IMG/VR virus record: IMGVR_UViG_3300029288_000054
Span: 326,607 to 388,105 of that record
DNA: 61,499 nucleotides
From: a virus
Taxonomy: Duplodnaviria; Heunggongvirae; Uroviricota; Caudoviricetes
Strand: one strand, 5' to 3'
Part shown: positions 1 through 61,499 of the stretch, piece after piece
How the letters are laid out: every line of letters begins with the position of its first letter
How positions within the stretch are numbered: the first letter of the stretch is position 1
Translations under genes and position numbers: made by a program
The notes under the pieces: model-generated
Databases searched by the model: none
The model's input: the letters and a program-made list of their open reading frames with translations, nothing else
Told to the model about the DNA's origin: nothing

Positions 1-18
1 AGGTATCTTGTTGATTAT

Positions 19-303
19 TCAACGAAGAGTACTTAGCACTTTCTGTCTACGAATATCGCAGATTGCTCTAACCAAGACGTTAACAACCGGTTTGACACCC
101 CATAATGTCCCGAGGCTGCCTTCGTCATTAGTGATATCGAAATATCCCTCATATGCATCGCAACTGGACATTTCGATCTTGACCGCTCCCCCGTCGAAAT
201 TTAAGAAGTCGCCATCTGCTTTGGATGGGATGTTGGGGAAGACTTCGTTCAGAGCTGCAGTAATCCTACTGAATGATTCTGCTCTGATTTCATCGCGGGT
301 CAT
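19..303 (-). CDS. hypothetical protein (94 aa)
   Basis: ORF with AAGGAG SD upstream on the - strand; divergent from the structural operon. Confidence 0.6.
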   Translation of the reverse strand: MTRDEIRAESFSRITAALNEVFPNIPSKADGDFLNFDGGAVKIEMSSCDAYEGYFDITNDEGSLGTLWGVKPVVNVLVRAICDIRRQKVLSTLR

Positions 304-399
304 CTGTTCTCCTTGTAAGAGTTCCTACTTAAAATACGGCTCCAAGAGAAAGTTTGCCCGCCAAAAATAATTTGTAACACAGCAGATCGGAGATTCGAT

Positions 400-933
400 A
401 TGTCAGCACTAGTACCATTCACCGCCTACTTTCGAACTGTCCCCGCACGCGGCAAGAGCAAATGGGACTATATCCGAGACTTGCAACGATTAGGTATCCA
501 ACTATATGGAGAGCTAAAGCTCGTTCCACAGATTACGATGCCTGAGCCTGAAGGCGGTCAGAACCAGCTAAGTGAAAAGTTCGGCAGTATCGCCAATGGA
601 ATGGGCGTGCGCCCACAAATCGGCAATAACCCCTCGCTACTTATGGTTGAGGGATTCTATACTGTCAGTAGCAATCCGAGCGATCAGCCAGTAGGACCAA
701 TCACACTCATACATTCCAACGAAGTCTTGACAGGGCCACGCGGTGCTCGTCTTTGGGATGGAGCAAGTGGTTATCCGACTGCTACCGTTGTGGCGGAAGT
801 GAAAGCATTACATACTGCTCTAGATACAGCAGCATCAACTATCACTGATGATTCCGGCAACCATCCGGAAGTTTTCAGGCTTGTCTATAAGAACATCACC
901 TATGGAGACGCTGGGCAGACCTTCCCTGTTTAG
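400..933 (+). CDS. hypothetical protein, possibly virion-associated
   Basis: GGAG SD, 177-aa ORF directly upstream of the neck gene. Confidence 0.7.
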   Translation: MSALVPFTAYFRTVPARGKSKWDYIRDLQRLGIQLYGELKLVPQITMPEPEGGQNQLSEKFGSIANGMGVRPQIGNNPSLLMVEGFYTVSSNPSDQPVGPITLIHSNEVLTGPRGARLWDGASGYPTATVVAEVKALHTALDTAASTITDDSGNHPEVFRLVYKNITYGDAGQTFPV

Positions 934-989
934 TCTCGTAAATAAGCTATAGTATCTTGGCTTAAATATATCTCGGAGGAGCTGGATAC

Positions 990-1751
990 ATGGCTATTAT
1001 CGGACCGAGTGATTTGCCTGTGGTTCTGAAGTTGAACCCAAATCCAATGAAGGCATATGTTCTAGCCCAACTTGGACACCCTGCTGTAAATGTCGAAGTG
1101 ACGGAGGCTCAATTCGAGATAGCTCTGCGTGTTACTTGCGATTTTATCAGTGGCTATTTTCCGCGAGAACAGAAATTAGCTCTTTTCTATACAGAACCAT
1201 TGGTTCCGACATACCCGATGCCAGAAGACGCTTACTGGGTACAAGAGGTGCAGTGGGATCCGGTGACGACACGTATCGACGACGTGTTCGGTGCTGAGAG
1301 TTTCCTATTCAACATCGGTAACATCTCCGGTGTTCAGAACATCTTGACCGACTATTACCTATTGCAGGCGTATCGTCGATCATCGCAGCAGATTCTTGGA
1401 ACAATCGGCCACTGGGATGTGCTTAATGAAGGTGGAGACGGCCCAGGTAATCAGTTGATCAGATTATATCCGACGCCGAAGGGTGCTTTTCCAGTTACCG
1501 TGTTATATTATCCGACCATCACTCATTTTCGCAGCCCTCAGGCTAAATTGTTGGCCTCAGAGATGCTGCTTGCTGAGACCAAGATAATGGTTGGTGCTGC
1601 ACGTCGGAAGATTGCAGGGATACCAATGCCTGATGGTGGTAGCCTAGCATTAGATGGAGAGGCACTTGCGGCAGAAGGAAAAGAAGAAAAGCTCGCCATC
1701 ATAGAGAAGGCGATCCACTTGGGCGAACCAATGCCTATTGTGAAAGCATAG
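990..1751 (+). CDS. neck / head-tail adaptor, T4 gp13-like
   Basis: LGHPAVNVEVTEAQF resembles gp13 LGxPxINVEV; C-terminal GIPMPDGGSLALDGEAL; position before gp14/gp15-like genes. Confidence 0.8.
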   Translation: MAIIGPSDLPVVLKLNPNPMKAYVLAQLGHPAVNVEVTEAQFEIALRVTCDFISGYFPREQKLALFYTEPLVPTYPMPEDAYWVQEVQWDPVTTRIDDVFGAESFLFNIGNISGVQNILTDYYLLQAYRRSSQQILGTIGHWDVLNEGGDGPGNQLIRLYPTPKGAFPVTVLYYPTITHFRSPQAKLLASEMLLAETKIMVGAARRKIAGIPMPDGGSLALDGEALAAEGKEEKLAIIEKAIHLGEPMPIVKA

Positions 1752-1779
1752 TTAAATTGAACTGCGTTCTCAACCGTAC

Positions 1780-1989
1780 TTGAGGTGTCTTATGAGTCCA
1801 TTGAACAAGGTGTGCTTTGCGGTTTGCATCGTGACGATTGTTATCAGTGCATTACTCGGCTTAGCCATGATCTGGACAAATATTGATCCAGAGATAACGT
1901 CGAAGACGTTTCTGACTCTACTGATATTCTTTGTTAGCTCTGCTGCGGTCAGCGGCGTCAATGCGTTCTTCAAAGGCAAGCAGGGATAA
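1780..1989 (+). CDS. small two-TM membrane protein
   Basis: Two hydrophobic helices; GAGGTG SD suggests the real ATG is at 1792. Confidence 0.6.
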   Translation: MRCLMSPLNKVCFAVCIVTIVISALLGLAMIWTNIDPEITSKTFLTLLIFFVSSAAVSGVNAFFKGKQG

Positions 1990-1990
1990 T

Positions 1991-2851
1991 ATGCGACTCA
2001 GCATGTTAACTGAAGGTGTTGCTGCGTCTGAATTGGGCAATATTGCCATATTGAAGAATTCGTTGGCCGACAAATTAGTATCTGCGCTGCGTGCTCTTGG
2101 TTTTCGCAAACCAAGTATGAAGCCTGCTGAAAGTCCAACAGATGATGCTATCGTCTATATAGAGGCTGGTCAGAATGCTCTGACTCCAGAATCTCAGACG
2201 ATAATGGTGACTATCGAGGATGATGACCGAGTTAGAATTCAGATTCCTAGCGACATAAGCCAAACTGGTAAAAGCAGCCTGGCGGGGATTCTAGGAATAG
2301 AGGATTTCTTTGTCACCGGTTCTCTTGGTGAGGCTATCGCTAGGCTGAAGGTTATCAAGAGTAAGGCTGATCAATTAATACAGAATAGTAATCTACGGGG
2401 TTCCTTGTCTTCCGGCCACATAGGCGAAAGCGAGGAACCGGTTGCCGATTATATGGTTGGTAAGTTTAAAATTAATTCGACGAGGCCAGCAAGTTGGGTT
2501 AAATCACATTTAGAAAGTTTTCTCAGCAATAGGGTTCGAGACCTTATTGTTTTAGAATTAGAAGCGTTTGATAAGTCTTTCCTACGATCTGGATGGTTAT
2601 CTGATACTGTTGTAACGTGGGCACATCGTGACACAATGAGTCCGAAACAGTTGAAGCAGCATCTCATAACATCATTTGGTCCAGCAGACGCTTTCGATTT
2701 TGCTGCCTCAAGTTTCAAGTTACTTGGTATGGCATCTAATATCGAGGAATTCTTTGGAATATTCGATGCGGATTATGGTCGTGTCGACAGACTAACCGCT
2801 AAAATCAACACTATGGCAGACAGGCTTGAGGAAAGAATGCGTTCTAGTTGA
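1991..2851 (+). CDS. hypothetical protein, possible internal head protein
   Basis: ATG at 1991 just after the upstream stop; N-terminus MRLSMLTE resembles a capsid-targeting/cleavage leader. Confidence 0.6.
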   Translation: MRLSMLTEGVAASELGNIAILKNSLADKLVSALRALGFRKPSMKPAESPTDDAIVYIEAGQNALTPESQTIMVTIEDDDRVRIQIPSDISQTGKSSLAGILGIEDFFVTGSLGEAIARLKVIKSKADQLIQNSNLRGSLSSGHIGESEEPVADYMVGKFKINSTRPASWVKSHLESFLSNRVRDLIVLELEAFDKSFLRSGWLSDTVVTWAHRDTMSPKQLKQHLITSFGPADAFDFAASSFKLLGMASNIEEFFGIFDADYGRVDRLTAKINTMADRLEERMRSS

Positions 2852-2878
2852 AATATATGGTAGCGAGGTAAGGCTACC

Positions 2879-3406
2879 ATGCGACGAATCTTTATAGCTA
2901 ATAAGCTTGAAGTAGTTGGTGCAGATAGTGTTGCTGTTCCTGGTTGCGAGCCAGAGGCATCATTCACTACTACCAGTCTCTCTTGGATGCATAGGTGCAA
3001 AAGTGCCTATGTAAAGCTGTCTGTCGCACTAGCTGCTATTCCTGGATCAACAATCGAATGGCAGTGGAATGCCGGACAATCTAATGGTTCGACACAGAAA
3101 TGGTTTGTTTTACCGCCATATAACGTAGATTGCCCATGCACACCAATGCCTGACTATTATGCAATCCTTCGCAGTCTTGCTGACTCTGATGAGGAAGTAG
3201 ATCAACAGCCCGATTGTGCAGTATTAGACCAAGGATGGTGCCCTGCAAAGAACTTCCAGCAACAGATGCCTCCACCGGTAAAATGTTATGTCCCAGAAGG
3301 TGAGATTTTTGGTATTGCTCCATCACTACTGTTCGGCCCGTACTACTACGGGAATGATCCTCGTGACAGTCCGGCTCCAATAGACGACCTTCCTTTATCG
3401 ATGTGA
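2879..3406 (+). CDS. hypothetical Cys/Pro-rich protein
   Basis: GAGGT SD; 175-aa ORF within the neck cluster. Confidence 0.6.
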   Translation: MRRIFIANKLEVVGADSVAVPGCEPEASFTTTSLSWMHRCKSAYVKLSVALAAIPGSTIEWQWNAGQSNGSTQKWFVLPPYNVDCPCTPMPDYYAILRSLADSDEEVDQQPDCAVLDQGWCPAKNFQQQMPPPVKCYVPEGEIFGIAPSLLFGPYYYGNDPRDSPAPIDDLPLSM

Positions 3407-3413
3407 ATGAAAC

Positions 3414-4019
3414 ATGATCCACAGCTTTAGTTCTATTGATGAACAGGGGCCGACTGGTTTACAGACCGACTTCCGTAGCGATGTGGAGCAGTTTAATCCG
3501 CTATTCCAAGCGCATGATGTAGACTCATCAGATATAGGATTGGCTAAGAAACTCGCGCTAGAGATGATTCAAGTAAATGGTGCTCTTGTCCGGATTCACA
3601 CGAGAACGGACAATATGGACCACGATAAGACATTCGATGAAGACGCCGACCCAACCTATTGGAGTCCGATAACTCTTAAAGGGTTCTTTGTTCCGAATCC
3701 GATGGAATATGAGCTAACATTATGGGGCGTCGATTGCCCAAATAAACAGGAAATTGTGTTCGCACTTGAGCAGGTCGTAGAGGCTGCACCAAATAGATTG
3801 TTTCGTCCTGGTGATCTCATAGAGTTGCCATTCGATTCGCAGTCGCAACAGAAGCCGAAATACTTCATGATTGATAATGCATCTGAGATTGGCAATTTCA
3901 GATATACCTGGCTCTACTTGAAATGCGTGACTACTCTTATCGTCGGTGACGTCAATCTACGTCCAGCACAAGATATCGTTACGAGCACCGATGAATATAC
4001 GGATGAGGTCGATGGATGA
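3414..4019 (+). CDS. neck / head closure protein, T4 gp14-like
   Basis: EMIQVNG, FDED, ELTLWG and PGDLIELP motifs typical of gp14-like proteins; synteny. Confidence 0.7.
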   Translation: MIHSFSSIDEQGPTGLQTDFRSDVEQFNPLFQAHDVDSSDIGLAKKLALEMIQVNGALVRIHTRTDNMDHDKTFDEDADPTYWSPITLKGFFVPNPMEYELTLWGVDCPNKQEIVFALEQVVEAAPNRLFRPGDLIELPFDSQSQQKPKYFMIDNASEIGNFRYTWLYLKCVTTLIVGDVNLRPAQDIVTSTDEYTDEVDG

Positions 4020-4351
4020 AGCAGTTCACCGATGTCAGGGAGTTAATGGGGCAAATCGCTCTCGATCTAGATAGTCGTGCTGGTGTTGTCGGTAGTGCGT
4101 TCCGCACCAATCTTCGTAAGGAACTTTTAGGGTTAGGATCAAAGGACAGTGTTGCCGTGTCGATAGAGCAGACGTCTTCTGGTACTATGATTTCGCTACA
4201 GATCCAAGAATGGGTTGATAAACTAGAACACAATACGATAGTAGAAGAATTCAAAGATTTAATGGATCGCATCGGTGCCACACCATCTGGTATTTGTGTA
4301 GGAGCGGTGCCAGGGAATTTAGTGGCGTTTCTGAGTAAAGGCGGGAAATAA
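4016..4351 (+). CDS. hypothetical protein
   Basis: ATGA-coupled 111-aa ORF. Confidence 0.6.
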   Translation: MKQFTDVRELMGQIALDLDSRAGVVGSAFRTNLRKELLGLGSKDSVAVSIEQTSSGTMISLQIQEWVDKLEHNTIVEEFKDLMDRIGATPSGICVGAVPGNLVAFLSKGGK

Positions 4352-5223
4352 TGGCTATTCACGAATTCACACCAGACGTACTGGAACAAGAAAAGACGTC
4401 TCGCCCAGTTCCTGGTCCTGAATTCAATCCACAGATTGATAGGGTGCCTATAGCCGTAGCACAGAGTAGTGACGTTCAAGGCGGTCGCAGTAAGATATAT
4501 GGCGAGCCGTTAGGGACGCAACCGGAGTTTGTCCAAGAATTCTTAATGCCAGGTTTTCATGCACTAGATGAAGCCATGAAAACATATTGGTCTGGTATCA
4601 GAATTCCAACTAAGGACTCTTATCGGTTTATGAGAGTTAAGATAGCTGGTGGTGATAAGAGCATTTTGATTTGGCGTGACCAGTTGAAGGACGGCAGAGT
4701 AAAGTTTCCAGTTGCTTCTATCAACAGATTGAGCCATGAATTCAACCCTCAGAAGTTTAGCTCTCCAGTTCTAACTATGGCTCGCAGATATACCAGCAGT
4801 CGTATGGACCGTGTTGCTCTAATTAGGCGACCAGTGCCATTCTTAGTTAAGTATACTATGACAATATGGGCATCTTGGAAGAGAGATGCAGATAATGCAC
4901 TTGAACAAATTCTGACACGTTTTAACCCATTGGCAGAATTTGTGATGAGCGACCAACACCTCCAAGGTAGCGTGCAGTTGCGGTTTGAGGGGTCTGCTGA
5001 CACTAGCGAAAAAGAGGCCGGTTTCGATCAAAAAGCTAAGACGCGGTATGAATTCTCTATGACTGCTGAGGCTTGGCTACCACTACCAGAGCTTATAGTT
5101 CCGACCATACTTGGCCATGTTAATGTTATTAGGGAATCTAGCACGAACCAACTACTATCTGTTGGACGTGGTGATACAACTAGACTATTCTGTAACCCGG
5201 CATCTGGCGGCTGGGATGTGTAA
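4351..5223 (+). CDS. tail terminator / sheath stabilizer, T4 gp15-like
   Basis: FPVASINR, PVPFLVKYTMTIW, LEQILTRFNP and FSMTAEAWL motifs; upstream of sheath. Confidence 0.8.
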   Translation: MAIHEFTPDVLEQEKTSRPVPGPEFNPQIDRVPIAVAQSSDVQGGRSKIYGEPLGTQPEFVQEFLMPGFHALDEAMKTYWSGIRIPTKDSYRFMRVKIAGGDKSILIWRDQLKDGRVKFPVASINRLSHEFNPQKFSSPVLTMARRYTSSRMDRVALIRRPVPFLVKYTMTIWASWKRDADNALEQILTRFNPLAEFVMSDQHLQGSVQLRFEGSADTSEKEAGFDQKAKTRYEFSMTAEAWLPLPELIVPTILGHVNVIRESSTNQLLSVGRGDTTRLFCNPASGGWDV

Positions 5224-5287
5224 ATAGAAGATCTGAGATGTAAATAGTGGCATGGTAATTATCGGTGTCCATCAATAAGGTAAGTTT

Positions 5288-5539
5288 ATGAAACAACCTA
5301 CCAGAGAAGCCAGCTTTGTCGTGCAGATTTATAACTCCAGCCGTCAGATGATACCGATTTCTGTCAGACCGCCTGGGGGCGACTTTTTTCTGCATGAACA
5401 AACAATCTACCTCAGACCGGGCAAAACGGTTCGTCTGCCAAAGAATTTCTTGAACGATTCGCAGATTTCCAATCTGACTACGAAGCGGATGATAAGAATT
5501 CTGCACGATAGTGAAAAGACTGCCGCCGTTCTAAGCTAA
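5288..5539 (+). CDS. hypothetical protein (83 aa)
   Basis: AAGGT SD; ORF between terminator protein and sheath. Confidence 0.55.
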   Translation: MKQPTREASFVVQIYNSSRQMIPISVRPPGGDFFLHEQTIYLRPGKTVRLPKNFLNDSQISNLTTKRMIRILHDSEKTAAVLS

Positions 5540-5603
5540 TACCTATGCACGAATAGTGCGATATTCTGTGGGTTGCTATAGATGTCGAGCTAAATATACT
5601 TTA

Positions 5604-5709
5604 GGACGACTATCAGTTTTATCGTGCTAGAAGCTGATAGAGAGAAATTGTGATTTGCTCCGTCGTCCCTGGTTGTCGGCAAATCTATGATAGTTTGGTA
5701 CTCGACAAC
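5604..5709 (+). ncRNA. putative structured 5' leader RNA of the sheath gene
   Basis: Pairings 5604-5610/5662-5668, 5611-5620/5630-5639, 5642-5648/5653-5660 and 5672-5678/5703-5709, ending at the GGAG SD. Confidence 0.45.
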
Positions 5710-5721
5710 GGAGATTAGACA

Positions 5722-8565
5722 ATGCCCACATATCTGAGCCCTGGTGTTTATCCAAGGGAAATAGACCTTAGCGCAGTCACTGGCAATGCCGGACCACTCC
5801 GTGCGGCATTTGTCGGGACCGCCAAAAAAGGTCCTATGAACACTCCGACCTTTGTGACAAGTGCACAACAGGCAATCGACATCTTCGGTGAACCGTTTGT
5901 CGAGAGTTATCTGATGTACGCGGTGCTTGCCTACTTGGAGGAGAGCAATCAAGCATACGTCATCCGAGTTGGTATCGAGTGCCAGGACGGCCAACCCGAT
6001 GAGTTGAATGACGTCTGCATCGATACTTCAGGCAATCGAATCAACGGTTGGAGCCGAATCCCAGTTTTCACTGGGATCGACTATGGCAAGCTGCAACTAC
6101 GGGCCGTGTCTGCGTTATCTCCTGTTATATTCCACGACGCAGGAGTCGAGAATATCGACTTCACCGACGTTAGCGTATCAGTTACGGAGGGTCCGACTGA
6201 CGCGACGTTGCAGTTTGACGGTGAAACCGATCTGAGTGATGGTTACACCGGATGCTTGGATGACACTTTCTCGCTGTTCATCACCGGAAGACCTGATGCT
6301 GGTTTCGCTATCAGTGGAGCCACATTCCAATTGTTCCGCAGTCGAGACAGCGCTTTGATGGCCAGCGGTGTCTTGTCTGAGAAGGTGCCCGGTACCAGTA
6401 CCAACATCGAAGTCGGGGAAGGGCTCGTCTGCAATATTCTGGTCACAAGTGGGCGACTGGACACCAACGACGTATTCTCTTTCACCGCCAAGCCATACAA
6501 CAGAGCGTTCGAGGTTGAAGTTGAGGGCGCTGGCAATCCTTACATCATGCCAGCCGCCACCTATTCAACTGCGACTGATCTCGTCGATGCGATCAACTTG
6601 CTTGTTACCGTCGAGGATTACGTTGCCGTCGTCAACAGCGACGGTTATCCGGAGCTTCGTACAAAGGTAGCTGGTCACCGTATCCAGCTCACCAGCTCGT
6701 GCGCATTTGCGAAAGAAGTCGGCACGGAGCAGTACGTCTACGACATTCCGCGTAGCTACTTGTTTGGAACCGACGCCGAGCCATACTTCATCAACAGCCA
6801 AAGCAACCGCATCGCAATCGACGTGATTCCAGCAGACAGAAGCACGACGGTTAGCCTCTCGTTCACTATTTTGACCGGGACGAATCTGTCTGCTGCTACG
6901 ATTGCGGCTGCAATCAATGGCAATGGTATGTATGCTGGCGACACATATTTCACAGCATTCGCTATCACGGCTCCAGGTAATATACAGCATGTCGTGATCG
7001 TGACATCTGATTCGCACCAGTTAGACCAGCTACAATTGAAGGCAAGCTACTCGAACCTCAAGACATTGACGTTCGCAGAAGAGCTTGGCATCCTAGCACC
7101 TTACACAAAGGCGTATCGCGGGTTCTACGACAGCCGTGTTTCGCTGCCGCCAACCGGCGAAGTGACACCTTCTGTGCCGTTGTCCTGCGAGTTGGACCCG
7201 AGCGGCCCGGAGTGTGCCTTGGACGCTGCGTACTTCCACAGCATTGTCGGTTGGTTTGTGGCGACAAGCGCCGGAACGTGGCTTGATAGCTACACTCTGA
7301 CGCTATCTCTACAGACGCAAATCGCTGGTAATCCGGCTGCACGCTATCAACTGGTTATCACCGATCCGAACGGTGCCACCGCCGACAACGTGCAGAACAT
7401 CAGCTTCGACAAGACCGATGACCGTTATATCGGTAATGTTTTGAACCCTGGTACTGCCTATGGTGGTGCCAACGGCAACGATTTCGTCAACTGGGAAGAC
7501 CGCCCGGCGTTCTTGAACAACGACGAACTCGATCCGAGCACCTATGAAGTCAGACAACCAGCCCAGCTTGCGAGCCATGTATTCAGCGGCGGTGCCAATG
7601 GCATCCCGATCGATCCCGCATTTTCAAGCGAGCTCGACGCCGCAATCATTGGCAACCCGCAAGATTCGAGTGGTATGTATGGTGTCCAGAACTCTGAGAC
7701 ATTCGACATCAATTTGCTCATCATACCAGGTATGACATCTGGTGCTGTGATCGGGCAAGGTCTACAACTGTGCGAAAGTCGTGGCGATGTACTCTACCTG
7801 GTCGATCCGCCTTTTGGGCTTCGGCCACAGCAAGTCGTCGATTGGCACAACGGCATGTTGCTTTCCGATTTATCGCATGCAATCAACAGCAGCTACGGTG
7901 CTCTATACTGGGGCTGGCTTGAGATCTACGATCAATTCAGCAAGCAGAACGTTTGGATTCCACCATCCGGACACGTTGGTTCGGTCTTCGCTCGCACTTC
8001 GAGAGTGGCCGACCAGTGGATGGCTCCTGCCGGTATCAATCGCGGCAAGTTGCTAACACCGTTGGCCGTCGAATATAACCCGAGTCAAGGCGAGCGTGAC
8101 CTATTATATGGTAGCGGTAACGCCGTGAACCCATTGGTTGCATTCCCGAAGGACGGCATCGTGGTCTTCGGTCAGCGGACACTGCAACGCACCGAAACGG
8201 CCCTTGATCGGGTCAATGTGCGGATGTTGTTGATCTACCTGAAGAAGAACTTGGTCCAGATACTTCGAGCTTTTGTGTTCGAGCCGAACGATGCAACGAC
8301 TTGGGCACAGGTTCGAACGCTCATCAACCCGTTTATGGCAGATATCCAAGCCCGACGTGGGTTGGATGCCTACAATGTGGTGTGCGACGAGTCGAATAAT
8401 ACCCCACAGCGGCGCGACATGAATCAGTTGTGGGTATCGGTGTTCATCAAACCGACCCGCGCGATCGAATTCATCGTGCTCAACTTGGTGGTCATGCAAT
8501 CTTCGGCATCCTTCAGTTCCGAGGAAGTCCTGGCAGCAGGTGGAGTTGTGGTGAGTGGTAGGTAG
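5722..8565 (+). CDS. gp18: contractile tail sheath protein
   Basis: MPTYLSPGVYPREID N-terminus; WMAPAGINRG, FGQRTL, RVNVRMLL, FVFEPND, IKPTRAIEFI. Confidence 0.97.
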   Translation: MPTYLSPGVYPREIDLSAVTGNAGPLRAAFVGTAKKGPMNTPTFVTSAQQAIDIFGEPFVESYLMYAVLAYLEESNQAYVIRVGIECQDGQPDELNDVCIDTSGNRINGWSRIPVFTGIDYGKLQLRAVSALSPVIFHDAGVENIDFTDVSVSVTEGPTDATLQFDGETDLSDGYTGCLDDTFSLFITGRPDAGFAISGATFQLFRSRDSALMASGVLSEKVPGTSTNIEVGEGLVCNILVTSGRLDTNDVFSFTAKPYNRAFEVEVEGAGNPYIMPAATYSTATDLVDAINLLVTVEDYVAVVNSDGYPELRTKVAGHRIQLTSSCAFAKEVGTEQYVYDIPRSYLFGTDAEPYFINSQSNRIAIDVIPADRSTTVSLSFTILTGTNLSAATIAAAINGNGMYAGDTYFTAFAITAPGNIQHVVIVTSDSHQLDQLQLKASYSNLKTLTFAEELGILAPYTKAYRGFYDSRVSLPPTGEVTPSVPLSCELDPSGPECALDAAYFHSIVGWFVATSAGTWLDSYTLTLSLQTQIAGNPAARYQLVITDPNGATADNVQNISFDKTDDRYIGNVLNPGTAYGGANGNDFVNWEDRPAFLNNDELDPSTYEVRQPAQLASHVFSGGANGIPIDPAFSSELDAAIIGNPQDSSGMYGVQNSETFDINLLIIPGMTSGAVIGQGLQLCESRGDVLYLVDPPFGLRPQQVVDWHNGMLLSDLSHAINSSYGALYWGWLEIYDQFSKQNVWIPPSGHVGSVFARTSRVADQWMAPAGINRGKLLTPLAVEYNPSQGERDLLYGSGNAVNPLVAFPKDGIVVFGQRTLQRTETALDRVNVRMLLIYLKKNLVQILRAFVFEPNDATTWAQVRTLINPFMADIQARRGLDAYNVVCDESNNTPQRRDMNQLWVSVFIKPTRAIEFIVLNLVVMQSSASFSSEEVLAAGGVVVSGR

Positions 8566-8585
8566 TCCGACGCGACGAATGGGCG

Positions 8586-8618
8586 AGAGGGCCAGCGAAA
8601 GCTGGCCCTCTTCGTATA
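8586..8618 (+). terminator. hairpin after sheath (terminator or processing element)
   Basis: AGAGGGCCAGC-GAAA-GCTGGCCCTCT then TCGTATA; no true U-tract. Confidence 0.6.
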
Positions 8619-8687
8619 AAGAATCCTACTACACATCAAACATAAGATATCGGCAATTGATCGGTTGCCTTGACGAAGGAGACTAAG

Positions 8688-9194
8688 ATGCCCGGATTCA
8701 ATATTTGTGGAACTGGTAATGGGCCAGCCGCCAACTTGGAAACTCGCAGAAAGCATCGCTGGGTTTTTCGAACCCTCGGCGGTGTTAATCCGGCTGCGTT
8801 ACTGGTCCTGCAATCAGCATCGCGACCGAATTTCAAGTTCGCAGAACCAGAAATGCACCACGACCAGGAAGTGGCTTACTTCGCCGGTAAGCAGACCTGG
8901 GAGCCGGTCAGCATGAAGTGGTATGATGTCGAGCAGAATCCCGACGTATCAGCCACAATTTACGAATGGCTGCGAACCGTTGTCGATCTGCCGACAGCTA
9001 CCGTATATGCACCAGCCGTGTATAAGCAGCAAGCGACGTTGGAGATGATCGGTGCTGCTGGTAATACGACCGAAACATGGATCATGTGTAATGCATGGCC
9101 CAAGGAAGTCAACTGGGGCGATTTGGATTATACAGCGACCGATATCGTGACGATTGAAGCGACGTTGCGATACGACAGGGCTCTCAGAGCCTAG
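8688..9194 (+). CDS. major tail tube protein (gp19-like), paralog 1
   Basis: AAGGAG SD + ATG; RKHRW, FAGKQTWEPVSMKWYD, NAWPKEVNWGDLDY, LRYD. Confidence 0.9.
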   Translation: MPGFNICGTGNGPAANLETRRKHRWVFRTLGGVNPAALLVLQSASRPNFKFAEPEMHHDQEVAYFAGKQTWEPVSMKWYDVEQNPDVSATIYEWLRTVVDLPTATVYAPAVYKQQATLEMIGAAGNTTETWIMCNAWPKEVNWGDLDYTATDIVTIEATLRYDRALRA

Positions 9195-9211
9195 TGTCGC
9201 TCGGAGATAAT

Positions 9212-9244
9212 AGAAGGCCAGCAATTGCTGGCCTTCTTCGTATA
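9212..9244 (+). terminator. hairpin after tube 1, near copy of the 8586 hairpin
   Basis: AGAAGGCCAGC-AATT-GCTGGCCTTCT then TCGTATA. Confidence 0.6.
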
Positions 9245-9314
9245 TATAGCATTCATATCAAACCTAAAGTAGTTGTTCTGTAATGTCTTACTCTATACGT
9301 GATTGGCGACACAA

Positions 9315-9851
9315 GTGCCAGGATTCAATATCGGCCAGAACAATCAGGCGCAGCAACCTGGAGCTACTGTTGAAGTAGCACGCCAACATCGTTGGAAGTT
9401 TGCTACTCTCGAACCTTTAAAGGATATACTACTATATGCCCATAAATCAGGCAGACCAAGGGTAGAATTCGATAAGGCCACTTTACATTACCAGCAAGAT
9501 TGTGTCTATTTCCCAGGTAAGCAGAAGTGGACACCGATAGAAATAAGCTTCTATCACATTATCACCAACACTGATGCTGCCTTTCAGATTTATCAATGGT
9601 GGTCGACTGGTGTCATAAATATAAACCGGTCTCAGATCAATCTTAAGAAGCGGACCTGCACGCTAGAAATGCTTAATGGAACCGGTGCTGCTATCTACAG
9701 GTATACAATGCATGGTTGCTGGCCGTCTAAGGTAACTCCAGATGAGCTTGATTATACCTCATCTAAGATATCTGAGATTACATTTACCTTAGAGATGGAT
9801 AAGGCGACTGAAGAGAAGGTTGACGTCGAGGATCAGGCACCAGCCGCATAA
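9315..9851 (+). CDS. tail tube-like protein, paralog 2
   Basis: GTG start gives MPGFNIG like paralog 1; RQHRW, FPGKQKWTP, GCWPSKV, ELDY. Confidence 0.8.
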   Translation: MPGFNIGQNNQAQQPGATVEVARQHRWKFATLEPLKDILLYAHKSGRPRVEFDKATLHYQQDCVYFPGKQKWTPIEISFYHIITNTDAAFQIYQWWSTGVININRSQINLKKRTCTLEMLNGTGAAIYRYTMHGCWPSKVTPDELDYTSSKISEITFTLEMDKATEEKVDVEDQAPAA

Positions 9852-9861
9852 GGAGAATATT

Positions 9862-10419
9862 ACGCCAGGATTCATAGTTGCTACTGATGTCGGTGCAGGA
9901 ATTGCAGCTACAGAGAATAATCTGAAGCCGGTTTATCAATATACCTGGGAGATCGTTAATTTATTCGAAGACAACCGCAACTTATTCCCGACGAAACTAT
10001 TAGCAAAGGAGGCGACACTACCGACCTTCACGATCACAAAAGATACTGTCGACGGTTCTTCTCTCGTTTATAAATATGCTGGGATGGTTACTTGGGAAGA
10101 TATCAGAATCACGTTCTATGATGTCGTGGTAGGTTCTAACAAGGCATCGCAGATTATTAAGGATTGGCGTGAGAAAGTATGGTCGGTGAAGACAGGTCTT
10201 AGTAGTCCAGTTGACTATAAGAAAGATTCTGTTATTAAAGTCTACAACCTAGACTTCTCAGCATGGACTACTTGGACTCTTTATGGTAGCTGGCCGCAGA
10301 GCGTTAAAGAAGGAGATTTGACATATACAGCTACCGAGATAAAGGTGATCGACGTAACTATTGCGTATGATTGGGCCGATTCTTCGTCAGACAGCAATTA
10401 TGTACCAGAAGGTTATTGA
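9862..10419 (+). CDS. tail tube-like protein, paralog 3 (probable ACG start)
   Basis: TAAGGAG SD then ACG CCA GGA TTC; YAGMVTWEDIRITFYD, GSWPQSVKEGDLTY, IAYD. Confidence 0.75.
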   Translation, partial: TPGFIVATDVGAGIAATENNLKPVYQYTWEIVNLFEDNRNLFPTKLLAKEATLPTFTITKDTVDGSSLVYKYAGMVTWEDIRITFYDVVVGSNKASQIIKDWREKVWSVKTGLSSPVDYKKDSVIKVYNLDFSAWTTWTLYGSWPQSVKEGDLTYTATEIKVIDVTIAYDWADSSSDSNYVPEGY

Positions 10420-10491
10420 TATTCTTGCTAGATCTTCTGCTTGGTAGATATAATCTAGACCGCATAAAACAAGCTATCTATAGGTGGACCA

Positions 10492-11517
10492 ATGGCAGAT
10501 CGTGTAGAAGAAGAAGTACGTCTTACTGGCGGTGATACTCCGAGCCCATTGCAAGCACAAATGCAATCGGCAACGCCATTGAGTGAAAAGCCAGTCTCAG
10601 ATATCTCGAAACTGGTCGGGAATGCGACATCCGACCTTGATATCGTCGATATCATTTCAAGAGCTACGCCGGAACAGCTAATTCCTTGGGAAGAGACAAC
10701 CTTACCAAGTAAAGGACTCTACTACGGTTGGAGTTCTGGGGTAATTGGTGTCAAGGCGTGGTCGGCAAAGGTTGATAAGATCTTGGCTACTGCACGGCTG
10801 GCACAAACTGGCCAATCTATCGATTATATGCTCAAAGAATGCTGCCGGTTCCCGGATGGGTTCGATGTGCAAGATTTATTGGTTGGCGATCAGATCTATC
10901 TCTTGTACTATCTGCGTGGTATTACTCACGGCAATATCTATGAGTTTGCGTCGACTTGCCCGAATCAGCAATGTCAGCAAGTCGCCACACATACCATCGA
11001 TTTGAATGAGCTTGTCACCACGATCGTTTGGGCAAATGAATCGCTCGGCTCTGAGCCTTTTAAGGTGTCACTGCCATATCTGAGCAAGACGACCGGGAGG
11101 GAAATTACGGCATCGATCAGATATCTCCGCGTACGTGATGCGAACGGTATCCAGCGTGCGAAGAAGGCACAAAATATGGTTGTTGGCGGCTCTAGAGCCA
11201 AAATCAAGCCAAGAGAACGTGCTCAACAATTCGTTGATCATAGCCGGGATGAGATTGCTCTCGATGATCTGGTCACACAGAATATTGAGACGGTTATTGT
11301 CGATATTATGGGAGTTACGGATCGATTTAAGATTAAGAGCATCGTTAATAAGATGCACTCTACGGATATAGCCGTCATCAGAGAGTGGCTATCCGAAAAT
11401 ACCCCAAGCATCGAAACGATGGTCGAGATACAATGTGCGGCATGCAATGAAGCATACCGCGCTATGTTGCCGATCACCGAATCCTTTTTTCGTCCACAAA
11501 TCACACGAACAGTGTGA
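10492..11517 (+). CDS. baseplate hub / tail assembly chaperone, T4 gp26-like
   Basis: LPSKGLYY, LLVGDQIYLLYYLRGITHG, CPxxxC and CxxC motifs, C-terminal LPITESFFRP. Confidence 0.75.
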   Translation: MADRVEEEVRLTGGDTPSPLQAQMQSATPLSEKPVSDISKLVGNATSDLDIVDIISRATPEQLIPWEETTLPSKGLYYGWSSGVIGVKAWSAKVDKILATARLAQTGQSIDYMLKECCRFPDGFDVQDLLVGDQIYLLYYLRGITHGNIYEFASTCPNQQCQQVATHTIDLNELVTTIVWANESLGSEPFKVSLPYLSKTTGREITASIRYLRVRDANGIQRAKKAQNMVVGGSRAKIKPRERAQQFVDHSRDEIALDDLVTQNIETVIVDIMGVTDRFKIKSIVNKMHSTDIAVIREWLSENTPSIETMVEIQCAACNEAYRAMLPITESFFRPQITRTV

Positions 11518-11530
11518 AAAAGAATGGAAT

Positions 11531-11713
11531 ATGCTGATGGAGCAGCAATTCATGTTGAGAGCAGGAGTGGGCGGTACTGGGGAATTAACGCTATTCGAGC
11601 AGAACTCGATGACTGGCGAGGAGCGTGCTTGGTGGGCTAAAAAGTTAGAGAGAGTTGCTGAAGAACGAAATAAGAAGGAATCTTCAGCAATGCCGTCTAC
11701 TCTACCTCACTAA
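11531..11713 (+). CDS. gp51-like small chaperone; possibly the frameshift extension of the upstream gene
   Basis: QFML...MTGEERAWWAKKL...ERNKK motif; frame is open from upstream of 11485. Confidence 0.55.
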   Translation: MLMEQQFMLRAGVGGTGELTLFEQNSMTGEERAWWAKKLERVAEERNKKESSAMPSTLPH

Positions 11714-11753
11714 TAATCTTCGGCTTAGCAAAGATATTGAAACGAGGTGCAGT

Positions 11754-12629
11754 ATGGCTGTATATCAACGAATTTCTGCTAGGCGTGGTAACACAGTACA
11801 ATTAGACACGCGATTCCTGCGAGGTGGGATTCCTACCGCCCCGTACGCGATTCGTAAAGTCGACATATATAAGACCCAAATAATCCCAGCGAATTTGATC
11901 GCATCATTCGTTGTTGTTGATCCCTGGGAGTCGAATTATCCTTCTCCTGTCGAGTATATTAGGGGCGACACGCCCGATGGAGCTTGCGGAACAGAGGGAG
12001 AACAAGGAGCAATACTGCCAGGTGAATATCGACTATTGCTTGATATTCCAGCAGACGCAGCCGTACCTGATGTTTATTTCGACGTTTGGAGCTACATCCC
12101 AACCGACCCCTGCACTCTTGAAGAATTTACCGGTGCATGCGTAATTGGTACCGATGGATATACGAGATATCCGGACTTAAACGATCCCGCGTTGAGTGGA
12201 CTGATCCTGCAAGCATGCAATAAATTCTGGGTGTATGCAGATGATTGGGATGTACAAGACTCACTAACATCAATCAGACTTGGCTTCGAACCACTTGATC
12301 AGAAGTTCAACCAGCCAGAGATCAGACCATTAGAAATCGGCATCATGCCTTTGCCGCTGTATGATTATGATTTTAATTTGGTAGCACCTATCCTACCACA
12401 ACTTGTCGGTACTATCACAATTCAGACAGAAAATCATGAAATATTGGTCGAGGAAGAGCCATTGACTATAGGCTTGCGGCAAGGATCGTATCGTTCGAAT
12501 CCGTATGTGTTCAGATATATGGTTGATACGACTAAATTCTTGAAAGGGACTTACCAATATAAGATCACCGCTATACTTCCAGACGGTTCGACACGATGCA
12601 GCAAGCAATTTATTTTGACGATATCGTAA
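11754..12629 (+). CDS. hypothetical structural protein
   Basis: GAGGT SD before ATG 11754; beta-rich, ends with Ig-like KGTYQYKITA. Confidence 0.6.
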   Translation: MAVYQRISARRGNTVQLDTRFLRGGIPTAPYAIRKVDIYKTQIIPANLIASFVVVDPWESNYPSPVEYIRGDTPDGACGTEGEQGAILPGEYRLLLDIPADAAVPDVYFDVWSYIPTDPCTLEEFTGACVIGTDGYTRYPDLNDPALSGLILQACNKFWVYADDWDVQDSLTSIRLGFEPLDQKFNQPEIRPLEIGIMPLPLYDYDFNLVAPILPQLVGTITIQTENHEILVEEEPLTIGLRQGSYRSNPYVFRYMVDTTKFLKGTYQYKITAILPDGSTRCSKQFILTIS

Positions 12630-12632
12630 AAC

Positions 12633-15407
12633 ATGATCCAATATACAAAAATCGGATTAACAACATATGTCGAAGTGATCCAGGTCACTCCATCGGTGGG
12701 TAAATTCGCTATAAGTACCGTGATATTGGGTGTCTCTAGGTGGCAGAATCCTGGTAATCGATTCGATGTAATGGGAGATGGCGTAGTTGATATTAACGAC
12801 TATAATGCGATAGCTAATTATATCGCCACCTATGGGGCCGGGCCGCTGCCGAAGAATAGACCAGCAAATCAGCCATATGTTGATGTAAGTGGCGATGGCG
12901 TCGTTGATAATCGTGATATTACGCAGCTTCTTGCTTATATGCAGAACAAGAAGCTCATCGATACAACACAAATGCCAGAATATGGTATTGTTGATATCAA
13001 ACTAGAACGTGATCTGGTTGATCCAACTACCGTAACGACCGCTAAGGATGTCGCCGCCCAGAAGAATATTTTTCCGACAAATGACTATCTGGTTTTTCAA
13101 CGTGATCTGTCAACCAATGATCTGACTGAGATTTCATATTCAACGCCAGTAGCTAGTCGAGATAGTCTTGTTTTTGTTAATAAACAAGTTATCGTCCCTG
13201 TTCATCCATTTACCCCCGGATGCTACAATGACTCGTGCGTTTTTAGGCTGATAAAATCAAGAATCGCTGCAAGCGAAATATTGCCGATACGATTCAACAA
13301 GGCTGTTAGTACAACTGGAGTTATAACTGGTAGCGGATTGCCTATGCCTGGTATGGATACGAGCGATATGCCAGCACAACCAGTAGTAACAGAGCAAGTT
13401 ACACCGACCATCACATATGTTGAACAGACTGCGGTTGGAGAAGTGACTACAGATCCAACAGAACCGACTCCGATAGAGATTACACCGCCGCCAGTCGTGA
13501 TTCTCGACATATTCCCGTCGCCGTGTGTTATTATCGGTGAGATAAAGCTGGTTTGCATGTCGACTGATGGCAGTGGTAATGCTAGCACTGCGACCTGCAC
13601 TGCGAAGATGACCTCCAACACGACACCGACACCATATGTAGTTAGTGCAGATAGCGCACGATCAGAAAACAACCCAACGCATCTTGGGCAGTATGTTTTC
13701 AAGTCTTATCGTTATGGCGTACAACAGATCGAAACGACGTTAGACCCGACAACTTCGGACTTTTATCATTGGATTGGTGGTGACTACGAAATAAATTGGG
13801 CATTATCGGGTGGCGACGACCCCAGCCGTATGGCTGGCTTCATTGATCCAAGAACTATACCAGGTGCCTATCTGATCTGTATAGAGGATCAGCGGCCTCC
13901 TCGTGGGTCTGTGTTTGATGCATGTGTTCTGGTACGTCCTTTACCTGATGGTAAAGTTAGCTGCTTGCAGAACGGCGAATCAGATCATACTTATACGCAC
14001 AAACTATTTGGCCCAGATGGTAATGTGGTCTTCAATCCGTTCGTCCATGGTAATGCGTGGACGACATGGGAAGAGGCGTCGTTCTTCTGTCCGGCGTGGA
14101 AGGCATTCAACAGATCTAGCCTCGACGAGAACGATATGTGGGCTAGTCAGCCTACGTCGTTCCCACATTATCTGCAGTATGATTTCAATACCCCTGTAGT
14201 CATAAATAAATATGCAATACAAGAACGCAATTCGCCAAATTTTGTGGGATTTCCAAGAGATTTCACTCTACAAGCTTCAAATGATAATATGACCTGGACG
14301 ACACTTGACGCGAGAGCCAGCGTCAATGCGCCAGGCCCAGCGTCTTGGAGTAGTTACTTCACATTTAACAATGGGACAGCGTATCGCTACTATAGATTAA
14401 ACGTTACTGCTGTCACTGGTGGCGGGACCGAGACCAATATATCTGAGCTCAAGCTAATTTGTGTTTCTGTTGACGGTGCAAATAATGCTGCAACGAATGC
14501 TTGCACTGCTATTATGGCATCTAACACAGTGCCGGAACCGAATGTTGTTAATGCTACGAGTGAATATTATTCTGAGTATCGCTCGACATATTATTCGGCA
14601 TGGAAAGCATTCAGTGGCACAAATCTTGGTGAATCAGATAGATGGATAAGTGCAACATCAATCGCACCGTGGTATATCCAATACGATTTTGGTGTTGGCC
14701 GTGCAGTTGCTATAAACAAATACGCCATCCAAGAGCAGAATTACAATGGTACGACTGTTATAAATGGCGAAATCATAAACGAACAGAGCTACAACAGCGG
14801 GGACGGATTCCCACGTGATTTCACTCTTCAAGGTTCAAACGATGGTACTAACTGGATCGTTTTAGACACAAGAATTAACATCGAAGCGCCAGGTTTGAAT
14901 TCTTGGACTCCATACTTTACGTTTACTAATGGTGTAGCTTATCGATATTATAAGATTCATATTACTGTTGTTAATGGGCAGCTAGCAATGCCAATCGTGG
15001 GTGAGACGTCACCAACAGATTGTACGATCGTTGCAAGCCCAAGTGCTACGATCCGTAATGTCGTGATCACACAATATAATGAGGCTGAACGTGTTACTCC
15101 TGTGTTCCAGACAGCAGGACAATCGCAGACAACTCTCTACTCTAATCAGGATTTAGTCATAACCTTCAATGCATATGACCTTGAGAAGGGCGTCTATTCA
15201 GCATCGTTGTGGTTGGATGGAGTGCGAATACCGATTACTACAGGACCGCATACAGATACGAGTGTTGGAGGAGTAAACTTTGGTGTGGCAATAGGACAGC
15301 GTGCTTCAGGCATACATAGCTACACAATTGTAGCTATAAATAACGACGGCGTTTCAACAACACCACCATACACTTGCTGGTTTACTGTATTGCAGGGCGG
15401 AGCGTGA
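12633..15407 (+). CDS. adhesin-like virion protein: planctomycete-type dockerin + two discoidin (F5/8C-like) domains + Ig-like domain
   Basis: DVMGDGVVDIND / DVSGDGVVDNRD pair; duplicated AWKAF...QYDF...INKYAIQE...FPRDFTLQxSND...AYRYY. Confidence 0.75.
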   Translation: MIQYTKIGLTTYVEVIQVTPSVGKFAISTVILGVSRWQNPGNRFDVMGDGVVDINDYNAIANYIATYGAGPLPKNRPANQPYVDVSGDGVVDNRDITQLLAYMQNKKLIDTTQMPEYGIVDIKLERDLVDPTTVTTAKDVAAQKNIFPTNDYLVFQRDLSTNDLTEISYSTPVASRDSLVFVNKQVIVPVHPFTPGCYNDSCVFRLIKSRIAASEILPIRFNKAVSTTGVITGSGLPMPGMDTSDMPAQPVVTEQVTPTITYVEQTAVGEVTTDPTEPTPIEITPPPVVILDIFPSPCVIIGEIKLVCMSTDGSGNASTATCTAKMTSNTTPTPYVVSADSARSENNPTHLGQYVFKSYRYGVQQIETTLDPTTSDFYHWIGGDYEINWALSGGDDPSRMAGFIDPRTIPGAYLICIEDQRPPRGSVFDACVLVRPLPDGKVSCLQNGESDHTYTHKLFGPDGNVVFNPFVHGNAWTTWEEASFFCPAWKAFNRSSLDENDMWASQPTSFPHYLQYDFNTPVVINKYAIQERNSPNFVGFPRDFTLQASNDNMTWTTLDARASVNAPGPASWSSYFTFNNGTAYRYYRLNVTAVTGGGTETNISELKLICVSVDGANNAATNACTAIMASNTVPEPNVVNATSEYYSEYRSTYYSAWKAFSGTNLGESDRWISATSIAPWYIQYDFGVGRAVAINKYAIQEQNYNGTTVINGEIINEQSYNSGDGFPRDFTLQGSNDGTNWIVLDTRINIEAPGLNSWTPYFTFTNGVAYRYYKIHITVVNGQLAMPIVGETSPTDCTIVASPSATIRNVVITQYNEAERVTPVFQTAGQSQTTLYSNQDLVITFNAYDLEKGVYSASLWLDGVRIPITTGPHTDTSVGGVNFGVAIGQRASGIHSYTIVAINNDGVSTTPPYTCWFTVLQGGA

Positions 15408-15408
15408 T

Positions 15409-18400
15409 ATGACGGTGCCAACTAGACAAATCGTGCAATCTCAGACCTCTACTGTGCAGCAGTATCCGATTTCGTTCGATAACAGATATATGCTCACTGG
15501 ATTTGTGAGTGCTAGTTTGGTGCCGGGTACGCCGTTTGTCAATATGTGGGGTAACGTCACTGTAGCTAGTTTATTGGTGACAGATAAAAAAGGCGTCACG
15601 TCAAGAATCAATAGACGACTACAGACGCTGAATCAAGATAATATATCTGTAGCTTACGATCAGGAGACACTAGATTCTGTCTTAGCTTTGTTGCGGATTT
15701 GCCGCTGGCCTGATATAGAACATTATAAGGCGTTTCTGCTAGATGCGAACACCTTATATCCATGTACTGTTACGAATCTTGAAACTAATCAATGGGTATC
15801 GCAGCCACTCGAAATTGACATTGATCACACAATATTCACTACACAATACGCCACATGGCAAGTTCAACAATTGGAGTATGCTGGCTATAATCTACCACAA
15901 CTCGGAGATATTTGGAGTGGCGGACTAGTTTTAGAAATAGAAAATACGATGGTGGATCTTGGTTCCTATCGTACCCAAGATGTACTATTCGGAAGTTCTA
16001 CCACAAGCCCGACATATATTGAGAAATTGACAGCTACCTTACCTGTAGCTGGATATCAATACTTACGTGCAGCCGGGTATAACACACCTTTCGTTAGAGC
16101 CGATTTACCTTATACGCTAGAATGGTATAGTGATTCGTCTGATGTTGTGGCGACAGATTTATATTGTAGAGACTTATGTTGTTCTGGCTGTGACGGGGTT
16201 TACTATGGCAGCTTTCCTCCATCAGGCTCGGTCGCTGTTGACGGACACCCGAATGGAACTCAACGCCTATGGCTCATTAAAGGCAAGAATGCATCTGGTG
16301 CAGTTATCACGCAGATGTGGTTCAGTGCTGTCGCAACATGCCCGAGAAGGTTGACATATTTCGGAGATTTCATAGAAGATTGCAAGCTGCCACCCTCACC
16401 GCCACCACCTCCACCTCCACCGTCGCCGACTCCACTTCCGCCACCACCATCGCCCTCGACCAGCCCGTCGCCGTCGCCGTCGCCATCAAGATCATCTTGG
16501 CAGTCGCCCTCTCCGTCGCCTTCACCTTCGCAATCATTGTTATCGCCATCAGTTTCCAGATCGCCTTCACCTTCTATATCGCCATCGGCTGAATCGCCTT
16601 CAACATCTAGATCGCCTTCACCTTCAACATCCAGATCACCATTAGCTTCACAATCATTATCGCTTTCTCCTTCTTTGAGTAGGTCGTTATCGCCGTCATT
16701 GTCGCCTTCACCTTCGCCTTCATTATCTCATTCGTTGTCGCCGTCGCCATCACCATCACTTTCAAGGTCGATGTCGCCATCTCCTTCACCATCGGTGGAA
16801 GTTAGCCATAATTATGGCAAGCCGCGTATTTCCGATGGTGTTGATGGTAGATTTGTGATTGTTTGGGAGAATAATGATAACGCGGCTGCGCCTGTCGTGA
16901 TGGCGCAGGTTTTTGCAGCTAATAATACGCCAATTACCGGTGCTTTTATAGTGCCATCTTACGTTGATAAAACAAGTCGAACTCCAGATGTAGCAATGGG
17001 TCCAGATGGGACATTTATGGTTGTTTGGGAAGGTCCAGACCTCGATTACGCCACTGGCATCCAATGTAGATCGTATGATGCAAACGGCAACCCGGTATAT
17101 AATCCAGTATCAGGCGACAACGGGCAATTTCGTATTAACGCACTTGCTAGCGCACGTTATTATACGCCAGCCATAGGCATGCGTTCCGATAAGAGTTTTG
17201 TAGTTGTGTGGCCCGAATATTACAATATTAGTAGTAACAATCCAGGCACTCGCATTTTTGGCTCACGGAGATATGCTGGCGGCAATCCGATGAGCGGCCA
17301 ATTTCAAGTGACGCCAGATAACCCAGGTGGCTATAATTATAAAATCAACCCAGATGTTGATGTTGCAGACAATGGCGATTTTACTGTTGTTTGGGATGAA
17401 GGTTGGCAAGATTATGCGAACACATTTCAAGTATTTGGTATTCGCTATAATGCTGCACAAACTCTGATTACAGGCGCGTTCAAAGTCAACCAAATCAATT
17501 CTATGATGGATTGGGATGGTATGATGTCGCCGAGAGTATCAGTTGCACCGGGCGGCTCATTCGTAGTAGTTTGGCACAGATATCCAAACTTTAGCGGACC
17601 TGACTACATCACTCCGACACCGACAGGTGGATTTGCTACCGTTATTAGACGTTATAATTCAGCCGGCGCAGCACAAGGCGGTGAATTCCAACTGAATCAA
17701 GGATTCTTGACCAATTATACGTCGCCACGTGGAGAAAGTGGATATCTTTATAATGTTTATCCGGATGTTGCGTGTGACAAAGACGGCAATTTCATCGTCG
17801 TTTGGGAGACTACTTGGTCATCAGCAGAGAAACGTGATGATCCGATAACATTAGACGGTGCGATATGGGGTAGAGAATGCAATGTCGGTGGCGGTACAAT
17901 CACAGATGAATTTTCTGTTAACAACTATCAAATGGCACATCGTGCTATTGGTAGTCAAGCATACCCAGCAGTGACTCGAAAAGCTGGTAGCGGTCAATGG
18001 GTTGCCGCTTGGCAAGGGCCACAAGGTATCGCACCAGACGGAGGACCGTTAGGCATTTATCGTTTACAAGTTACAGATCCAAACGATATCAGACGGCAGC
18101 CAATACCATCAATATTTTGGGTACTAAACGCACCACTTTCTGGTAACTATCCTCAGGGATCTAATGTCACTGTTTCTTGGTTCGCAAATGGTATCCAACC
18201 AGGTTATACTGTTTGTTTATGTATTACTTCTGACCCTGGGTGGGGAGGTACGCCAATATGGATTTCGGTAGGTGCCATTCCTGCCGCAAATGGCTGGGCG
18301 AATTGGATATGGAATGGCCGCAACACTGACGGTAATCTTGTCCCGAAAGGCACTTACTACATTGCCGGTTATATTTGGAATGGTAGCGGTCCTACATATG

Positions 18401-18432
18401 CTCATGCCACAACTACATTTATAATTAGCTAA
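15409..18432 (+). CDS. adhesin-like protein: Pro/Ser stalk, seven-repeat beta-propeller-like domain, FlgD-type Ig C-terminus
   Basis: About 135-aa P/S tract; seven P-x-[VI]...[FW]-x-x-x-W repeats; WNGRNTDGNLVPKGTYYI. Confidence 0.7.
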   Translation: MTVPTRQIVQSQTSTVQQYPISFDNRYMLTGFVSASLVPGTPFVNMWGNVTVASLLVTDKKGVTSRINRRLQTLNQDNISVAYDQETLDSVLALLRICRWPDIEHYKAFLLDANTLYPCTVTNLETNQWVSQPLEIDIDHTIFTTQYATWQVQQLEYAGYNLPQLGDIWSGGLVLEIENTMVDLGSYRTQDVLFGSSTTSPTYIEKLTATLPVAGYQYLRAAGYNTPFVRADLPYTLEWYSDSSDVVATDLYCRDLCCSGCDGVYYGSFPPSGSVAVDGHPNGTQRLWLIKGKNASGAVITQMWFSAVATCPRRLTYFGDFIEDCKLPPSPPPPPPPPSPTPLPPPPSPSTSPSPSPSPSRSSWQSPSPSPSPSQSLLSPSVSRSPSPSISPSAESPSTSRSPSPSTSRSPLASQSLSLSPSLSRSLSPSLSPSPSPSLSHSLSPSPSPSLSRSMSPSPSPSVEVSHNYGKPRISDGVDGRFVIVWENNDNAAAPVVMAQVFAANNTPITGAFIVPSYVDKTSRTPDVAMGPDGTFMVVWEGPDLDYATGIQCRSYDANGNPVYNPVSGDNGQFRINALASARYYTPAIGMRSDKSFVVVWPEYYNISSNNPGTRIFGSRRYAGGNPMSGQFQVTPDNPGGYNYKINPDVDVADNGDFTVVWDEGWQDYANTFQVFGIRYNAAQTLITGAFKVNQINSMMDWDGMMSPRVSVAPGGSFVVVWHRYPNFSGPDYITPTPTGGFATVIRRYNSAGAAQGGEFQLNQGFLTNYTSPRGESGYLYNVYPDVACDKDGNFIVVWETTWSSAEKRDDPITLDGAIWGRECNVGGGTITDEFSVNNYQMAHRAIGSQAYPAVTRKAGSGQWVAAWQGPQGIAPDGGPLGIYRLQVTDPNDIRRQPIPSIFWVLNAPLSGNYPQGSNVTVSWFANGIQPGYTVCLCITSDPGWGGTPIWISVGAIPAANGWANWIWNGRNTDGNLVPKGTYYIAGYIWNGSGPTYAHATTTFIIS
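16390..16794 (+). repeat. low-complexity Pro/Ser coding repeat
   Basis: Degenerate TCN-CCN hexamers encoding PPPP and SPSPS runs. Confidence 0.9.
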
Positions 18433-18456
18433 TTCTGCTGTCGTATTTCATATTAG

Positions 18457-19548
18457 ATGTACGTCCCAATACCAAAAGACAAGATAACTGGCTGGGTTTA
18501 TAAGAATTTCCCTGACTGCAAACCGAGAAAGGGAGGCGATGAGCTACGCATCAACAATCCGTTCGATGGCGATGACGGATATCATTTCAATATCAGTGTT
18601 GAAAAGGCTTCTGTCCATGACTGGCGTGGCGACTCAGCGTGGGCTGGTATAAACCCAAATACCGGCAAGATTAACAAGCGAACGTTCTTGAGATTCGTTC
18701 AGCACTATCTGACTCTCAAGAAAGGAAGCTGTTCATTCTCTCAAGCCGTCCAAGACGTTCTTGGAGCGTCTTCTGGTGCCCGTGCGTTGTTCAAGTGGCA
18801 CAGAACACGTCTGATGCCAGAGCTCAAAGAAAACGCTTCTCTCGCCCTTCCCGAAGGCACGACGGAATTTGGTGAGACACAGCCCAAGCTTGTGGCTGGC
18901 TTAATTGCTTGGCTTGCTAGTAGGGGTGTCGATCACAGGAAAATCAACAAATATCAGATCAGGTATAGTGGTCTTAATGTGGTATGGCCGTACTTTGAGT
19001 ACGATGAGCTAGTCTATTGGCAAAGCAGATCACGCCTCAACAAGAAATTCATGTTTCCACCGGAAAGTGTCGGCGTGACGAAAGGCCAATTCTTTTACGG
19101 GTTTGATCAAGTTGAGCCAGCAAGTTTTGTTATAATAGTCGAATCAATCTTCAATTGCCTGACATTGGAAGATCAATGCCTTGCCTCTGGTGGATCATCT
19201 CTTACCGATACTCAAGCCAAAAAGATGCGGCTGATCGGTCCTAAAGATGGCATTATTCTTGCACCAGACAATGATAAGGCCGGTATAGAGAGCATATTCT
19301 ACAATGCTGCACTACTACAACCGCTCGACTACAAGATTTTCTATGCTTTGCCGCCAATCGTGCAATTACCAGATGGTAAAATGAGCAACGACTGGAACGA
19401 TCTTGTAAAAGTAGCTGATTTGCCTGAGATACGACAAACATTCGAGAAGAGCGTTAAGCCATTCAACATACAGCAGAAGCTATATCTGGAGAACAGATTG
19501 AGGAATATGGCGAATGTCGTCAAGCCTAAGCTACTTGAGCAATCTTAA
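18457..19548 (+). CDS. DNA primase (DnaG/TOPRIM type)
   Basis: WLASRGV, YWQSR, IIVESIFN, LAPDNDKAG, DWND. Confidence 0.8.
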   Translation: MYVPIPKDKITGWVYKNFPDCKPRKGGDELRINNPFDGDDGYHFNISVEKASVHDWRGDSAWAGINPNTGKINKRTFLRFVQHYLTLKKGSCSFSQAVQDVLGASSGARALFKWHRTRLMPELKENASLALPEGTTEFGETQPKLVAGLIAWLASRGVDHRKINKYQIRYSGLNVVWPYFEYDELVYWQSRSRLNKKFMFPPESVGVTKGQFFYGFDQVEPASFVIIVESIFNCLTLEDQCLASGGSSLTDTQAKKMRLIGPKDGIILAPDNDKAGIESIFYNAALLQPLDYKIFYALPPIVQLPDGKMSNDWNDLVKVADLPEIRQTFEKSVKPFNIQQKLYLENRLRNMANVVKPKLLEQS

Positions 19549-19703
19549 CGCCCGCTCTTTCCCGCTACTTCGGCCATGACGGACAGCTTAGCTTGTAGCT
19601 GGCCGATTTTGACGCCATTTTCTTCGGCACTACTATAACCGAAGCCATATTTCTCCTGGAGTGATTTCAAAATGACGCCGATCTCTGCACTGGTAAGTGG
19701 CAT
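19545..19703 (-). CDS. small hypothetical protein (52 aa, not in the ORF track)
   Basis: AGGAG SD; MPLTSAEIGVILKSLQEKYGFG...GKSGR; follows the 119-aa gene. Confidence 0.55.
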   Translation of the reverse strand: MPLTSAEIGVILKSLQEKYGFGYSSAEENGVKIGQLQAKLSVMAEVAGKSGR

Positions 19704-19704
19704 G

Positions 19705-20064
19705 TTATCTCCTGCGTAGACCGTCGATGATCCACGTGCCTAGAATTAGAACAGACATAGTACTGATGAACTTCTTCGCTATCCGGCGCAAGCTGAGTGG
19801 GTCGTCTGCAGATTGATACTCTTTCAATGCGGCATCCAATTCTCTTGATAATTTTCGCCAAGCCGGATCGTCTATCTCGTGCAAGTGAGTGAATAGTTTC
19901 TCGTTCTCGGCTAGTTCAGCATCGAGGCGACTGATTTCTTGGCGGCAATCAGCCAATCGGGCCGCAGACAGATTACCGCTTGCGGCTTTTTCTTTCAAAT
20001 CCCCCAGCCTGGTGGCGGTTTCCTGACATCGGATGTAGCGTCGTCTTAGCTCTTCATATCTCAT
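19705..20064 (-). CDS. hypothetical coiled-coil protein
   Basis: GAGGGA SD; helical 119-aa ORF. Confidence 0.55.
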   Translation of the reverse strand: MRYEELRRRYIRCQETATRLGDLKEKAASGNLSAARLADCRQEISRLDAELAENEKLFTHLHEIDDPAWRKLSRELDAALKEYQSADDPLSLRRIAKKFISTMSVLILGTWIIDGLRRR

Positions 20065-20137
20065 CGCGCTTCCCTCTAGATAATTATAGCACGACGGCTG
20101 TAGTCTTTAATTGCTAAGTATCGGTAGATAGGGTGTA

Positions 20138-20407
20138 CTACTTCAAAGGATACTCCGACAGAATGGTAACTTTGGCTTTCGTGAACTGCCGATATGCTGT
20201 CTTCCAAGACCGCAAATTTCGGAACCAGCCCATTTTCTCTCGAACTGGCATCCTAGATAACTGCGACGATGCGGCACGGATCATTGGAATTTCAGACTTA
20301 TCCATTGCCGAATGCTTCAAAAGAACGAGTCTTTTGCCATCGTCGTCCAAAAGGAGGAATAGTTCTGGTCTTTTCGCGGGGTCAAAATTGATAAAGAGGA
20401 GTTTCAT
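20138..20407 (-). CDS. hypothetical protein (89 aa)
   Basis: ATG ORF filling the gap; weak SD; abuts the divergent gene. Confidence 0.4.
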   Translation of the reverse strand: MKLLFINFDPAKRPELFLLLDDDGKRLVLLKHSAMDKSEIPMIRAASSQLSRMPVREKMGWFRNLRSWKTAYRQFTKAKVTILSEYPLK

Positions 20408-21772
20408 GTGGCTACCAATAAGCGTCTTGTGGAACAAGGTATTCCGCAAGGCGGATCATCACCGATAGTTGTTGTGAAAGTGCGTTCGCCTTCTAGCCCA
20501 GCTTCGGTCGGTCTAGATGTTGGTGGAAATTGTATCAAATACGAATTCATTGCTATGCTTAATGGTGGGGAACAGGTCAGAGCCAAGTTTTACGATCCCC
20601 ACTTCACTATCTACAAAAACTTTGTTGGTAACGAATACTTCGATTACAGCAGGACCGAAGTGAATTCACCAGTTGAGATACAGAGTTTTTTACGTTGGCA
20701 CGCCGATTCTGAATTGAAAACAGAACTTCAAAGCCACGCGCTAGTGACAATGGCACCATGTGGCCACACCAATGCTTCTGAAATAGAATTTCTAGCTGTC
20801 GATTACCCTTCATATATATTAGCTGGTGGTGATGCCGGTGGCTCCAGCTATCAAGGGAATGTGGCGTCAGTGGTGAAACAAGTTATAGAGAAATATAGCA
20901 AATCCAGATGTGAAGCAGTCTTTGATGGTGATACGAAGGACAGTAAGTTCAACAGGTGGTGGCAGATGCGTATGGACCCAAAGACTTTTATTATGTCTTT
21001 GCTTAATTGGTCCACAAGTCTATCAGACAATAAGACTAGATGGTATCTCTATCCAGATGGTGAAAAGCTCATTATCAAAGAGCAAGCCGCAATAACATCG
21101 CAGCATCGTGCGACCTACGAGTGGAGAGGGTTTGGAGGAACATCTGATAAGAGAACTGGTGATATTATCGACTGGGAATTCATTGGTGATAATGCTTTAC
21201 AGATGGTGAATCACCAACTAGTAACGAGCGGCATGTCTGCGGTATCTGGTGCGTACTTCGACCAGTCGCAATATAAGCAGAAGAAAGATGTAGTATTTGT
21301 TGGCGACAGACAAACTGGTAACAAATTAAAGCCAAAAGTCGATGTGACTGGCGGTTTGGCTAGGTCATATCGGAAACCAGAACACAACGCCGACCCATTA
21401 GATGAATGTGTTGGATGGAGTGATGTAGCAACAATACCTGAATTATCGGCTGGCGATATGGGTATGAAGTATCGCGATTTTATAGACGGTCAAGCACGTG
21501 GCGTCTACCTTGTATCTAGTTTTACCTTATTACGTATGCGGTTTCGTGTTATGGGGCATTATATATGGTCTGGGTCTGAGGGTTTAGGTGCCGATACTAT
21601 TGATATCACTTTGACATCATCGTTAGAACACGGACCGCCTTATTTCGTTGCCGGAAACTGGATTGTTTACGGCTTTCATCACATTTACAAGCCTGGTAGT
21701 TGGACAACTGACTTATATTGCTACAGGCTTGATAGGAATGCTACAGCAAAGGATGTTGGTAAAGGGTCATAA
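20408..21772 (+). CDS. baseplate hub protein (T4 gp27 / P2 gpD-like)
   Basis: GAGGAG SD + GTG; SYQGNVASVVKQVIEKY, WWQMRMDP, GNWIVYGFHHIYKPGSWTTDL; adjacent to tape measure. Confidence 0.65.
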   Translation: MATNKRLVEQGIPQGGSSPIVVVKVRSPSSPASVGLDVGGNCIKYEFIAMLNGGEQVRAKFYDPHFTIYKNFVGNEYFDYSRTEVNSPVEIQSFLRWHADSELKTELQSHALVTMAPCGHTNASEIEFLAVDYPSYILAGGDAGGSSYQGNVASVVKQVIEKYSKSRCEAVFDGDTKDSKFNRWWQMRMDPKTFIMSLLNWSTSLSDNKTRWYLYPDGEKLIIKEQAAITSQHRATYEWRGFGGTSDKRTGDIIDWEFIGDNALQMVNHQLVTSGMSAVSGAYFDQSQYKQKKDVVFVGDRQTGNKLKPKVDVTGGLARSYRKPEHNADPLDECVGWSDVATIPELSAGDMGMKYRDFIDGQARGVYLVSSFTLLRMRFRVMGHYIWSGSEGLGADTIDITLTSSLEHGPPYFVAGNWIVYGFHHIYKPGSWTTDLYCYRLDRNATAKDVGKGS

Positions 21773-24700
21773 TGGCAGACGATATTAATAGCTATGCTTT
21801 AAACTTGGCATTCAGCATTCAGACTGCACCAGCTATAACTGGGCTCGGTGGCGTTTTGAATGCTATTGTCAATATTCAGAAGGGGCTGCAGGACGTCGCA
21901 CAGACATTATCTGATAAAGTCACTAAAACATTAGCGTCAGTACAGAAGCAAGTAGAAGCAATTGCTACGTCCAACGAACAGATAGCGAAAACGACGACGA
22001 AATTCAGCACTGATTTCACGAAGACAAGCAAAACAATAACTACGGCGTCTAAAGACTATCATAAGATAACCCTAGAACTGGAAAAGCAAGTAAAACAATA
22101 TAAGCTACTCAATCAAGCTATCAAGACACAGGGTATTGACACTGGCGACTTCTTAGATCAGTGGCAAGAGCAAGCTGATATTGGTGAACAGATTTCATCT
22201 ACCTGGAACCGTATAAAGGGTTCTGGTAAAGAGATGGTAGGACAGGGCAAAGAACAAGCTGGTGTTGGTAATAGAGTTGCTGCTGCCTGGGTTACTGTCT
22301 ATAATGCTCTAGGTAAGACAGCAGATCAAGGCAAAGAACACGTTGGTATAGGAGGACGTATTGCTGCTGCTTTTATTAGTGCTAAAGATGCAGTTATCGA
22401 TACAGTTTTGAGTTTTGCCTCTATGCTTATTGGTATTCAAGGACTCAAGGCTGGCTTCGCCGCATTTTTAGAAGAAGAGAATAAGTTCAACACCCTCAAT
22501 TATCGCATTTATGGTACACAAAACCAGATATTGGGACAAGTTAGCAAAACGACTTCGGCATACAGATTAATGTGGAAAGAAGGTATTGCTGGATTCTCTG
22601 AGTTAGGCGCAATCATACGTTCAAATGATAACGAATTGACTGATTTTGTCACGACTAATGCTATGTACTCAAACGCACTTGGTGTCAGCCAAAAAGATCT
22701 GGCCGCTTGGCAGCGTGCTATGAAAGGTGTTGGTATAGATAGCAAGGAGCAGACGGTTCTATTAGGTAAGCAAGCCGATGCCATGTATAAACTTGGCTTA
22801 TCTGCGCAACAGATGGCTAGTCTTTTAGGTGATCAAGCTAAAACGGCCGCAGCGCTCAACATCATGTGGGGTAAAGCCGGTGTTGCCGCGATATCTGAGA
22901 TACAAGCGAATATGATGGGCTTATCTAATACTATGAATTTGCCAATGGCACAAGTTGATGCGATGCAGAAGTCGTTGAGCGAGGTTTATACGAACCAAGA
23001 TGCTGCGAACTATTATAAGAGTATAGGCAAATTATCAGAAGAAGCTGCTGCGAGAATCAGAAATGATATATCGCTGTCGAAAGAGCAACGACGAGCAGCA
23101 ATGGATCTAGCTCGTCAAAATGATGGTCTTAATCGACAAATGCAGTCGCTTGCAGATTTATATAAGAGAACTGGTGGTCAAGGAGATGAATATAACTATA
23201 CACTATTGGCCATGGAAGGCTATACACATATGTCGCGCGATGCACTAGACGGGTATGCTAGAACGCAGATGCAGCTCAACGCGACGTTGAAGGCCGGTGA
23301 AGCTCCGTTCAATATGATCACCGCTACTACAGACCAATTAACAAAGGCTATGAAGGGGCTTGAAGATGCCACAACTAAAGACATGACTGCGGAGGAGAAG
23401 AGGTCATATTATTACGAGAAATCGACCGCGACTGTGGCGAAGAGTTTCGGAAAAATGTGGGCTAACGTACAGGGCGCTTGGATGGATGCATTCAATGCCC
23501 TGAAACCGGCTATGATGTTTTTCTTAGATAACGTTCTTACGCCCATCGTTGATGGTGTCGCTTGGTTTATTAGGCTATTAGCAGGTGCTTTGCCACCAGC
23601 AAAGCAGGCAGCAGGAGCAATAGATGGTATCAATAAAGCGGCACAACCGACAGTAACCACATTAGGCTGGATGGGCGATAAACTATCGTTGTTATGGTCG
23701 TATCTTGGCCCAGTCGCTAAGGGTGCTGTTTTGTTATCTGCTGGGCTCGTGGCAATCTTTGCAGCGTTCGCTGGCGCAGCCGCCGCAATTATGATGTGGA
23801 ATTGGTTTATGAGCGTAACAAATGCACCAAAATTATTCGCAATAGCTGTAGCTGCTTTTGCTGTCGGTGCAAGTGTTTTGGCTATAGCTTTCGCAATCAA
23901 AATGTTAGCAGATCTCGATTACGGTAAGTTATGGAGTGCGGTAGGTGCACTCGCCGTTGTATTTGGTATACTGGCATTAGCGGTACTCGGTATGTCGACT
24001 GGTGTTGGAGGAGCTGCAGCAATAGCACTGGCTGGTGTGCTGTTGGGCATATCTGTGGCAGCGATGATAGCGGCTGGTGCAGCATATGTGCTGGCTTTAG
24101 CATTTGAGACTGCTGCGAACAGCATCGTAAAACTCATGGAGGTGCCCGCTAGTGATTTGCTTATCATGGGTGGTGCGTTGATTATATTCGGCGGCGAACT
24201 GTTAGCAGCAGCCGTAACAATTGGGGCTGGTGGTGCCGCGATGGCTGTTGCGTCTATTGCCTTGGGTCTTGGTATGGGCGGCTTAAGTGTGGCAATGCTC
24301 TTGATTAGCAATAATGCAATCGCTAAGATGGAGAGATTAGGTGATGGTGGTCTTGCGAACTTCGGGCGTGCACTCGTCATTGCATCGCCTGGTATTGCTA
24401 CATTTATAGCATCCATGGGGCTAGGTATCGTGTTCGCTAAAGGCATGGGCGGTCTCGCAAGTGGCTTGTCTTATCTGGCTGCCATAGATGCAGCGGCATT
24501 ACTGACAACAAGTGCTGCATTGCTGGTATTTGGCAGGGCGATTAAAATAGTTTCTGGTAGTGTCACCAACTTAGCGTCTGTGAGTGATGGAATATCGTCA
24601 TTTGGTAGTGCGATTAGCGGAGTTGTTGACGGTCTTGCATCGTCTATCGACAGCATTGCGAACGCAGTATTGATCGGTGGCTATAAGATGATGTTTGGAT

Positions 24701-25293
24701 CAATCTTATTCAGATCTTCTATTTCACCATTAGCGACAGCGGTTGATGGTTTGAATACGACAGCTAAAGCTGCTAGTAGTTTGACGCCCAGTATTACTGG
24801 GTTAGTCGACGCCGTATCACAATTACAATCAAGCGATATTATAGGTGCATTCACAGATCTCTTGTCGTCCGTTCCAGTTATCAGTAGCATCACTGATACA
24901 ATAGCGGCTGTCATTCAAGCCGGGCAAGAGAAAATACGCGCACAGATTGATGAATTAAAAACATCATTCTCGGCACTAGAGCTAATAGCAGCGAAGCTCG
25001 ATTTACCTATCGGATCATCAGAAACGGCCACCAAGAAGAAAGTGATGGCCGAGACAGTTTCGACAATACAAGTTAAGACTGAGACAAGTGGTGGCGTGTC
25101 AACACGCTGGCAGCAACAAGAGGCGCAAGCCAAACAAGTAGAGCTGATGGGGATTATTGCTGATGCTGTAAATAAACTTAGTAAAGGCAATGTCGAGGAT
25201 GTCGGTGTCATTAGAGGCTTGCTTGAAGAGCATCTTCCCAAACTCGGTGAGTCACCATCAAAACTTGGCACCAGATTAAATAGCTGGACATAA
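21772..25293 (+). CDS. tape measure protein
   Basis: 1173 aa, Ala/Gly-rich and helical with long hydrophobic stretches; between baseplate genes. Confidence 0.85.
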   Translation: MADDINSYALNLAFSIQTAPAITGLGGVLNAIVNIQKGLQDVAQTLSDKVTKTLASVQKQVEAIATSNEQIAKTTTKFSTDFTKTSKTITTASKDYHKITLELEKQVKQYKLLNQAIKTQGIDTGDFLDQWQEQADIGEQISSTWNRIKGSGKEMVGQGKEQAGVGNRVAAAWVTVYNALGKTADQGKEHVGIGGRIAAAFISAKDAVIDTVLSFASMLIGIQGLKAGFAAFLEEENKFNTLNYRIYGTQNQILGQVSKTTSAYRLMWKEGIAGFSELGAIIRSNDNELTDFVTTNAMYSNALGVSQKDLAAWQRAMKGVGIDSKEQTVLLGKQADAMYKLGLSAQQMASLLGDQAKTAAALNIMWGKAGVAAISEIQANMMGLSNTMNLPMAQVDAMQKSLSEVYTNQDAANYYKSIGKLSEEAAARIRNDISLSKEQRRAAMDLARQNDGLNRQMQSLADLYKRTGGQGDEYNYTLLAMEGYTHMSRDALDGYARTQMQLNATLKAGEAPFNMITATTDQLTKAMKGLEDATTKDMTAEEKRSYYYEKSTATVAKSFGKMWANVQGAWMDAFNALKPAMMFFLDNVLTPIVDGVAWFIRLLAGALPPAKQAAGAIDGINKAAQPTVTTLGWMGDKLSLLWSYLGPVAKGAVLLSAGLVAIFAAFAGAAAAIMMWNWFMSVTNAPKLFAIAVAAFAVGASVLAIAFAIKMLADLDYGKLWSAVGALAVVFGILALAVLGMSTGVGGAAAIALAGVLLGISVAAMIAAGAAYVLALAFETAANSIVKLMEVPASDLLIMGGALIIFGGELLAAAVTIGAGGAAMAVASIALGLGMGGLSVAMLLISNNAIAKMERLGDGGLANFGRALVIASPGIATFIASMGLGIVFAKGMGGLASGLSYLAAIDAAALLTTSAALLVFGRAIKIVSGSVTNLASVSDGISSFGSAISGVVDGLASSIDSIANAVLIGGYKMMFGSILFRSSISPLATAVDGLNTTAKAASSLTPSITGLVDAVSQLQSSDIIGAFTDLLSSVPVISSITDTIAAVIQAGQEKIRAQIDELKTSFSALELIAAKLDLPIGSSETATKKKVMAETVSTIQVKTETSGGVSTRWQQQEAQAKQVELMGIIADAVNKLSKGNVEDVGVIRGLLEEHLPKLGESPSKLGTRLNSWT

Positions 25294-25295
25294 TC

Positions 25296-25898
25296 ATGGC
25301 AGCAAATTTACTCGATATCGACACACGATTAGCTAAAGCGGTCGAATTCAAGATCGGACTTGATAACGTTCGTACTATTGAATTCCAGTTTCCGCCTAAA
25401 ATAACTACAGATAATAGATCTGGAACGTGGTCTGAAACTGAAGTACCTGGGGACCAACCGTTTCAAGCCTGGAAAACGTCTGGTGCTAGAAAATTTACGC
25501 TAGAGTGGACATATATAATCGGTGCTAATGGTTGGGATGTTACCAAAGTAAGAAATCAGATACTTACTTTGCGTGGATATTATACTGCACCATTAGAGAC
25601 AATAGTTAGTGCTTATATCATAAGATTCAAAATATGGAAACTAGGTGGTACTGACCCGATGACATGCAGGCTTGGCAATATTGATGTTTCACACGGTAAA
25701 GCCCTGTATGTTCCGACAGTAAATGGGCGACCGAATGTTTACCAGGCGCATCCAGTAATAACAAATATCAAGGTCGGTATGCAGTTGTGGTCCAGAGGCA
25801 ATGTTCCGCAAGATACGACAAATCAGTCACCACAAACGCAGCCGCCTAAGGTTGCTATCGCAGGATTGATTTCTGCAGTACCTCCAGATTGGCAATAA
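25296..25898 (+). CDS. tube-initiator / baseplate protein (P2 gpU / CIS-tube-like)
   Basis: FQFPPKITTDNRSGTWSETEVPG...SGARKFTLE; follows tape measure. Confidence 0.65.
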   Translation: MAANLLDIDTRLAKAVEFKIGLDNVRTIEFQFPPKITTDNRSGTWSETEVPGDQPFQAWKTSGARKFTLEWTYIIGANGWDVTKVRNQILTLRGYYTAPLETIVSAYIIRFKIWKLGGTDPMTCRLGNIDVSHGKALYVPTVNGRPNVYQAHPVITNIKVGMQLWSRGNVPQDTTNQSPQTQPPKVAIAGLISAVPPDWQ

Positions 25899-25906
25899 GG
25901 ATCATC

Positions 25907-26224
25907 ATGGATGCAACAGATCTGAAACAATACGTCTATTCTAGATTCAGTCAGACTGAGCATGTATTATATGACAATCAAGACACGTTCGGCAGATGGA
26001 AGAGTCCTATTACAGATTTATTGGCTAGTAGTGCGACAGCATATGTTGTAAGCAGTTCTTTTGCCGGAAGGCCAGATTTAATTGCTTATTCTTTATATGG
26101 TAATTCGTCATTAGACTGGTTAATAATAGCTATGAATAATGCTTCTGACGCCTTAAATTGGCCGAAAGTTGGTGATACGATTGTTGTTCCATCGAGATCG
26201 CTTATTGCAAGTGAATTAGTATGA
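25907..26224 (+). CDS. LysM-like baseplate protein (T4 gp53 / P2 gpX-like)
   Basis: GRPDLIAYSLYGNSSLDWLIIAMNN...GDTIVVPS. Confidence 0.8.
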   Translation: MDATDLKQYVYSRFSQTEHVLYDNQDTFGRWKSPITDLLASSATAYVVSSSFAGRPDLIAYSLYGNSSLDWLIIAMNNASDALNWPKVGDTIVVPSRSLIASELV

Positions 26225-28353
26225 ACGAAGAAAATGCTACAATCGGATTAGATCGCTTGTTGGTTAATCGAGAACGTCCTCTTAATCAGCGATTTCCCGG
26301 CATATATAGAGCATTAGTAGTGGAAACGAACGATCCACTAAATATGCATAGAGTCAGATTCAAATGCCCAGAAATGCATGATTGGGATTTGAAACCTGAG
26401 GAGTGCCCATGGGCTGTATCTCAATTCCATCTTGGCGGCAAACGTGCTGGTTCTTGGACGTCACCGTGTATCGGCGATTGGATCTGGATAGGCTTTGAGA
26501 AGCAGCATCCATATGGTCCTGTTTGGACCGGTTTTTGTACGCCAACCAGACGAAAGTTCTATCCATATCCAGCTATTTATGGTGTGACACCATTGCCGGT
26601 TGATGCGGAAGGAACCACTACTAAAACGCCAGACGATTACAACAAAGATTATCTTCCAAAAGATTCCAGACCGATGAGCACTGGCTCTTCGGACCGTTAC
26701 GGCAATCTGGACCTTAGTAGTTCTATCGGCTTCTTTCCTTCTGAGCATAAGCAGCAACCGCCGGGACCAGATAACGATCCGTTGCAATCACAAACAAGCA
26801 CAGATAGCAACGGCAGCAAAACGCCATATAAACAGACAACCTTGCCACCGGAGATGAACAACCCCGATGCCAAGTTTATGGTGCGATTGAGCAAATATGG
26901 GCATTTGCTGTTGATGGGCGACCAAGGATATCACTGGCAGATAGCTAGCGACGGATCTAATAATTCAAAATCGGATGCAGGTGAGTTCTATGGTGATGTA
27001 GAAAAAGACGAGGAATGGGAGATAGCACGTTGGAAATATCTGCAGAAGTTGATTAACGAAGATGCAGCTCATGGTGCAGATCAGCGTAGAATGATGTCGC
27101 TCACTAGATATGGCCACAAGCTAGAGATGCGCGACGTCGGATGGAACAAGACACGCGATGGCGAATACGGACAGCCTCGTAAGATATCTGACAGCACTAA
27201 TGATGAGCGATGGGTTAAATGGCGTACGAAAGGCGGCATGCTCTTCCAGATGTCCGACATCGGCTTCGATCCTATTGATGACGATTTCGTCAAGCGTAAG
27301 TTGCTTGATGAGACTGGCACGAAAACCGAGCATGAAAACCAATACTGGAAGGGTGATGCACGTTGGATACGGTGGGTCACTCGATATGGTATTAAGCTTG
27401 TGTTGGATGATCGTGGTTCCGATACAAAACACGCTGATAGCCAAGAAAATCCGCGTGCTCGTGGTGTGTTGATGAAGGGACGTCGGACACCGGGAGCACA
27501 AGGTCAGCAGGTAGAAGGAAATCCAAGAGGATTCTATTGGGAATTCAACGAACGCGATGAGCTAAACCAAACGACTTGGGGTAGTCCTCTTGGCATAACT
27601 GCTCAACTTAACGACAAATTACAATATTTCATGGTTGGCTCTAAGCCTTGGTATCCTATGCCATGGGCTGGTATCAAGGCTAACGAATTTCTTGAAGATT
27701 CGCTAGTTGCCGATGACACAGAGCAGACTTCATATCATATAAAGCTCGATTTACACAACGAATACTTGCGATTGAAAACTGCTGGCGGGCATGGCCAGCC
27801 GCCATGGGGAAATATAGTCAACCCAAGAGCACGAGTCGGTATTCAGCAGGGAATAGAGTGTAGAGATGGTAGTATGGGCGATGACCCTTGGGCTGAATTT
27901 GTCGATCTCGATGACAGGGGCTTATGGTTCTCTGGTAAGAAAAAGCTGACGGTATGCAGAGCTAGACAATATCCAGATGCCGTAAGAATTTGTTGGTGGT
28001 TTGATGAAAACAAGCGTGAAATAGTTATCAGAAATGACGAGCAGGGTAAAATCCAAATAGTCTGTGCCGGTGATGTTGAGGTGATAGCTGGCCAAGACGC
28101 CAAAGTATATGCAAATCGCAACATTTCTATGCGCAGCAACAACGCAGTTACTCTGATGGGTGGCAGCGGGATGCTTGAGATAGATTCCAACTATATCAAG
28201 ATTAATAAAGTTCTGCGATGGAAGGGATACGATTCCTTCATCCCAATCCAGCCGCCTGATGTACTTATCCCGTCTAATATACCACAGCTCGAACCGAACA
28301 ATCGCGGTGCTAGGTACAATAAGGATCTGGAGTACAACAAAGATATAAAGTGA
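26221..28353 (+). CDS. baseplate central spike (gp5/VgrG OB-fold)
   Basis: GIYRALVVETNDPLNMHRVRFKCP, PCIGDWIWIGFE, C-terminal beta-helix-like repeats. Confidence 0.8.
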   Translation: MNEENATIGLDRLLVNRERPLNQRFPGIYRALVVETNDPLNMHRVRFKCPEMHDWDLKPEECPWAVSQFHLGGKRAGSWTSPCIGDWIWIGFEKQHPYGPVWTGFCTPTRRKFYPYPAIYGVTPLPVDAEGTTTKTPDDYNKDYLPKDSRPMSTGSSDRYGNLDLSSSIGFFPSEHKQQPPGPDNDPLQSQTSTDSNGSKTPYKQTTLPPEMNNPDAKFMVRLSKYGHLLLMGDQGYHWQIASDGSNNSKSDAGEFYGDVEKDEEWEIARWKYLQKLINEDAAHGADQRRMMSLTRYGHKLEMRDVGWNKTRDGEYGQPRKISDSTNDERWVKWRTKGGMLFQMSDIGFDPIDDDFVKRKLLDETGTKTEHENQYWKGDARWIRWVTRYGIKLVLDDRGSDTKHADSQENPRARGVLMKGRRTPGAQGQQVEGNPRGFYWEFNERDELNQTTWGSPLGITAQLNDKLQYFMVGSKPWYPMPWAGIKANEFLEDSLVADDTEQTSYHIKLDLHNEYLRLKTAGGHGQPPWGNIVNPRARVGIQQGIECRDGSMGDDPWAEFVDLDDRGLWFSGKKKLTVCRARQYPDAVRICWWFDENKREIVIRNDEQGKIQIVCAGDVEVIAGQDAKVYANRNISMRSNNAVTLMGGSGMLEIDSNYIKINKVLRWKGYDSFIPIQPPDVLIPSNIPQLEPNNRGARYNKDLEYNKDIK

Positions 28354-29057
28354 TCATAGCTTATCCAACAGCCTTGTATTTTGCAGTAATCCCGCAGTCT
28401 GCGTCGGATAGCGGTAATGTTACGTATATCGTTAGCATGACGTCGCCGCCAAATGGCCCGCTGACAGAAATTCAGCTTCCTGCAGCGATAGAGTTTCGGC
28501 AGCGTGTGCCGATTGATACAAAGAAGCCAGACGGGCAGCGGGTCTATACCAATACTTTATCTAATGCATCATCTGTAGGGTCTGCGAAGAAGCAATTTGA
28601 GGTAGGACAGATTCTCGAATTTGGGGTGTCTGAGGAATCGACGTTGCAGCCTATGCTTGCTTCAAATCCTTTACAAATCAGGCATGACACCAATATATTG
28701 GATCTGTCGTCGCTCGGAGTGTCGCAGGCAGATATTACAGCAATAAACAACTCTGCAGATAGCCAATTTACGACTCTCAATACCGAGTTAAGTGTCGTCA
28801 GGCAGGCTAGGATCGATACTGAAACTGACATCACAGAGAATCAGAAGAACCAGAATGAAACTAAGAAGGCTATAGCCGCACTTGAGCAGTTGGTTCAGTC
28901 CGATCCGTCGTTGCAGTCCGTTTTGGATTCTCTCAAGTCGAAGTTGGCCTTGTTCGTGACACAGATGAACGCTTTGGTTGTCATTGCCAATGAGCAGGCG
29001 AGCAATGCGACAGACTTGGAAAACAGAATTTTGGCAGTGGCACAGATGGTGAGATGA
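28350..29057 (+). CDS. hypothetical protein with C-terminal coiled coil
   Basis: GTGA-coupled ORF in the baseplate operon. Confidence 0.6.
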   Translation: MIIAYPTALYFAVIPQSASDSGNVTYIVSMTSPPNGPLTEIQLPAAIEFRQRVPIDTKKPDGQRVYTNTLSNASSVGSAKKQFEVGQILEFGVSEESTLQPMLASNPLQIRHDTNILDLSSLGVSQADITAINNSADSQFTTLNTELSVVRQARIDTETDITENQKNQNETKKAIAALEQLVQSDPSLQSVLDSLKSKLALFVTQMNALVVIANEQASNATDLENRILAVAQMVR

Positions 29058-29497
29058 TGAAAGCAACCTATTACGGCTTCAATCCGCCTTTCCTTAGTGC
29101 CGTGCAGACCTTTGCAAATACGAGTCAGTCGGACCCAGAGCCCAATCGCTATCGCGGTATATTACCACGACAGTCTGATCTTCGTCTCGTGAAAAACGAC
29201 GTATTGCAATTACTGCTTACGATTCCAGGCGAACGTGTTCAGAGGCCGAGATTTGGGACGACTCTGCGATCTACTGTATTCGAGCCAATGACAGATGAGG
29301 TATTGGCCGATCTGCGTACTAATATATTGACAGCACTAAGCACCAACGAACCGAGATTGATCAACGTCGATGTTCAACTAGAGACTGTTCCTGCGGATTT
29401 GCTGCTGAAAGTAACAGTAACAGGTAATATGAGTTACGCACCGACAGAACAGTTCTTGTTGAACACTTCGATACCAGCCCCTGGAGCTGCGATATGA
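29054..29497 (+). CDS. baseplate wedge / sheath initiator gp25-like
   Basis: LLLTIPGERVQRPRFGTTLRSTVFEP, NEPRL. Confidence 0.9.
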   Translation: MMKATYYGFNPPFLSAVQTFANTSQSDPEPNRYRGILPRQSDLRLVKNDVLQLLLTIPGERVQRPRFGTTLRSTVFEPMTDEVLADLRTNILTALSTNEPRLINVDVQLETVPADLLLKVTVTGNMSYAPTEQFLLNTSIPAPGAAI

Positions 29498-31107
29498 GCA
29501 ATGAACTAGAAAATACGATGTTTAAGCTGCCGCTGACGCCAGACGAATTTAACGTCATGCTGCCACCGGCTAAGCTACGTCGCATCGATTTCAGTGCATT
29601 AGATTTCGATACGTCGAGACGCGCGATTATAGAGTATATCCGCACATACTATCCAAACGATTTCAACGATTGGGTTGCCCATAGTGGCATTATGATGCTG
29701 ATTGAAACCCAAGCCAACAACGTAGCAAAGTTGAGCTTAAGGTCTGATCTGCTTTCTAACGAATCGTTTCTTCCAACGTGCCAGACTGAAACTGCTCTTA
29801 TTGAGCATCTTGCACTAATTAATCAAACGATCAAATCACAAACACCTGCAATAGTTGATATAGAGGTTGCTGTACAGTCAGCTCTAACGGTGAACGTCGA
29901 CATCAGTGCCGGTGCCAGATTCACAATAGCAGGCCCAGACGGACAACCAATATATTATGAGTTGTTCCGTGCTCCTGGTGATTTCAAAAGTTCGCTGACT
30001 ATTCCGGCTGGAAAACGCGGCGTGATAGGCTACGGGATTGAGGGAAGATTTGCAGGCCCGGCTAATTTATATAGTCCAGGTGGCCCAAATCAGGCATTTT
30101 CTATCAAAGTGGCTAATATTTTACAAGAGCCTATAACTGTTGATGTTTATACTGGTGAATCGTCAGTATCATGGACAGTTACGACAAATCCGCTTGAAAC
30201 ATATACAGCGGACGCAGAAGTCGTAAATGTCACCTATTATTCTGACAGGATTGATCTACTTTTTGGTGATGATATCAATGGCAAGGCACCTCTCGCTGGC
30301 CAGCAAATCGTAGTCAATTATCGTGTTGGTGGTGGAGTAAGAGGCAGGATCGGAAGCTATGCGATAAATGAGTCAAGGTCTATATCGCCTTCATCGATAG
30401 CAGCGCCAGTCCAAGTTACATTCAGAAATCTAGTCGCAAGCTCTGGCGGCACAGATAGAGAAACAATAGATCAAGCTAAGAAGCGAGCACCACGCGATTT
30501 TGTGGTGAGAGCATTCGCTTCCGATAGACCAGCCAGCATTACTACTAGTTCCGATTATGCACAGGTCGTTAGTAGTTTTGCAAGTCCTGTGTATGGGTCT
30601 GTTGCGAAGGCCGTTGCTACGGTACGCACAGATCTCAACGCAAATTTGGTCGAGTTATATGTGTTGGCGTATGGTGCGGTCGGCTTAGTTACGCCAAGTT
30701 TAGGTCTTAAGCAGGCCGTGCAGACTTATGTTAGTGGATATAATGTACTTACTGATACTGTCAACGTATTAGACGGTGCGATAAAATCGATTACAACTGA
30801 TATGACCGTGGTTGTTAGCAAGAATGCTGATGCCTCAGTTGTTCGCACAAACGTGAATGCAGCTTTGGACTCGTTTTTTAACGTAGATAATAGAGACCTT
30901 GGGCAGCCGTTGTACGTATCAGATGTCATCGAAGCCGTGTCGAAAGTTGATGGTGTTTCATACGTCGATTTGTTCAGCCCAGCAAACAATATCTTGCAAA
31001 CCAATAAACTCGCCGACCCAACTGACACAACTGGTGTTGGTATAAATGAGATTATCGTGGAAGGCGACCGCAACGTGAAGTTCTTCTATGAGAAATCACG
31101 TATCTAA
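29494..31107 (+). CDS. baseplate wedge protein gp6 / baseplate J-like
   Basis: DFSALDFD, FNDW, FGDDINGKAP, YRVGGG, GGTDRETIDQAKKRAP. Confidence 0.9.
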   Translation: MSNELENTMFKLPLTPDEFNVMLPPAKLRRIDFSALDFDTSRRAIIEYIRTYYPNDFNDWVAHSGIMMLIETQANNVAKLSLRSDLLSNESFLPTCQTETALIEHLALINQTIKSQTPAIVDIEVAVQSALTVNVDISAGARFTIAGPDGQPIYYELFRAPGDFKSSLTIPAGKRGVIGYGIEGRFAGPANLYSPGGPNQAFSIKVANILQEPITVDVYTGESSVSWTVTTNPLETYTADAEVVNVTYYSDRIDLLFGDDINGKAPLAGQQIVVNYRVGGGVRGRIGSYAINESRSISPSSIAAPVQVTFRNLVASSGGTDRETIDQAKKRAPRDFVVRAFASDRPASITTSSDYAQVVSSFASPVYGSVAKAVATVRTDLNANLVELYVLAYGAVGLVTPSLGLKQAVQTYVSGYNVLTDTVNVLDGAIKSITTDMTVVVSKNADASVVRTNVNAALDSFFNVDNRDLGQPLYVSDVIEAVSKVDGVSYVDLFSPANNILQTNKLADPTDTTGVGINEIIVEGDRNVKFFYEKSRI

Positions 31108-31113
31108 TCTATC

Positions 31114-31476
31114 ATGAGCATACCAATCGGCCCTGTGCAAGGGAAAATTTGGGGCACGACGCAGAGTATATTTAATCTTAATGGCATAGATGTCAATAGA
31201 TTGATTTCTCTTGCACGTGGTTATTGCTCAGAGCACTGCCACGCATGCAAATTCTCTCGATTCTTCGTTCTTCGAGGGAAGATGAAGGTCACCATTTTTA
31301 GCGGCGAGATTGCAGACGAGATCGTCTTGACAGCGGGGATGTGTACGGATGTACCACCAGGTGTATGGCACAAGTTTGAAGCTCTTGAAGATTCTGACAC
31401 CATCGAAATCTATTGGGTAGTACTAGATAGTAATGACATTGAAAGACGAACTACCGGTGGGATCTCTACCGAATAA
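31114..31476 (+). CDS. cupin-domain protein
   Basis: GKIWG, CSEHCH, PPGVWHKFEA cupin motifs. Confidence 0.8.
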   Translation: MSIPIGPVQGKIWGTTQSIFNLNGIDVNRLISLARGYCSEHCHACKFSRFFVLRGKMKVTIFSGEIADEIVLTAGMCTDVPPGVWHKFEALEDSDTIEIYWVVLDSNDIERRTTGGISTE

Positions 31477-31846
31477 ATCACACGAGCTAACTATAAACGG
31501 TAAAATCATCCCGATGTGGTTGATCGTATTCGACCAAGATCCGACGAAAGCGTACTTATGCACATCGAAGAATAAAGTCTTAGCTTCTGTCGAGGGAGCG
31601 ATTCGTGGCACATACGGCGATGAATCTGACTTGTTGGCTCCGCCAGTTATTCGCGAGATAGAAAGAACTTGGGGGCAATCATTTATTAGCTTGCGATGTC
31701 CTCCGTCTCTAGATCTCTTCATTCATCGATTAGAGATCGATAAACATAATCCCATATGTAGGATATTATTGGAGTGCTATGATGCACTACCATACGATGC
31801 GTTGCGAGCTAAGATAGCACAACTATTCGTCGACGCACCGGCTTAA
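31433..31846 (+). CDS. hypothetical protein
   Basis: ORF; start uncertain (may be 31513). Confidence 0.5.
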   Translation: MTLKDELPVGSLPNKSHELTINGKIIPMWLIVFDQDPTKAYLCTSKNKVLASVEGAIRGTYGDESDLLAPPVIREIERTWGQSFISLRCPPSLDLFIHRLEIDKHNPICRILLECYDALPYDALRAKIAQLFVDAPA

Positions 31847-32136
31847 GCAGATATCTCCTCTATTATCTTACGCTTTAGATCACGCAGTACGCTTGCCAAG
31901 ATCGATGCTTGATCGTATATATGACCGTGGTTGTAAATGAAAGGAGTTGTCGGGTTTTCAGCATCGACGACGATAGCTATCGCAATAGGTACTTTGGCTT
32001 CTTCGCAAACTGTGCGGAATTGAGTCATAAAAAAGCCAAATCGCTGTTCAAACTCTACCCGTGCGTCAATCAGTGGTGCTTCCTCAGCGACTTTTTCTTG
32101 GGGTTTCTTAATGTTGTCTTTCTCTGATTTTGCCAT
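31843..32136 (-). CDS. hypothetical protein (97 aa)
   Basis: Protein-like ORF with a 4-bp convergent stop overlap. Confidence 0.55.
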   Translation of the reverse strand: MAKSEKDNIKKPQEKVAEEAPLIDARVEFEQRFGFFMTQFRTVCEEAKVPIAIAIVVDAENPTTPFIYNHGHIYDQASILASVLRDLKRKIIEEISA

Positions 32137-32178
32137 GAGTGTCTTCTTGTATTAGAGTGGTATCAAAAGGCTAACTAC

Positions 32179-32853
32179 ATGACTCAAATACTAGAACCTC
32201 CCACAACTACGATGCGAACGTGGAAGTGGTGTCAAGAAGCGTTCGCGGCGCAGGGCGTAAAATTAACATTCCCAAAGAATACCGACCCGAAAAAGACCTA
32301 TCAATGGAGATATGTCACAAGGTTAGCAAACAAAATAGACGAATGGGAATTGGATAAGCCAACGGCGAGAGCATTCATTCACTTCGCCGTTGGTTATATG
32401 AAAGAGAAGAAATTACTACATAAAGGTCTATCTGTGTTCTTTCAAGGCAACATGATGGATGTATGCTTTGATCGTATGCAGAAGTATGCGTCTGGTTCCT
32501 CGAATCGTCTTACGCAGATAATTACCTCACATAAATTTGTCAGTGATAGGTGTAATGGTAAATCTGCTGTGACTTTGCTACTCAATCGCGAGTCATTCGG
32601 CAAGTTGCGAAACATTGTAAGGTGGTATAAAAGTGGCGACATCGCTGAAGCGTATTTATCTATATCGATTGTGTGCACTGAAGCTTTATCAAAGCTCGCA
32701 ATAGTCGCGCCACACGAACGTATCTTACTACCGACAGAATCAGAATTGTACTGTTTGGCCATCAATCTTACGAAAGATGGCGACTTTAGATCAAAAGCGA
32801 AATCAATATTGGATAATGACTGGAGAATGACGCTGTGCCAACAACAACGATAG
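32179..32853 (+). CDS. hypothetical protein
   Basis: 224-aa ORF upstream of the RNR. Confidence 0.6.
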   Translation: MTQILEPPTTTMRTWKWCQEAFAAQGVKLTFPKNTDPKKTYQWRYVTRLANKIDEWELDKPTARAFIHFAVGYMKEKKLLHKGLSVFFQGNMMDVCFDRMQKYASGSSNRLTQIITSHKFVSDRCNGKSAVTLLLNRESFGKLRNIVRWYKSGDIAEAYLSISIVCTEALSKLAIVAPHERILLPTESELYCLAINLTKDGDFRSKAKSILDNDWRMTLCQQQR

Positions 32854-34958
32854 CCAAGCCAACATCAAAAGCTTACAAAAATCCGGTTTCCAAAAATGGA
32901 CGCAAGACGGTGAATGATGATTCGCCGTTTAAGCTGGACCCGGCATTCATCGCGAAGTTTACAGGCAAAAAGCCCAAATTTGGATACAACGGCCTTGGTG
33001 AGTTCGTTTTCTATCGCACTTACTCGCGTCTCAAGGAAGATGGTACCAAGGAGACGTTTGTTGACATGCTGCAGCGCGTCGTTGAAGGCTGCTACGAAAT
33101 TCAGCGTGTATGGTGCAGTAAGAGTAAGAATGACAAGAATAAGAATGAGAGCGAGAGTGGTAAAGAAAATATCGCTTTCGGCGGTATGGCATTGCCGTGG
33201 ACTCGATCAAAAGCCCAAAAGTCCGCACAAGAAATGTTCCAGCGTATGTGGGACTTCAAATTTTTACCTCCTGGCCGTGGCCTGTGGGTAATGGGTACTC
33301 CGCATATGTGGAAGCTTGGTAGTGCATCTCTGAACAATTGTGGATATTGTAGCACCAAGGATGTTGATGAAGATCCAGCATGGCCATTCTGCTTTGTTAT
33401 GGATATGTCGATGCTTGGTGTAGGTGTTGGTTTTGACACACGTGGCGCGAACAAAATCACCGTTGTGAAGCCACACGATACAGATACTCCGTGGGAAATC
33501 GAAGATTCGCGTGAGGGCTGGGTTGACTCATTACGAGTATTGATTGAATCATTCACAAACCGTCCAGAACTTGGGACAATTAAGTTTGATTATTCTCTTG
33601 TTCGACCTGCTGGGTCTGAAATCAAGGGATTTGGTGGTAAGGCTAGCGGGCCTGATACCTTGCACGAGCTGCATAAGATGGTCGCACACCATTTTAGTAA
33701 TATCCTACGACGTAAGAGTCAGCTTCTAACTAGCGTCGATATTGTCGACTTTATGAACTTTATTGGCAGATGCGTAGTCGCTGGTAATGTTCGCAGATCG
33801 AGCGAGATTGCATTAGGTGATCCTGCTGATTGGGATTATATGACGATGAAGGATAAGACTCTCCACAGCGAGCAGTTAATGTCTCATCGTTGGGCATCAA
33901 ACAATTCAATTTTCGCTACGGTTGGAATGGATTACCACAATGTAGCAAAACAGATTGCCGAGAATGGTGAGCCCGGATGTTTATGGCTCGATAATGTGCA
34001 GAATTATGGTCGTATGGTTGACGGTCGCCAAGAAGGCATCGACAAGAGAGCACTTGGAACAAACCCATGCGGCGAACAATCGCTAGAAGACGCCGAACTC
34101 TGCTGCTTGTGTGAGACGTTCCCTGCTCATCACGAAGATGCTGAAGACTACCATCGAACGCTGAAATTCGCATATCTATATGCCAAGACGGTTACGCTAT
34201 TGCCGACGCACTGCAAGAAGACCAATGCGGTTTTGCTGCGTAATAGACGTATCGGCTTGTCGCAGAGCGGTATCATTCAAGCGTTTGCCAAGTTTGGTCG
34301 ACGTAAGGTTCTAACGGACTTCTGCGGTAAAGGGTATGAAGTTGTCCGCAAGTGGGACGAGATTTATTCTGAATGGTTGTGTGTAAGTAAATCTCTCAAA
34401 TGCACTAGTGTGAAGCCAAGCGGCTCGGTATCATTAGTAGCTGGTGCTACGGCTGGTATCCATTTTACAATCGCACCAACGCGATCGTACTGGCGAAATG
34501 TCCGCGTTTCCAGTGAGAGTGCACTGCTCAAGGCGGTCATCGAAGCCGGATATCATGTTGAAGAGTGTATCACAGATAGCAAGACCAGCATCGTGCGTTT
34601 TGGTGTGTCAGAGCCAGACATCCCATCAGTGTGCGAAATTTCGATCTGGCAGCAAATGAAAAATGCTGTTGATTATCAACGATATTGGGCTGATAACCAG
34701 ATATCATGCACAATCCAATTCAGGCCAGAAGAAGCGAAGGATTTACCGTACGTCTTGGAAGAGTTCGACGACGAACTTAAGGGGATCAGCTTCCTGCCAT
34801 ATCTCGATCACGGTTTCCCGCAATCGCCATATCAGCCAGCTACATCAGCGGAAGTTGCAGCATATAACGCTAAGCTTAAGCCGCTTGACTTCGACAAATA
34901 CTTCATGGAAGATGCTGTCGGGACGAAATTCTGCGACGGCGATGTCTGCCAGATTTAG
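32835..34958 (+). CDS. nrdJ: class II (adenosylcobalamin-dependent) ribonucleotide reductase
   Basis: FYRTYSR, LPPGRGLW, SLNNC, VVAGNVRRS, TNPCGEQ, VKPSGSVS, C-terminal FCDGDVC; no beta subunit nearby. Confidence 0.93.
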   Translation: MPTTTIAKPTSKAYKNPVSKNGRKTVNDDSPFKLDPAFIAKFTGKKPKFGYNGLGEFVFYRTYSRLKEDGTKETFVDMLQRVVEGCYEIQRVWCSKSKNDKNKNESESGKENIAFGGMALPWTRSKAQKSAQEMFQRMWDFKFLPPGRGLWVMGTPHMWKLGSASLNNCGYCSTKDVDEDPAWPFCFVMDMSMLGVGVGFDTRGANKITVVKPHDTDTPWEIEDSREGWVDSLRVLIESFTNRPELGTIKFDYSLVRPAGSEIKGFGGKASGPDTLHELHKMVAHHFSNILRRKSQLLTSVDIVDFMNFIGRCVVAGNVRRSSEIALGDPADWDYMTMKDKTLHSEQLMSHRWASNNSIFATVGMDYHNVAKQIAENGEPGCLWLDNVQNYGRMVDGRQEGIDKRALGTNPCGEQSLEDAELCCLCETFPAHHEDAEDYHRTLKFAYLYAKTVTLLPTHCKKTNAVLLRNRRIGLSQSGIIQAFAKFGRRKVLTDFCGKGYEVVRKWDEIYSEWLCVSKSLKCTSVKPSGSVSLVAGATAGIHFTIAPTRSYWRNVRVSSESALLKAVIEAGYHVEECITDSKTSIVRFGVSEPDIPSVCEISIWQQMKNAVDYQRYWADNQISCTIQFRPEEAKDLPYVLEEFDDELKGISFLPYLDHGFPQSPYQPATSAEVAAYNAKLKPLDFDKYFMEDAVGTKFCDGDVCQI

Positions 34959-34972
34959 AATAGCGTGATAAT

Positions 34973-35155
34973 ATGAGCCCAGTCAGAGGTTTTATGGCGG
35001 CTCCGCCAGGCGGTGAGCCAATGTATATGATAGGCGAACACTGGTACAATCAAGTGGACGTTGATGCGATCTGCACCGGAAAGAAACCTTACATTTTAGA
35101 TGACGGTACCGAGTGCTTTTGGGATGGAAACGCTTGGTCGAATAGAACCAATTAG
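34973..35155 (+). CDS. small hypothetical protein
   Basis: 60-aa ORF. Confidence 0.4.
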   Translation: MSPVRGFMAAPPGGEPMYMIGEHWYNQVDVDAICTGKKPYILDDGTECFWDGNAWSNRTN

Positions 35156-36771
35156 AACAGTTTCTTTTGCCCCGGTAGATCTCTCGATTTTATTCTTGGT
35201 CTGTGAAATCGAGATTTGATAAATTTCTCACCATCAACGCTGCAGTCATTGAAAATAACTTTTGAGGCGTAACCAGCAGAGACGGCTGCTTTGAATCGCT
35301 TTCTTGAGTGTGCATAGAGATATTTATTGCACATGAAGTAGATGTCGAATATTCTAGCGCTGCCTTTTTGATTTACTCTAGCTGCTCTGGCTACACGCTG
35401 TTTGAACTCTGATGCTAGCTTGCCGCCCGTTGCCAATATCAGATTCTCACATCCGCCTTTGAGATCTAAACCGCGTCTGACGTTCTTACCACCAATTAGA
35501 ACCTTCAATTTGCGTGATTCGAAGTCTTTAAGGATTTCAGGTCTTCTCTTTCTTGATGTCTCTCCGTGGATGAATTCTGAATCAGGGATCAGTTTTTGTA
35601 GTGCGTACCCTAGGTCGTCGCGTTCGACCAGGACCAATGTACCTTCATCGGTGAATCGTTTGCACAATGCGGCAATAAATTTATGGAACTTCTCATTATA
35701 GACCATCATTTCATTGACGGCTATGTCGAACGCAGAGGCATCGTCTTTGTTGCCGTCTTCACCGAAAGCAAGAGCGAAGTATGAGATAGGCACAGTCAAG
35801 CCAGTCTTCTCAACTGCTTCTCTGTTTTGGATGTAAATAACCGATCCCATATGCTCTTGTAATACAAGATTCTCAACAGGCTTATCGGCATCATATGGAG
35901 TGCCTGTCATCCCATATCTTCTGCGGCCATTAAACCAGAATCTGAATAGACTTTTATATGTTGATGATGTGGCGAGATCACATTCGTCTACTATTAGCAT
36001 TTCGCATGTACCGATCAGCTTATGTAATGCTTCGGCCTTCTTACATCTACTGCGAAATCCTTTGAGCTTGATCTCGAAATTCTTATACGCCTTTTCGAAT
36101 TTCTTTTGAGCTGTTCCAGATTTGCTATCCTTGAAGTTTTCAAGTAGGGGCTTTTCTGGGCGATGCTTTGGTTTGACCAATGACTGTATCGATCCGATAA
36201 TAATTAGCTGTCCAGACGGCATCTTACCAGCATAGAATAATCCTGGCTCGGAGCAGACCTCGCGTATCAATAGCCGCTGCTTAAGCTGTTCAATAACCTG
36301 AATTTGCTCTGCTATGATTACTGTTGGGCATGGCATCGCCTTGCAAATTCCAGCTATTAATTCTCCCTTGCCGCCACCCATCGAGACATTGACAACTCCA
36401 ACTTCTGTCTTATAGATAGTCTTGATGGCTTCGATCTGGAATGGCTTTAATTGGATGCCAGGCAAGAAATCTTCAGTAATGAGAGAGGAATCAATTGGCT
36501 TATATTTTGATTTTGGTCTTTTATCGATGACAACTAGCTGCAAGCCCTTTTCTTTACACAATGCACGCAATTCTCCAAGAAATGGTCGTGCTATAGTTTG
36601 ATTGGCTCTATTGTATTTATGGTAGACCCCATCCCAACTTGAACCGCCAGACACATCAATATATCTCGCACTTGGGCGTGATGCACTGAATCTAGCATCA
36701 ATAATTTCTTCTTCCCAAGCGGTCAGATTTGTTAGCTGAATAGTCTTATTTGTGATTATCTTAGCAATCAT
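35152..36771 (-). CDS. uvsW: SF2 DNA helicase, UvsW-like
   Basis: GGGKG, IVDECD, GMTGTP, FIHGET, RGLDL, QRVARAAR. Confidence 0.85.
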   Translation of the reverse strand: MIAKIITNKTIQLTNLTAWEEEIIDARFSASRPSARYIDVSGGSSWDGVYHKYNRANQTIARPFLGELRALCKEKGLQLVVIDKRPKSKYKPIDSSLITEDFLPGIQLKPFQIEAIKTIYKTEVGVVNVSMGGGKGELIAGICKAMPCPTVIIAEQIQVIEQLKQRLLIREVCSEPGLFYAGKMPSGQLIIIGSIQSLVKPKHRPEKPLLENFKDSKSGTAQKKFEKAYKNFEIKLKGFRSRCKKAEALHKLIGTCEMLIVDECDLATSSTYKSLFRFWFNGRRRYGMTGTPYDADKPVENLVLQEHMGSVIYIQNREAVEKTGLTVPISYFALAFGEDGNKDDASAFDIAVNEMMVYNEKFHKFIAALCKRFTDEGTLVLVERDDLGYALQKLIPDSEFIHGETSRKRRPEILKDFESRKLKVLIGGKNVRRGLDLKGGCENLILATGGKLASEFKQRVARAARVNQKGSARIFDIYFMCNKYLYAHSRKRFKAAVSAGYASKVIFNDCSVDGEKFIKSRFHRPRIKSRDLPGQKKLF

Positions 36772-36858
36772 GGTCCGTCTTTTGTTGCCGCATATTTGGA
36801 TACACTCCCTAAAATACTTGACGCTCCAAGAAGTAAATAGTTTTTGGAGGACCCTATT

Positions 36859-37893
36859 ATGTTGATAGAAGAAGATCTAGACGTTGCTGATTTAGATGAA
36901 TTGACGGAGTTCCAATCGGAGGACGTAGAGGACGTCCTGCCCGATGACCCTGGACTTTTATCGAAGAAGCACTACTTCATCAACGAGATCGTAGAAGACA
37001 AGCTTCGCAGATATATCTGGACCAATTGCACTGATGTCGCCATACGCGATTCTATAATGACCCACGCTCCAGAATTAATCAAGCAGATCATCAGGAAGCA
37101 GAATCTGCACATGATTTATCCGGGGCAGGAAGAATCTGCTTTCGGCGATTTAGTCCAAACCGCATGGGTTCAGGTTGAACGAACATTATATAAATTCAGG
37201 GCCAAACCGCACTGCAGAAATTGCTATAATCCAGATAGACCTATTAGCTCGGCACTCTACATCCCAGCCGAGTCAGAATATAGTATTATTACATTCGATC
37301 AACTATTCGACCCCAAATATTGTCCCTCTGGTAGTAAGAAATTCGTCATCGGTCGCAGTGGTAGGAATCCTCCTAAATGTCCATATTGTGGTATTACTCT
37401 AAGTTCCCATCCAGATGTAGAACCTAAGCAGGGCACTTTTGGTGGATCGGTGACGGTCTTGTTCCGTGGTAACTCCAAAGTCTTTAATATGTGGAGCCAA
37501 GTTAGCAGGACTGTAATTCTAGCCTTTGTGAAAAAGGAAGGACGCGATAGGAAGAACGCCACGGCATATAAGGATCATCTGTGTAGTGCGAATAGAGTTG
37601 ACGAGGATCGTCTTAAGAGATTCTTCACGGAGGCATCTCAAATATGCAAACATAATAGGGATCATATGCGGTGCATAGAGGCACTATGTCATGTGATCAA
37701 AACAGACGACAAGCCGTATGACGGTCTGATTGGGAAATTGGTAGAACATTCTGGCTTGTCACGTGTCCAAGTCAATGGCTTCATAAAACTGCTACGGCTC
37801 CGCAGTCATGAGTTTACAGACTCGCCTCTAAGCCATGAGAGTGAGCATGACAAGCAGTTGAAGAAGCAGTTCCTTTGCCAAGATGAGGAATAA
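36859..37893 (+). CDS. gp55-like late sigma factor with Zn-ribbon insertion
   Basis: GGAGG SD; KKHYFINE, DLVQTAWVQVERTLYKF and KVFNMWSQVSRTVILAFVKKE resemble sigma region 2 of gp55-like proteins; next to uvsW. Confidence 0.6.
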   Translation: MLIEEDLDVADLDELTEFQSEDVEDVLPDDPGLLSKKHYFINEIVEDKLRRYIWTNCTDVAIRDSIMTHAPELIKQIIRKQNLHMIYPGQEESAFGDLVQTAWVQVERTLYKFRAKPHCRNCYNPDRPISSALYIPAESEYSIITFDQLFDPKYCPSGSKKFVIGRSGRNPPKCPYCGITLSSHPDVEPKQGTFGGSVTVLFRGNSKVFNMWSQVSRTVILAFVKKEGRDRKNATAYKDHLCSANRVDEDRLKRFFTEASQICKHNRDHMRCIEALCHVIKTDDKPYDGLIGKLVEHSGLSRVQVNGFIKLLRLRSHEFTDSPLSHESEHDKQLKKQFLCQDEE

Positions 37894-37894
37894 T

Positions 37895-38920
37895 ATGCCG
37901 AATTTCGCATCACCATTTTCAGAACCTCTGAATGGCAGGAAACTGACCACCGAAGAACTTATTAGAGCTATCCGATTCGTTATAGCTGCTGAATATGAGG
38001 CAGCGCAGATGTACATGCAGATCGTCGAAGCTACAGATAATGAACTCGTTAAGAAGGTTTTGACGAGTGTAACTGACGAGGAGCGTGTTCATGCCGGAGA
38101 ATTTCTAAAGGTTCTGCATGAGCTAGCTCCAGATGAGGCGGAACACTATAAAGAGGGTGAGAAGGAAGTCAAGAAAGAAATCAAGAAAGACGAAACGCCA
38201 GAGGTAGCAGAATCGGTTGAACCTCCCAAGGATATCTGCCCTATCTGTAATGAAAAATCAGTCTCTCGGTGTCGCTGTGGAAATGTCGTTAGGCATACAA
38301 CCGAAGATCTTGAAAAGGGGCACGGGCTGCGTTGTCCTAATGGCCATATCTGGTCTTACCAAACTGCAGACAATAAGCTACTTCTTGGTGTTGATCTTAA
38401 CACATGCTGTGATGCAACTCCTGTTAGCGAATCAGTCAGGAACATATTGCGGATGATTGATGAAAAAACGATAACTGCAGAAGACTTCAACCGATTTATA
38501 GCCGAAACCAGTCCGACCAGTCTTAATAAACGAGTACAGCGGCAGATGAAGCATGATAAAATCGGGCCGCAATCATCTAGCCTTGGACGTCAAGTAGACG
38601 ACAAAACAGACCACGAACCAGGGCAACACAATGATCCGACCACTACTCTGCGTGGTAAGAGTGCTTTGCGAAAACAAATCAAGCGTAATAAAGCTCATCC
38701 AGAGCAGTTTCGAGAGGCTATGGAGTTTCTCGAATCGAATCGCTGTAAGCCGCTAGCAGAGTGTCAAGCCAAATTGGTTAATATAACGAACCCGGTAGCA
38801 CTACAAAGGCTCACGACAGTGCTCGCTAAAAGACCTGGTATGAATAAAGAATGGCAGGACTGGCTTGTTGGTCTTGATGCTGCGATATCAAAACACTATG
38901 GGAAAGAGATCAATGGTTGA
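37895..38920 (+). CDS. ferritin-like (rubrerythrin/EncFtn-type) domain fused to Zn-finger and unknown region
   Basis: LIRAIRFVIAAEYEAAQMY...DEERVHAGEF; CPIC..CRC..CPNGHIW. Confidence 0.8.
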   Translation: MPNFASPFSEPLNGRKLTTEELIRAIRFVIAAEYEAAQMYMQIVEATDNELVKKVLTSVTDEERVHAGEFLKVLHELAPDEAEHYKEGEKEVKKEIKKDETPEVAESVEPPKDICPICNEKSVSRCRCGNVVRHTTEDLEKGHGLRCPNGHIWSYQTADNKLLLGVDLNTCCDATPVSESVRNILRMIDEKTITAEDFNRFIAETSPTSLNKRVQRQMKHDKIGPQSSSLGRQVDDKTDHEPGQHNDPTTTLRGKSALRKQIKRNKAHPEQFREAMEFLESNRCKPLAECQAKLVNITNPVALQRLTTVLAKRPGMNKEWQDWLVGLDAAISKHYGKEING

Positions 38921-39488
38921 AGTATCTGTCCAGGGCATGGACGATGAATTGCAATCTCTATTGGCTGATCTAGAGCAACCCGAAGAACCATTTGCTGACG
39001 CTACGAGCGAAGCAACTAATGGTGATGAGGTCGAAGTTGCGGCAGCAAGCACAGAGCTGATTATTCCAGATCCAGAGTTAACCGACGCTACAACAGATAT
39101 AAGTGAGGCAGAGCCATCCGATTTACCACTAACATCTGATCCGGCTCCTGCTAATTCTGAACTTAAGGCGGTTGTCGACAAGTTCGATCACGACTACGGT
39201 GAAGTTCAGACTAATCTGAAAAGCGATCGGAAGAAAATCGATAGTGTGATTGATATATTATTAGCCCGTGTTAGAGCAAATACCGACGCTGAAACAGATA
39301 CGATGTCTCTTGTCAAGGCGCTTGGTGTTCTAGCTGATACGAACGGCCATGCTGTGAAGCTATTAGATTCTCGTTCGAAATTACTCGCTGCTACCAAGAG
39401 CACCCTTAACGCAAATCAAACCAACATCAATATTACTGGCGTCGATGCAGAGTTGCAAAAGATATTAGACCAGCCATCGGACGGATAA
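38913..39488 (+). CDS. putative terminase small subunit
   Basis: Acidic N-terminus, helical core, NQTNINI tail; coupled to terL. Confidence 0.55.
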   Translation: MVEVSVQGMDDELQSLLADLEQPEEPFADATSEATNGDEVEVAAASTELIIPDPELTDATTDISEAEPSDLPLTSDPAPANSELKAVVDKFDHDYGEVQTNLKSDRKKIDSVIDILLARVRANTDAETDTMSLVKALGVLADTNGHAVKLLDSRSKLLAATKSTLNANQTNINITGVDAELQKILDQPSDG

Positions 39489-41440
39489 TGGCAAAGCTTT
39501 TAACACACCTTTCTGCAACACAGGCTGAAGTAATCCATCGATGTCAGCAGTCGACTATATTCTTTCTTAGGAACTTTGGTAAAACTAAGCATCCTTCCGC
39601 TGGTGTTTTACCGCTGAATCCGTTTAGCTATCAAATCAAAGCGTTGACTGCTTTTAGAAAGTATAGATATAACATATTCAAGAAGTCTCGACAAACCGGT
39701 GCTAGCAAAATAGCTGGAGCTTTTGCATTATGGTTTGCGATGTTCTTTATGAATAAGACGGTGCTAATAGTCTCACGTACTGACGAAGACGCTATCAACT
39801 TCCTCAGAGAAAACATCGTTTTCTTATTTCGGCATCTTCCACAATGGATGCAGGACGCCTGGAAGCCGATCAAAGAGAACGAACACGAGATACAATTTCC
39901 GAACGGCTCTCGTATTCGTTCCCTCACTTCGCACCCCGATGTATTGCGATCCAATGCATCTTCTTTGAATATTATCGATGAAGCTGCGTTCATTAGAGAT
40001 ATGGGCGTGATGTGGGCAGCCGGTCAGCCGACCTTGATCCACGGTGGTAGCGTCATTGTGGTATCGACGACATGTGGCGTTGGTGGTTGGTATTGGAGCA
40101 CTTGGACCGATGCTGTTGCCGGATTCAACAATTTCAATCCTATCCAGATTGACTGGTGGGATATGGATTGGGAGATCAGATACCGCGATGCGATGACCGG
40201 CGAGCTTAAGGTCATCGCGCCAACAGCAGGGTTACGCGATTGTGTAACTCCGGAAGAAATAGAGAAGTATGGCCAAAAATGGTCTCCATGGCTTGAAGAT
40301 CAGTACCGCGAACTGCAAGAACGCGGCGAGACTTGGAAGTTCAGGCAAGAAATCTTAGCGGAGTTCGTCGGATCTGGTAGTACTGTGATTGATATGAAAA
40401 TCTTAGCATATCTGCAGACTATCATCAGTGACGAGTTCAAACGTGTTAAGGGTCCGCAGACATATGTTCATCCTGTAAAGAATCAACATCTCAAAATCAA
40501 CTTCAATGGTGGTAATAAGCGAGAGCTAGATAAGGATGAAGGTCTGTGGGTTTGGAGAAAGCCGAATCATGGTAAACGTCCTGTTTATGTAGGCAAGCGT
40601 CTTGTAGATCCGGGTGAGCAGCCGCACCGATATTCAATTGGGATCGATATCGCAACTGGTAAAGGTCGAGACTATTTCGGGTTACAAGTTTTAGATATCG
40701 ATACACAAGAACAAGCCGCAGAGATGATGATACGATGTTATCCGAAAGATTTCAAGTTATTGGCTGATTATATTGGCCGTTGGTATAACAACGCATTGAT
40801 GGTAATAGAACGCAATAATGGTGGCGATGCATTCATAGATGATATGCGCTACGATTTAATGTATCCGAACTTATGGCGGAAGAAAGACATCAACGATAAA
40901 CCGAAAAAGGGTTCGTCTACTGGAGGATCTATAAAACTAGCCGAATACGGCTTTTACACAGGCCAGGCTTCAAAACCAACTCTGAATAAGGCATTGATCG
41001 ATTACTTACACCCTGAAGGCGGTTACAAAATATATAGTCGCCGGTTACTTAAGCAACTACAAATTTACGTCCGCAAAAAAGACAGAACCGGTCGAGACAC
41101 AGATAAAACGGAAGCTGAAGAAGGTCCAGGTAACCATGATGACTTGGTTATGAGTCTAGGTCTTGCTTGTATTGGAGTCAACGATGCAGCAACACAAATG
41201 ATCGGTGGGTTGATTCCATTCCAAGAATCGATGCAAACTGATTTTAGTATTTCTGAAAACTATAGTCCAAGCCAAATAGATGCATCCGTTTTAGCACCTA
41301 TCGGCGGATTTACAGAAGTTTCTCCGGATGTCAGTGTATCAGGCGAAATCATAAGATTCGCTGAGCAGTTGGGTGCGATGCCTGTTAGTGCACAGAATAT
41401 GCCACCAATATCAAATAGGAAGCATACTATAAAGATCTGA
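39488..41440 (+). CDS. gp17: terminase large subunit
   Basis: KSRQTGAS, IIDEAAFI, VSTT, GIDIATGKGRDY, IERNN, HDDLVMS. Confidence 0.95.
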   Translation: MAKLLTHLSATQAEVIHRCQQSTIFFLRNFGKTKHPSAGVLPLNPFSYQIKALTAFRKYRYNIFKKSRQTGASKIAGAFALWFAMFFMNKTVLIVSRTDEDAINFLRENIVFLFRHLPQWMQDAWKPIKENEHEIQFPNGSRIRSLTSHPDVLRSNASSLNIIDEAAFIRDMGVMWAAGQPTLIHGGSVIVVSTTCGVGGWYWSTWTDAVAGFNNFNPIQIDWWDMDWEIRYRDAMTGELKVIAPTAGLRDCVTPEEIEKYGQKWSPWLEDQYRELQERGETWKFRQEILAEFVGSGSTVIDMKILAYLQTIISDEFKRVKGPQTYVHPVKNQHLKINFNGGNKRELDKDEGLWVWRKPNHGKRPVYVGKRLVDPGEQPHRYSIGIDIATGKGRDYFGLQVLDIDTQEQAAEMMIRCYPKDFKLLADYIGRWYNNALMVIERNNGGDAFIDDMRYDLMYPNLWRKKDINDKPKKGSSTGGSIKLAEYGFYTGQASKPTLNKALIDYLHPEGGYKIYSRRLLKQLQIYVRKKDRTGRDTDKTEAEEGPGNHDDLVMSLGLACIGVNDAATQMIGGLIPFQESMQTDFSISENYSPSQIDASVLAPIGGFTEVSPDVSVSGEIIRFAEQLGAMPVSAQNMPPISNRKHTIKI

Positions 41441-41474
41441 TATCTTCACCTGAAACATATTTTAGGTGAAGATC

Positions 41475-42371
41475 ATGCAATGCTCGCTCAGCTTACCATC
41501 ATATGTCGTTAATAGTAGTACGGAAACTATAAACTGGGGTTTGGTATGCGCAGGAATTCCAAACATATGGAAAATCACTAAAGGTCGTAATATCAAAGTC
41601 GCTGTACTCGATACTGGAATAGCACAACGACATCAAGACTTAGTAGGCTCTGTACTTGCTAGTGCCGACTTCACTGGTAGTAAAGGTGTCGAGGATAAAA
41701 TTGGGCACGGCACATTCTGTGCTGGTGTTATTGGTGCACGTCAGAATAATTTCGGAGTTATCGGAGTTGCACCAGAGTGTCAATTGCTAATCGGTAAAGT
41801 TGTAAATGATAGCGGTGCTTGCTACGATCAGGCAGTTGTGAATGGTCTTAATTGGGCTGTTGCTCAAGGTGCCGACGTCATCTCTATGAGCATAGGAACG
41901 CCATGCTCAACCGATTTATTACATAATGCCATAATTGCAGCATCACAGAAAGTGTGTATTGTTTGCGCTGCTGGTAATAATGGGTCGACTTTGGACGCCA
42001 TAAATTATCCAGCCAGATATCTTGAGACCATTGGTGTCGGTGCCATAGATCGCAACAAACGTCTCGCTGGTTATTCATCTCGCGGAGATCGTGTCGATAT
42101 TGTAGCACCGGGCGATAAGATTGTGTCATGCTGGCCACCTAATAGCATAGCAATGTTAAGCGGTACCAGCATGGCATGTCCATTTGTAGCTGGTATCGTA
42201 GCGCTTGTCGCCGCTGATCGTAAGAATGACGGAAGAGCACCATTAACTAAAGATCAAGTGGTTAGTCTATTATCAGAGGCGTCTATCAGTATTGGGCAGA
42301 TTGGCAGCGGCCATGGTCTTTTGGACCCAGCGGCTTTATTGCGTGAATCTGAAGAGCACTACCCAAAATAA
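41475..42371 (+). CDS. subtilisin-family (S8) serine peptidase
   Basis: VAVLDTG, HGTFCAG, AAGN, SGTSMACP: intact D/H/S triad; no signal peptide. Confidence 0.93.
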   Translation: MQCSLSLPSYVVNSSTETINWGLVCAGIPNIWKITKGRNIKVAVLDTGIAQRHQDLVGSVLASADFTGSKGVEDKIGHGTFCAGVIGARQNNFGVIGVAPECQLLIGKVVNDSGACYDQAVVNGLNWAVAQGADVISMSIGTPCSTDLLHNAIIAASQKVCIVCAAGNNGSTLDAINYPARYLETIGVGAIDRNKRLAGYSSRGDRVDIVAPGDKIVSCWPPNSIAMLSGTSMACPFVAGIVALVAADRKNDGRAPLTKDQVVSLLSEASISIGQIGSGHGLLDPAALLRESEEHYPK

Positions 42372-42482
42372 CTGTGCTGAAGTAGATACACTATAGTCGG
42401 CTTGCCTGACCTGCCGAGAAATATATCCGTATGAAAAGATACGACAGTGAAAACTCGCGCTCTCCATATAGGTTAGGTAACT

Positions 42483-44402
42483 ATGCCTGCTAACTGGTTA
42501 GTTTGGGATCGGATTAGAGAATTTACCCGTTCTAACCGTATCTATCAACAGGAGCGGATACTTCAAGACCAATCTTCGATAGATAAACTAGCTGTCGGCG
42601 GGGATTTTCTAGACTTTTCTAGCCAGAATGCTATCCTACAGCAAACTAACCTTCAAATCAACCGTTTGGAGAGGTATAAAGACTATGAGCAGATGGATCA
42701 GACTGGCGAAATCTCTCTGGCTCTGGATCTTTATAGCGACGAATGCAGTCTTATAGATCCCGAATATAAGCACGGGTTGATTATTCGAGCTGCGAACAGG
42801 AGAATCAAAGAAGAGCTAGAGGAATTATTCTTTGATACGTTACTTATTGACCGATGGCTACGCCCGGCTGCTAGATATCTCTGTAAATTCGGTGATGCCG
42901 CTTTTGAGGTTGTCACTGATCGAAACCGCACTGGAATTTCATCATTGCGGTTCATGAATATCTATAACTTTACTCGAATTGAGACAAGGTTCGGCGATTT
43001 AGTAGGATTCTTCTATCAAGATGATATGTATCCAGAGCCGGTATTCATGCACCCATGGTCTTGCATGCATATGCGCCTGACGAATTTCGAATCAGTCTAT
43101 GCGCCATATGGCCGAGCTGTTATAGATGGTTCTCGCAAACCATTTAAACAATTGCGATTGATGGAAGATGCTTCGCTCATTTATCGAATAACGAGAGGTC
43201 CAGAAAAGCGAAAATACAAAATTCCGGTTGGAATGATTCCTCCTAAAGAGATTCCGGAATATCTGCTGAGCATTGCAAGAATGTTTAAGCGGCAGCGATT
43301 TTATAATCCAACTACTGGCACATTCGACGAGAGATTCTCACCAATCGTCCAAGAAGACGATTTCTTTCTACCGATGCGTCCTGATGGTTCTGGGCCAGAT
43401 ATTGAGGTTCTCCCTGGTGGCGAGAATATGGATAAGATATCTGACATCGAATACTTCAAGAAGAAAATGATTTCTCCCTTGAAGATACCATTTGCTAGGG
43501 TGGGTATTGGTGAAGGTGCTGGAGAACCAAACGAGAAATCATTAGCACAATCTGACGCCGAATTCGCTAAGGCCGTCCAATGGGTACAATCAGAAATAGC
43601 CCTTAGCCTACAGAAGATAGGAATTATTCATCTGGCTCTCCGAGGATATACGGTACAAGATATTAAGGGATTTAGTCTGTCGCTTGCTTCCAGCTCGGCG
43701 CTTGACGACCTCTACAGGATGGAGACTTGGGCTACTAGAGTTAGTGTTATGGCCGATCTGAAGGAAATTGGATGGTTCCCGAAGACCTGGATTGTCACTA
43801 GATTCACCGACCTATCACCTGATGAGATTCAGGAGATGGAAGAACTCGCCGAAGAGGAATCTGAAGGCCAGGGTGAAGGCGAAGAAGGTGGTGGTGGCGG
43901 CATTGGCGGAGATATGGGCGGTGACTTAGGTGGTGGAGAGGGCGACGACTTTGATATGGATGTTGATGTCGACACTGGTGAAGAGGGCGGCGAAGAGGGC
44001 GGAGAGGGTGGCGAAGGGGAAGAAGAAGGTGAAGAAGAGTTCGAGATAGAAGGCAAGAAGATCGAGCGTAAAGTAATTCTAGAGATACGCAAGGACGCTC
44101 GACGTAAGAAGCGATACAGTAATTTGGTCAAGGTGTCGCAGCGTGCCAAAAGAGCTTCAAACCCGTTCCAATTCTTGTTGGAATCAAAAGAGTTGGATGG
44201 TCTTACTAGATCTCTTCCCAAAAATGATGACGTATTGACTGAAGACGTGAATGGCAGTGAAGGTTTGCTGGTGGAATGGTCTGTGCCGGAGAAAGACCGC
44301 ATTGAGGCGATAGCGGAAATCAGGAATGTCCTCAGGGGTCAGCCGGTGGCAATAGCAACTGAGAATGATACTGATATTAGCCAAGATGACTTACCCACTT
44401 AG
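42483..44402 (+). CDS. gp20: portal protein
   Basis: YKDYEQMD, LRLMEDASLIYRITRGPEKR, EDDFFLP, LPGGEN, DIEYFKKK; acidic Gly-rich tail. Confidence 0.95.
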   Translation: MPANWLVWDRIREFTRSNRIYQQERILQDQSSIDKLAVGGDFLDFSSQNAILQQTNLQINRLERYKDYEQMDQTGEISLALDLYSDECSLIDPEYKHGLIIRAANRRIKEELEELFFDTLLIDRWLRPAARYLCKFGDAAFEVVTDRNRTGISSLRFMNIYNFTRIETRFGDLVGFFYQDDMYPEPVFMHPWSCMHMRLTNFESVYAPYGRAVIDGSRKPFKQLRLMEDASLIYRITRGPEKRKYKIPVGMIPPKEIPEYLLSIARMFKRQRFYNPTTGTFDERFSPIVQEDDFFLPMRPDGSGPDIEVLPGGENMDKISDIEYFKKKMISPLKIPFARVGIGEGAGEPNEKSLAQSDAEFAKAVQWVQSEIALSLQKIGIIHLALRGYTVQDIKGFSLSLASSSALDDLYRMETWATRVSVMADLKEIGWFPKTWIVTRFTDLSPDEIQEMEELAEEESEGQGEGEEGGGGGIGGDMGGDLGGGEGDDFDMDVDVDTGEEGGEEGGEGGEGEEEGEEEFEIEGKKIERKVILEIRKDARRKKRYSNLVKVSQRAKRASNPFQFLLESKELDGLTRSLPKNDDVLTEDVNGSEGLLVEWSVPEKDRIEAIAEIRNVLRGQPVAIATENDTDISQDDLPT

Positions 44403-44476
44403 AAGCAAACATTATTATATAAGCCAATCGAACTCTCCGAGTGTCGGAGCTGGTTGCAATCAAAGGGAGCTACTAC

Positions 44477-47400
44477 ATGGCCACTAAAGCCGAATGCCTC
44501 GTATTGGATAGCAGGAAGTTTCTTGGGACTATCAACAATTCTGCCCAAAGCAAAGTGGCTATGTATGAATCACTAGTCACCCAGCTCGGACAGCGTGTTG
44601 GAGCCAAGTGGCGGCTTGCGGCTCTCAACGAGGGCAACTTGTTCATCGAAGACACCAGCAATGGTGGTTACTACGCCGCGATCTACCAGCACTTACGTGG
44701 TGGTAAGGTGAACATAACGAATGTTCGCCCAATCAAAATCGTTGAAGGCCAGAAGCAGTCATTGTTCGAACAAGACTGTCACGGTTTGGTCAATGCTATC
44801 GAGGCGAATGATCAACGAGCTATGCGGACGACATTCAACAACCTTGCCGCCCACAAATTTTCTCCCCGCACACTGCCATCATCCGGCGTCATTCGTACAC
44901 GTGATGGTGTAATTCGTCGGCTTCAGGTCGAAGCACATCTGCACGGCTGGGACGACACCCAGAAGCAGAAGTTGGTGAAGGCTTTGGTTGAGAGCCTGTC
45001 GGATTCCGTCGTGCTCGAAAACGGCAGGGTCATCAGTGCTAGCTTCAATAGCGAGCGTCGTCAAAAGCTGCCGGTAAGCGAGTGGACATGCCGCAAGGTT
45101 GTCGGCACCCATATGCGTGAATCGGCCAAGCAGGCTTACAAGTCTGACGGATTCCAGAAACGCATCTACAAGATTGCCCAGTTGGTCGACGGCGATAAGA
45201 TTTCTGAAGCCGTCGCTGGCATCAAGGATTTCTTGGTCGAGCAGCAGGAATTCTGCTTACTGACACGCCAAGAGAGCAAGACACTCATCGAAAACACTCT
45301 GGCGTCCAGAGCAGTCATGAACCAACAGCTATGCAATGACGTTGCTACGCTGTTCTATCGCACAAACCTGAAAGTCAACCATGACTCCATTGTCAAGGAA
45401 TGGCGTGCGACGGCTGTGAAGTCGCAGCATCCGACACTCCTAGAGAACGTGAATGTTCTCGAAAAGACGAAGGACTTCGACGGCGACTACGACAAGTTTT
45501 TGAATATGACCTTCAACGAAGCCTTGTCGCCGCGTGATGAGGAAGTGAAGGCATATCGCACTGCTCTCGATCTGCTCCGCAACAGCCCCAAGATTCAAGA
45601 GGATGTTGAACTCAAGGAGAAAGTCGATGAGCTGATCGACAAACTATCCGAATCTGAAGTCGACGACGCCACGGTTTATCTGGTTCGCGAAACATTGGCT
45701 TCGGCTCACAAAGAGCTTGAGGCGATGGATACGCTGAACGATTACGACACCCACGGTGGACCAGAAACCAACGCCGGAATCGATGCCGGTGAAGAGCTTG
45801 GTGGTGAGATCGGCGGCGACCTTGATGGTGTCGCTGGTGGCGCTGGACAACCAAATATTGTCATCAACTCGCCTCTGATTCAAATTGGTGGTACATCCGG
45901 TGCCCCAGAAGGTGAAGCGGACCTCGGTGCCGATCTTGGTGGTGACGAGCTTGGTGGTGACGAGCTTGGTGGTGACGAGCTTGGTGGTGAAGAAGGCGGC
46001 GAGGAAGACCTCGAAGCACTCGGACTCGGCGACGAGGAAGAGGAAGGCGAAGAGGGGTTGGACGATCTCGGACTCGGTGGTGAGGAAGAAGACGAAGACG
46101 TCAACATCAACCTCGACAGCAAACAGAAGACCGAAACGCCTGTATCTGAGCGTGTCGCACGTAAGGCCCTCGGTATGGCCGAGGACAAGGAGTGGCTCAA
46201 GAACAAGATTGCCGAAAGAGAAGGCAAGAAGGACGAGGGCGACAAGAAGGATGAAGGCAGCGAAGGCAGCGAAGGCAGCGAAGAGGTCGATGAGTGCGAG
46301 ATGGAGTGTGATGAAGACGCCGATCCGTACGCCATGGGCGAGTCGGTCGAGTTCACTTCTAGCATGGGCATCGATTACGGTCGATCCATCCTCCGCGACG
46401 AAATGGACGACGTAGTTTCCAATATGTTCAAACTCGCCGAATCCAAGAATGTCGATCTTGAAGACATCGACGCACACAAGCTAGCGTTGGAGGCGATTAC
46501 TGCTTCTGGTCTGCGGATTCCGGAACACCGTATCAATGCCACTGTCGATAGCATTGTCGAACAGTTCAACCAGATTGCCGAAGATCAATATAAGAGCGGC
46601 ACTCTGATGCGTCGGCGTAATCCTCGACGCTCAAGCCTGGATAAGACTGAGCGGAAGAAACCATCCGGCAATAGTGTTGCTGAAATTGATGACGGAACGC
46701 CGCCAGAGGCCGATGCTGGTATAACCGGCGAAGGTCCGAAGAACGAATCGCGTATTCGACGCAATATCGTGTGGCTTGAACATGATGAGAGCGGCAAGGG
46801 GATCAAGGGTGATCTTGATGGTGTTCGATTCATCCTCGATTACGCTGAACCTTTCGTCATTCTCAGTGAAGATGGCAACGTGAATGTGCCAATTCCAGAA
46901 AATCTGTTCGAGAGTGCATTGTGTGCCGCTGGCTTAAGAGACGGCGACAGCAAACCATTTTCGAAGTGGCTCGCCCAAGGCATCGAGCAGTTCCGGCCAA
47001 TCACAGAAGAGGAAGACAATGCTCTTCAAGAAGCCGTAGCGACTATTACTGCTGGTAGCGACGGGTCAGTTTCGGTCTCGGTCGACACCGGTGTTGAAGG
47101 TGGCGGTGAAGAGCCGCAAGTCGACATCATTGGTGTCGGTGGTGCTGAGATGGGCGGAGAGATGGACATGGGTGGTGCTGGTGAGCAGAACGGGATGCAA
47201 CCAGTGACCGACCAGGGCATCGAACCCGAATCACCAGAAGCCCCGGAGGCTATTGCCGATGAGATGCCTAACTTTGAGGCTGGTAACACACCTGAACCCG
47301 AAGAGCAGCCCGAGGAGGAAATCGAGGGCGAAGAGAAAATCGTGGAAGATAAGGACATCACTGATCCGAAAAAGAGTGACTACGACACGACAAAGCAGGA

Positions 47401-47551
47401 TCACCGCGAGCCTCCAAAGGAGAAGGGTGCACAGAAGCCTAAGGGTAAAGGCAAAGAGCTAGAGGGCTTCGACTCAAATGGCAAGGTTGACGTCAGCGTT
47501 AAGGACGCTGGCAATCTCAAGCCCGTTAAGGCTGGCGAGAACAGAATCTAG
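44477..47551 (+). CDS. large acidic prohead core / internal head protein (putative)
   Basis: GGGAG SD before ATG 44477; follows portal; E/D/G-rich; many [LIV]xE sites; capsid-like codon bias. Confidence 0.6.
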   Translation: MATKAECLVLDSRKFLGTINNSAQSKVAMYESLVTQLGQRVGAKWRLAALNEGNLFIEDTSNGGYYAAIYQHLRGGKVNITNVRPIKIVEGQKQSLFEQDCHGLVNAIEANDQRAMRTTFNNLAAHKFSPRTLPSSGVIRTRDGVIRRLQVEAHLHGWDDTQKQKLVKALVESLSDSVVLENGRVISASFNSERRQKLPVSEWTCRKVVGTHMRESAKQAYKSDGFQKRIYKIAQLVDGDKISEAVAGIKDFLVEQQEFCLLTRQESKTLIENTLASRAVMNQQLCNDVATLFYRTNLKVNHDSIVKEWRATAVKSQHPTLLENVNVLEKTKDFDGDYDKFLNMTFNEALSPRDEEVKAYRTALDLLRNSPKIQEDVELKEKVDELIDKLSESEVDDATVYLVRETLASAHKELEAMDTLNDYDTHGGPETNAGIDAGEELGGEIGGDLDGVAGGAGQPNIVINSPLIQIGGTSGAPEGEADLGADLGGDELGGDELGGDELGGEEGGEEDLEALGLGDEEEEGEEGLDDLGLGGEEEDEDVNINLDSKQKTETPVSERVARKALGMAEDKEWLKNKIAEREGKKDEGDKKDEGSEGSEGSEEVDECEMECDEDADPYAMGESVEFTSSMGIDYGRSILRDEMDDVVSNMFKLAESKNVDLEDIDAHKLALEAITASGLRIPEHRINATVDSIVEQFNQIAEDQYKSGTLMRRRNPRRSSLDKTERKKPSGNSVAEIDDGTPPEADAGITGEGPKNESRIRRNIVWLEHDESGKGIKGDLDGVRFILDYAEPFVILSEDGNVNVPIPENLFESALCAAGLRDGDSKPFSKWLAQGIEQFRPITEEEDNALQEAVATITAGSDGSVSVSVDTGVEGGGEEPQVDIIGVGGAEMGGEMDMGGAGEQNGMQPVTDQGIEPESPEAPEAIADEMPNFEAGNTPEPEEQPEEEIEGEEKIVEDKDITDPKKSDYDTTKQDHREPPKEKGAQKPKGKGKELEGFDSNGKVDVSVKDAGNLKPVKAGENRI
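45935..45990 (+). repeat. 15-bp tandem repeat CTTGGTGGTGACGAG, 3 copies plus a partial (LGGDE)
   Basis: Exact in-frame tandem copies. Confidence 0.9.
46253..46279 (+). repeat. 9-bp tandem repeat GAAGGCAGC x3 (EGS)
   Basis: Exact in-frame tandem copies. Confidence 0.85.
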
Positions 47552-47555
47552 TATT

Positions 47556-48014
47556 ATGCCCAAGAGTTGGAATAATATTCCCGGCGACTCGTCATACAAT
47601 GTCTATCTCGATGGTGGAGTCCTGTACCTTGAGAATGACAATGAGGTACCGGGAGTAGTTCAACGAGAACTATTCCCGGTACTCAGACGTGTCGTTGGGC
47701 GTAGATTCCGAGCCAACCAGTTATTGATTTCTTTTTCTGTCGATTGGTTGACATCTGGCACTTATTATGAAGGTAGCCGTGATACTCCATCTGATCTCGA
47801 TTCTGAATTCAGATTAGCTGGCCCTATCGAATATAATATTGAATATGGTGACAAGCGGCATCGTGGCAAGCTATCTACAGAAGCCAGCCAAGTGTTATTT
47901 CAGCTTGTTGAGCAAGATATTGTTGATAAGAATCCAGTCGATAAATATCTCTATGACGATTCTCTTGGCGAGAACTATTTTGAGCGCACTTTAAATAGAG
48001 TGCTACTCTCTTAA
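47556..48014 (+). CDS. hypothetical protein
   Basis: ATG 4 nt after the upstream stop (MPKSWNN...). Confidence 0.55.
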   Translation: MPKSWNNIPGDSSYNVYLDGGVLYLENDNEVPGVVQRELFPVLRRVVGRRFRANQLLISFSVDWLTSGTYYEGSRDTPSDLDSEFRLAGPIEYNIEYGDKRHRGKLSTEASQVLFQLVEQDIVDKNPVDKYLYDDSLGENYFERTLNRVLLS

Positions 48015-48073
48015 TATTCAGCAAAGATAATAGGGTTTTACCTCTGACTCTTATTTGCGTGGCTGAGGAATAT

Positions 48074-49054
48074 ATGCTCACAGGCATAATGGCCATCTTT
48101 AGTGCGATTTTCAGTGTAATAGCCAAAATCATATCGTTCATACCGTGGTGGTTTTGGGTTTGTTTGGCGATATTTCTGCTCGGCGGTTGGGTGTTTCATG
48201 GCGGTTCATGTCGTGATTTCGCTTGTAGCAGACATCGCGAGCCTAAACCAACTAAATGGGCTGAATATACAGTAACTAGTGCACTTACTGGGACAAGCCT
48301 AGAGGCTCGTATAGGTGCCCGTGGTCGGCGAACTAAATCTATAAATCTCGCTTATGTTGCCGCTCCATCAAATGAGCCGCTTGCTGAAGAGAGCCGCGCT
48401 TCATTAGAACGTCTCGCTGGTAACTTTGTCAGAGTGCCTTATTCAGGCATCAGAAAAATACCGGTTAAACCGGTTGCCGCCGAGCCAGTCAAAGCCGAGC
48501 CAGTCAAAGCTGCACCGGTCAAGACCGAAGAAGAAAAACCGAAACTCGTCAAATGTGACGAGTGTGGTGGCACCGGGAAAATATCTGACACTTGTGAAGT
48601 TAATTGCTTCTTCTGCCAGAAAGATCCAGAATGTCCTGAATGCCATGGGACTGGAAAACTGAAGCTGACTTACGACACTATCGAGAAGTGTCAAAGGATT
48701 ATCGAGAGCCACTGGGGCGATGATGGATGTAAGGGGTGCATAGATAATAATGGCCATCCATGTGCGGCTATTGCTCAACAATTGAAAGATATTGTAAAGG
48801 CCAATCCTAAACCTCAGACAATCAAATGCTTTGAATGTGGCGGGACTGGCAAACATTATGAAGAGCCGCCCGAAGCACAATTAATTGTTGGTTTGGTATA
48901 TAGTGCGTACGGGCAGTGTTTGAATACTGAGCAGGTCCGACTAGGGATGGCGAAATTGCTACCAGAGGCCCCAAAGGATTGGAAGAAGTATGAGGATGAG
49001 GCCAAGAGAAAAAATCTTGGGATTTGGAAGAAAGCGAGTGGTCGTCGCAAGTGA
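48074..49054 (+). CDS. membrane-anchored degenerate thermonuclease (SNase) fold with DnaJ-type Zn-finger insertion
   Basis: N-terminal TM; LNTEQVRLGMA and EDEAKRKNLGIWK SNase C-terminus; three CxxCxGxG repeats. Confidence 0.7.
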   Translation: MLTGIMAIFSAIFSVIAKIISFIPWWFWVCLAIFLLGGWVFHGGSCRDFACSRHREPKPTKWAEYTVTSALTGTSLEARIGARGRRTKSINLAYVAAPSNEPLAEESRASLERLAGNFVRVPYSGIRKIPVKPVAAEPVKAEPVKAAPVKTEEEKPKLVKCDECGGTGKISDTCEVNCFFCQKDPECPECHGTGKLKLTYDTIEKCQRIIESHWGDDGCKGCIDNNGHPCAAIAQQLKDIVKANPKPQTIKCFECGGTGKHYEEPPEAQLIVGLVYSAYGQCLNTEQVRLGMAKLLPEAPKDWKKYEDEAKRKNLGIWKKASGRRK

Positions 49055-49092
49055 TTCCCACTTGGTTAACCTAACCGATAGAGGGTGATACC

Positions 49093-49467
49093 ATGACTCA
49101 GATTATTGGTGTCGTAATTGTCGCACTAGCATTGGTCGCACTTGCAGCTTGGGTGTGGATTACGTGGGGCAAGAGCTCTACAGTCGGCCAGACCACAGGT
49201 GGCAAGATAGTCAGTGCTGCAATTGATACAGCAACTCTAACTGCCAATCTTGGTTATGTCGAACTGTTGAGTAAGATTGATGTCGTGAAAGCATCGCCAG
49301 ATGCGGTCAAGGCATGCGATATTCTTGCAGACACGCTCTGGCAGGGAGCGATTGCGGCATGGAAGACTGCACAAACCGTCGACACCACAACATCCGCTGC
49401 TGTTATCGCTAAAACAGCAAAAGTCACAACTACTGACGGCACTGTTGTGGAGGTTCCTGTCCAATGA
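49093..49467 (+). CDS. N-terminally anchored membrane protein
   Basis: GAGGG SD; hydrophobic N-terminus. Confidence 0.65.
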   Translation: MTQIIGVVIVALALVALAAWVWITWGKSSTVGQTTGGKIVSAAIDTATLTANLGYVELLSKIDVVKASPDAVKACDILADTLWQGAIAAWKTAQTVDTTTSAAVIAKTAKVTTTDGTVVEVPVQ

Positions 49468-49850
49468 CGAAGAAAATACTGCCACCAATCATCATCGTCT
49501 TGTTTCTTGCTATCGGCTTGACGATGATCGTTAAGCCTGACATAGTGCCATTCGGTACTTCCGGGGTGCCGGAGAGAGCCGTCATTTTGCGTGAGACTCA
49601 AGTCGACAAGCCACTATCGGAAGAGTGGGTCGAATTGTTTGCCGGTGCTGAGAAGCTAGGCATATCTGTCTGGGACAAGGATGTGCTTGGGAAGGCAAAG
49701 AAACCTTCGGCTGAAGCACAGCCATTTATTGATGCTGTTGGCGATAAACCACTTCCAATTCTGGCTTTGAAATGGCCTGGTGGTAAGATTACTACTATGC
49801 CATGTCCGTCAAAGTTGGACGCACTTAAGAAAGCCGCAGGCAAACAATGA
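49464..49850 (+). CDS. membrane-anchored or secreted protein
   Basis: Signal-like N-terminus; ATGA-coupled. Confidence 0.65.
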   Translation: MTKKILPPIIIVLFLAIGLTMIVKPDIVPFGTSGVPERAVILRETQVDKPLSEEWVELFAGAEKLGISVWDKDVLGKAKKPSAEAQPFIDAVGDKPLPILALKWPGGKITTMPCPSKLDALKKAAGKQ

Positions 49851-50611
49851 GCTTATATATTACCGACGACAATTTCGCTGATGTTGTAGCTGAAGGTGAG
49901 GCTGCTGGTTTCACCTTTGGTGCATTACCGCGACAAACGCAAATCGGCGATTTGGTATGTGCCCCGGTTTTCGCGGAGCATGTGCCGCTCATTCCTGAGA
50001 GTGAGTGGAGAGACCGAATCGCACAGATGACGGCTGCTGGTGCTTTTATCGGACAACGATGGAAGAGCGACCCGAACGCAGATTATCAGAATGGCCTTGG
50101 TTTCTGCTGGGCATACAGTTTAGCCGAAACGTGTATGTCTGTTCGACACGCGATGGGTCAGCCGTTTGTGCAGTTGTCTGCAGAGTCGTTGGCTGAGTGT
50201 ACCGGATATCGGAACGCTGGCTATTATCTCGATCGCGCATTGGAATATGCCTCAGCAAATGGTATCGCAACACGCGCAACCGTTCCACAACACAAAATAA
50301 GCCCATCGAAATGGGACCCGAGTTATAAGGATGAGCGACAGAACTACATGCCGCAAGAGTGGTGGGATCTTGGTGGCAGGGATGTTTGGGCCGAGACTGT
50401 AACTGCTCTGCTCCAAGGATGGGGCTGTTATGTTGGTTACGACTGGTGGCATCACGCTGTGTTTCTTGATATGCTGCGTGTCAATAACGGCAAGATCGAG
50501 GTCCATACTCCGAATTCTCATGGCCCAGGTAATGACGCGTGGCTCGTAGGATCGAAGGCCATCCCATCAATGGGTTCATTTGTACTTCGCGGTATGACCT
50601 TAGCTAATTAA
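49847..50611 (+). CDS. papain-like (C1-type) cysteine peptidase
   Basis: QNGLGFCWAYS (Gln/Cys), LSAESL, HHAV (His), PNSHG (Asn). Confidence 0.75.
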   Translation: MSLYITDDNFADVVAEGEAAGFTFGALPRQTQIGDLVCAPVFAEHVPLIPESEWRDRIAQMTAAGAFIGQRWKSDPNADYQNGLGFCWAYSLAETCMSVRHAMGQPFVQLSAESLAECTGYRNAGYYLDRALEYASANGIATRATVPQHKISPSKWDPSYKDERQNYMPQEWWDLGGRDVWAETVTALLQGWGCYVGYDWWHHAVFLDMLRVNNGKIEVHTPNSHGPGNDAWLVGSKAIPSMGSFVLRGMTLAN

Positions 50612-50622
50612 GCTGAGGAATC

Positions 50623-51636
50623 ATGTCTAAGAAGGCGCTGATCACCGGTATAACCGGCATGGACGGGAGTCATTTATGTGAACTTCTCCTTTCTAAAGGT
50701 TATGAAGTTCATGGGCTGATACGTCGATCAAGCAGTTTCAATACTGAACGTATCGAATCGATGTATCAGGACCCGCATGTGAAAGAAGCACGGATGTTTC
50801 TGCACTATGGCGATATGACCGACGGTATAGGTCTTTCTGATCTTATCAAGAGGGTTGCACCAGATGAGGTCTATAACCTGGCAGCCCAAAGCCACGTCCG
50901 CGTCAGCTTCGATATGCCTGTCTATACGACACAATCGATAGCTATCGGAACGCTACAATTATTAGAAGCAATAAGGGGCTTCAACGCTAAAATCAAGTTC
51001 TATCAGGCTTCTAGTAGCGAAATGTATGGCAAGGTTGTTGAAACTCCGCAAACAGAATTGACACCATTCTACCCACGTAGCCCATATGGGTGTGCAAAGG
51101 CGTTTGCGTACTGGCAGACAATCAACTACCGCGAAGCCTATGGCATATTCGCATGTAACGGGACGCTATTCAATCACACAGGTCATAAGCGTGGTGAGAC
51201 ATTCGTTACGAGGAAGGTGACGCGTGCAGCGACACGCATCAAATTAGGCTTACAAAATAAACTATTCCTTGGCAACTTAGACGCCAAGAGAGACTGGGGA
51301 TACGCAGGCGATTATGTTGAAGCTATGTGGCTTATGCTGCAGCACAACGTCCCTGGCGATTACGTAATCTCCGCAGGCGAGACCAGATCAGTTCGAGAAT
51401 TTGTCGAAGAGGCATTTGGATTACTCGATTTGGATTGGAACAAATATGTTGAAATAGACCCACGATATTTTCGACCGACAGAGGTTGATTTGTTATTGGG
51501 TGATTCTTCTAAAGCTAGAAGAATTCTTGGATGGGAGCCCAAAGTCACATTCAAACAATTAGTGAAAATGATGGTCGAGCATGATATGGAATTGGCTCGG
51601 TCTGAGAAGATCTTACGAGACTCCAAAAGATCATGA
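50623..51636 (+). CDS. gmd: GDP-mannose 4,6-dehydratase
   Basis: [53 protein letters not shown]. Confidence 0.98.
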
Positions 51637-52574
51637 TTGACTTCGCAAACGACCGTATCTTAGTAACTGGTGCCGCTGGCTTTCTTGGTAAGAACGTCCA
51701 AGCCATATTTCGGTTGGCAGGCGTACCTGATAAGAATTTGCTGACACCAGGAATCGAGGATTACAACCTCACTTATGAAAACAGCGTTTCGCGGATGTAT
51801 CACGATCTCAAGCCGGATGTAGTCGTGCATTTGGCTGCACTTGTTGGCGGTATTGGTGCGAATCGAGAAAATCCTGGCAGATTTTTCTACCACAATATGA
51901 TAATGGGCGTGCATCTGATCGAGCACGCACGACGCAACAAAATCAAGAAATTCGTTCAGGTCGGCACTATTTGTGCGTATCCGAAACATACAAAGGTCCC
52001 ATTCTGCGAAGAAGACTTATGGAACGGCTACCCAGAAGAAACAAATGCACCGTATGGAATTGCGAAAAAAGCATTGCTAGTAATGTTGCAGGCTTATCGG
52101 CAACAATATGGTATGAATGGAATCTTTTTGCTGCCGGTCAACCTGTACGGCCCAGGCGACAATTTCGATCCAAAGAGTTCTCACGTCATACCGGCCCTAA
52201 TTCGCAAGTTTCAAGAGGCCAAAGACAAAGGCGAAAATCGAGTCGTTATGTGGGGAAGCGGCAAAGCAAGCCGTGAATTTCTATATGTTGAGGACTGCGC
52301 CAGAGCACTAGTGATGGCGACTAGATCATACGATCACCCAGAGCCAGTGAATATTGGAGCTGGGTTCGAAATTACCATCTATGATCTCGCCATAAAAATT
52401 GCGAGACTTGTTGGTTTTGATGGTGAAATTTTCCACGACTTGACGAAGCCGGATGGCCAGCCGCGAAGATGCCTTAATGTGCAAAGGGCGTGTACGGAGT
52501 TTGGGTTTAGTGCAGAAACGCCGTTTGATGTCGGGTTAGAACGAACAGTCCAGTGGTGGAAAAGCCACAAATGA
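51633..52574 (+). CDS. fcl: GDP-L-fucose synthase (epimerase/reductase)
   Basis: [53 protein letters not shown]. Confidence 0.96.
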
Positions 52575-52741
52575 ACCACGCGATAGCATGTCTGTTTGGA
52601 GGATTCCCCGTAATAGGTAGGTTCTTCTGCTTATTTGGATTTCATGTCTGTAAAGACCCGGCGTACATGTTCGAAAATTCAAATCCAGACTACTTTAAGT
52701 GCTGCGTATGCGGTAGAACGATAGAGACGTATCAGAAATGA
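52571..52741 (+). CDS. small Cys/His-rich protein
   Basis: ATGA-coupled; CLFGFH...CCVCG. Confidence 0.5.
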
Positions 52742-53403
52742 TCGAAATTGTCACCCATTGTTTTGGTGAGAGATTTGCTACACTTCTGAACTATCATTTA
52801 AGCTCTATCGTCCTTAATGAAAGTCAGCCGGTTACTGTGACCGTTATATTCGCCACTAATGATAAGCTGACAACCAAAGTATTGTCGCATTTCGGTGTTA
52901 TCAATCGACCATGGATAACGTGGAATTTCATTCATATGCCTATCCAATCGGTATATCAAAGGCCGATTGGTCGTAATCTTGCTGCAAAGTCGTCAAAAGC
53001 GGATGTTATATGGTTTACTGACGCCGATTATGTGTTTGGCGATGGATGTTTGAATGCAGTATGGGTCCCGCAAGACGACGGTGTATATCGCCCGGAGCAT
53101 GAATATCGCACCACTCGTAAAGCGAAAGTGCAGATGATCGATGCTTTATTGAAAAAATCAGATATTGAAGCTGGTGTGGTATCTATCGATCCGTCACAAT
53201 TCGTCTCAACCAATATCAGGCGTGCAGTCGGTGGTGTTCAAATAATTTCTGGCGACACAGCACATAAAATTGGTTATTTGCCTGATAATAAGGAGTGGCA
53301 AAAGCCGCTAGAACAATATAACCGTGATGATGGTAGTGCATTCTGGCGTAATCTGTTTACTAGATTCGGAACAATGGCAATTCCTAACGTTTTCAGGATA
53401 TAA
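52738..53403 (+). CDS. GT-A fold glycosyltransferase (GT2-like)
   Basis: GRNLAAKSSKADVIWFTDADYVF (RN motif + DxD), late DD motif. Confidence 0.75.
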   Translation: MIEIVTHCFGERFATLLNYHLSSIVLNESQPVTVTVIFATNDKLTTKVLSHFGVINRPWITWNFIHMPIQSVYQRPIGRNLAAKSSKADVIWFTDADYVFGDGCLNAVWVPQDDGVYRPEHEYRTTRKAKVQMIDALLKKSDIEAGVVSIDPSQFVSTNIRRAVGGVQIISGDTAHKIGYLPDNKEWQKPLEQYNRDDGSAFWRNLFTRFGTMAIPNVFRI

Positions 53404-53663
53404 TGGTCGTCATTGAAAAGAACCGGCTGCAGTCGTTCGAGATCAAGACGCTCAAGCATAATATACTGTGTAAGTGTGGCAAGGGAATTATGATAGGTAC
53501 TGGTGCTGTTAGGTCTGCTAATGGTGCCTCAGGACCTGCAAGCAGATACGACCATCAACACAAATGCAATGTCTGTGGTGTGATTGAATGGTTTTCGGAC
53601 AAATATCCAATGCGCGAGGAGCGTGAAGTCCCAGTCACTCCAGATGAAGGGGTCATCAAATGA
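53403..53663 (+). CDS. small Zn-ribbon protein
   Basis: CKCGKG...HKCNVCG...YP. Confidence 0.55.
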   Translation: MVVIEKNRLQSFEIKTLKHNILCKCGKGIMIGTGAVRSANGASGPASRYDHQHKCNVCGVIEWFSDKYPMREEREVPVTPDEGVIK

Positions 53664-54133
53664 AAACGATACTTCCTATCGTTGGTTGTGTACTGTTAGT
53701 AGTTGGCATAGGGATTATATTATATGCCAATGGCGACATCGTGACGCCAAACGATGTTCCGGTGACTCCCGCAGAACCCATCGAACCAGTGAAGCCGAAA
53801 CCGAAACCAGGTTCGACACCTGGTTCAGAGCAAGGCTCCACTCCAGCACCACCGGTGCCTGCTGATGAACCCGCTAAGGCTGTGAATCCGCTGAAGGCAC
53901 CTGTTGCAGACGAGCCTTGTACAACTGGTGTGTGCCCTTATAAGAAGACAGAACAACCTGCTGGAGCCGCTAAGAATCAATATACACCAGTGCCATGGGC
54001 TACGGTACCGGGTATTCCAGAACCAGAACCACCGCAAGCAGCACCGCAAGCAGCACCGCCAGCAGCCGAGTCGAACACAGAGACCGTCACGATAACAAGA
54101 GGCCCTTTGCGTAGGTTGCTAAGGAGGAATTGA
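53660..54133 (+). CDS. Pro-rich membrane-anchored protein
   Basis: N-terminal TM, Pro-rich body, CTTGVCP, basic tail RGPLRRLLRR. Confidence 0.65.
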   Translation: MKTILPIVGCVLLVVGIGIILYANGDIVTPNDVPVTPAEPIEPVKPKPKPGSTPGSEQGSTPAPPVPADEPAKAVNPLKAPVADEPCTTGVCPYKKTEQPAGAAKNQYTPVPWATVPGIPEPEPPQAAPQAAPPAAESNTETVTITRGPLRRLLRRN

Positions 54134-54531
54134 TGTTTTCACTACTTAGCACTAGATGCCAGAGGTCTGTAGAATATTGGGAAGGCTGGCAAGCCGTAGA
54201 ATTGCATAAGCAATGTACTTATACCGACCCAAAACAACGTAAAGAGTGGGCTAAGGGATTCGCTGATGGTGTGAAGGAGATGCGTGGCAATAAGTCGTGG
54301 TATAAGAGCCGGACAATGATTGTTGGTTTATTTATGTTAGCTGTCGGCGTTGGCCTTATCGGGTATGGGTTATACTTCGGAGGTCCTTCCGAGAAGACGC
54401 TCATCGGTGCTGGAACCGGCGTGACAGCCATGAGTATAGTAATGGCAGCATTACGCTTGATCACAAACAGCAATATTAGCCTCGGTGGTGGCGGTGGCGG
54501 TCAGTATACACCGCCGCCATTTACTCAGTAG
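54130..54531 (+). CDS. two-TM holin-like protein with Rmf-like N-terminal motif
   Basis: AGGAGG SD; YWEGW...CTY...EWAKGF; KSWYKSRT followed by two TM helices. Confidence 0.5.
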   Translation: MMFSLLSTRCQRSVEYWEGWQAVELHKQCTYTDPKQRKEWAKGFADGVKEMRGNKSWYKSRTMIVGLFMLAVGVGLIGYGLYFGGPSEKTLIGAGTGVTAMSIVMAALRLITNSNISLGGGGGGQYTPPPFTQ

Positions 54532-54787
54532 CGGTTTCTACACCTATATCGCTACTTGCGTGCTGCAAATTGACAATCACGCACAAGTGGCAGGTACTTC
54601 TATCAGGGCACGTATAACCACAGTATAGCTCACGCATCAGCCATCCATATTTCTTAACGAAATCTGCAATCCCTTCAGCTTCACCAGGGATTTTATTATA
54701 CCATTTGTGTCTTGCGAGGTGTCGCTCGATTATATCGACCTCGCACTTTAGGAATTCAGCCAGATGAGCGCATTGTTGGTCGGCCAT
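54521..54787 (-). CDS. hypothetical Cys/His-rich protein (88 aa)
   Basis: GGAGAGGAG SD precedes ATG at 54787. Confidence 0.6.
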   Translation of the reverse strand: MADQQCAHLAEFLKCEVDIIERHLARHKWYNKIPGEAEGIADFVKKYGWLMRELYCGYTCPDRSTCHLCVIVNLQHASSDIGVETATE

Positions 54788-54835
54788 AGTTGCTCCTCTC
54801 CAATATCTTTCAACAAACTTATCGAAGAGGATATC

Positions 54836-54967
54836 ATGAAACTCAAGCTGTTGAGTGAGGGGCATTGGGTAAAGGCAGATCCGACTAAGCGTATGTCTTT
54901 TCTACTACATCCTTCAGATAGAGAGAAATTCATTCGGTGGGGTAAAAAGAAGCCGAAACGTAAATAA
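54836..54967 (+). CDS. small basic protein, possible internal head protein
   Basis: GAGG SD; MKLKLLSE leader; Lys-rich tail. Confidence 0.45.
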   Translation: MKLKLLSEGHWVKADPTKRMSFLLHPSDREKFIRWGKKKPKRK

Positions 54968-54971
54968 CTAC

Positions 54972-55250
54972 ATGAAAGCTAAATGCCCATTCTGTACTGC
55001 TGGTTGTCCTAAATGTGAGAATAGCGGAAAAATTAATGTCCGGTTTGCTGAAGGTAACGTCTGGACTAGAGCATGTCTTGATGAAACCTGCGGATTCGAA
55101 AACGGGGGCCGCATTCAAAAGGGTGACAAGGAGCCTCCAGAGCCTTCCGGACCGTGCGTTATGTGCAATGGACCAACTAAGTGGCTACTTATAGGATGTT
55201 TTAACGATACGAGGACAGAAGTACAGAATGATACTACTGGGCAAAAATAA
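54972..55250 (+). CDS. Cys-rich Zn-binding hypothetical protein
   Basis: CPFC, CPKC, CxxxxC and CVMC motifs. Confidence 0.55.
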   Translation: MKAKCPFCTAGCPKCENSGKINVRFAEGNVWTRACLDETCGFENGGRIQKGDKEPPEPSGPCVMCNGPTKWLLIGCFNDTRTEVQNDTTGQK

Positions 55251-55295
55251 CTTCAGAACGATCAGTTCCCAAGTGAAATAGGAGTTGACCTGATA

Positions 55296-55976
55296 ATGGA
55301 CAAGATCAAGCAGCTTTTGCAAAAATGTGGTCTTACAGCCGAGGTTTCAACGCAATTATGCGAAGCCATCGACAACCACGCAAGCATGCTGAAGGAACAG
55401 TCGGAGACGGAATTTCAGGCACGCCTCGCGAAAGCGAAGAAGGTGTGTTTCGAGGAAGTTGAAGCCCACAAGGCAGAGCTTTCTCGTCGGCTCCAAATCT
55501 TCTTGGAAGCTAAGAACTCTACTATCGAAGAGCTCGTTATGCGGCAGTCGGCCAATAGGGAAACTGAAGCTGTTGCCAAGCTCGAAAAAATCTATGCTCT
55601 CCTAGAGGGCATTGAGCTTAATGGCCAGTCAAACAGTGAACTTAAGACCGAACTCGACAAGTTCAGGAAGCTCGCAGAGCATCTCGTAGAAGAGCGCGAT
55701 AGCGCCATCTCCAAAGCGAAGCGTTGCATGCAGATTTCCGAGAGAGTTCTCAAGCGCAATCGCGGCTTGGAACAATCTCTGAATGAAAGCAGACAATCGC
55801 CGAACACTGGAAGGATTGATGCATCCCGTGCGGCAGCCCAGCGGAAGACGACCCAACGGACTCTTAAGGAGAACGTTGAGCAACCGCAAGCTCCGAAGCG
55901 TGAAGCACCGATCAACACCATGAATCCGCCACGTAGTCCCGCTGAGATTGCTGGCGTCATGGACGAGGTAGTCTGA
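55296..55976 (+). CDS. prohead scaffolding protein, gp22-like
   Basis: AGGAG SD; coiled-coil protein immediately upstream of the MCP. Confidence 0.75.
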   Translation: MDKIKQLLQKCGLTAEVSTQLCEAIDNHASMLKEQSETEFQARLAKAKKVCFEEVEAHKAELSRRLQIFLEAKNSTIEELVMRQSANRETEAVAKLEKIYALLEGIELNGQSNSELKTELDKFRKLAEHLVEERDSAISKAKRCMQISERVLKRNRGLEQSLNESRQSPNTGRIDASRAAAQRKTTQRTLKENVEQPQAPKREAPINTMNPPRSPAEIAGVMDEVV

Positions 55977-56063
55977 ACCGCTCGATCTTCGAATCTGCAT
56001 CATAGCATGTAGCTGTGCTCTGTTGATTCGCCGATGCACACATTTACTACAAGGAATACGCAT

Positions 56064-57674
56064 ATGTTGGCAACTCGCCAAAACAAGAAACCGGCTCCCC
56101 AAGGCCGTCACTTGACCGAATCGCGTAATCGCCAGACGATTACGGAAGCCACCGACCCGCATCAGGCTTCAGTCCTGTACGAGTCCACCAAGAACCCGAT
56201 GGTTCAGCGTTGGGCTCCGGTCCTCCACAAGTGCCGCGAGATCCGGCCCTCCAAGATGGGCTTGATGTCCGCCATTTTCGAGAACCAGTACAAGCACATG
56301 AACCCGACCGGTCGCTCGCTGATCTTGGAAGATCAGACGACAACCGGCAACATCGCCGACTTTACCCGGTTCGCGTTGCCCTTGCTCCGCAAGAGCTTCC
56401 CCAAGCTGATCGCTGACAACCTCGTCGGCGTCCAGCCCATGAGCCAACCGGCCAGCTTGATCTTCTACATCCGCTACAAGTACGCCATGACGAAGGGCCA
56501 GACAATCGCTGGTACCCAGATCATGCGTCAAAACACTTCGCAAGCCTATGCGAAGCAGAACGGATGGGCGTTGGACCCGTACTACTCTTCGCAAGAAGTG
56601 CACGGCGAAGACGCGACCATTCAGCCCGGTGGAATGGTCATCACGCAGACTCTCGCCCATCGCCCGGTCCTCGCTGGAACGGTCATGGTCGAAGTGTACG
56701 ACAACGCCGCAGCGGCTTCGCCCGATTGCGACAATTCCGTGCCTTGCCTCCGCGTGAGCTTCGACGCCAACGGTGCTGCTGATGTCGTCGTGGTCGGCGA
56801 TTGCAGTGGTACGATGGGCACCATCAGTGTTGACACCACGACCCCTGGGGCCACGGCGTTCAATCACACGACAGGTGCGGTCCAGGTCACGATGGGTGGC
56901 GGCATTCCTTTGCCAGCCGACGCCATCGCTCGTGTGAACTACGAGTACGACCTCGAAGCCAACCCCTTCCAGCCTGAAGTGACCTTGAGCATCGACAGTG
57001 ACAGCGTTGCTGCTGTTACCCGCAAGCTCAAGACATCTTGGTCGCTGGAAGCCGCTCAAGATCTCAAGTCGGTGCACAACATCGACGCCGAGAGCACCTT
57101 GACGGACCTGATGGCCGACGAGATGGTTGCGGAAATCGACCGCGAAATCATCAACGACCTCATCATCGCCGCTGCGATTCGTGCTACGCACAACTTCGCC
57201 ACGGCAGCCGGGGCTTCGGTGAACTTCACGGATCGCAACATCGCCTTGCTGTACAAGGTGCTTGAAGTTGCGAACATCATCCACAGAACCACATTGCGTG
57301 GTCCTGCTAACTGGATGGTGACCTCCGCCGACATCAGCTCGAAGTTCGAGCAACTGAACGACTTCCGCTCGTCAGACGCTTTTGTCCAAGAAGGTGTGGA
57401 CATCGGCATCATGAACGCGGGAACCATTCAGGGCAAGCTGCGGTTGTACAAGGACCCGCTCTTCCCGAACTGCAAGATTCTCTTGGGCTTCAAGGGATCG
57501 AGCGTTCTGGATGCCGGGTACTTCTACGCTCCGTACATCCCGCTGCTCTCGACGCCGACAGTGCTCGACCCGAACAGTCATACCCCCACCAAGGGGATTA
57601 TGACACGTTATGGGAAGAAGCTGATCGAAGACGGTGGCCTGTACTATGGTACTATAAACGTGACCAATCTCTAG
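56064..57674 (+). CDS. gp23: major capsid protein, T4 gp23 family
   Basis: LVGVQPMSQP, TRKLKTSWSLEAAQDL, EIDREII, GYFYAPYIPL, GIMTRYG. Confidence 0.98.
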   Translation: MLATRQNKKPAPQGRHLTESRNRQTITEATDPHQASVLYESTKNPMVQRWAPVLHKCREIRPSKMGLMSAIFENQYKHMNPTGRSLILEDQTTTGNIADFTRFALPLLRKSFPKLIADNLVGVQPMSQPASLIFYIRYKYAMTKGQTIAGTQIMRQNTSQAYAKQNGWALDPYYSSQEVHGEDATIQPGGMVITQTLAHRPVLAGTVMVEVYDNAAAASPDCDNSVPCLRVSFDANGAADVVVVGDCSGTMGTISVDTTTPGATAFNHTTGAVQVTMGGGIPLPADAIARVNYEYDLEANPFQPEVTLSIDSDSVAAVTRKLKTSWSLEAAQDLKSVHNIDAESTLTDLMADEMVAEIDREIINDLIIAAAIRATHNFATAAGASVNFTDRNIALLYKVLEVANIIHRTTLRGPANWMVTSADISSKFEQLNDFRSSDAFVQEGVDIGIMNAGTIQGKLRLYKDPLFPNCKILLGFKGSSVLDAGYFYAPYIPLLSTPTVLDPNSHTPTKGIMTRYGKKLIEDGGLYYGTINVTNL

Positions 57675-57707
57675 AGGGGCCTCCTCTGGGTGGTTACTGA
57701 AAAATCT

Positions 57708-57745
57708 GAGCCGGGTGAGGAAACGCTCTTCACCCGGCTCTTTTT
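57708..57745 (+). terminator. rho-independent terminator after the MCP
   Basis: GAGCCGGGTGA / TCACCCGGCTC 11-bp stem followed by TTTTT. Confidence 0.85.
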
Positions 57746-57790
57746 ATAGATATACTTGACAGATCGCTTCGTCTGTATTTTAATTGGGTT

Positions 57791-58796
57791 ATGGATGAAG
57801 CAACACCTGAAACTCGAATCTGTCGGAAGTGCGGCGACTCAAAGCCGCTAGACCAATTTTCTGTGGGGTCGTGCCACTTGCAAGACCTGCCAAGCCGCCT
57901 ATAAGCGAGATCTTCGCAAAGGCATTCTACATCCGCAGACCAAACCAGAAGTACGGATTTGCCGCGAATGCCGCAAACCAGAGACTGAGGTCGAATTTAG
58001 ACCTAAGGCTAATATTTGTGTTCCTTGTTTCAAGATCTATCTTGCGAATTATCGTAATGAGAATCGCGATAAGCTGCGCAAGCAGGTTCGAGATTGGAAG
58101 GACACGAACAGAGAGCAGCTACGCGAGACAAATCGCAAACTCTATCATACGCCAGAAGGCAAGGCGATGCATAGAGCTAGAGTTTGCAAGACTCCGAGGA
58201 CATGGCTTTCTCATTTGTTAAGCATTACTCGTGCTAACTCAATCAAGCCGGGACCTCATGATCCTAAGTCCGGTCCGAAACGTGATTTCGACCTGGACCT
58301 CGATTACGTCGTCTCTCTCTATGAATCCCAGCAGGGCAAGTGTGCCATTACTGGAGTCAAGATGACTCATATGTTCAATGATATGAACGCTATGAGTATC
58401 GATCGCATCGACCCCGAACAAGGCCATATCAAAGGCAACATCCATCTCATCTGTCAATGGGCCAATTTTGCCAAGCGACATCATAAGCTTGCTGTTTTCC
58501 GGCGAGCTTTATCTGATTTTATGTCTGTTATGTATCAACGATTTCTAGGAGGTGCCAGAATGTCAGAGCCAATCACTGCTAATGCCCAGACCCTAATGAA
58601 CCAAGCGCCGGCGACCGTCGATGTTTATCTGACGGAAGCGGTAAAATCGATTGACGATCATCTTGGCAAGGGGTATTCTCAAAAGAATCCTGGATTGGTC
58701 GCTGCGTTTATTCAAACGTGTGCGATCGATCTTGGGTGCGCTGTGTTAGCACAGCAACTTCGTGCTGGATTGGAAAATATCCGAATAGGCGGCTAA
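57791..58796 (+). pseudogene. HNH/EndoVII-like endonuclease with a +1 frameshift near 57857-57868, fused in frame to the downstream gene
   Basis: RICRKCG..KPLDQF in one frame continues as GRATCKTC...CREC...CVPC...QQGKCAITG...SIDRIDP..GHIKGNIHLICQWAN in the +1 frame. Confidence 0.65.
58560..58796 (+). CDS. small hypothetical protein nested in frame at the HNH C-terminus
   Basis: Strong AGGAGGT SD 6 nt before ATG 58560. Confidence 0.55.
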   Translation: MSEPITANAQTLMNQAPATVDVYLTEAVKSIDDHLGKGYSQKNPGLVAAFIQTCAIDLGCAVLAQQLRAGLENIRIGG

Positions 58797-58826
58797 TGCA
58801 CGACGCCATTATTCAGAGAGGTCATT

Positions 58827-59324
58827 ATGATTGACGGTAGGATTTATGGCATTCAGCGTGCTCGTATGCAACAAGAAGTAGACAGGGCGAATGATAGAGC
58901 ACGTGGAAATTATGGGTCTTCGCTGTCGTGCGACAGGCCGATTAGTGAAAAGAAACACAAGATATGTCCAGAGTGTTCTGCTCCTGTGCTTTGTGCTACA
59001 CAGAAATGCCAATCATGCGGTTATATGTTTTGGGAACGTGTAAACGGCGTGAATGTGTACAAGAAGAAAAACAACGGCAAAAGGCAGTGTCCAGATTGTA
59101 ACGGCTGGCTCAACACATGGGAGCCTGTTTGTGGGTGTGGCCACCATTTTGAGCCGATAATTGTAGCATCTTTTGAGATTCAGATACCTTTACCTAAAGG
59201 CATCACAATGGAACAGATGCAAAACCATATCAGCGGTGCTGTTCGGTCGTTGTATAGTGGTCTGTCTGACGATTCGGTGGATAGTGTGAAAGTGAAGAAC
59301 GGCAAAACCATTAAGATCAAATAA
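58827..59324 (+). CDS. double zinc-ribbon protein
   Basis: CPEC..CQSCG and CPDC..CGCG. Confidence 0.65.
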   Translation: MIDGRIYGIQRARMQQEVDRANDRARGNYGSSLSCDRPISEKKHKICPECSAPVLCATQKCQSCGYMFWERVNGVNVYKKKNNGKRQCPDCNGWLNTWEPVCGCGHHFEPIIVASFEIQIPLPKGITMEQMQNHISGAVRSLYSGLSDDSVDSVKVKNGKTIKIK

Positions 59325-59734
59325 TGAGTGCTCTTACTAGATCAAAAGCCAGTCGCAAGCGTTATGCCCAAAAGCACCACAATCATAGTGAGATGGCTGG
59401 GCAGTTGGTGCGGCATAGGAAGATCAAAGAAAAACAGATCATGAGCACGACTAGTACAACCATTTCAGGTAGTGCAAAAACAGTGAAGCGTAAGCGGCTG
59501 CATTGCGTCAAAGCACAGATAGCCTGTCATGATGCTTTTGATCGATTATGGCAGGGACCTACACAAACCATGCCCCGTTGGCGAGCATACAAATACCTGC
59601 AAGAAATCGTCGGCGTTAGCCATATCAAGTACCTGAATGCGACTCAGTGCAGGCTGGTGATAATGCAAGTGAAGAGCGATTTCCCGCAGCTATTTGGTGT
59701 GCGGCGTAGCTGGAGGTTCAACCAAGGCATATGA
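59324..59734 (+). CDS. DUF3268-like phage protein
   Basis: HDAFDRLW...RWRAYKYL...HI...QC motif. Confidence 0.55.
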   Translation: MSALTRSKASRKRYAQKHHNHSEMAGQLVRHRKIKEKQIMSTTSTTISGSAKTVKRKRLHCVKAQIACHDAFDRLWQGPTQTMPRWRAYKYLQEIVGVSHIKYLNATQCRLVIMQVKSDFPQLFGVRRSWRFNQGI

Positions 59735-60117
59735 AAAGAACCAAACACACGACAATTGAAGAAGTACTCGAACATACACGAGCGAGAATAGAGGAACATG
59801 GCGACGGTGGTGGTGGCGGTTGTTTAATCGGCAATGATGTCGATATATGGACCGCTCATCGCTGCAGGATAACGGTAGAGGACGCAAAACGCCGCAGACT
59901 TGCGTCGATGGCGGAGGGCACTATGCCATTGCCGTTTGGTAACGATGATGACTATGCCTCGCGTAGCGAGAAAATACCATATGGTATGCATAGTTTCGTT
60001 ATCCATACGCTATCGTGGCGTGCAACCGACATTGATATCTGGATTGCGAAAATTGAGCTTGAGTTGTTTTATACCAGGCCAGGAATTCCTGTTGGAATCA
60101 GTAATATTCCTAGCTAA
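59731..60117 (+). CDS. hypothetical protein
   Basis: ATGA-coupled 128-aa ORF. Confidence 0.5.
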   Translation: MKRTKHTTIEEVLEHTRARIEEHGDGGGGGCLIGNDVDIWTAHRCRITVEDAKRRRLASMAEGTMPLPFGNDDDYASRSEKIPYGMHSFVIHTLSWRATDIDIWIAKIELELFYTRPGIPVGISNIPS

Positions 60118-60150
60118 TCACTGCTAGGTTAATATTTCTCTTGTGTTCGC

Positions 60151-60180
60151 GAGAGGACACGGAGGGACACGGAGGGACAC
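60151..60180. repeat. 10-bp intergenic tandem repeat GGAGGGACAC
   Basis: GAGAGGACAC GGAGGGACAC GGAGGGACAC. Confidence 0.8.
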
Positions 60181-60252
60181 TGTTGTTAGTAGTCCAGCCG
60201 ATCCGTATTATAAGGGCTGGGGCAATAAACAACAGTCTTAGGAGATACTCAT

Positions 60253-60924
60253 ATGTTATGTAATCACTGCCGAAACCAGTTCACAATCGTATCAGGGCCT
60301 GCTATATGTCCAGTATGTGGCAAACTTGTCACTGCCGTCACATTAGACCAGGAGATGCTGGATAAGGTGAACGCGATAGTTGAGTTCAACGCACATCGGC
60401 AAGAAACAGGGCTACTGGGAACACGGAAGCAAGACCCATGTAGTAGTGATCGTGGCATCGACACATACGGTACGGAAGCCGAACTGGTGGCTTGTATGCT
60501 GTTGTGCCCTGATCGAGTACCCGAGTGGTTCGAGACACGCGGGCCAAATCGAGGCATGGATCTGCCTGCCGAATGGATGGGAATGTCAAAACCAGCAGAA
60601 ATCAAGCAAACTAAACACCTAGGCGGTCACTTAATCATCAGACCGCCAAAAAATGTCGGATACGAGATGCGAGAAGAATATGTCGATGATTGCATCTATA
60701 TCTTGGTGACAGGGCCAGGCACTATCGACAGAACATATACATTACGCGGTTGGACTGATCGAGCACACTTCCTGAGTCATGTGAACAAATCGCCGGTAGG
60801 CAATGTGCCCTACGGCAAATGCGAATGCTGGGGTATTCACGTGAACAATCTGTTGCCAATGGAGTCGTTATATGAAAGAAGAACGCTTGGCGAGCGGCAA
60901 GCTCGAATTATACTACCTATTTGA
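60253..60924 (+). CDS. hypothetical protein, possible PD-(D/E)xK-like nuclease with N-terminal Zn ribbon
   Basis: AGGAG SD; CNHC/CPVC; GTEAE...GMD...EIK. Confidence 0.5.
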   Translation: MLCNHCRNQFTIVSGPAICPVCGKLVTAVTLDQEMLDKVNAIVEFNAHRQETGLLGTRKQDPCSSDRGIDTYGTEAELVACMLLCPDRVPEWFETRGPNRGMDLPAEWMGMSKPAEIKQTKHLGGHLIIRPPKNVGYEMREEYVDDCIYILVTGPGTIDRTYTLRGWTDRAHFLSHVNKSPVGNVPYGKCECWGIHVNNLLPMESLYERRTLGERQARIILPI

Positions 60925-61126
60925 AGAACCAGCTAGTATGCAGTGGGACATATACTCCCACAAGCTTCTTGTCGGCGATGGAGATAATGTCATTCTCGAC
61001 GAGAACAGTCATTCAGTGGATATAAATAGCTCTTCTGGTGGCCATACTGCTAGACGCACGTCGATCCCCGTCAAATTGCTGGTAAAACTGATTCGTGAGC
61101 ACGGCATAAAGCTGGAAGAAGCATAA
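60872..61126 (+). CDS. hypothetical protein
   Basis: 84-aa ORF. Confidence 0.45.
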   Translation: MKEERLASGKLELYYLFEEPASMQWDIYSHKLLVGDGDNVILDENSHSVDINSSSGGHTARRTSIPVKLLVKLIREHGIKLEEA

Positions 61127-61151
61127 TACCATCAATCATGAGACAAAAGAC

Positions 61152-61499
61152 ATGAACAAAAAAGCGAAGCCGAGGTGTTCTTGTGGATGGGATAAATTCG
61201 TGGCGAAAGCCGAAGTAGAGAACTTGAAGCTATCTGATGGTGTTGTATCGGCGGACGTTAAAATCGTCCATACTTGTAGACGATGCAAGAAAATCGCTAA
61301 ATCGACCACAACTCATGGCGAATGCCAGATAGAACACGTCGATGCTCCAAATCTATCTGTCCAAATCGTCCTAAGGGACAAGATCACTATGTATGCTAGT
61401 GGTAGCAATTATCTCAAATATCGCATTTGCTTTGCGATAGTGAGCACTTGCAGCCATGGATACACTAAAGAGTGTTATCGCGGATTCTTCAAAGTGAGT
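61152..61499 (+). CDS. hypothetical protein, truncated by the window end
   Basis: Open frame from ATG 61152 (MNKKAKPRCSCG...) to the end. Confidence 0.5.
   Translation, partial: MNKKAKPRCSCGWDKFVAKAEVENLKLSDGVVSADVKIVHTCRRCKKIAKSTTTHGECQIEHVDAPNLSVQIVLRDKITMYASGSNYLKYRICFAIVSTCSHGYTKECYRGFFKVS

Follow-up and report, generated by a model that had tools for sequence, protein, structure and literature searches.

The closest known cases to the initiation sites described here are the AUU start codons of infC, which encodes IF3, and of pcnB in Escherichia coli. In both genes a near-cognate codon behind a Shine-Dalgarno (SD) sequence limits translation; the codon is read by initiator tRNA and is policed by IF3 (10.1101/063800, PMC3592434). 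In E. coli, AUU, AUA, AUC and CUG give 1-2% of the output of AUG, and the remaining non-canonical codons, ACG included, give 0.1-1% (10.1101/063800). An ACG-started reporter bore an N-terminal methionine in the same organism, and the source does not list ACG among the natural start codons confirmed for E. coli (bioRxiv 10.1101/063800).

The tail-tube genes of the giant phage described here are like infC and pcnB in having a near-cognate codon behind an SD sequence on an otherwise normal gene. They are unlike them in that the codon is ACG, ATT or ATA, in that three paralogous virion genes are concerned, in that the codon changes between relatives, and in that phage tube starts have no known feedback role. 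Natural ACG, ATT and ATA starts are regarded as rare curiosities in bacteria and viruses, and gene finders disallow them. In the literature searched, no account was found of tail-tube genes enriched in near-cognate starts. In the phages described here such starts cluster in a single set of virion genes across a whole group of giant phages; the present analysis adds an ACG case backed by independent sequencing runs, a trend relating SD strength to start codon, the pairing of ACG with an ATT or ATC before it, and swaps of leaders.

Several tube-fold proteins in one contractile tail are known from T4, in which gp19 has the tube-fold partners gp54, gp48 and gp3, and from the two-tube sets Afp1/Afp5 and Pvc1/Pvc5 of extracellular injection systems. 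In the T4 and injection-system sets, one tube-fold protein is present in many copies and the others form single rings. The phage described here also has multiple tube-fold proteins but, unlike the T4 gp19 set, Afp and Pvc, these are three small paralogs of the same size with a shared PGF N-terminus.

Three tail-tube genes of a giant phage

The window is the final 61.5 kb of an IMG/VR record of 388,105 bp that is 99% complete according to CheckV. The record belongs to an uncultured giant phage (388 kb), and DNA of the window is also found in landfill and groundwater metagenomes. The tube genes sit within a T4-like contractile-tail module, adjoining the sheath gene. The main features of the module are:

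4351-5220: sheath stabiliser gene
5722-8565: sheath gene, 947 aa; PF17482, with PF04984 at 30.6 bits, just below the cut-off of 31.4
8586-8611, + strand: hairpin downstream of the sheath gene, with stem GGCCAGC / GCTGGCC and loop GAAA; read from the sequence
8688-9194, + strand: tube 1, 168 aa, ATG start, N-terminus (M)PGFNI
9213-9236, + strand: the hairpin repeated downstream of tube 1, with loop AATT; read from the sequence
9315-9851, + strand: tube 2, 178 aa, GTG start, almost no SD
9862-10419, + strand: tube 3, 185 aa, N-terminus xPGFIV
10492-11517: baseplate hub gene, following the three small tube genes

A scan for consensus terminators flagged neither hairpin. Among ten baseplate-region proteins scanned, PHROGs and Pfam recognised no counterpart of gp48 or gp54, a result that does not imply absence.

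All three tube proteins pass the Pfam PF06841 cut-off of 28.2 bits (tube 1, 31.3; tube 2, 38.1; tube 3, 34.8) and match phrog_4542, 'tail tube protein', at E values of 1e-19 to 1e-24 (3.6e-24 for tube 1). Their pairwise identity is 28-36%, and Pro2, Gly3 and Phe4 are common to all three. Within the genome, tube 3 matches these three genes only. Of the three, tube 1 is conserved best, with 85-98% identity across the first ten of the related loci (L004-L013). The paralog closest to gp19, by profile and by fold alike, is tube 3. Its family profile matches T4 gp19 at E 5.2e-5, and its predicted model (pLDDT 74) has T4 gp19 (5w5f_A) as the best fold match (E 1.3e-8, TM 0.59/0.65), in a fold test that covered tube 3 only. 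The same search also matches chains of baseplate and cap complexes. Residues 1-25 of the model are disordered, and it is therefore silent on the reason for the conservation of PGF. The profile scores, the tube fold of tube 3 and the sheath-adjacent position place the genes in the T4 gp19 type (PF06841), and tube 3 is genuine and intact as a tail-tube gene. Neither the fold search nor the sequence searches on the tubes discriminated a major from a minor subunit.

The start of tube 3

The elements at the initiation sites of tubes 1 and 3 are:

8676-8681, + strand: SD of tube 1, AAGGAG, duplex -8.8 kcal/mol; 6 nt to ATG 8688, which is followed by CCC GGA TTC
9850-9855, + strand: SD of tube 3, AAGGAG, duplex -9.3 kcal/mol; overlaps the tube-2 stop TAA at 9849-9851
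9859-9861, + strand: ATT, alternative near-cognate start, one codon before the ACG and 3 nt after the SD
9862-9864, + strand: ACG, candidate start of tube 3, 6 nt (AATATT) after the SD and followed by CCA GGA TTC; this is the start column of all homologues

A first-pass annotation of this DNA had placed the starts at ATG 8688, GTG 9315 and ACG 9862, each before an xPGF sequence, and these coordinates were confirmed from the sequence. Its weak SD for tube 2 was borne out (duplex -1.9 kcal/mol before GTG 9315, which is followed by CCA GGA TTC), as was its statement that tube 3 has no in-frame ATG before 10084. The 7-nt spacer that it gave for tube 3 is in fact 6 nt.

The SD-to-ATG spacing in this genome is modally 6-7 nt (6 being the most common), with 3-4 nt rare, so that AAGGAG followed at 6 nt by ACG has the normal spacing also seen in starts of the infC and pcnB type. 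The in-frame canonical codons around the ACG are TTG 9820 (codon -14) and, as the next one downstream, ATG 10084 (codon +74). Tube 3 cannot begin at the latter because invariant residues fall within the first 74 codons. No other site in the genome combines a full AAGGAG, a near-cognate codon and the lack of a nearby canonical start. The phage tRNA-Met(CAT) and the leader RNA structure were examined, and no special initiation apparatus was found: the tRNA is without the three G-C pairs of the anticodon stem that are the hallmark of an initiator, and folding of 9800-9920 gave nothing unusual (z -0.12).

That ACG 9862 is an error of one assembly is ruled out. The codon is unchanged in four other assemblies (L004, L005 and L006, 95-99% identical, and L010, 82% identical). 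The first-pass annotation had suggested a check for a T/C error at 9863; Logan contigs of three separate studies (X5 record 4, X7 record 16 and X9 record 23) show ACG with 0 differences over 9862-9864, at the level of contigs, so that minority alleles at 9863 could be hidden.

Gene calls give homologues of tube 3 with as little as 37% identity the N-terminus MPGF, and several close ones have been shortened or lengthened by gene finders. The start column is ATT in L007/L008, L009 and L013, ATA in L012, L016 and L023, and TTG in L011; it is ATG in one sub-group (L017-L021, L057) and in all 30 distant relatives. An ATG at this site in close orthologs would have spoken for an ordinary start, as the first-pass annotation recognised, and close relatives are found without it. 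As in the infC and pcnB type, the start column is one base off AUG. In L007, L009, L010, L012, L013 and L023 no canonical codon is available between the upstream in-frame stop and the PGF of tube 3, which is again typical of that type; the window has the non-conserved TTG 9820. The proposal that tube 3 starts at a near-cognate codon, either ACG 9862 or ATT 9859, is thus supported by relatives that share no conserved canonical start. Near-cognate status alone is no proof of use, because any single mutation of ATG yields a near-cognate codon. The retention of a strong SD at start spacing before ACG, ATT or ATA in itself argues that those codons are used.

Taken together, the aligned sequences suggest that tube 3 is intact and is most likely translated from ACG 9862, with ATT 9859 as a less likely or an additional start. 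Rather more than half of our confidence would go to the ACG, well under half to the ATT or to both codons, and the rest to other explanations. The predicted N-terminus would be PGFIVATDVGAG... (or Met-PGF...) if the ACG is used, and (Met-)Thr-PGF... if the ATT is used.

It is possible, if unlikely, that the real start is ATT 9859 (Met-Thr-Pro-Gly-Phe) and that the ACG is a plain threonine codon remaining from a decayed ATG. All six ACG sites of the family (tube 3 of the window, L004, L005, L006 and L010; tube 2 of L012) are directly preceded by ATT or ATC as codon -1, and most non-ACG sites have neither; because every ACG site has this upstream codon, the functioning of ACG alone is unobserved in the family. 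AUU also beats ACG as a start in E. coli (10.1101/063800). The spacing argues the other way. ACG sites lie 6-7 nt after the SD and the preceding ATT or ATC at 3-4 nt, ATT 9859 itself being merely 3 nt after AAGGAG, whereas the unambiguous near-cognate sites of the family, with no ATT or ATC just upstream (L009, L012, L013, L023), lie at 7-9 nt, counted from the sequences. The supposed threonine codon is invariably ACG and never a synonym, and a start at the ATT would give the protein a residue that is absent from every homologue. These points favour the ACG as the probable start.

The public gene call starts tube 3 at TTG 9820, giving 199 aa, and the first-pass annotation had named this codon as the one that would contradict its own reading. 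Such a start is very unlikely. Upstream, TTG 9820 is the one canonical codon in frame, and the window, L004 and L005 all have it, but L006 (95% identical) and L010 have lost it, and it is impossible in L007/L008, L009, L013 and L023, in which the tube-3 frame is already closed 4-8 codons upstream and offers no canonical start. Its sole purine run lies directly against the codon, leaving no spacer, and the 14 extra residues are unconserved.

Sequencing error, a pseudogene, or a fusion of tubes 2 and 3 by frameshift or readthrough have nothing in their favour beyond the missing canonical start, with tube 3 lying in the +1 frame relative to tube 2, and can practically be dismissed: the ACG is identical across independent assemblies and runs, the frame is intact and conserved, the strong SD is kept at start spacing, tubes 2 and 3 of L023 share a frame with two tandem stops between them, the overlap window in L007 is a few bases with the tube-3 frame open for 6 codons only, and no shared slippery motif was seen at the tube 2-tube 3 junctions compared. 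C-to-U editing of the ACG was rejected, since it cannot explain ATT or ATA.

Start codons, SD sequences and leaders across the family

A total of 145 distinct xPGF tube genes were gathered from about 80 loci, and the three-gene array is conserved throughout. The start codons in the close clade are:

Tube 1: ATG 9, GTG 2, TTG 3, ATT 4, ATA 0, ACG 0
Tube 2: ATG 2, GTG 8, TTG 6, ATT 3, ATA 0, ACG 1
Tube 3: ATG 6, GTG 0, TTG 1, ATT 3, ATA 3, ACG 5

Near-cognate starts (ATT, ATA, ACG) make up 19 of the 56 close-clade tube sites. In the xPGF alignment every one of the 56 sites is ATG or a single mismatch from it, which is more than chance would give. Distant relatives almost always have ATG; the exceptions are ATT on tube 1 in L041, L064 and L070, which together with L006, L008, L010 and L020 bring the relatives with this tube-1 start to seven. 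The homologous start codon of tube 2 in relatives is GTG, TTG, ATG, ATT or ACG. Single genomes carry varied sets for tubes 1, 2 and 3, such as GTG/ATT/ATT in L009, ATG/TTG/ATA in L023, GTG/GTG/ATA in L016, ATT/ATG/ATG in L020 and ATG/GTG/ATG in L017.

The near-cognate starts are gene-specific, being concentrated in the tube genes and not in their neighbours. As a control, start columns were aligned for 34 neighbouring genes, with about 60 kb of syntenic sequence taken from five related genomes. Across the six genomes these gave 192 sites, with 177 ATG, 13 GTG and 0 near-cognate; 12 of the 13 GTG starts come from two genes in which all six genomes have GTG. Near-cognate codons were found at 7 of 18 tube sites in these six genomes, versus 0 of 192 control sites (Fisher p 9.9e-9). 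In the control, 13 of 51 genes were unresolved and some all-ATG columns (window 26674, 36381, 40010) are probably internal methionine codons. These columns do not alter the contrast between tube and control genes. Two apparent ATA starts among the controls (orthologues of 15409 and 21772) proved to be alignment slips with an ATG adjacent.

The mean SD duplex energies by class of start codon, in kcal/mol, are:

Tube 1: near-cognate -8.0 (n=4); GTG/TTG -10.1 (n=5); ATG -9.3 (n=9)
Tube 2: near-cognate -7.2 (n=4); GTG/TTG -3.9 (n=14); ATG -2.2 (n=2)
Tube 3: near-cognate -8.4 (n=11); GTG/TTG -5.3 (n=1); ATG -3.6 (n=6)

Tubes 2 and 3 tend to pair one weak with one strong element, the strength of the SD running opposite to that of the start codon, and the SD of tube 1 is strong in every class. 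Tube 3 offers about 2 independent contrasts and tube 2 offers 1-2; all are in the expected direction and are too few for significance.

Start codons turn over rapidly. The minimum number of changes on the protein trees, each of about 20 sequences, is 9 for tube 1, 9 for tube 2 and 7 for tube 3. The tube-1 proteins of L019 and L020 are identical, and their starts are ATG and ATT. Flanking leader and coding sequences were compared for tube 1, and there the start-codon changes go together with replacement of the entire leader, the breakpoint falling at the start codon. Between the window and L004 the coding sequences are 95% identical and the 200-nt leaders are unrelated; between L004 and L009 the leaders are 97-99% identical and the coding sequences 81% identical. 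Two sequencing runs hold strain variants that part from the window sequence at 8689 and have a leader of the L004 type; in tube 1 of L004 this leader stands before TTG.

Possible consequences for tube-protein expression

On the simplest reading, the ACG at 9862 would be read as methionine by initiator tRNA through ordinary one-mismatch decoding, with the strong AAGGAG 6 nt upstream positioning the ribosome. Ribosomes terminating at the tube-2 stop, 10 nt upstream, may re-start on tube 3 (PMC3592434). The yield of tube 3 would be expected to be far below that of tube 1, where an identical SD stands at the same distance from an ATG; this expectation uses the E. coli measurements, which may not be those of the host. 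From the family-wide patterns we infer that start codon and SD strength act as two interchangeable settings of a fast-evolving expression dial and that, for tube 1, the dial is altered by the exchange of whole leader segments with a junction at the start codon.

The first-pass annotation had proposed that graded start-codon and SD strength sets the stoichiometry of one major tube subunit and of minor initiator or cap rings. Such a graded series is present in this genome, as a strong SD with ATG, no SD with GTG and a strong SD with ACG, but it does not hold as a family rule. The order ATG > GTG > ACG is broken by ATT, ATG, ATG in L020, by ATT on tube 1 in L006 and L008, and by ATG on tube 3 in L017, L021 and L057. 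With tube-1 ATT in L006, L008, L010, L020 and three distant relatives, a rule in which a weak start marks a minor subunit fits poorly. Tube 1 may be the major subunit, with tubes 2 and 3 forming initiator or cap rings.

Start-codon identity could be nearly neutral, the tube protein being in excess or its level being set elsewhere, so that drift and leader recombination would produce the pattern without any role in stoichiometry. We consider this rather unlikely. The order among paralogs is not conserved, as the sets of L020 and L017 show, identical proteins can have different starts, and the junctions fall at the start codon, all of which would suit neutrality. It is harder to reconcile with the restriction of all 56 close-clade sites to ATG and its one-mismatch relatives, with the pairing of weak codons with strong SDs and vice versa in tubes 2 and 3, and with neighbouring genes that show no comparable drift.

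A more specific and considerably more speculative idea, which we hold to be improbable, is that the leaders with their starts are exchangeable modules in which the near-cognate codons act as proofreading-sensitive switches that tie tube output to the initiation state of the host and are re-set by recombination among co-circulating phages. If so, the switch might serve, for example, as a late-infection timer or as a means of keeping free tube protein low.

Slightly more doubtful again is a dedicated mechanism, such as relief of IF3 proofreading by the phage, that would make near-cognate starts efficient late in infection, so that they would be timed and not weak. What speaks for it is indirect: near-cognate starts occur even on tube 1, the best conserved of the three, and IF3 is the known gatekeeper of near-cognate codons (PMC9723500). 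The confinement of the pattern to tube genes and the lack of initiator hallmarks in the phage tRNA-Met(CAT) speak against it.

The leaders of the family form a natural series that covers ATG, GTG, TTG, ATT, ATA and ACG with strong and weak SDs. They are a ready test set for the trade-off between start codon and ribosome-binding site, and could reveal whether initiation is a level at which phages set the proportions of tail parts.

Because gene finders disallow near-cognate starts, public records of these proteins include wrong forms: one is 14 residues too long, and relatives appear with the N-terminus missing. Some of the missing N-termini of relatives are probably just contig ends.

Leader versions upstream of tube 1

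The 200-nt leader of tube 1, the first of three gp19-type tail-tube paralogs (8688..9194, +), occurs in several mutually unrelated versions, as seen in the window (8480-8690) and in L004, L009, L006 and L020, loci of related viral contigs that carry the tube-gene array.

The distribution of these leader versions among the same five sequences is discordant with the protein tree, and their junction point is the start codon of tube 1. Contigs of two sequencing runs depart from the window sequence at position 8689; these contigs carry the L004-type leader, and in L004 itself the same leader is followed by TTG.

Two hairpins of the tail module

Two hairpin copies are present in the window:

8586-8611, copy 1, GGCCAGC/GCTGGCC stem with a 4-nt loop, 3' of the sheath gene
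9213-9236, copy 2, GGCCAGC/GCTGGCC stem with a 4-nt loop, 3' of tube 1

After each copy come TCGTATA and an A/T-rich stretch. A scan for consensus terminators flagged neither hairpin. A role in processing or stability is possible, as is weak termination ahead of late promoters.

Start codons in public records and in GTG-start genes

Tube 3 (9862..10419, +) and its close relatives are miscalled in six public protein records (P0001, P0002, P0005, P0013, P0014 and P0016), one of which is 14 residues too long and others of which lack the N-terminus. A likely cause of the miscalling is the non-canonical start, although some of the records that lack an N-terminus may simply be cut at a contig end.

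The genes at 20408 and 32835 start with GTG, each behind a clear SD, and the aligned start column is GTG in all six compared genomes for both genes; for the gene at 32835, a direct check put the start elsewhere in three relatives. In this they are unlike the tube genes, whose starts are unstable.

Phage tRNAs and other genes

Among the five phage-encoded tRNAs (Leu-TAA, Ser-TGA, Arg-TCT, Thr-TGT and Met-CAT), three (Leu, Arg and Met) have a G-U pair at position 1:72. The anticodon stem of the Met-CAT tRNA is A/U-rich, and this tRNA is not initiator-like. The locations of the tRNA genes and of three protein-coding genes of the window are:

G000:C1 (phage genome coordinates, outside the window) 151532-151615, 216136-216352 and 218293-218453, tRNA genes
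18457-19545, 363-aa protein within the tail/baseplate module, DNA primase family match (phrog_47, E 4e-24)
31114-31473, 120-aa cupin protein (PF07883; PHROG 'cysteine dioxygenase')
12633-15407, 924-aa protein, dockerin type I domain at its N-terminus plus two F5/8 type C (discoidin) domains

The cupin gene lies immediately downstream of gp25-like and baseplate-J-like genes. The 924-aa protein is likely a tail or fibre component that binds surfaces.

Follow-up and report, generated by a model that had tools for sequence, protein, structure and literature searches.

A predicted GDP-L-fucose cassette inserted in the head module of an uncultured huge phage, and its possible role in virion glycosylation

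The window, by which we mean the whole 61,499-nt stretch analysed here, belongs to a 388-kb uncultured phage genome of landfill or groundwater origin. The first-pass annotation had placed translationally coupled gmd, fcl, a small Cys ORF and a DxD glycosyltransferase (GT) between the portal gene and the genes for the scaffold and the major capsid protein (MCP). This arrangement was confirmed when the ORFs were checked: all cassette ORFs lie on the plus strand at the coordinates listed here, with ATGA at the gmd/fcl, fcl/small ORF and small ORF/GT junctions. From portal to MCP the features are:

42483-44402, plus strand: T4-type portal protein (gp20-like; PF07230, E 3.2e-62; phrog_213)
44441-47551, plus strand: 1036-aa head-module protein of the portal-to-scaffold interval, clade-wide (homologs 29-82% identical beside the portal in relatives)
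48059-49054, plus strand: 331-aa protein, first gene of the insertion, with an N-terminal transmembrane (TM) segment (residues 10-28) and a DnaJ-type CxxCxGxG zinc finger
49093-49850, plus strand: two small, translationally coupled single-pass membrane proteins of 124 and 128 aa (TM residues 5-23 in each), found in the subclade only
49847-50611, plus strand: papain-like (C1) cysteine peptidase homolog directly 5' of gmd (PF00112, 21.3 bits against a cut-off of 20.7)
50623-51636, plus strand: gmd, predicted GDP-mannose 4,6-dehydratase (TIGR01472, 528.6 bits)
51633-52574, plus strand: fcl, predicted GDP-L-fucose synthase (GDP-4-keto-6-deoxymannose 3,5-epimerase/4-reductase), from its closest PDB sequences and catalytic positions
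52553-52741, plus strand: small hydrophobic Cys-rich ORF, dispensable (62 aa from GTG; an ATG at 52571, overlapping the stop codon of fcl as ATGA, would give 56 aa)
52738-53403, plus strand: 221-aa soluble glycosyltransferase (GT-A fold, GT2-like, DxD motif) of a mostly viral, unannotated family
53403-53663, plus strand: 86-aa protein, Cys-rich and zinc-ribbon-like, joined to the GT gene by TAATG and present in the GT-less relatives L052 and L053
53660-54531, plus strand: two membrane proteins that close the coupled run, one of 157 aa (signal anchor, Pro/Thr-rich region) and one of 133 aa (TM segment at its centre)
54521-54865, minus strand: conserved convergent 114-aa gene (55-93% identical in L001-L009), overlapping the 3' end of the 133-aa gene
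54972-55250, plus strand: 92-aa protein, Cys-rich and zinc-ribbon-like in sequence, found in the subclade only
55296-55976, plus strand: probable scaffolding protein, from its position and its helical, charged composition
56034-57674, plus strand: MCP (gp23-like; PF07068, E 7.9e-78; phrog_138)

The sequence GAGGA precedes gmd, and the last coupled genes, for which TM segments are predicted, are joined by ATGA and TGATG. Between the cassette and scaffold/MCP lies the minus-strand gene, and because of this conserved gene the earlier description of the region as a same-strand, single structural operon is not strictly true, although the cassette genes themselves all share the plus strand. The only strong terminator found in the window (57708-57740, 14-bp stem) follows the MCP gene. 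Matches to a sigma-70-like promoter were at chance level in the window (22 against 20.5 expected), and a candidate late promoter motif, CAAANWTA, was not enriched (18 against 19 expected); copies of the latter lie at 48022, ~30 nt 5' of the first cassette gene, and at 55242, ~47 nt 5' of the scaffold gene.

Several of the flanking and accessory genes have few recognizable relatives. The 1036-aa protein had no match in Pfam, PHROG or NCBIfam, and family searches also gave none for the probable scaffolding protein, the gene for which adjoins that for the MCP on its upstream side in 80 of 80 relatives. The 331-aa protein matches PF00684 under the cut-off (E 5.8e-5) and is restricted to relatives whose MCP is at least 92% identical. 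The small Cys-rich ORF, with one predicted hydrophobic segment, is 73-85% identical in five of eight close relatives and is missing from L003, L007 and L008. FCWAYS, HAV and NSHG motifs are present in the peptidase homolog, which is 78-98% identical across the subclade; a role as prohead protease was considered and rejected, the wider clade having no such gene at that position.

The two sugar-nucleotide enzymes are readily assigned. Gmd exceeds the 415-bit cut-off of the TIGR01472 equivalog over residues 3-324 of 337, and it covers model positions 1-332 of 332 of PF16363 (E 4.5e-140). For Fcl, the top 18 PDB matches are all GDP-L-fucose synthases (E 8e-68 to 7e-35), the next enzyme class following at 1e-22, and the best NCBIfam model is NF047922, at 295.5 bits against an equivalog cut-off of 500, with the next model at 93.6 bits. 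The catalytic positions of Fcl are kept (Thr/Cys in GTICAYP, YxxxK, and the His of SSHVIP), and segments totalling 14 residues, together with SSHVIPALI, align with GSSCIYP, YAIAKIA and SSHVLPALI of 7ll6. These family matches and motifs uphold the original assignment of a GDP-L-fucose pathway with a DxD GT adjoining it, and the prediction that Gmd and Fcl turn GDP-mannose into GDP-L-fucose is well supported. No match to NTP_transferase (ManC) was found anywhere in the phage genome.

We are confident that the 221-aa protein is a GT-A/GT2-like glycosyltransferase from an unannotated, mostly viral family. It has a single Rossmann-like domain of GT-A type with the DxD after beta4. Across 17 homologs, some with as little as 27% identity, D42, R75/G78/R79, D95 and D97 never vary. 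The protein itself scores 15.3 bits against PF00535, under the gathering threshold of 23.3; nine of the 17 family members match that model at E <=0.1 (best 3.7e-6), and two homologs carry a precomputed PF00535 annotation. When the family profile was searched against PDB sequences at E up to 1, the sole match was TarP (6h1j, E 0.011), and a tblastn search of 50,697 phage records, mycobacteriophages included, gave no match at E <=1e-3.

Could this GT itself be the fucosyltransferase, acting on capsid or other head proteins during head assembly? The ATGA junctions that tie the GT to fcl through the small ORF would suit such a role, as would the portal-MCP location of the cassette, which is kept in L001-L009, L050, L051 and L099, and the rapid divergence of the GT (47-50% identity between relatives whose MCPs are 92-96% identical), as expected of a specificity-determining enzyme. 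We nevertheless regard it as quite improbable. Two members of the subclade, L052/G003 and L053/G004, have gmd and fcl in the head module with no copy of the GT anywhere in the assembled record, and the wider clade likewise has gmd and fcl without it. WrtF of Rhizobium tropici (PDB 9omh), a metal-independent GT2-family GT-A fucosyltransferase, and four characterised relatives have GADD or N(A/S)GD in place of DxD (PMC12595478), a variant absent from the phage family, in which a canonical D-A/x-D is invariant; nor was WrtF among the PDB sequences that the family profile matched with E up to 1. MCP lengths match across the clade, with no obvious subclade-specific Ser/Thr extension. In 19 unrelated phages, homologs of the GT have helicase, primase and DNA-methylase genes as neighbours and not virion genes, and elsewhere in phages the family also adjoins methyltransferase and cytidylyltransferase genes. 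The family travels in phage glycan islands, and the donor of the 221-aa GT may well differ from GDP-fucose.

The history of the locus also bears on what its position can tell. A synteny survey, suggested in the first-pass annotation as a check on the link to head assembly, weakens that link: the ~7-kb block that carries the cassette is an insertion limited to a narrow subclade, whose MCPs are at least 92% identical. The block is missing from ~60 other relatives (MCPs 72-84% identical), where nothing intervenes in the series portal, 1036-aa protein, scaffold and MCP. Elsewhere in the wider clade gmd and fcl lie apart (59 kb and 302 kb in G007, for instance), and orthologs of both are found in five of the seven clade genomes that are at least 98% complete. 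The two genes are ancestral to this huge-phage clade and widely retained; they entered the head module recently, by rearrangement, in a few close relatives. Together with the dispersal of the ancestral genes, the GT-less relatives, the convergent gene and the replication-gene neighbours of the GT family in the 19 phages, the subclade insertion makes the positional inference weak, and the head-module position itself carries little information on function. The annotation had argued from a late structural operon to fucosylation of virion proteins; that conclusion remains the leading one on other grounds, but the positional argument for it is weak. More generally, genome scans that meet a sugar cassette among head genes should allow for a recent accessory insertion and not read function from position by itself.

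A comparison with contigs of four studies showed the cassette, GT included, in near-identical form in landfill and groundwater samples, and gave no clean deletion joint. Homologs from other organisms account for the peaks of depth and the loose ends over gmd and fcl. The nearest catalogued MCP, 38% identical, is that of an uncultured 595-kb phage, and the same catalogue search returned no cultured member of the clade.

Beyond the window, the genome holds two more conventional candidates for the use of GDP-fucose, both 140-300 kb from gmd and fcl (genome coordinates):

74696-75520, minus strand: GT10-like alpha1,3/4-fucosyltransferase (PF00852, 35-36 bits against a cut-off of 23.9)
239636-240400, plus strand: GT11-like alpha1,2-fucosyltransferase (PF01531, 32.3 bits against 23.9; HIRRGDY motif)

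The GT10-like protein has the donor-binding motif ENS..YFTEK..IPIYWG and aligns with H. pylori FucT 5zoi/2nzw (E 5e-8). These genes, rather than the adjacent GT, are the likeliest fucosyltransferases. A profile search with PF10250 (O-FucT) matched none of the controls and is uninformative. Further sugar genes encode a GT31 adjoining the GT10, five GT2 proteins, a GT4-methyltransferase fusion, and GalE and KdsB, both above their equivalog cut-offs. None of the GTs listed has a predicted TM segment, and the genome had no match to PF02397, PF00953, PF01943 or PF04932, the models used to look for an initiating phosphoglycosyl transferase, flippase, polymerase or ligase, although positive controls matched.

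A further reading would place the sugars on the phage's own DNA bases as a means of restriction evasion. No PF00303 match, and thus no thymidylate-synthase-type hydroxymethylase, was found, which extends to the whole genome the earlier view that DNA modification is disfavoured for want of base-hypermodification enzymes; among the 19 other phages with the GT family, one has such a hydroxymethylase. To our knowledge, GDP-fucose, CMP-Kdo and the GT10, GT11 and GT31 families are not components of DNA glycosylation. The helicase, primase and DNA-methylase neighbours of the GT family in unrelated phages do point towards DNA, and hypermodification of DNA by phage GTs is described for a range of glycans (Pyle 2024, as cited in PMC12619734), but we hold DNA modification to be highly improbable in this phage.

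What, then, might be the acceptor? A scripted tract search found five proteins of 933-2085 aa with Ser/Pro/Thr tracts of 90-230 aa. Two of them are encoded directly 5' of two GT2 genes, and the tract proteins lie nearer to GT genes than expected by chance at a circular-shift value of 0.063, which is suggestive only. Two Ser/Pro-tract proteins adjoin replication genes such as DnaE, and their membership of the virion is putative. Tracts of genome 278970-284580 and 82389-85940 count among the candidate acceptors. One tract protein lies in the tail module of the window:

15409-18432, plus strand: 1007-aa protein of the tail module, ~165 aa of which form a Pro/Ser-rich (SPSPS) tract

Flanked by a tail protein (12633-15407, phrog_17517) and a baseplate wedge, this protein is a candidate O-glycan acceptor; its orthologs occur only within the subclade.

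Considered together, the many soluble GTs, the lack of export or lipid-carrier genes and of a hydroxymethylase, and the mucin-like tracts, one of them in the tail module, make virion glycosylation the most likely single reading. We propose, with a probability of about 40%, that the cassette supplies GDP-L-fucose to soluble GTs that act on the phage's own virion proteins. Host GDP-mannose would be converted to GDP-L-fucose by the phage Gmd and Fcl, the phage itself being without ManC, and an accessory soluble GT-A glycosyltransferase would be co-translated with them from the ~7-kb accessory insertion, apparently gained by one narrow lineage between the portal-proximal head gene and the scaffold gene. 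The fucose would pass to a genome-wide set of soluble cytoplasmic GTs, of which the GT10 and GT11 types would be the most orthodox consumers and to which the GT31 type, the five GT2 proteins and the GT4-methyltransferase fusion would also belong, along with GalE and KdsB. The acceptors would most likely be virion proteins, large fibre- or adhesin-like ones with mucin-like Ser/Pro/Thr tracts rather than the capsid protein, glycosylated in the cytoplasm ahead of assembly.

A more specific form of this proposal, which we think unlikely as it stands, credits this sublineage of a 340-410-kb phage clade with its own GDP-fucose synthesis with an O-glycosylation machinery complete within the cytoplasm. 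Its parts would be GT31, GT10 and GT11, several GT2s and the new GT-A family, and it would build fucosylated Lewis- or H-like glycans on mucin-like Ser/Pro stalks of virion fibres. If true, bacterial viruses would have an equivalent of mucin-type glycosylation, serving in shielding or host mimicry.

The same inventory can be read as directed at the host envelope, with phage infection boosting or rewiring the synthesis of host surface glycans (LPS O-chain or core, capsule, or S-layer glycan). Soluble phage GTs would then act on host lipid-linked intermediates and leave initiation, flipping and ligation to the host, with a block to superinfection or an altered cell surface as the outcome. Donor supply for LPS and capsule is the classic role of Gmd, Fcl, GalE and KdsB, and GDP-Fuc, UDP-Gal and CMP-Kdo make up a typical Gram-negative LPS/capsule donor set; GT10 and GT11 enzymes build Lewis/H-type epitopes on H. 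pylori LPS. In O-antigen and capsule assembly on host Und-PP carriers the GTs are normally soluble or peripheral, so the TM-less GTs and missing export genes are compatible with a host-surface target. Five or six small membrane proteins and the papain-like peptidase are co-translated with the cassette, and modification of the host cell wall or O-chain is the published view of the gmd/fcl/FucT/GT clusters of phage S-SCSM1 (PMC9602691) and of pelagimyophage GT islands (PMC7029224). Against this, initiating transferase, flippase, polymerase and ligase are all absent from the phage genome, more than 10 GT domains are a large outlay for a lytic phage that only decorates host glycans, and the mucin-like tracts of phage proteins offer a ready acceptor. 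We judge an envelope target somewhat unlikely, but still a serious competitor of the virion reading.

Glycosylation of virion proteins by the phage's own enzymes has precedents. In accounts of mycobacteriophages Che8 (gp110), Corndog (gp38) and Myrna, soluble phage GTs glycosylate structural proteins, namely capsid and tail tube, in the cytoplasm (Freeman 2023, as cited in PMC12363180 and PMC12619734); our proposal follows the same mechanism. The glycans are described there as demonstrated; those of the present phage are putative. If fucose does end on virion proteins, phage self-glycosylation would extend from mycobacteriophages to uncultured huge phages, and either GT10 or GT11 could be paired with the Ser/Pro-tract proteins as testable enzyme/acceptor combinations. 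We know of no GDP-fucose pathway in those glycosylating mycobacteriophages. Another precedent is the chlorovirus PBCV-1, a large-genome virus with its own Gmd/Fcl (GMD/GMER) and soluble GTs independent of host ER/Golgi or export machinery, in which cytoplasmic GTs build fucose-containing glycans of solved structure on the major capsid protein (PMC7019647, PMC4691112). It differs in being a eukaryotic virus of an unrelated capsid lineage, and the acceptor in the phage is putative.

Two results stand whichever reading is preferred, namely an ancestral and widely retained GDP-fucose synthesis in the clade and a 221-aa protein that belongs to an unannotated, mostly viral GT-A family. In layout, the locus resembles the host-recognition cluster (HRC) islands of pelagimyophages and cyanomyophages, which are variable islands of sugar-nucleotide and GT genes in a T4-like structural region (PMC7029224). 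However, HRC lies between VrlC and gp14 with tail-fibre genes, whereas the present cassette lies between the portal-proximal head gene and the scaffold and, in place of fibres, carries membrane proteins and a papain-like peptidase. The T4-like Synechococcus cyanophage S-SCSM1, in an auxiliary gene cluster of the 'cell-wall/LPS' type, has adjacent gmd (ORF121) and fcl (ORF122), together with O-FucT, alpha1,2-FucT, NodZ and several GTs (PMC9602691). The two phages share a T4-type head, adjacent Gmd/Fcl, dedicated FucT-family genes, several soluble GTs and a putative target; they differ in that here gmd and fcl lie inside the head module, far from the FucT genes, and next to a GT of an unannotated family. 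When the gmd DNA of the window was searched against cultured-phage records, identity to cyanophage gmd was only ~65% over 560 bases, and the gmd of Synechococcus phage ACG-2014f was among the matches.

The virus record is a single sequence of 388,105 bp that CheckV scores as 99% complete. The window takes up its last 61.5 kb and is the late structural region, in which the morphogenesis genes of this jumbo phage are of T4 type. Its main features, in window coordinates, are:

5722-8565, tail sheath
elsewhere in the window, baseplate hub and wedge
39488-41440, large terminase
41466-42371, S8 subtilase (PF00082, E 5e-50; phrog_3677), between large terminase and portal
42483-44402, portal, gp20-type
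49847-50611, homolog of papain-like (C1) cysteine peptidases, translationally linked to gmd and bearing the catalytic-type motifs FCWAYS, HAV and NSHG
50623-51636, +, gmd
51633-52574, +, fcl
52553-52741, +, small Cys-rich ORF (62 aa)
52738-53403, +, glycosyltransferase (GT) of 221 aa
56034-57674, major capsid protein (MCP), gp23-type

Because no gp21-type prohead protease was seen, the S8 subtilase may be the maturation protease; the papain-like peptidase was rejected as the clade's prohead protease since it is restricted to a subclade. Just upstream of the terminase, a 345-aa protein (37883-38920) has weak ferritin-like, rubrerythrin and EncFtn matches (E about 1e-5).

The first-pass annotation had described gmd, fcl, the small ORF and the GT as translationally coupled, and all four genes were confirmed in place. 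Gmd scores 528.6 bits and passes the NCBIfam equivalog cut-off of 415. The 18 best solved relatives of Fcl are all GDP-L-fucose synthases (E 8e-68), with the next enzyme class 40 orders of magnitude weaker, and its catalytic positions (Thr/Cys, Tyr-x3-Lys and His) are retained; its 295 bits against NF047922 fall below the very strict cut-off of 500. These comparisons give good support to a cassette that would convert host GDP-mannose to GDP-L-fucose. ATGA overlaps join gmd to fcl, fcl to the small ORF and the small ORF to the GT, and the junction of the GT with the next gene is TAATG; co-translation of a soluble GT-A enzyme with gmd and fcl is likewise well supported. Also co-translated with them (48059-54531) are three Cys-rich zinc-ribbon-like proteins and five or six small membrane proteins, each single-pass.

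By itself the 221-aa protein reaches the threshold of no family in Pfam, PHROGs or NCBIfam. A database search returned 22 homologs, two with a precomputed PF00535 annotation, and 9 of 17 family members touched PF00535 when scanned singly. In the family alignment D42, an R75..G78-R79 block and D95-x-D97 are invariant, a GT2-type nucleotide- and metal-binding signature; the AlphaFold model (pLDDT 94.9) has SpsA as its top Foldseek match, and a TM segment is predicted nowhere in the protein. These features mark it as a soluble, GT2-like glycosyltransferase of the GT-A type, from a family that is unannotated and largely viral. WrtF is a GT2 fucosyltransferase; the paper on it reports that in all five characterised GT2 fucosyltransferases GADD or N(A/S)GD replaces DxD, and argues that axially linked donors suit a canonical DxD, whereas GDP-beta-L-fucose does not (PMC12595478). 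The canonical DxD is invariant in the phage family, in contrast to WrtF-type enzymes, and no sequence similarity to WrtF was detected, which is mild evidence that GDP-fucose would not be the donor of this GT.

Location in a late head operon had been taken as informative about function, a reading weakened by a synteny survey of 80 viral contigs (MCP 72-96% identical), in which head-module clustering is derived rather than conserved. The ~7-kb block with the cassette is present only where the MCP is at least 92% identical, and the remaining contigs go from the 1036-aa protein to scaffold in ~0.8 kb; the block is therefore accessory, inserted in a single narrow lineage. Relatives' contigs L001-L009, L050, L051 and L099 share the entire gene order: portal, 1036-aa protein, 331-aa Zn-finger protein, two small TM proteins, papain-like peptidase, gmd, fcl, 62-aa ORF, GT, 86-aa Cys protein, two TM proteins, a minus-strand gene, 92-aa Cys protein, scaffold and MCP. 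The 62-aa ORF is absent from some close relatives. As first described, the cassette does lie between the portal/core gene and scaffold-MCP, and it does so in close relatives too, but not in a single run with scaffold and MCP: the coupled run stops at 54531, where it meets a convergent gene that is conserved (54521-54865, -), so scaffold and MCP are probably a separate unit. The sole strong terminator of the region (57708-57740) ends the scaffold/MCP stretch. Just 3' of the MCP gene, an HNH/endonuclease VII-like gene (58167-58796) is variably present at that site across the clade, a pattern that fits a mobile homing endonuclease. In one relative (G004; L053:5596-6508), ~0.9 kb without a long ORF separates gmd from fcl and may be a decayed insertion.

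Strong Gmd matches (>420 bits) occur in 12 of the 21 large genome records of the clade. Outside the sublineage gmd is solitary, 45-50 kb from the MCP gene at the boundary of the DNA ligase gene and the neck-tail-sheath module, and fcl orthologs in the wider clade (53-57% identical) are at yet another location. On this distribution, GDP-fucose synthesis, as predicted from these genes, is ancestral in the clade, and the novelty lies only in its clustering within the head module. The GT is younger than gmd and fcl and less stable: it was found only in G000, G001, G002 and G005 (and L001-L009), and is missing from G003 and G004, though gmd and fcl are retained in the head module there, and from every wider-clade genome searched. 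It also evolves faster than any other gene of the block (47-50% identity, versus 81-84% for Gmd/Fcl and 92-96% for MCP).

Two canonical fucosyltransferase-family proteins are well-supported predictions elsewhere in the genome. The GT10-type gene, which adjoins a GT31-type gene, has the full alpha1,3-FucT donor motif and aligns to H. pylori FucT; the GT11-type gene carries HxRRGD. Within the sublineage both are present in G000, G004 and G005, and in G004 and G005 they are neighbours; GT10 occurs in G013, and neither was found in G007 or G008, although gmd and fcl are present. We propose that in this phage GT10 and GT11, perhaps together with the adjacent GT, would consume the GDP-fucose in a cytoplasmic glycosylation system whose most likely acceptors (probability roughly 0.4) are the phage's own virion proteins. 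Mucin-tract proteins would be likelier acceptors than the capsid. Five proteins, 933-2085 aa long, carry extended Ser/Pro/Thr tracts. One (15409-18432) belongs to the tail module, two are directly upstream of two GT2 genes, yet also adjoin DnaE, and the GT10 and GT31 genes are 6-11 kb from the remaining two. The closeness of these proteins to GT genes (0.063 by circular shifts) is suggestive only.

The main rival, remodelling of host envelope glycans, is only somewhat less probable. Further sugar genes comprise five GT2 proteins (one with two GT2 domains), a GT4-methyltransferase fusion, a Methyltransf_24 protein, and KdsB (CMP-Kdo synthetase) and GalE (genome 101873-102616 and 205859-206872), both scoring above their equivalog thresholds; the presence of KdsB is a hint that the host is Gram-negative or that a phage glycan contains Kdo. 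GDP-Fuc, UDP-Gal and CMP-Kdo form a typical LPS/capsule donor set, small membrane proteins are co-translated with the cassette, and similar T4-like phage clusters are read this way in publications (PMC9602691, PMC7029224). No GT of the genome has a predicted TM segment, and soluble GTs are normal for O-antigen. Genome searches, each with a positive control that gave matches, found no ManC, initiating phosphoglycosyl transferase, Wzx-type flippase, Wzy or ligase; for initiation and export the phage could rely on enzymes of its host.

Homologs of the GT, 28-39% identical, lie in small glycan islands on 28 unrelated viral contigs, beside their own paralogs, Methyltransf_24 (sugar O-methyltransferase-like), a CTP_transf_3 cytidylyltransferase, a GT8-like gene and an SDR dehydratase. 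The broader flanks are mostly helicase, primase, clamp-loader and DNA-methylase families, with no head or tail families among the 25 commonest; this GT family has no fixed association with virion modules. That the adjacent GT fucosylates head proteins, the narrower version first advanced, is unlikely. DNA modification is highly improbable: the reported lack of base-hypermodification enzymes in the window extends genome-wide to hydroxymethylase, again with a responding positive control. DNA glycosylation via hydroxymethyl-pyrimidines was rejected as an explanation of the GT family because a thymidylate-synthase-type gene occurs in only 1 of 19 phages carrying it.

Comparable systems have been described before. 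Cyanophage S-SCSM1 has adjacent gmd and fcl plus fucosyltransferases and GTs (PMC9602691), pelagimyophage HRC has GT islands within structural regions (PMC7029224), chlorovirus-encoded GMD/GMER supply capsid glycans (PMC7019647, PMC4691112), and virion glycosylation is known from mycobacteriophages (Freeman et al. 2023, as cited in PMC12363180 and PMC12619734). This case adds a dated rearrangement by which the ancestral pathway came to lie in the head module, a viral GT-A family that lacks annotation, and specific candidates for enzymes and acceptors.

At 266-273 kb, GT2, GT4-methyltransferase and Methyltransf_24 genes share a region with a 546-aa radical SAM protein (genome 260213-261853; L045:214-1854, -; PF04055, E 1.5e-18) that has a weak GT2-like match. 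A 460-aa actin-family protein (Volactin, PF25216, E 9.6e-42; genome 288699-290081; L139:9800-11182) has two GT2 genes and a fragment of DnaE as neighbours; that a jumbo phage encodes an actin-like cytoskeletal protein deserves attention.
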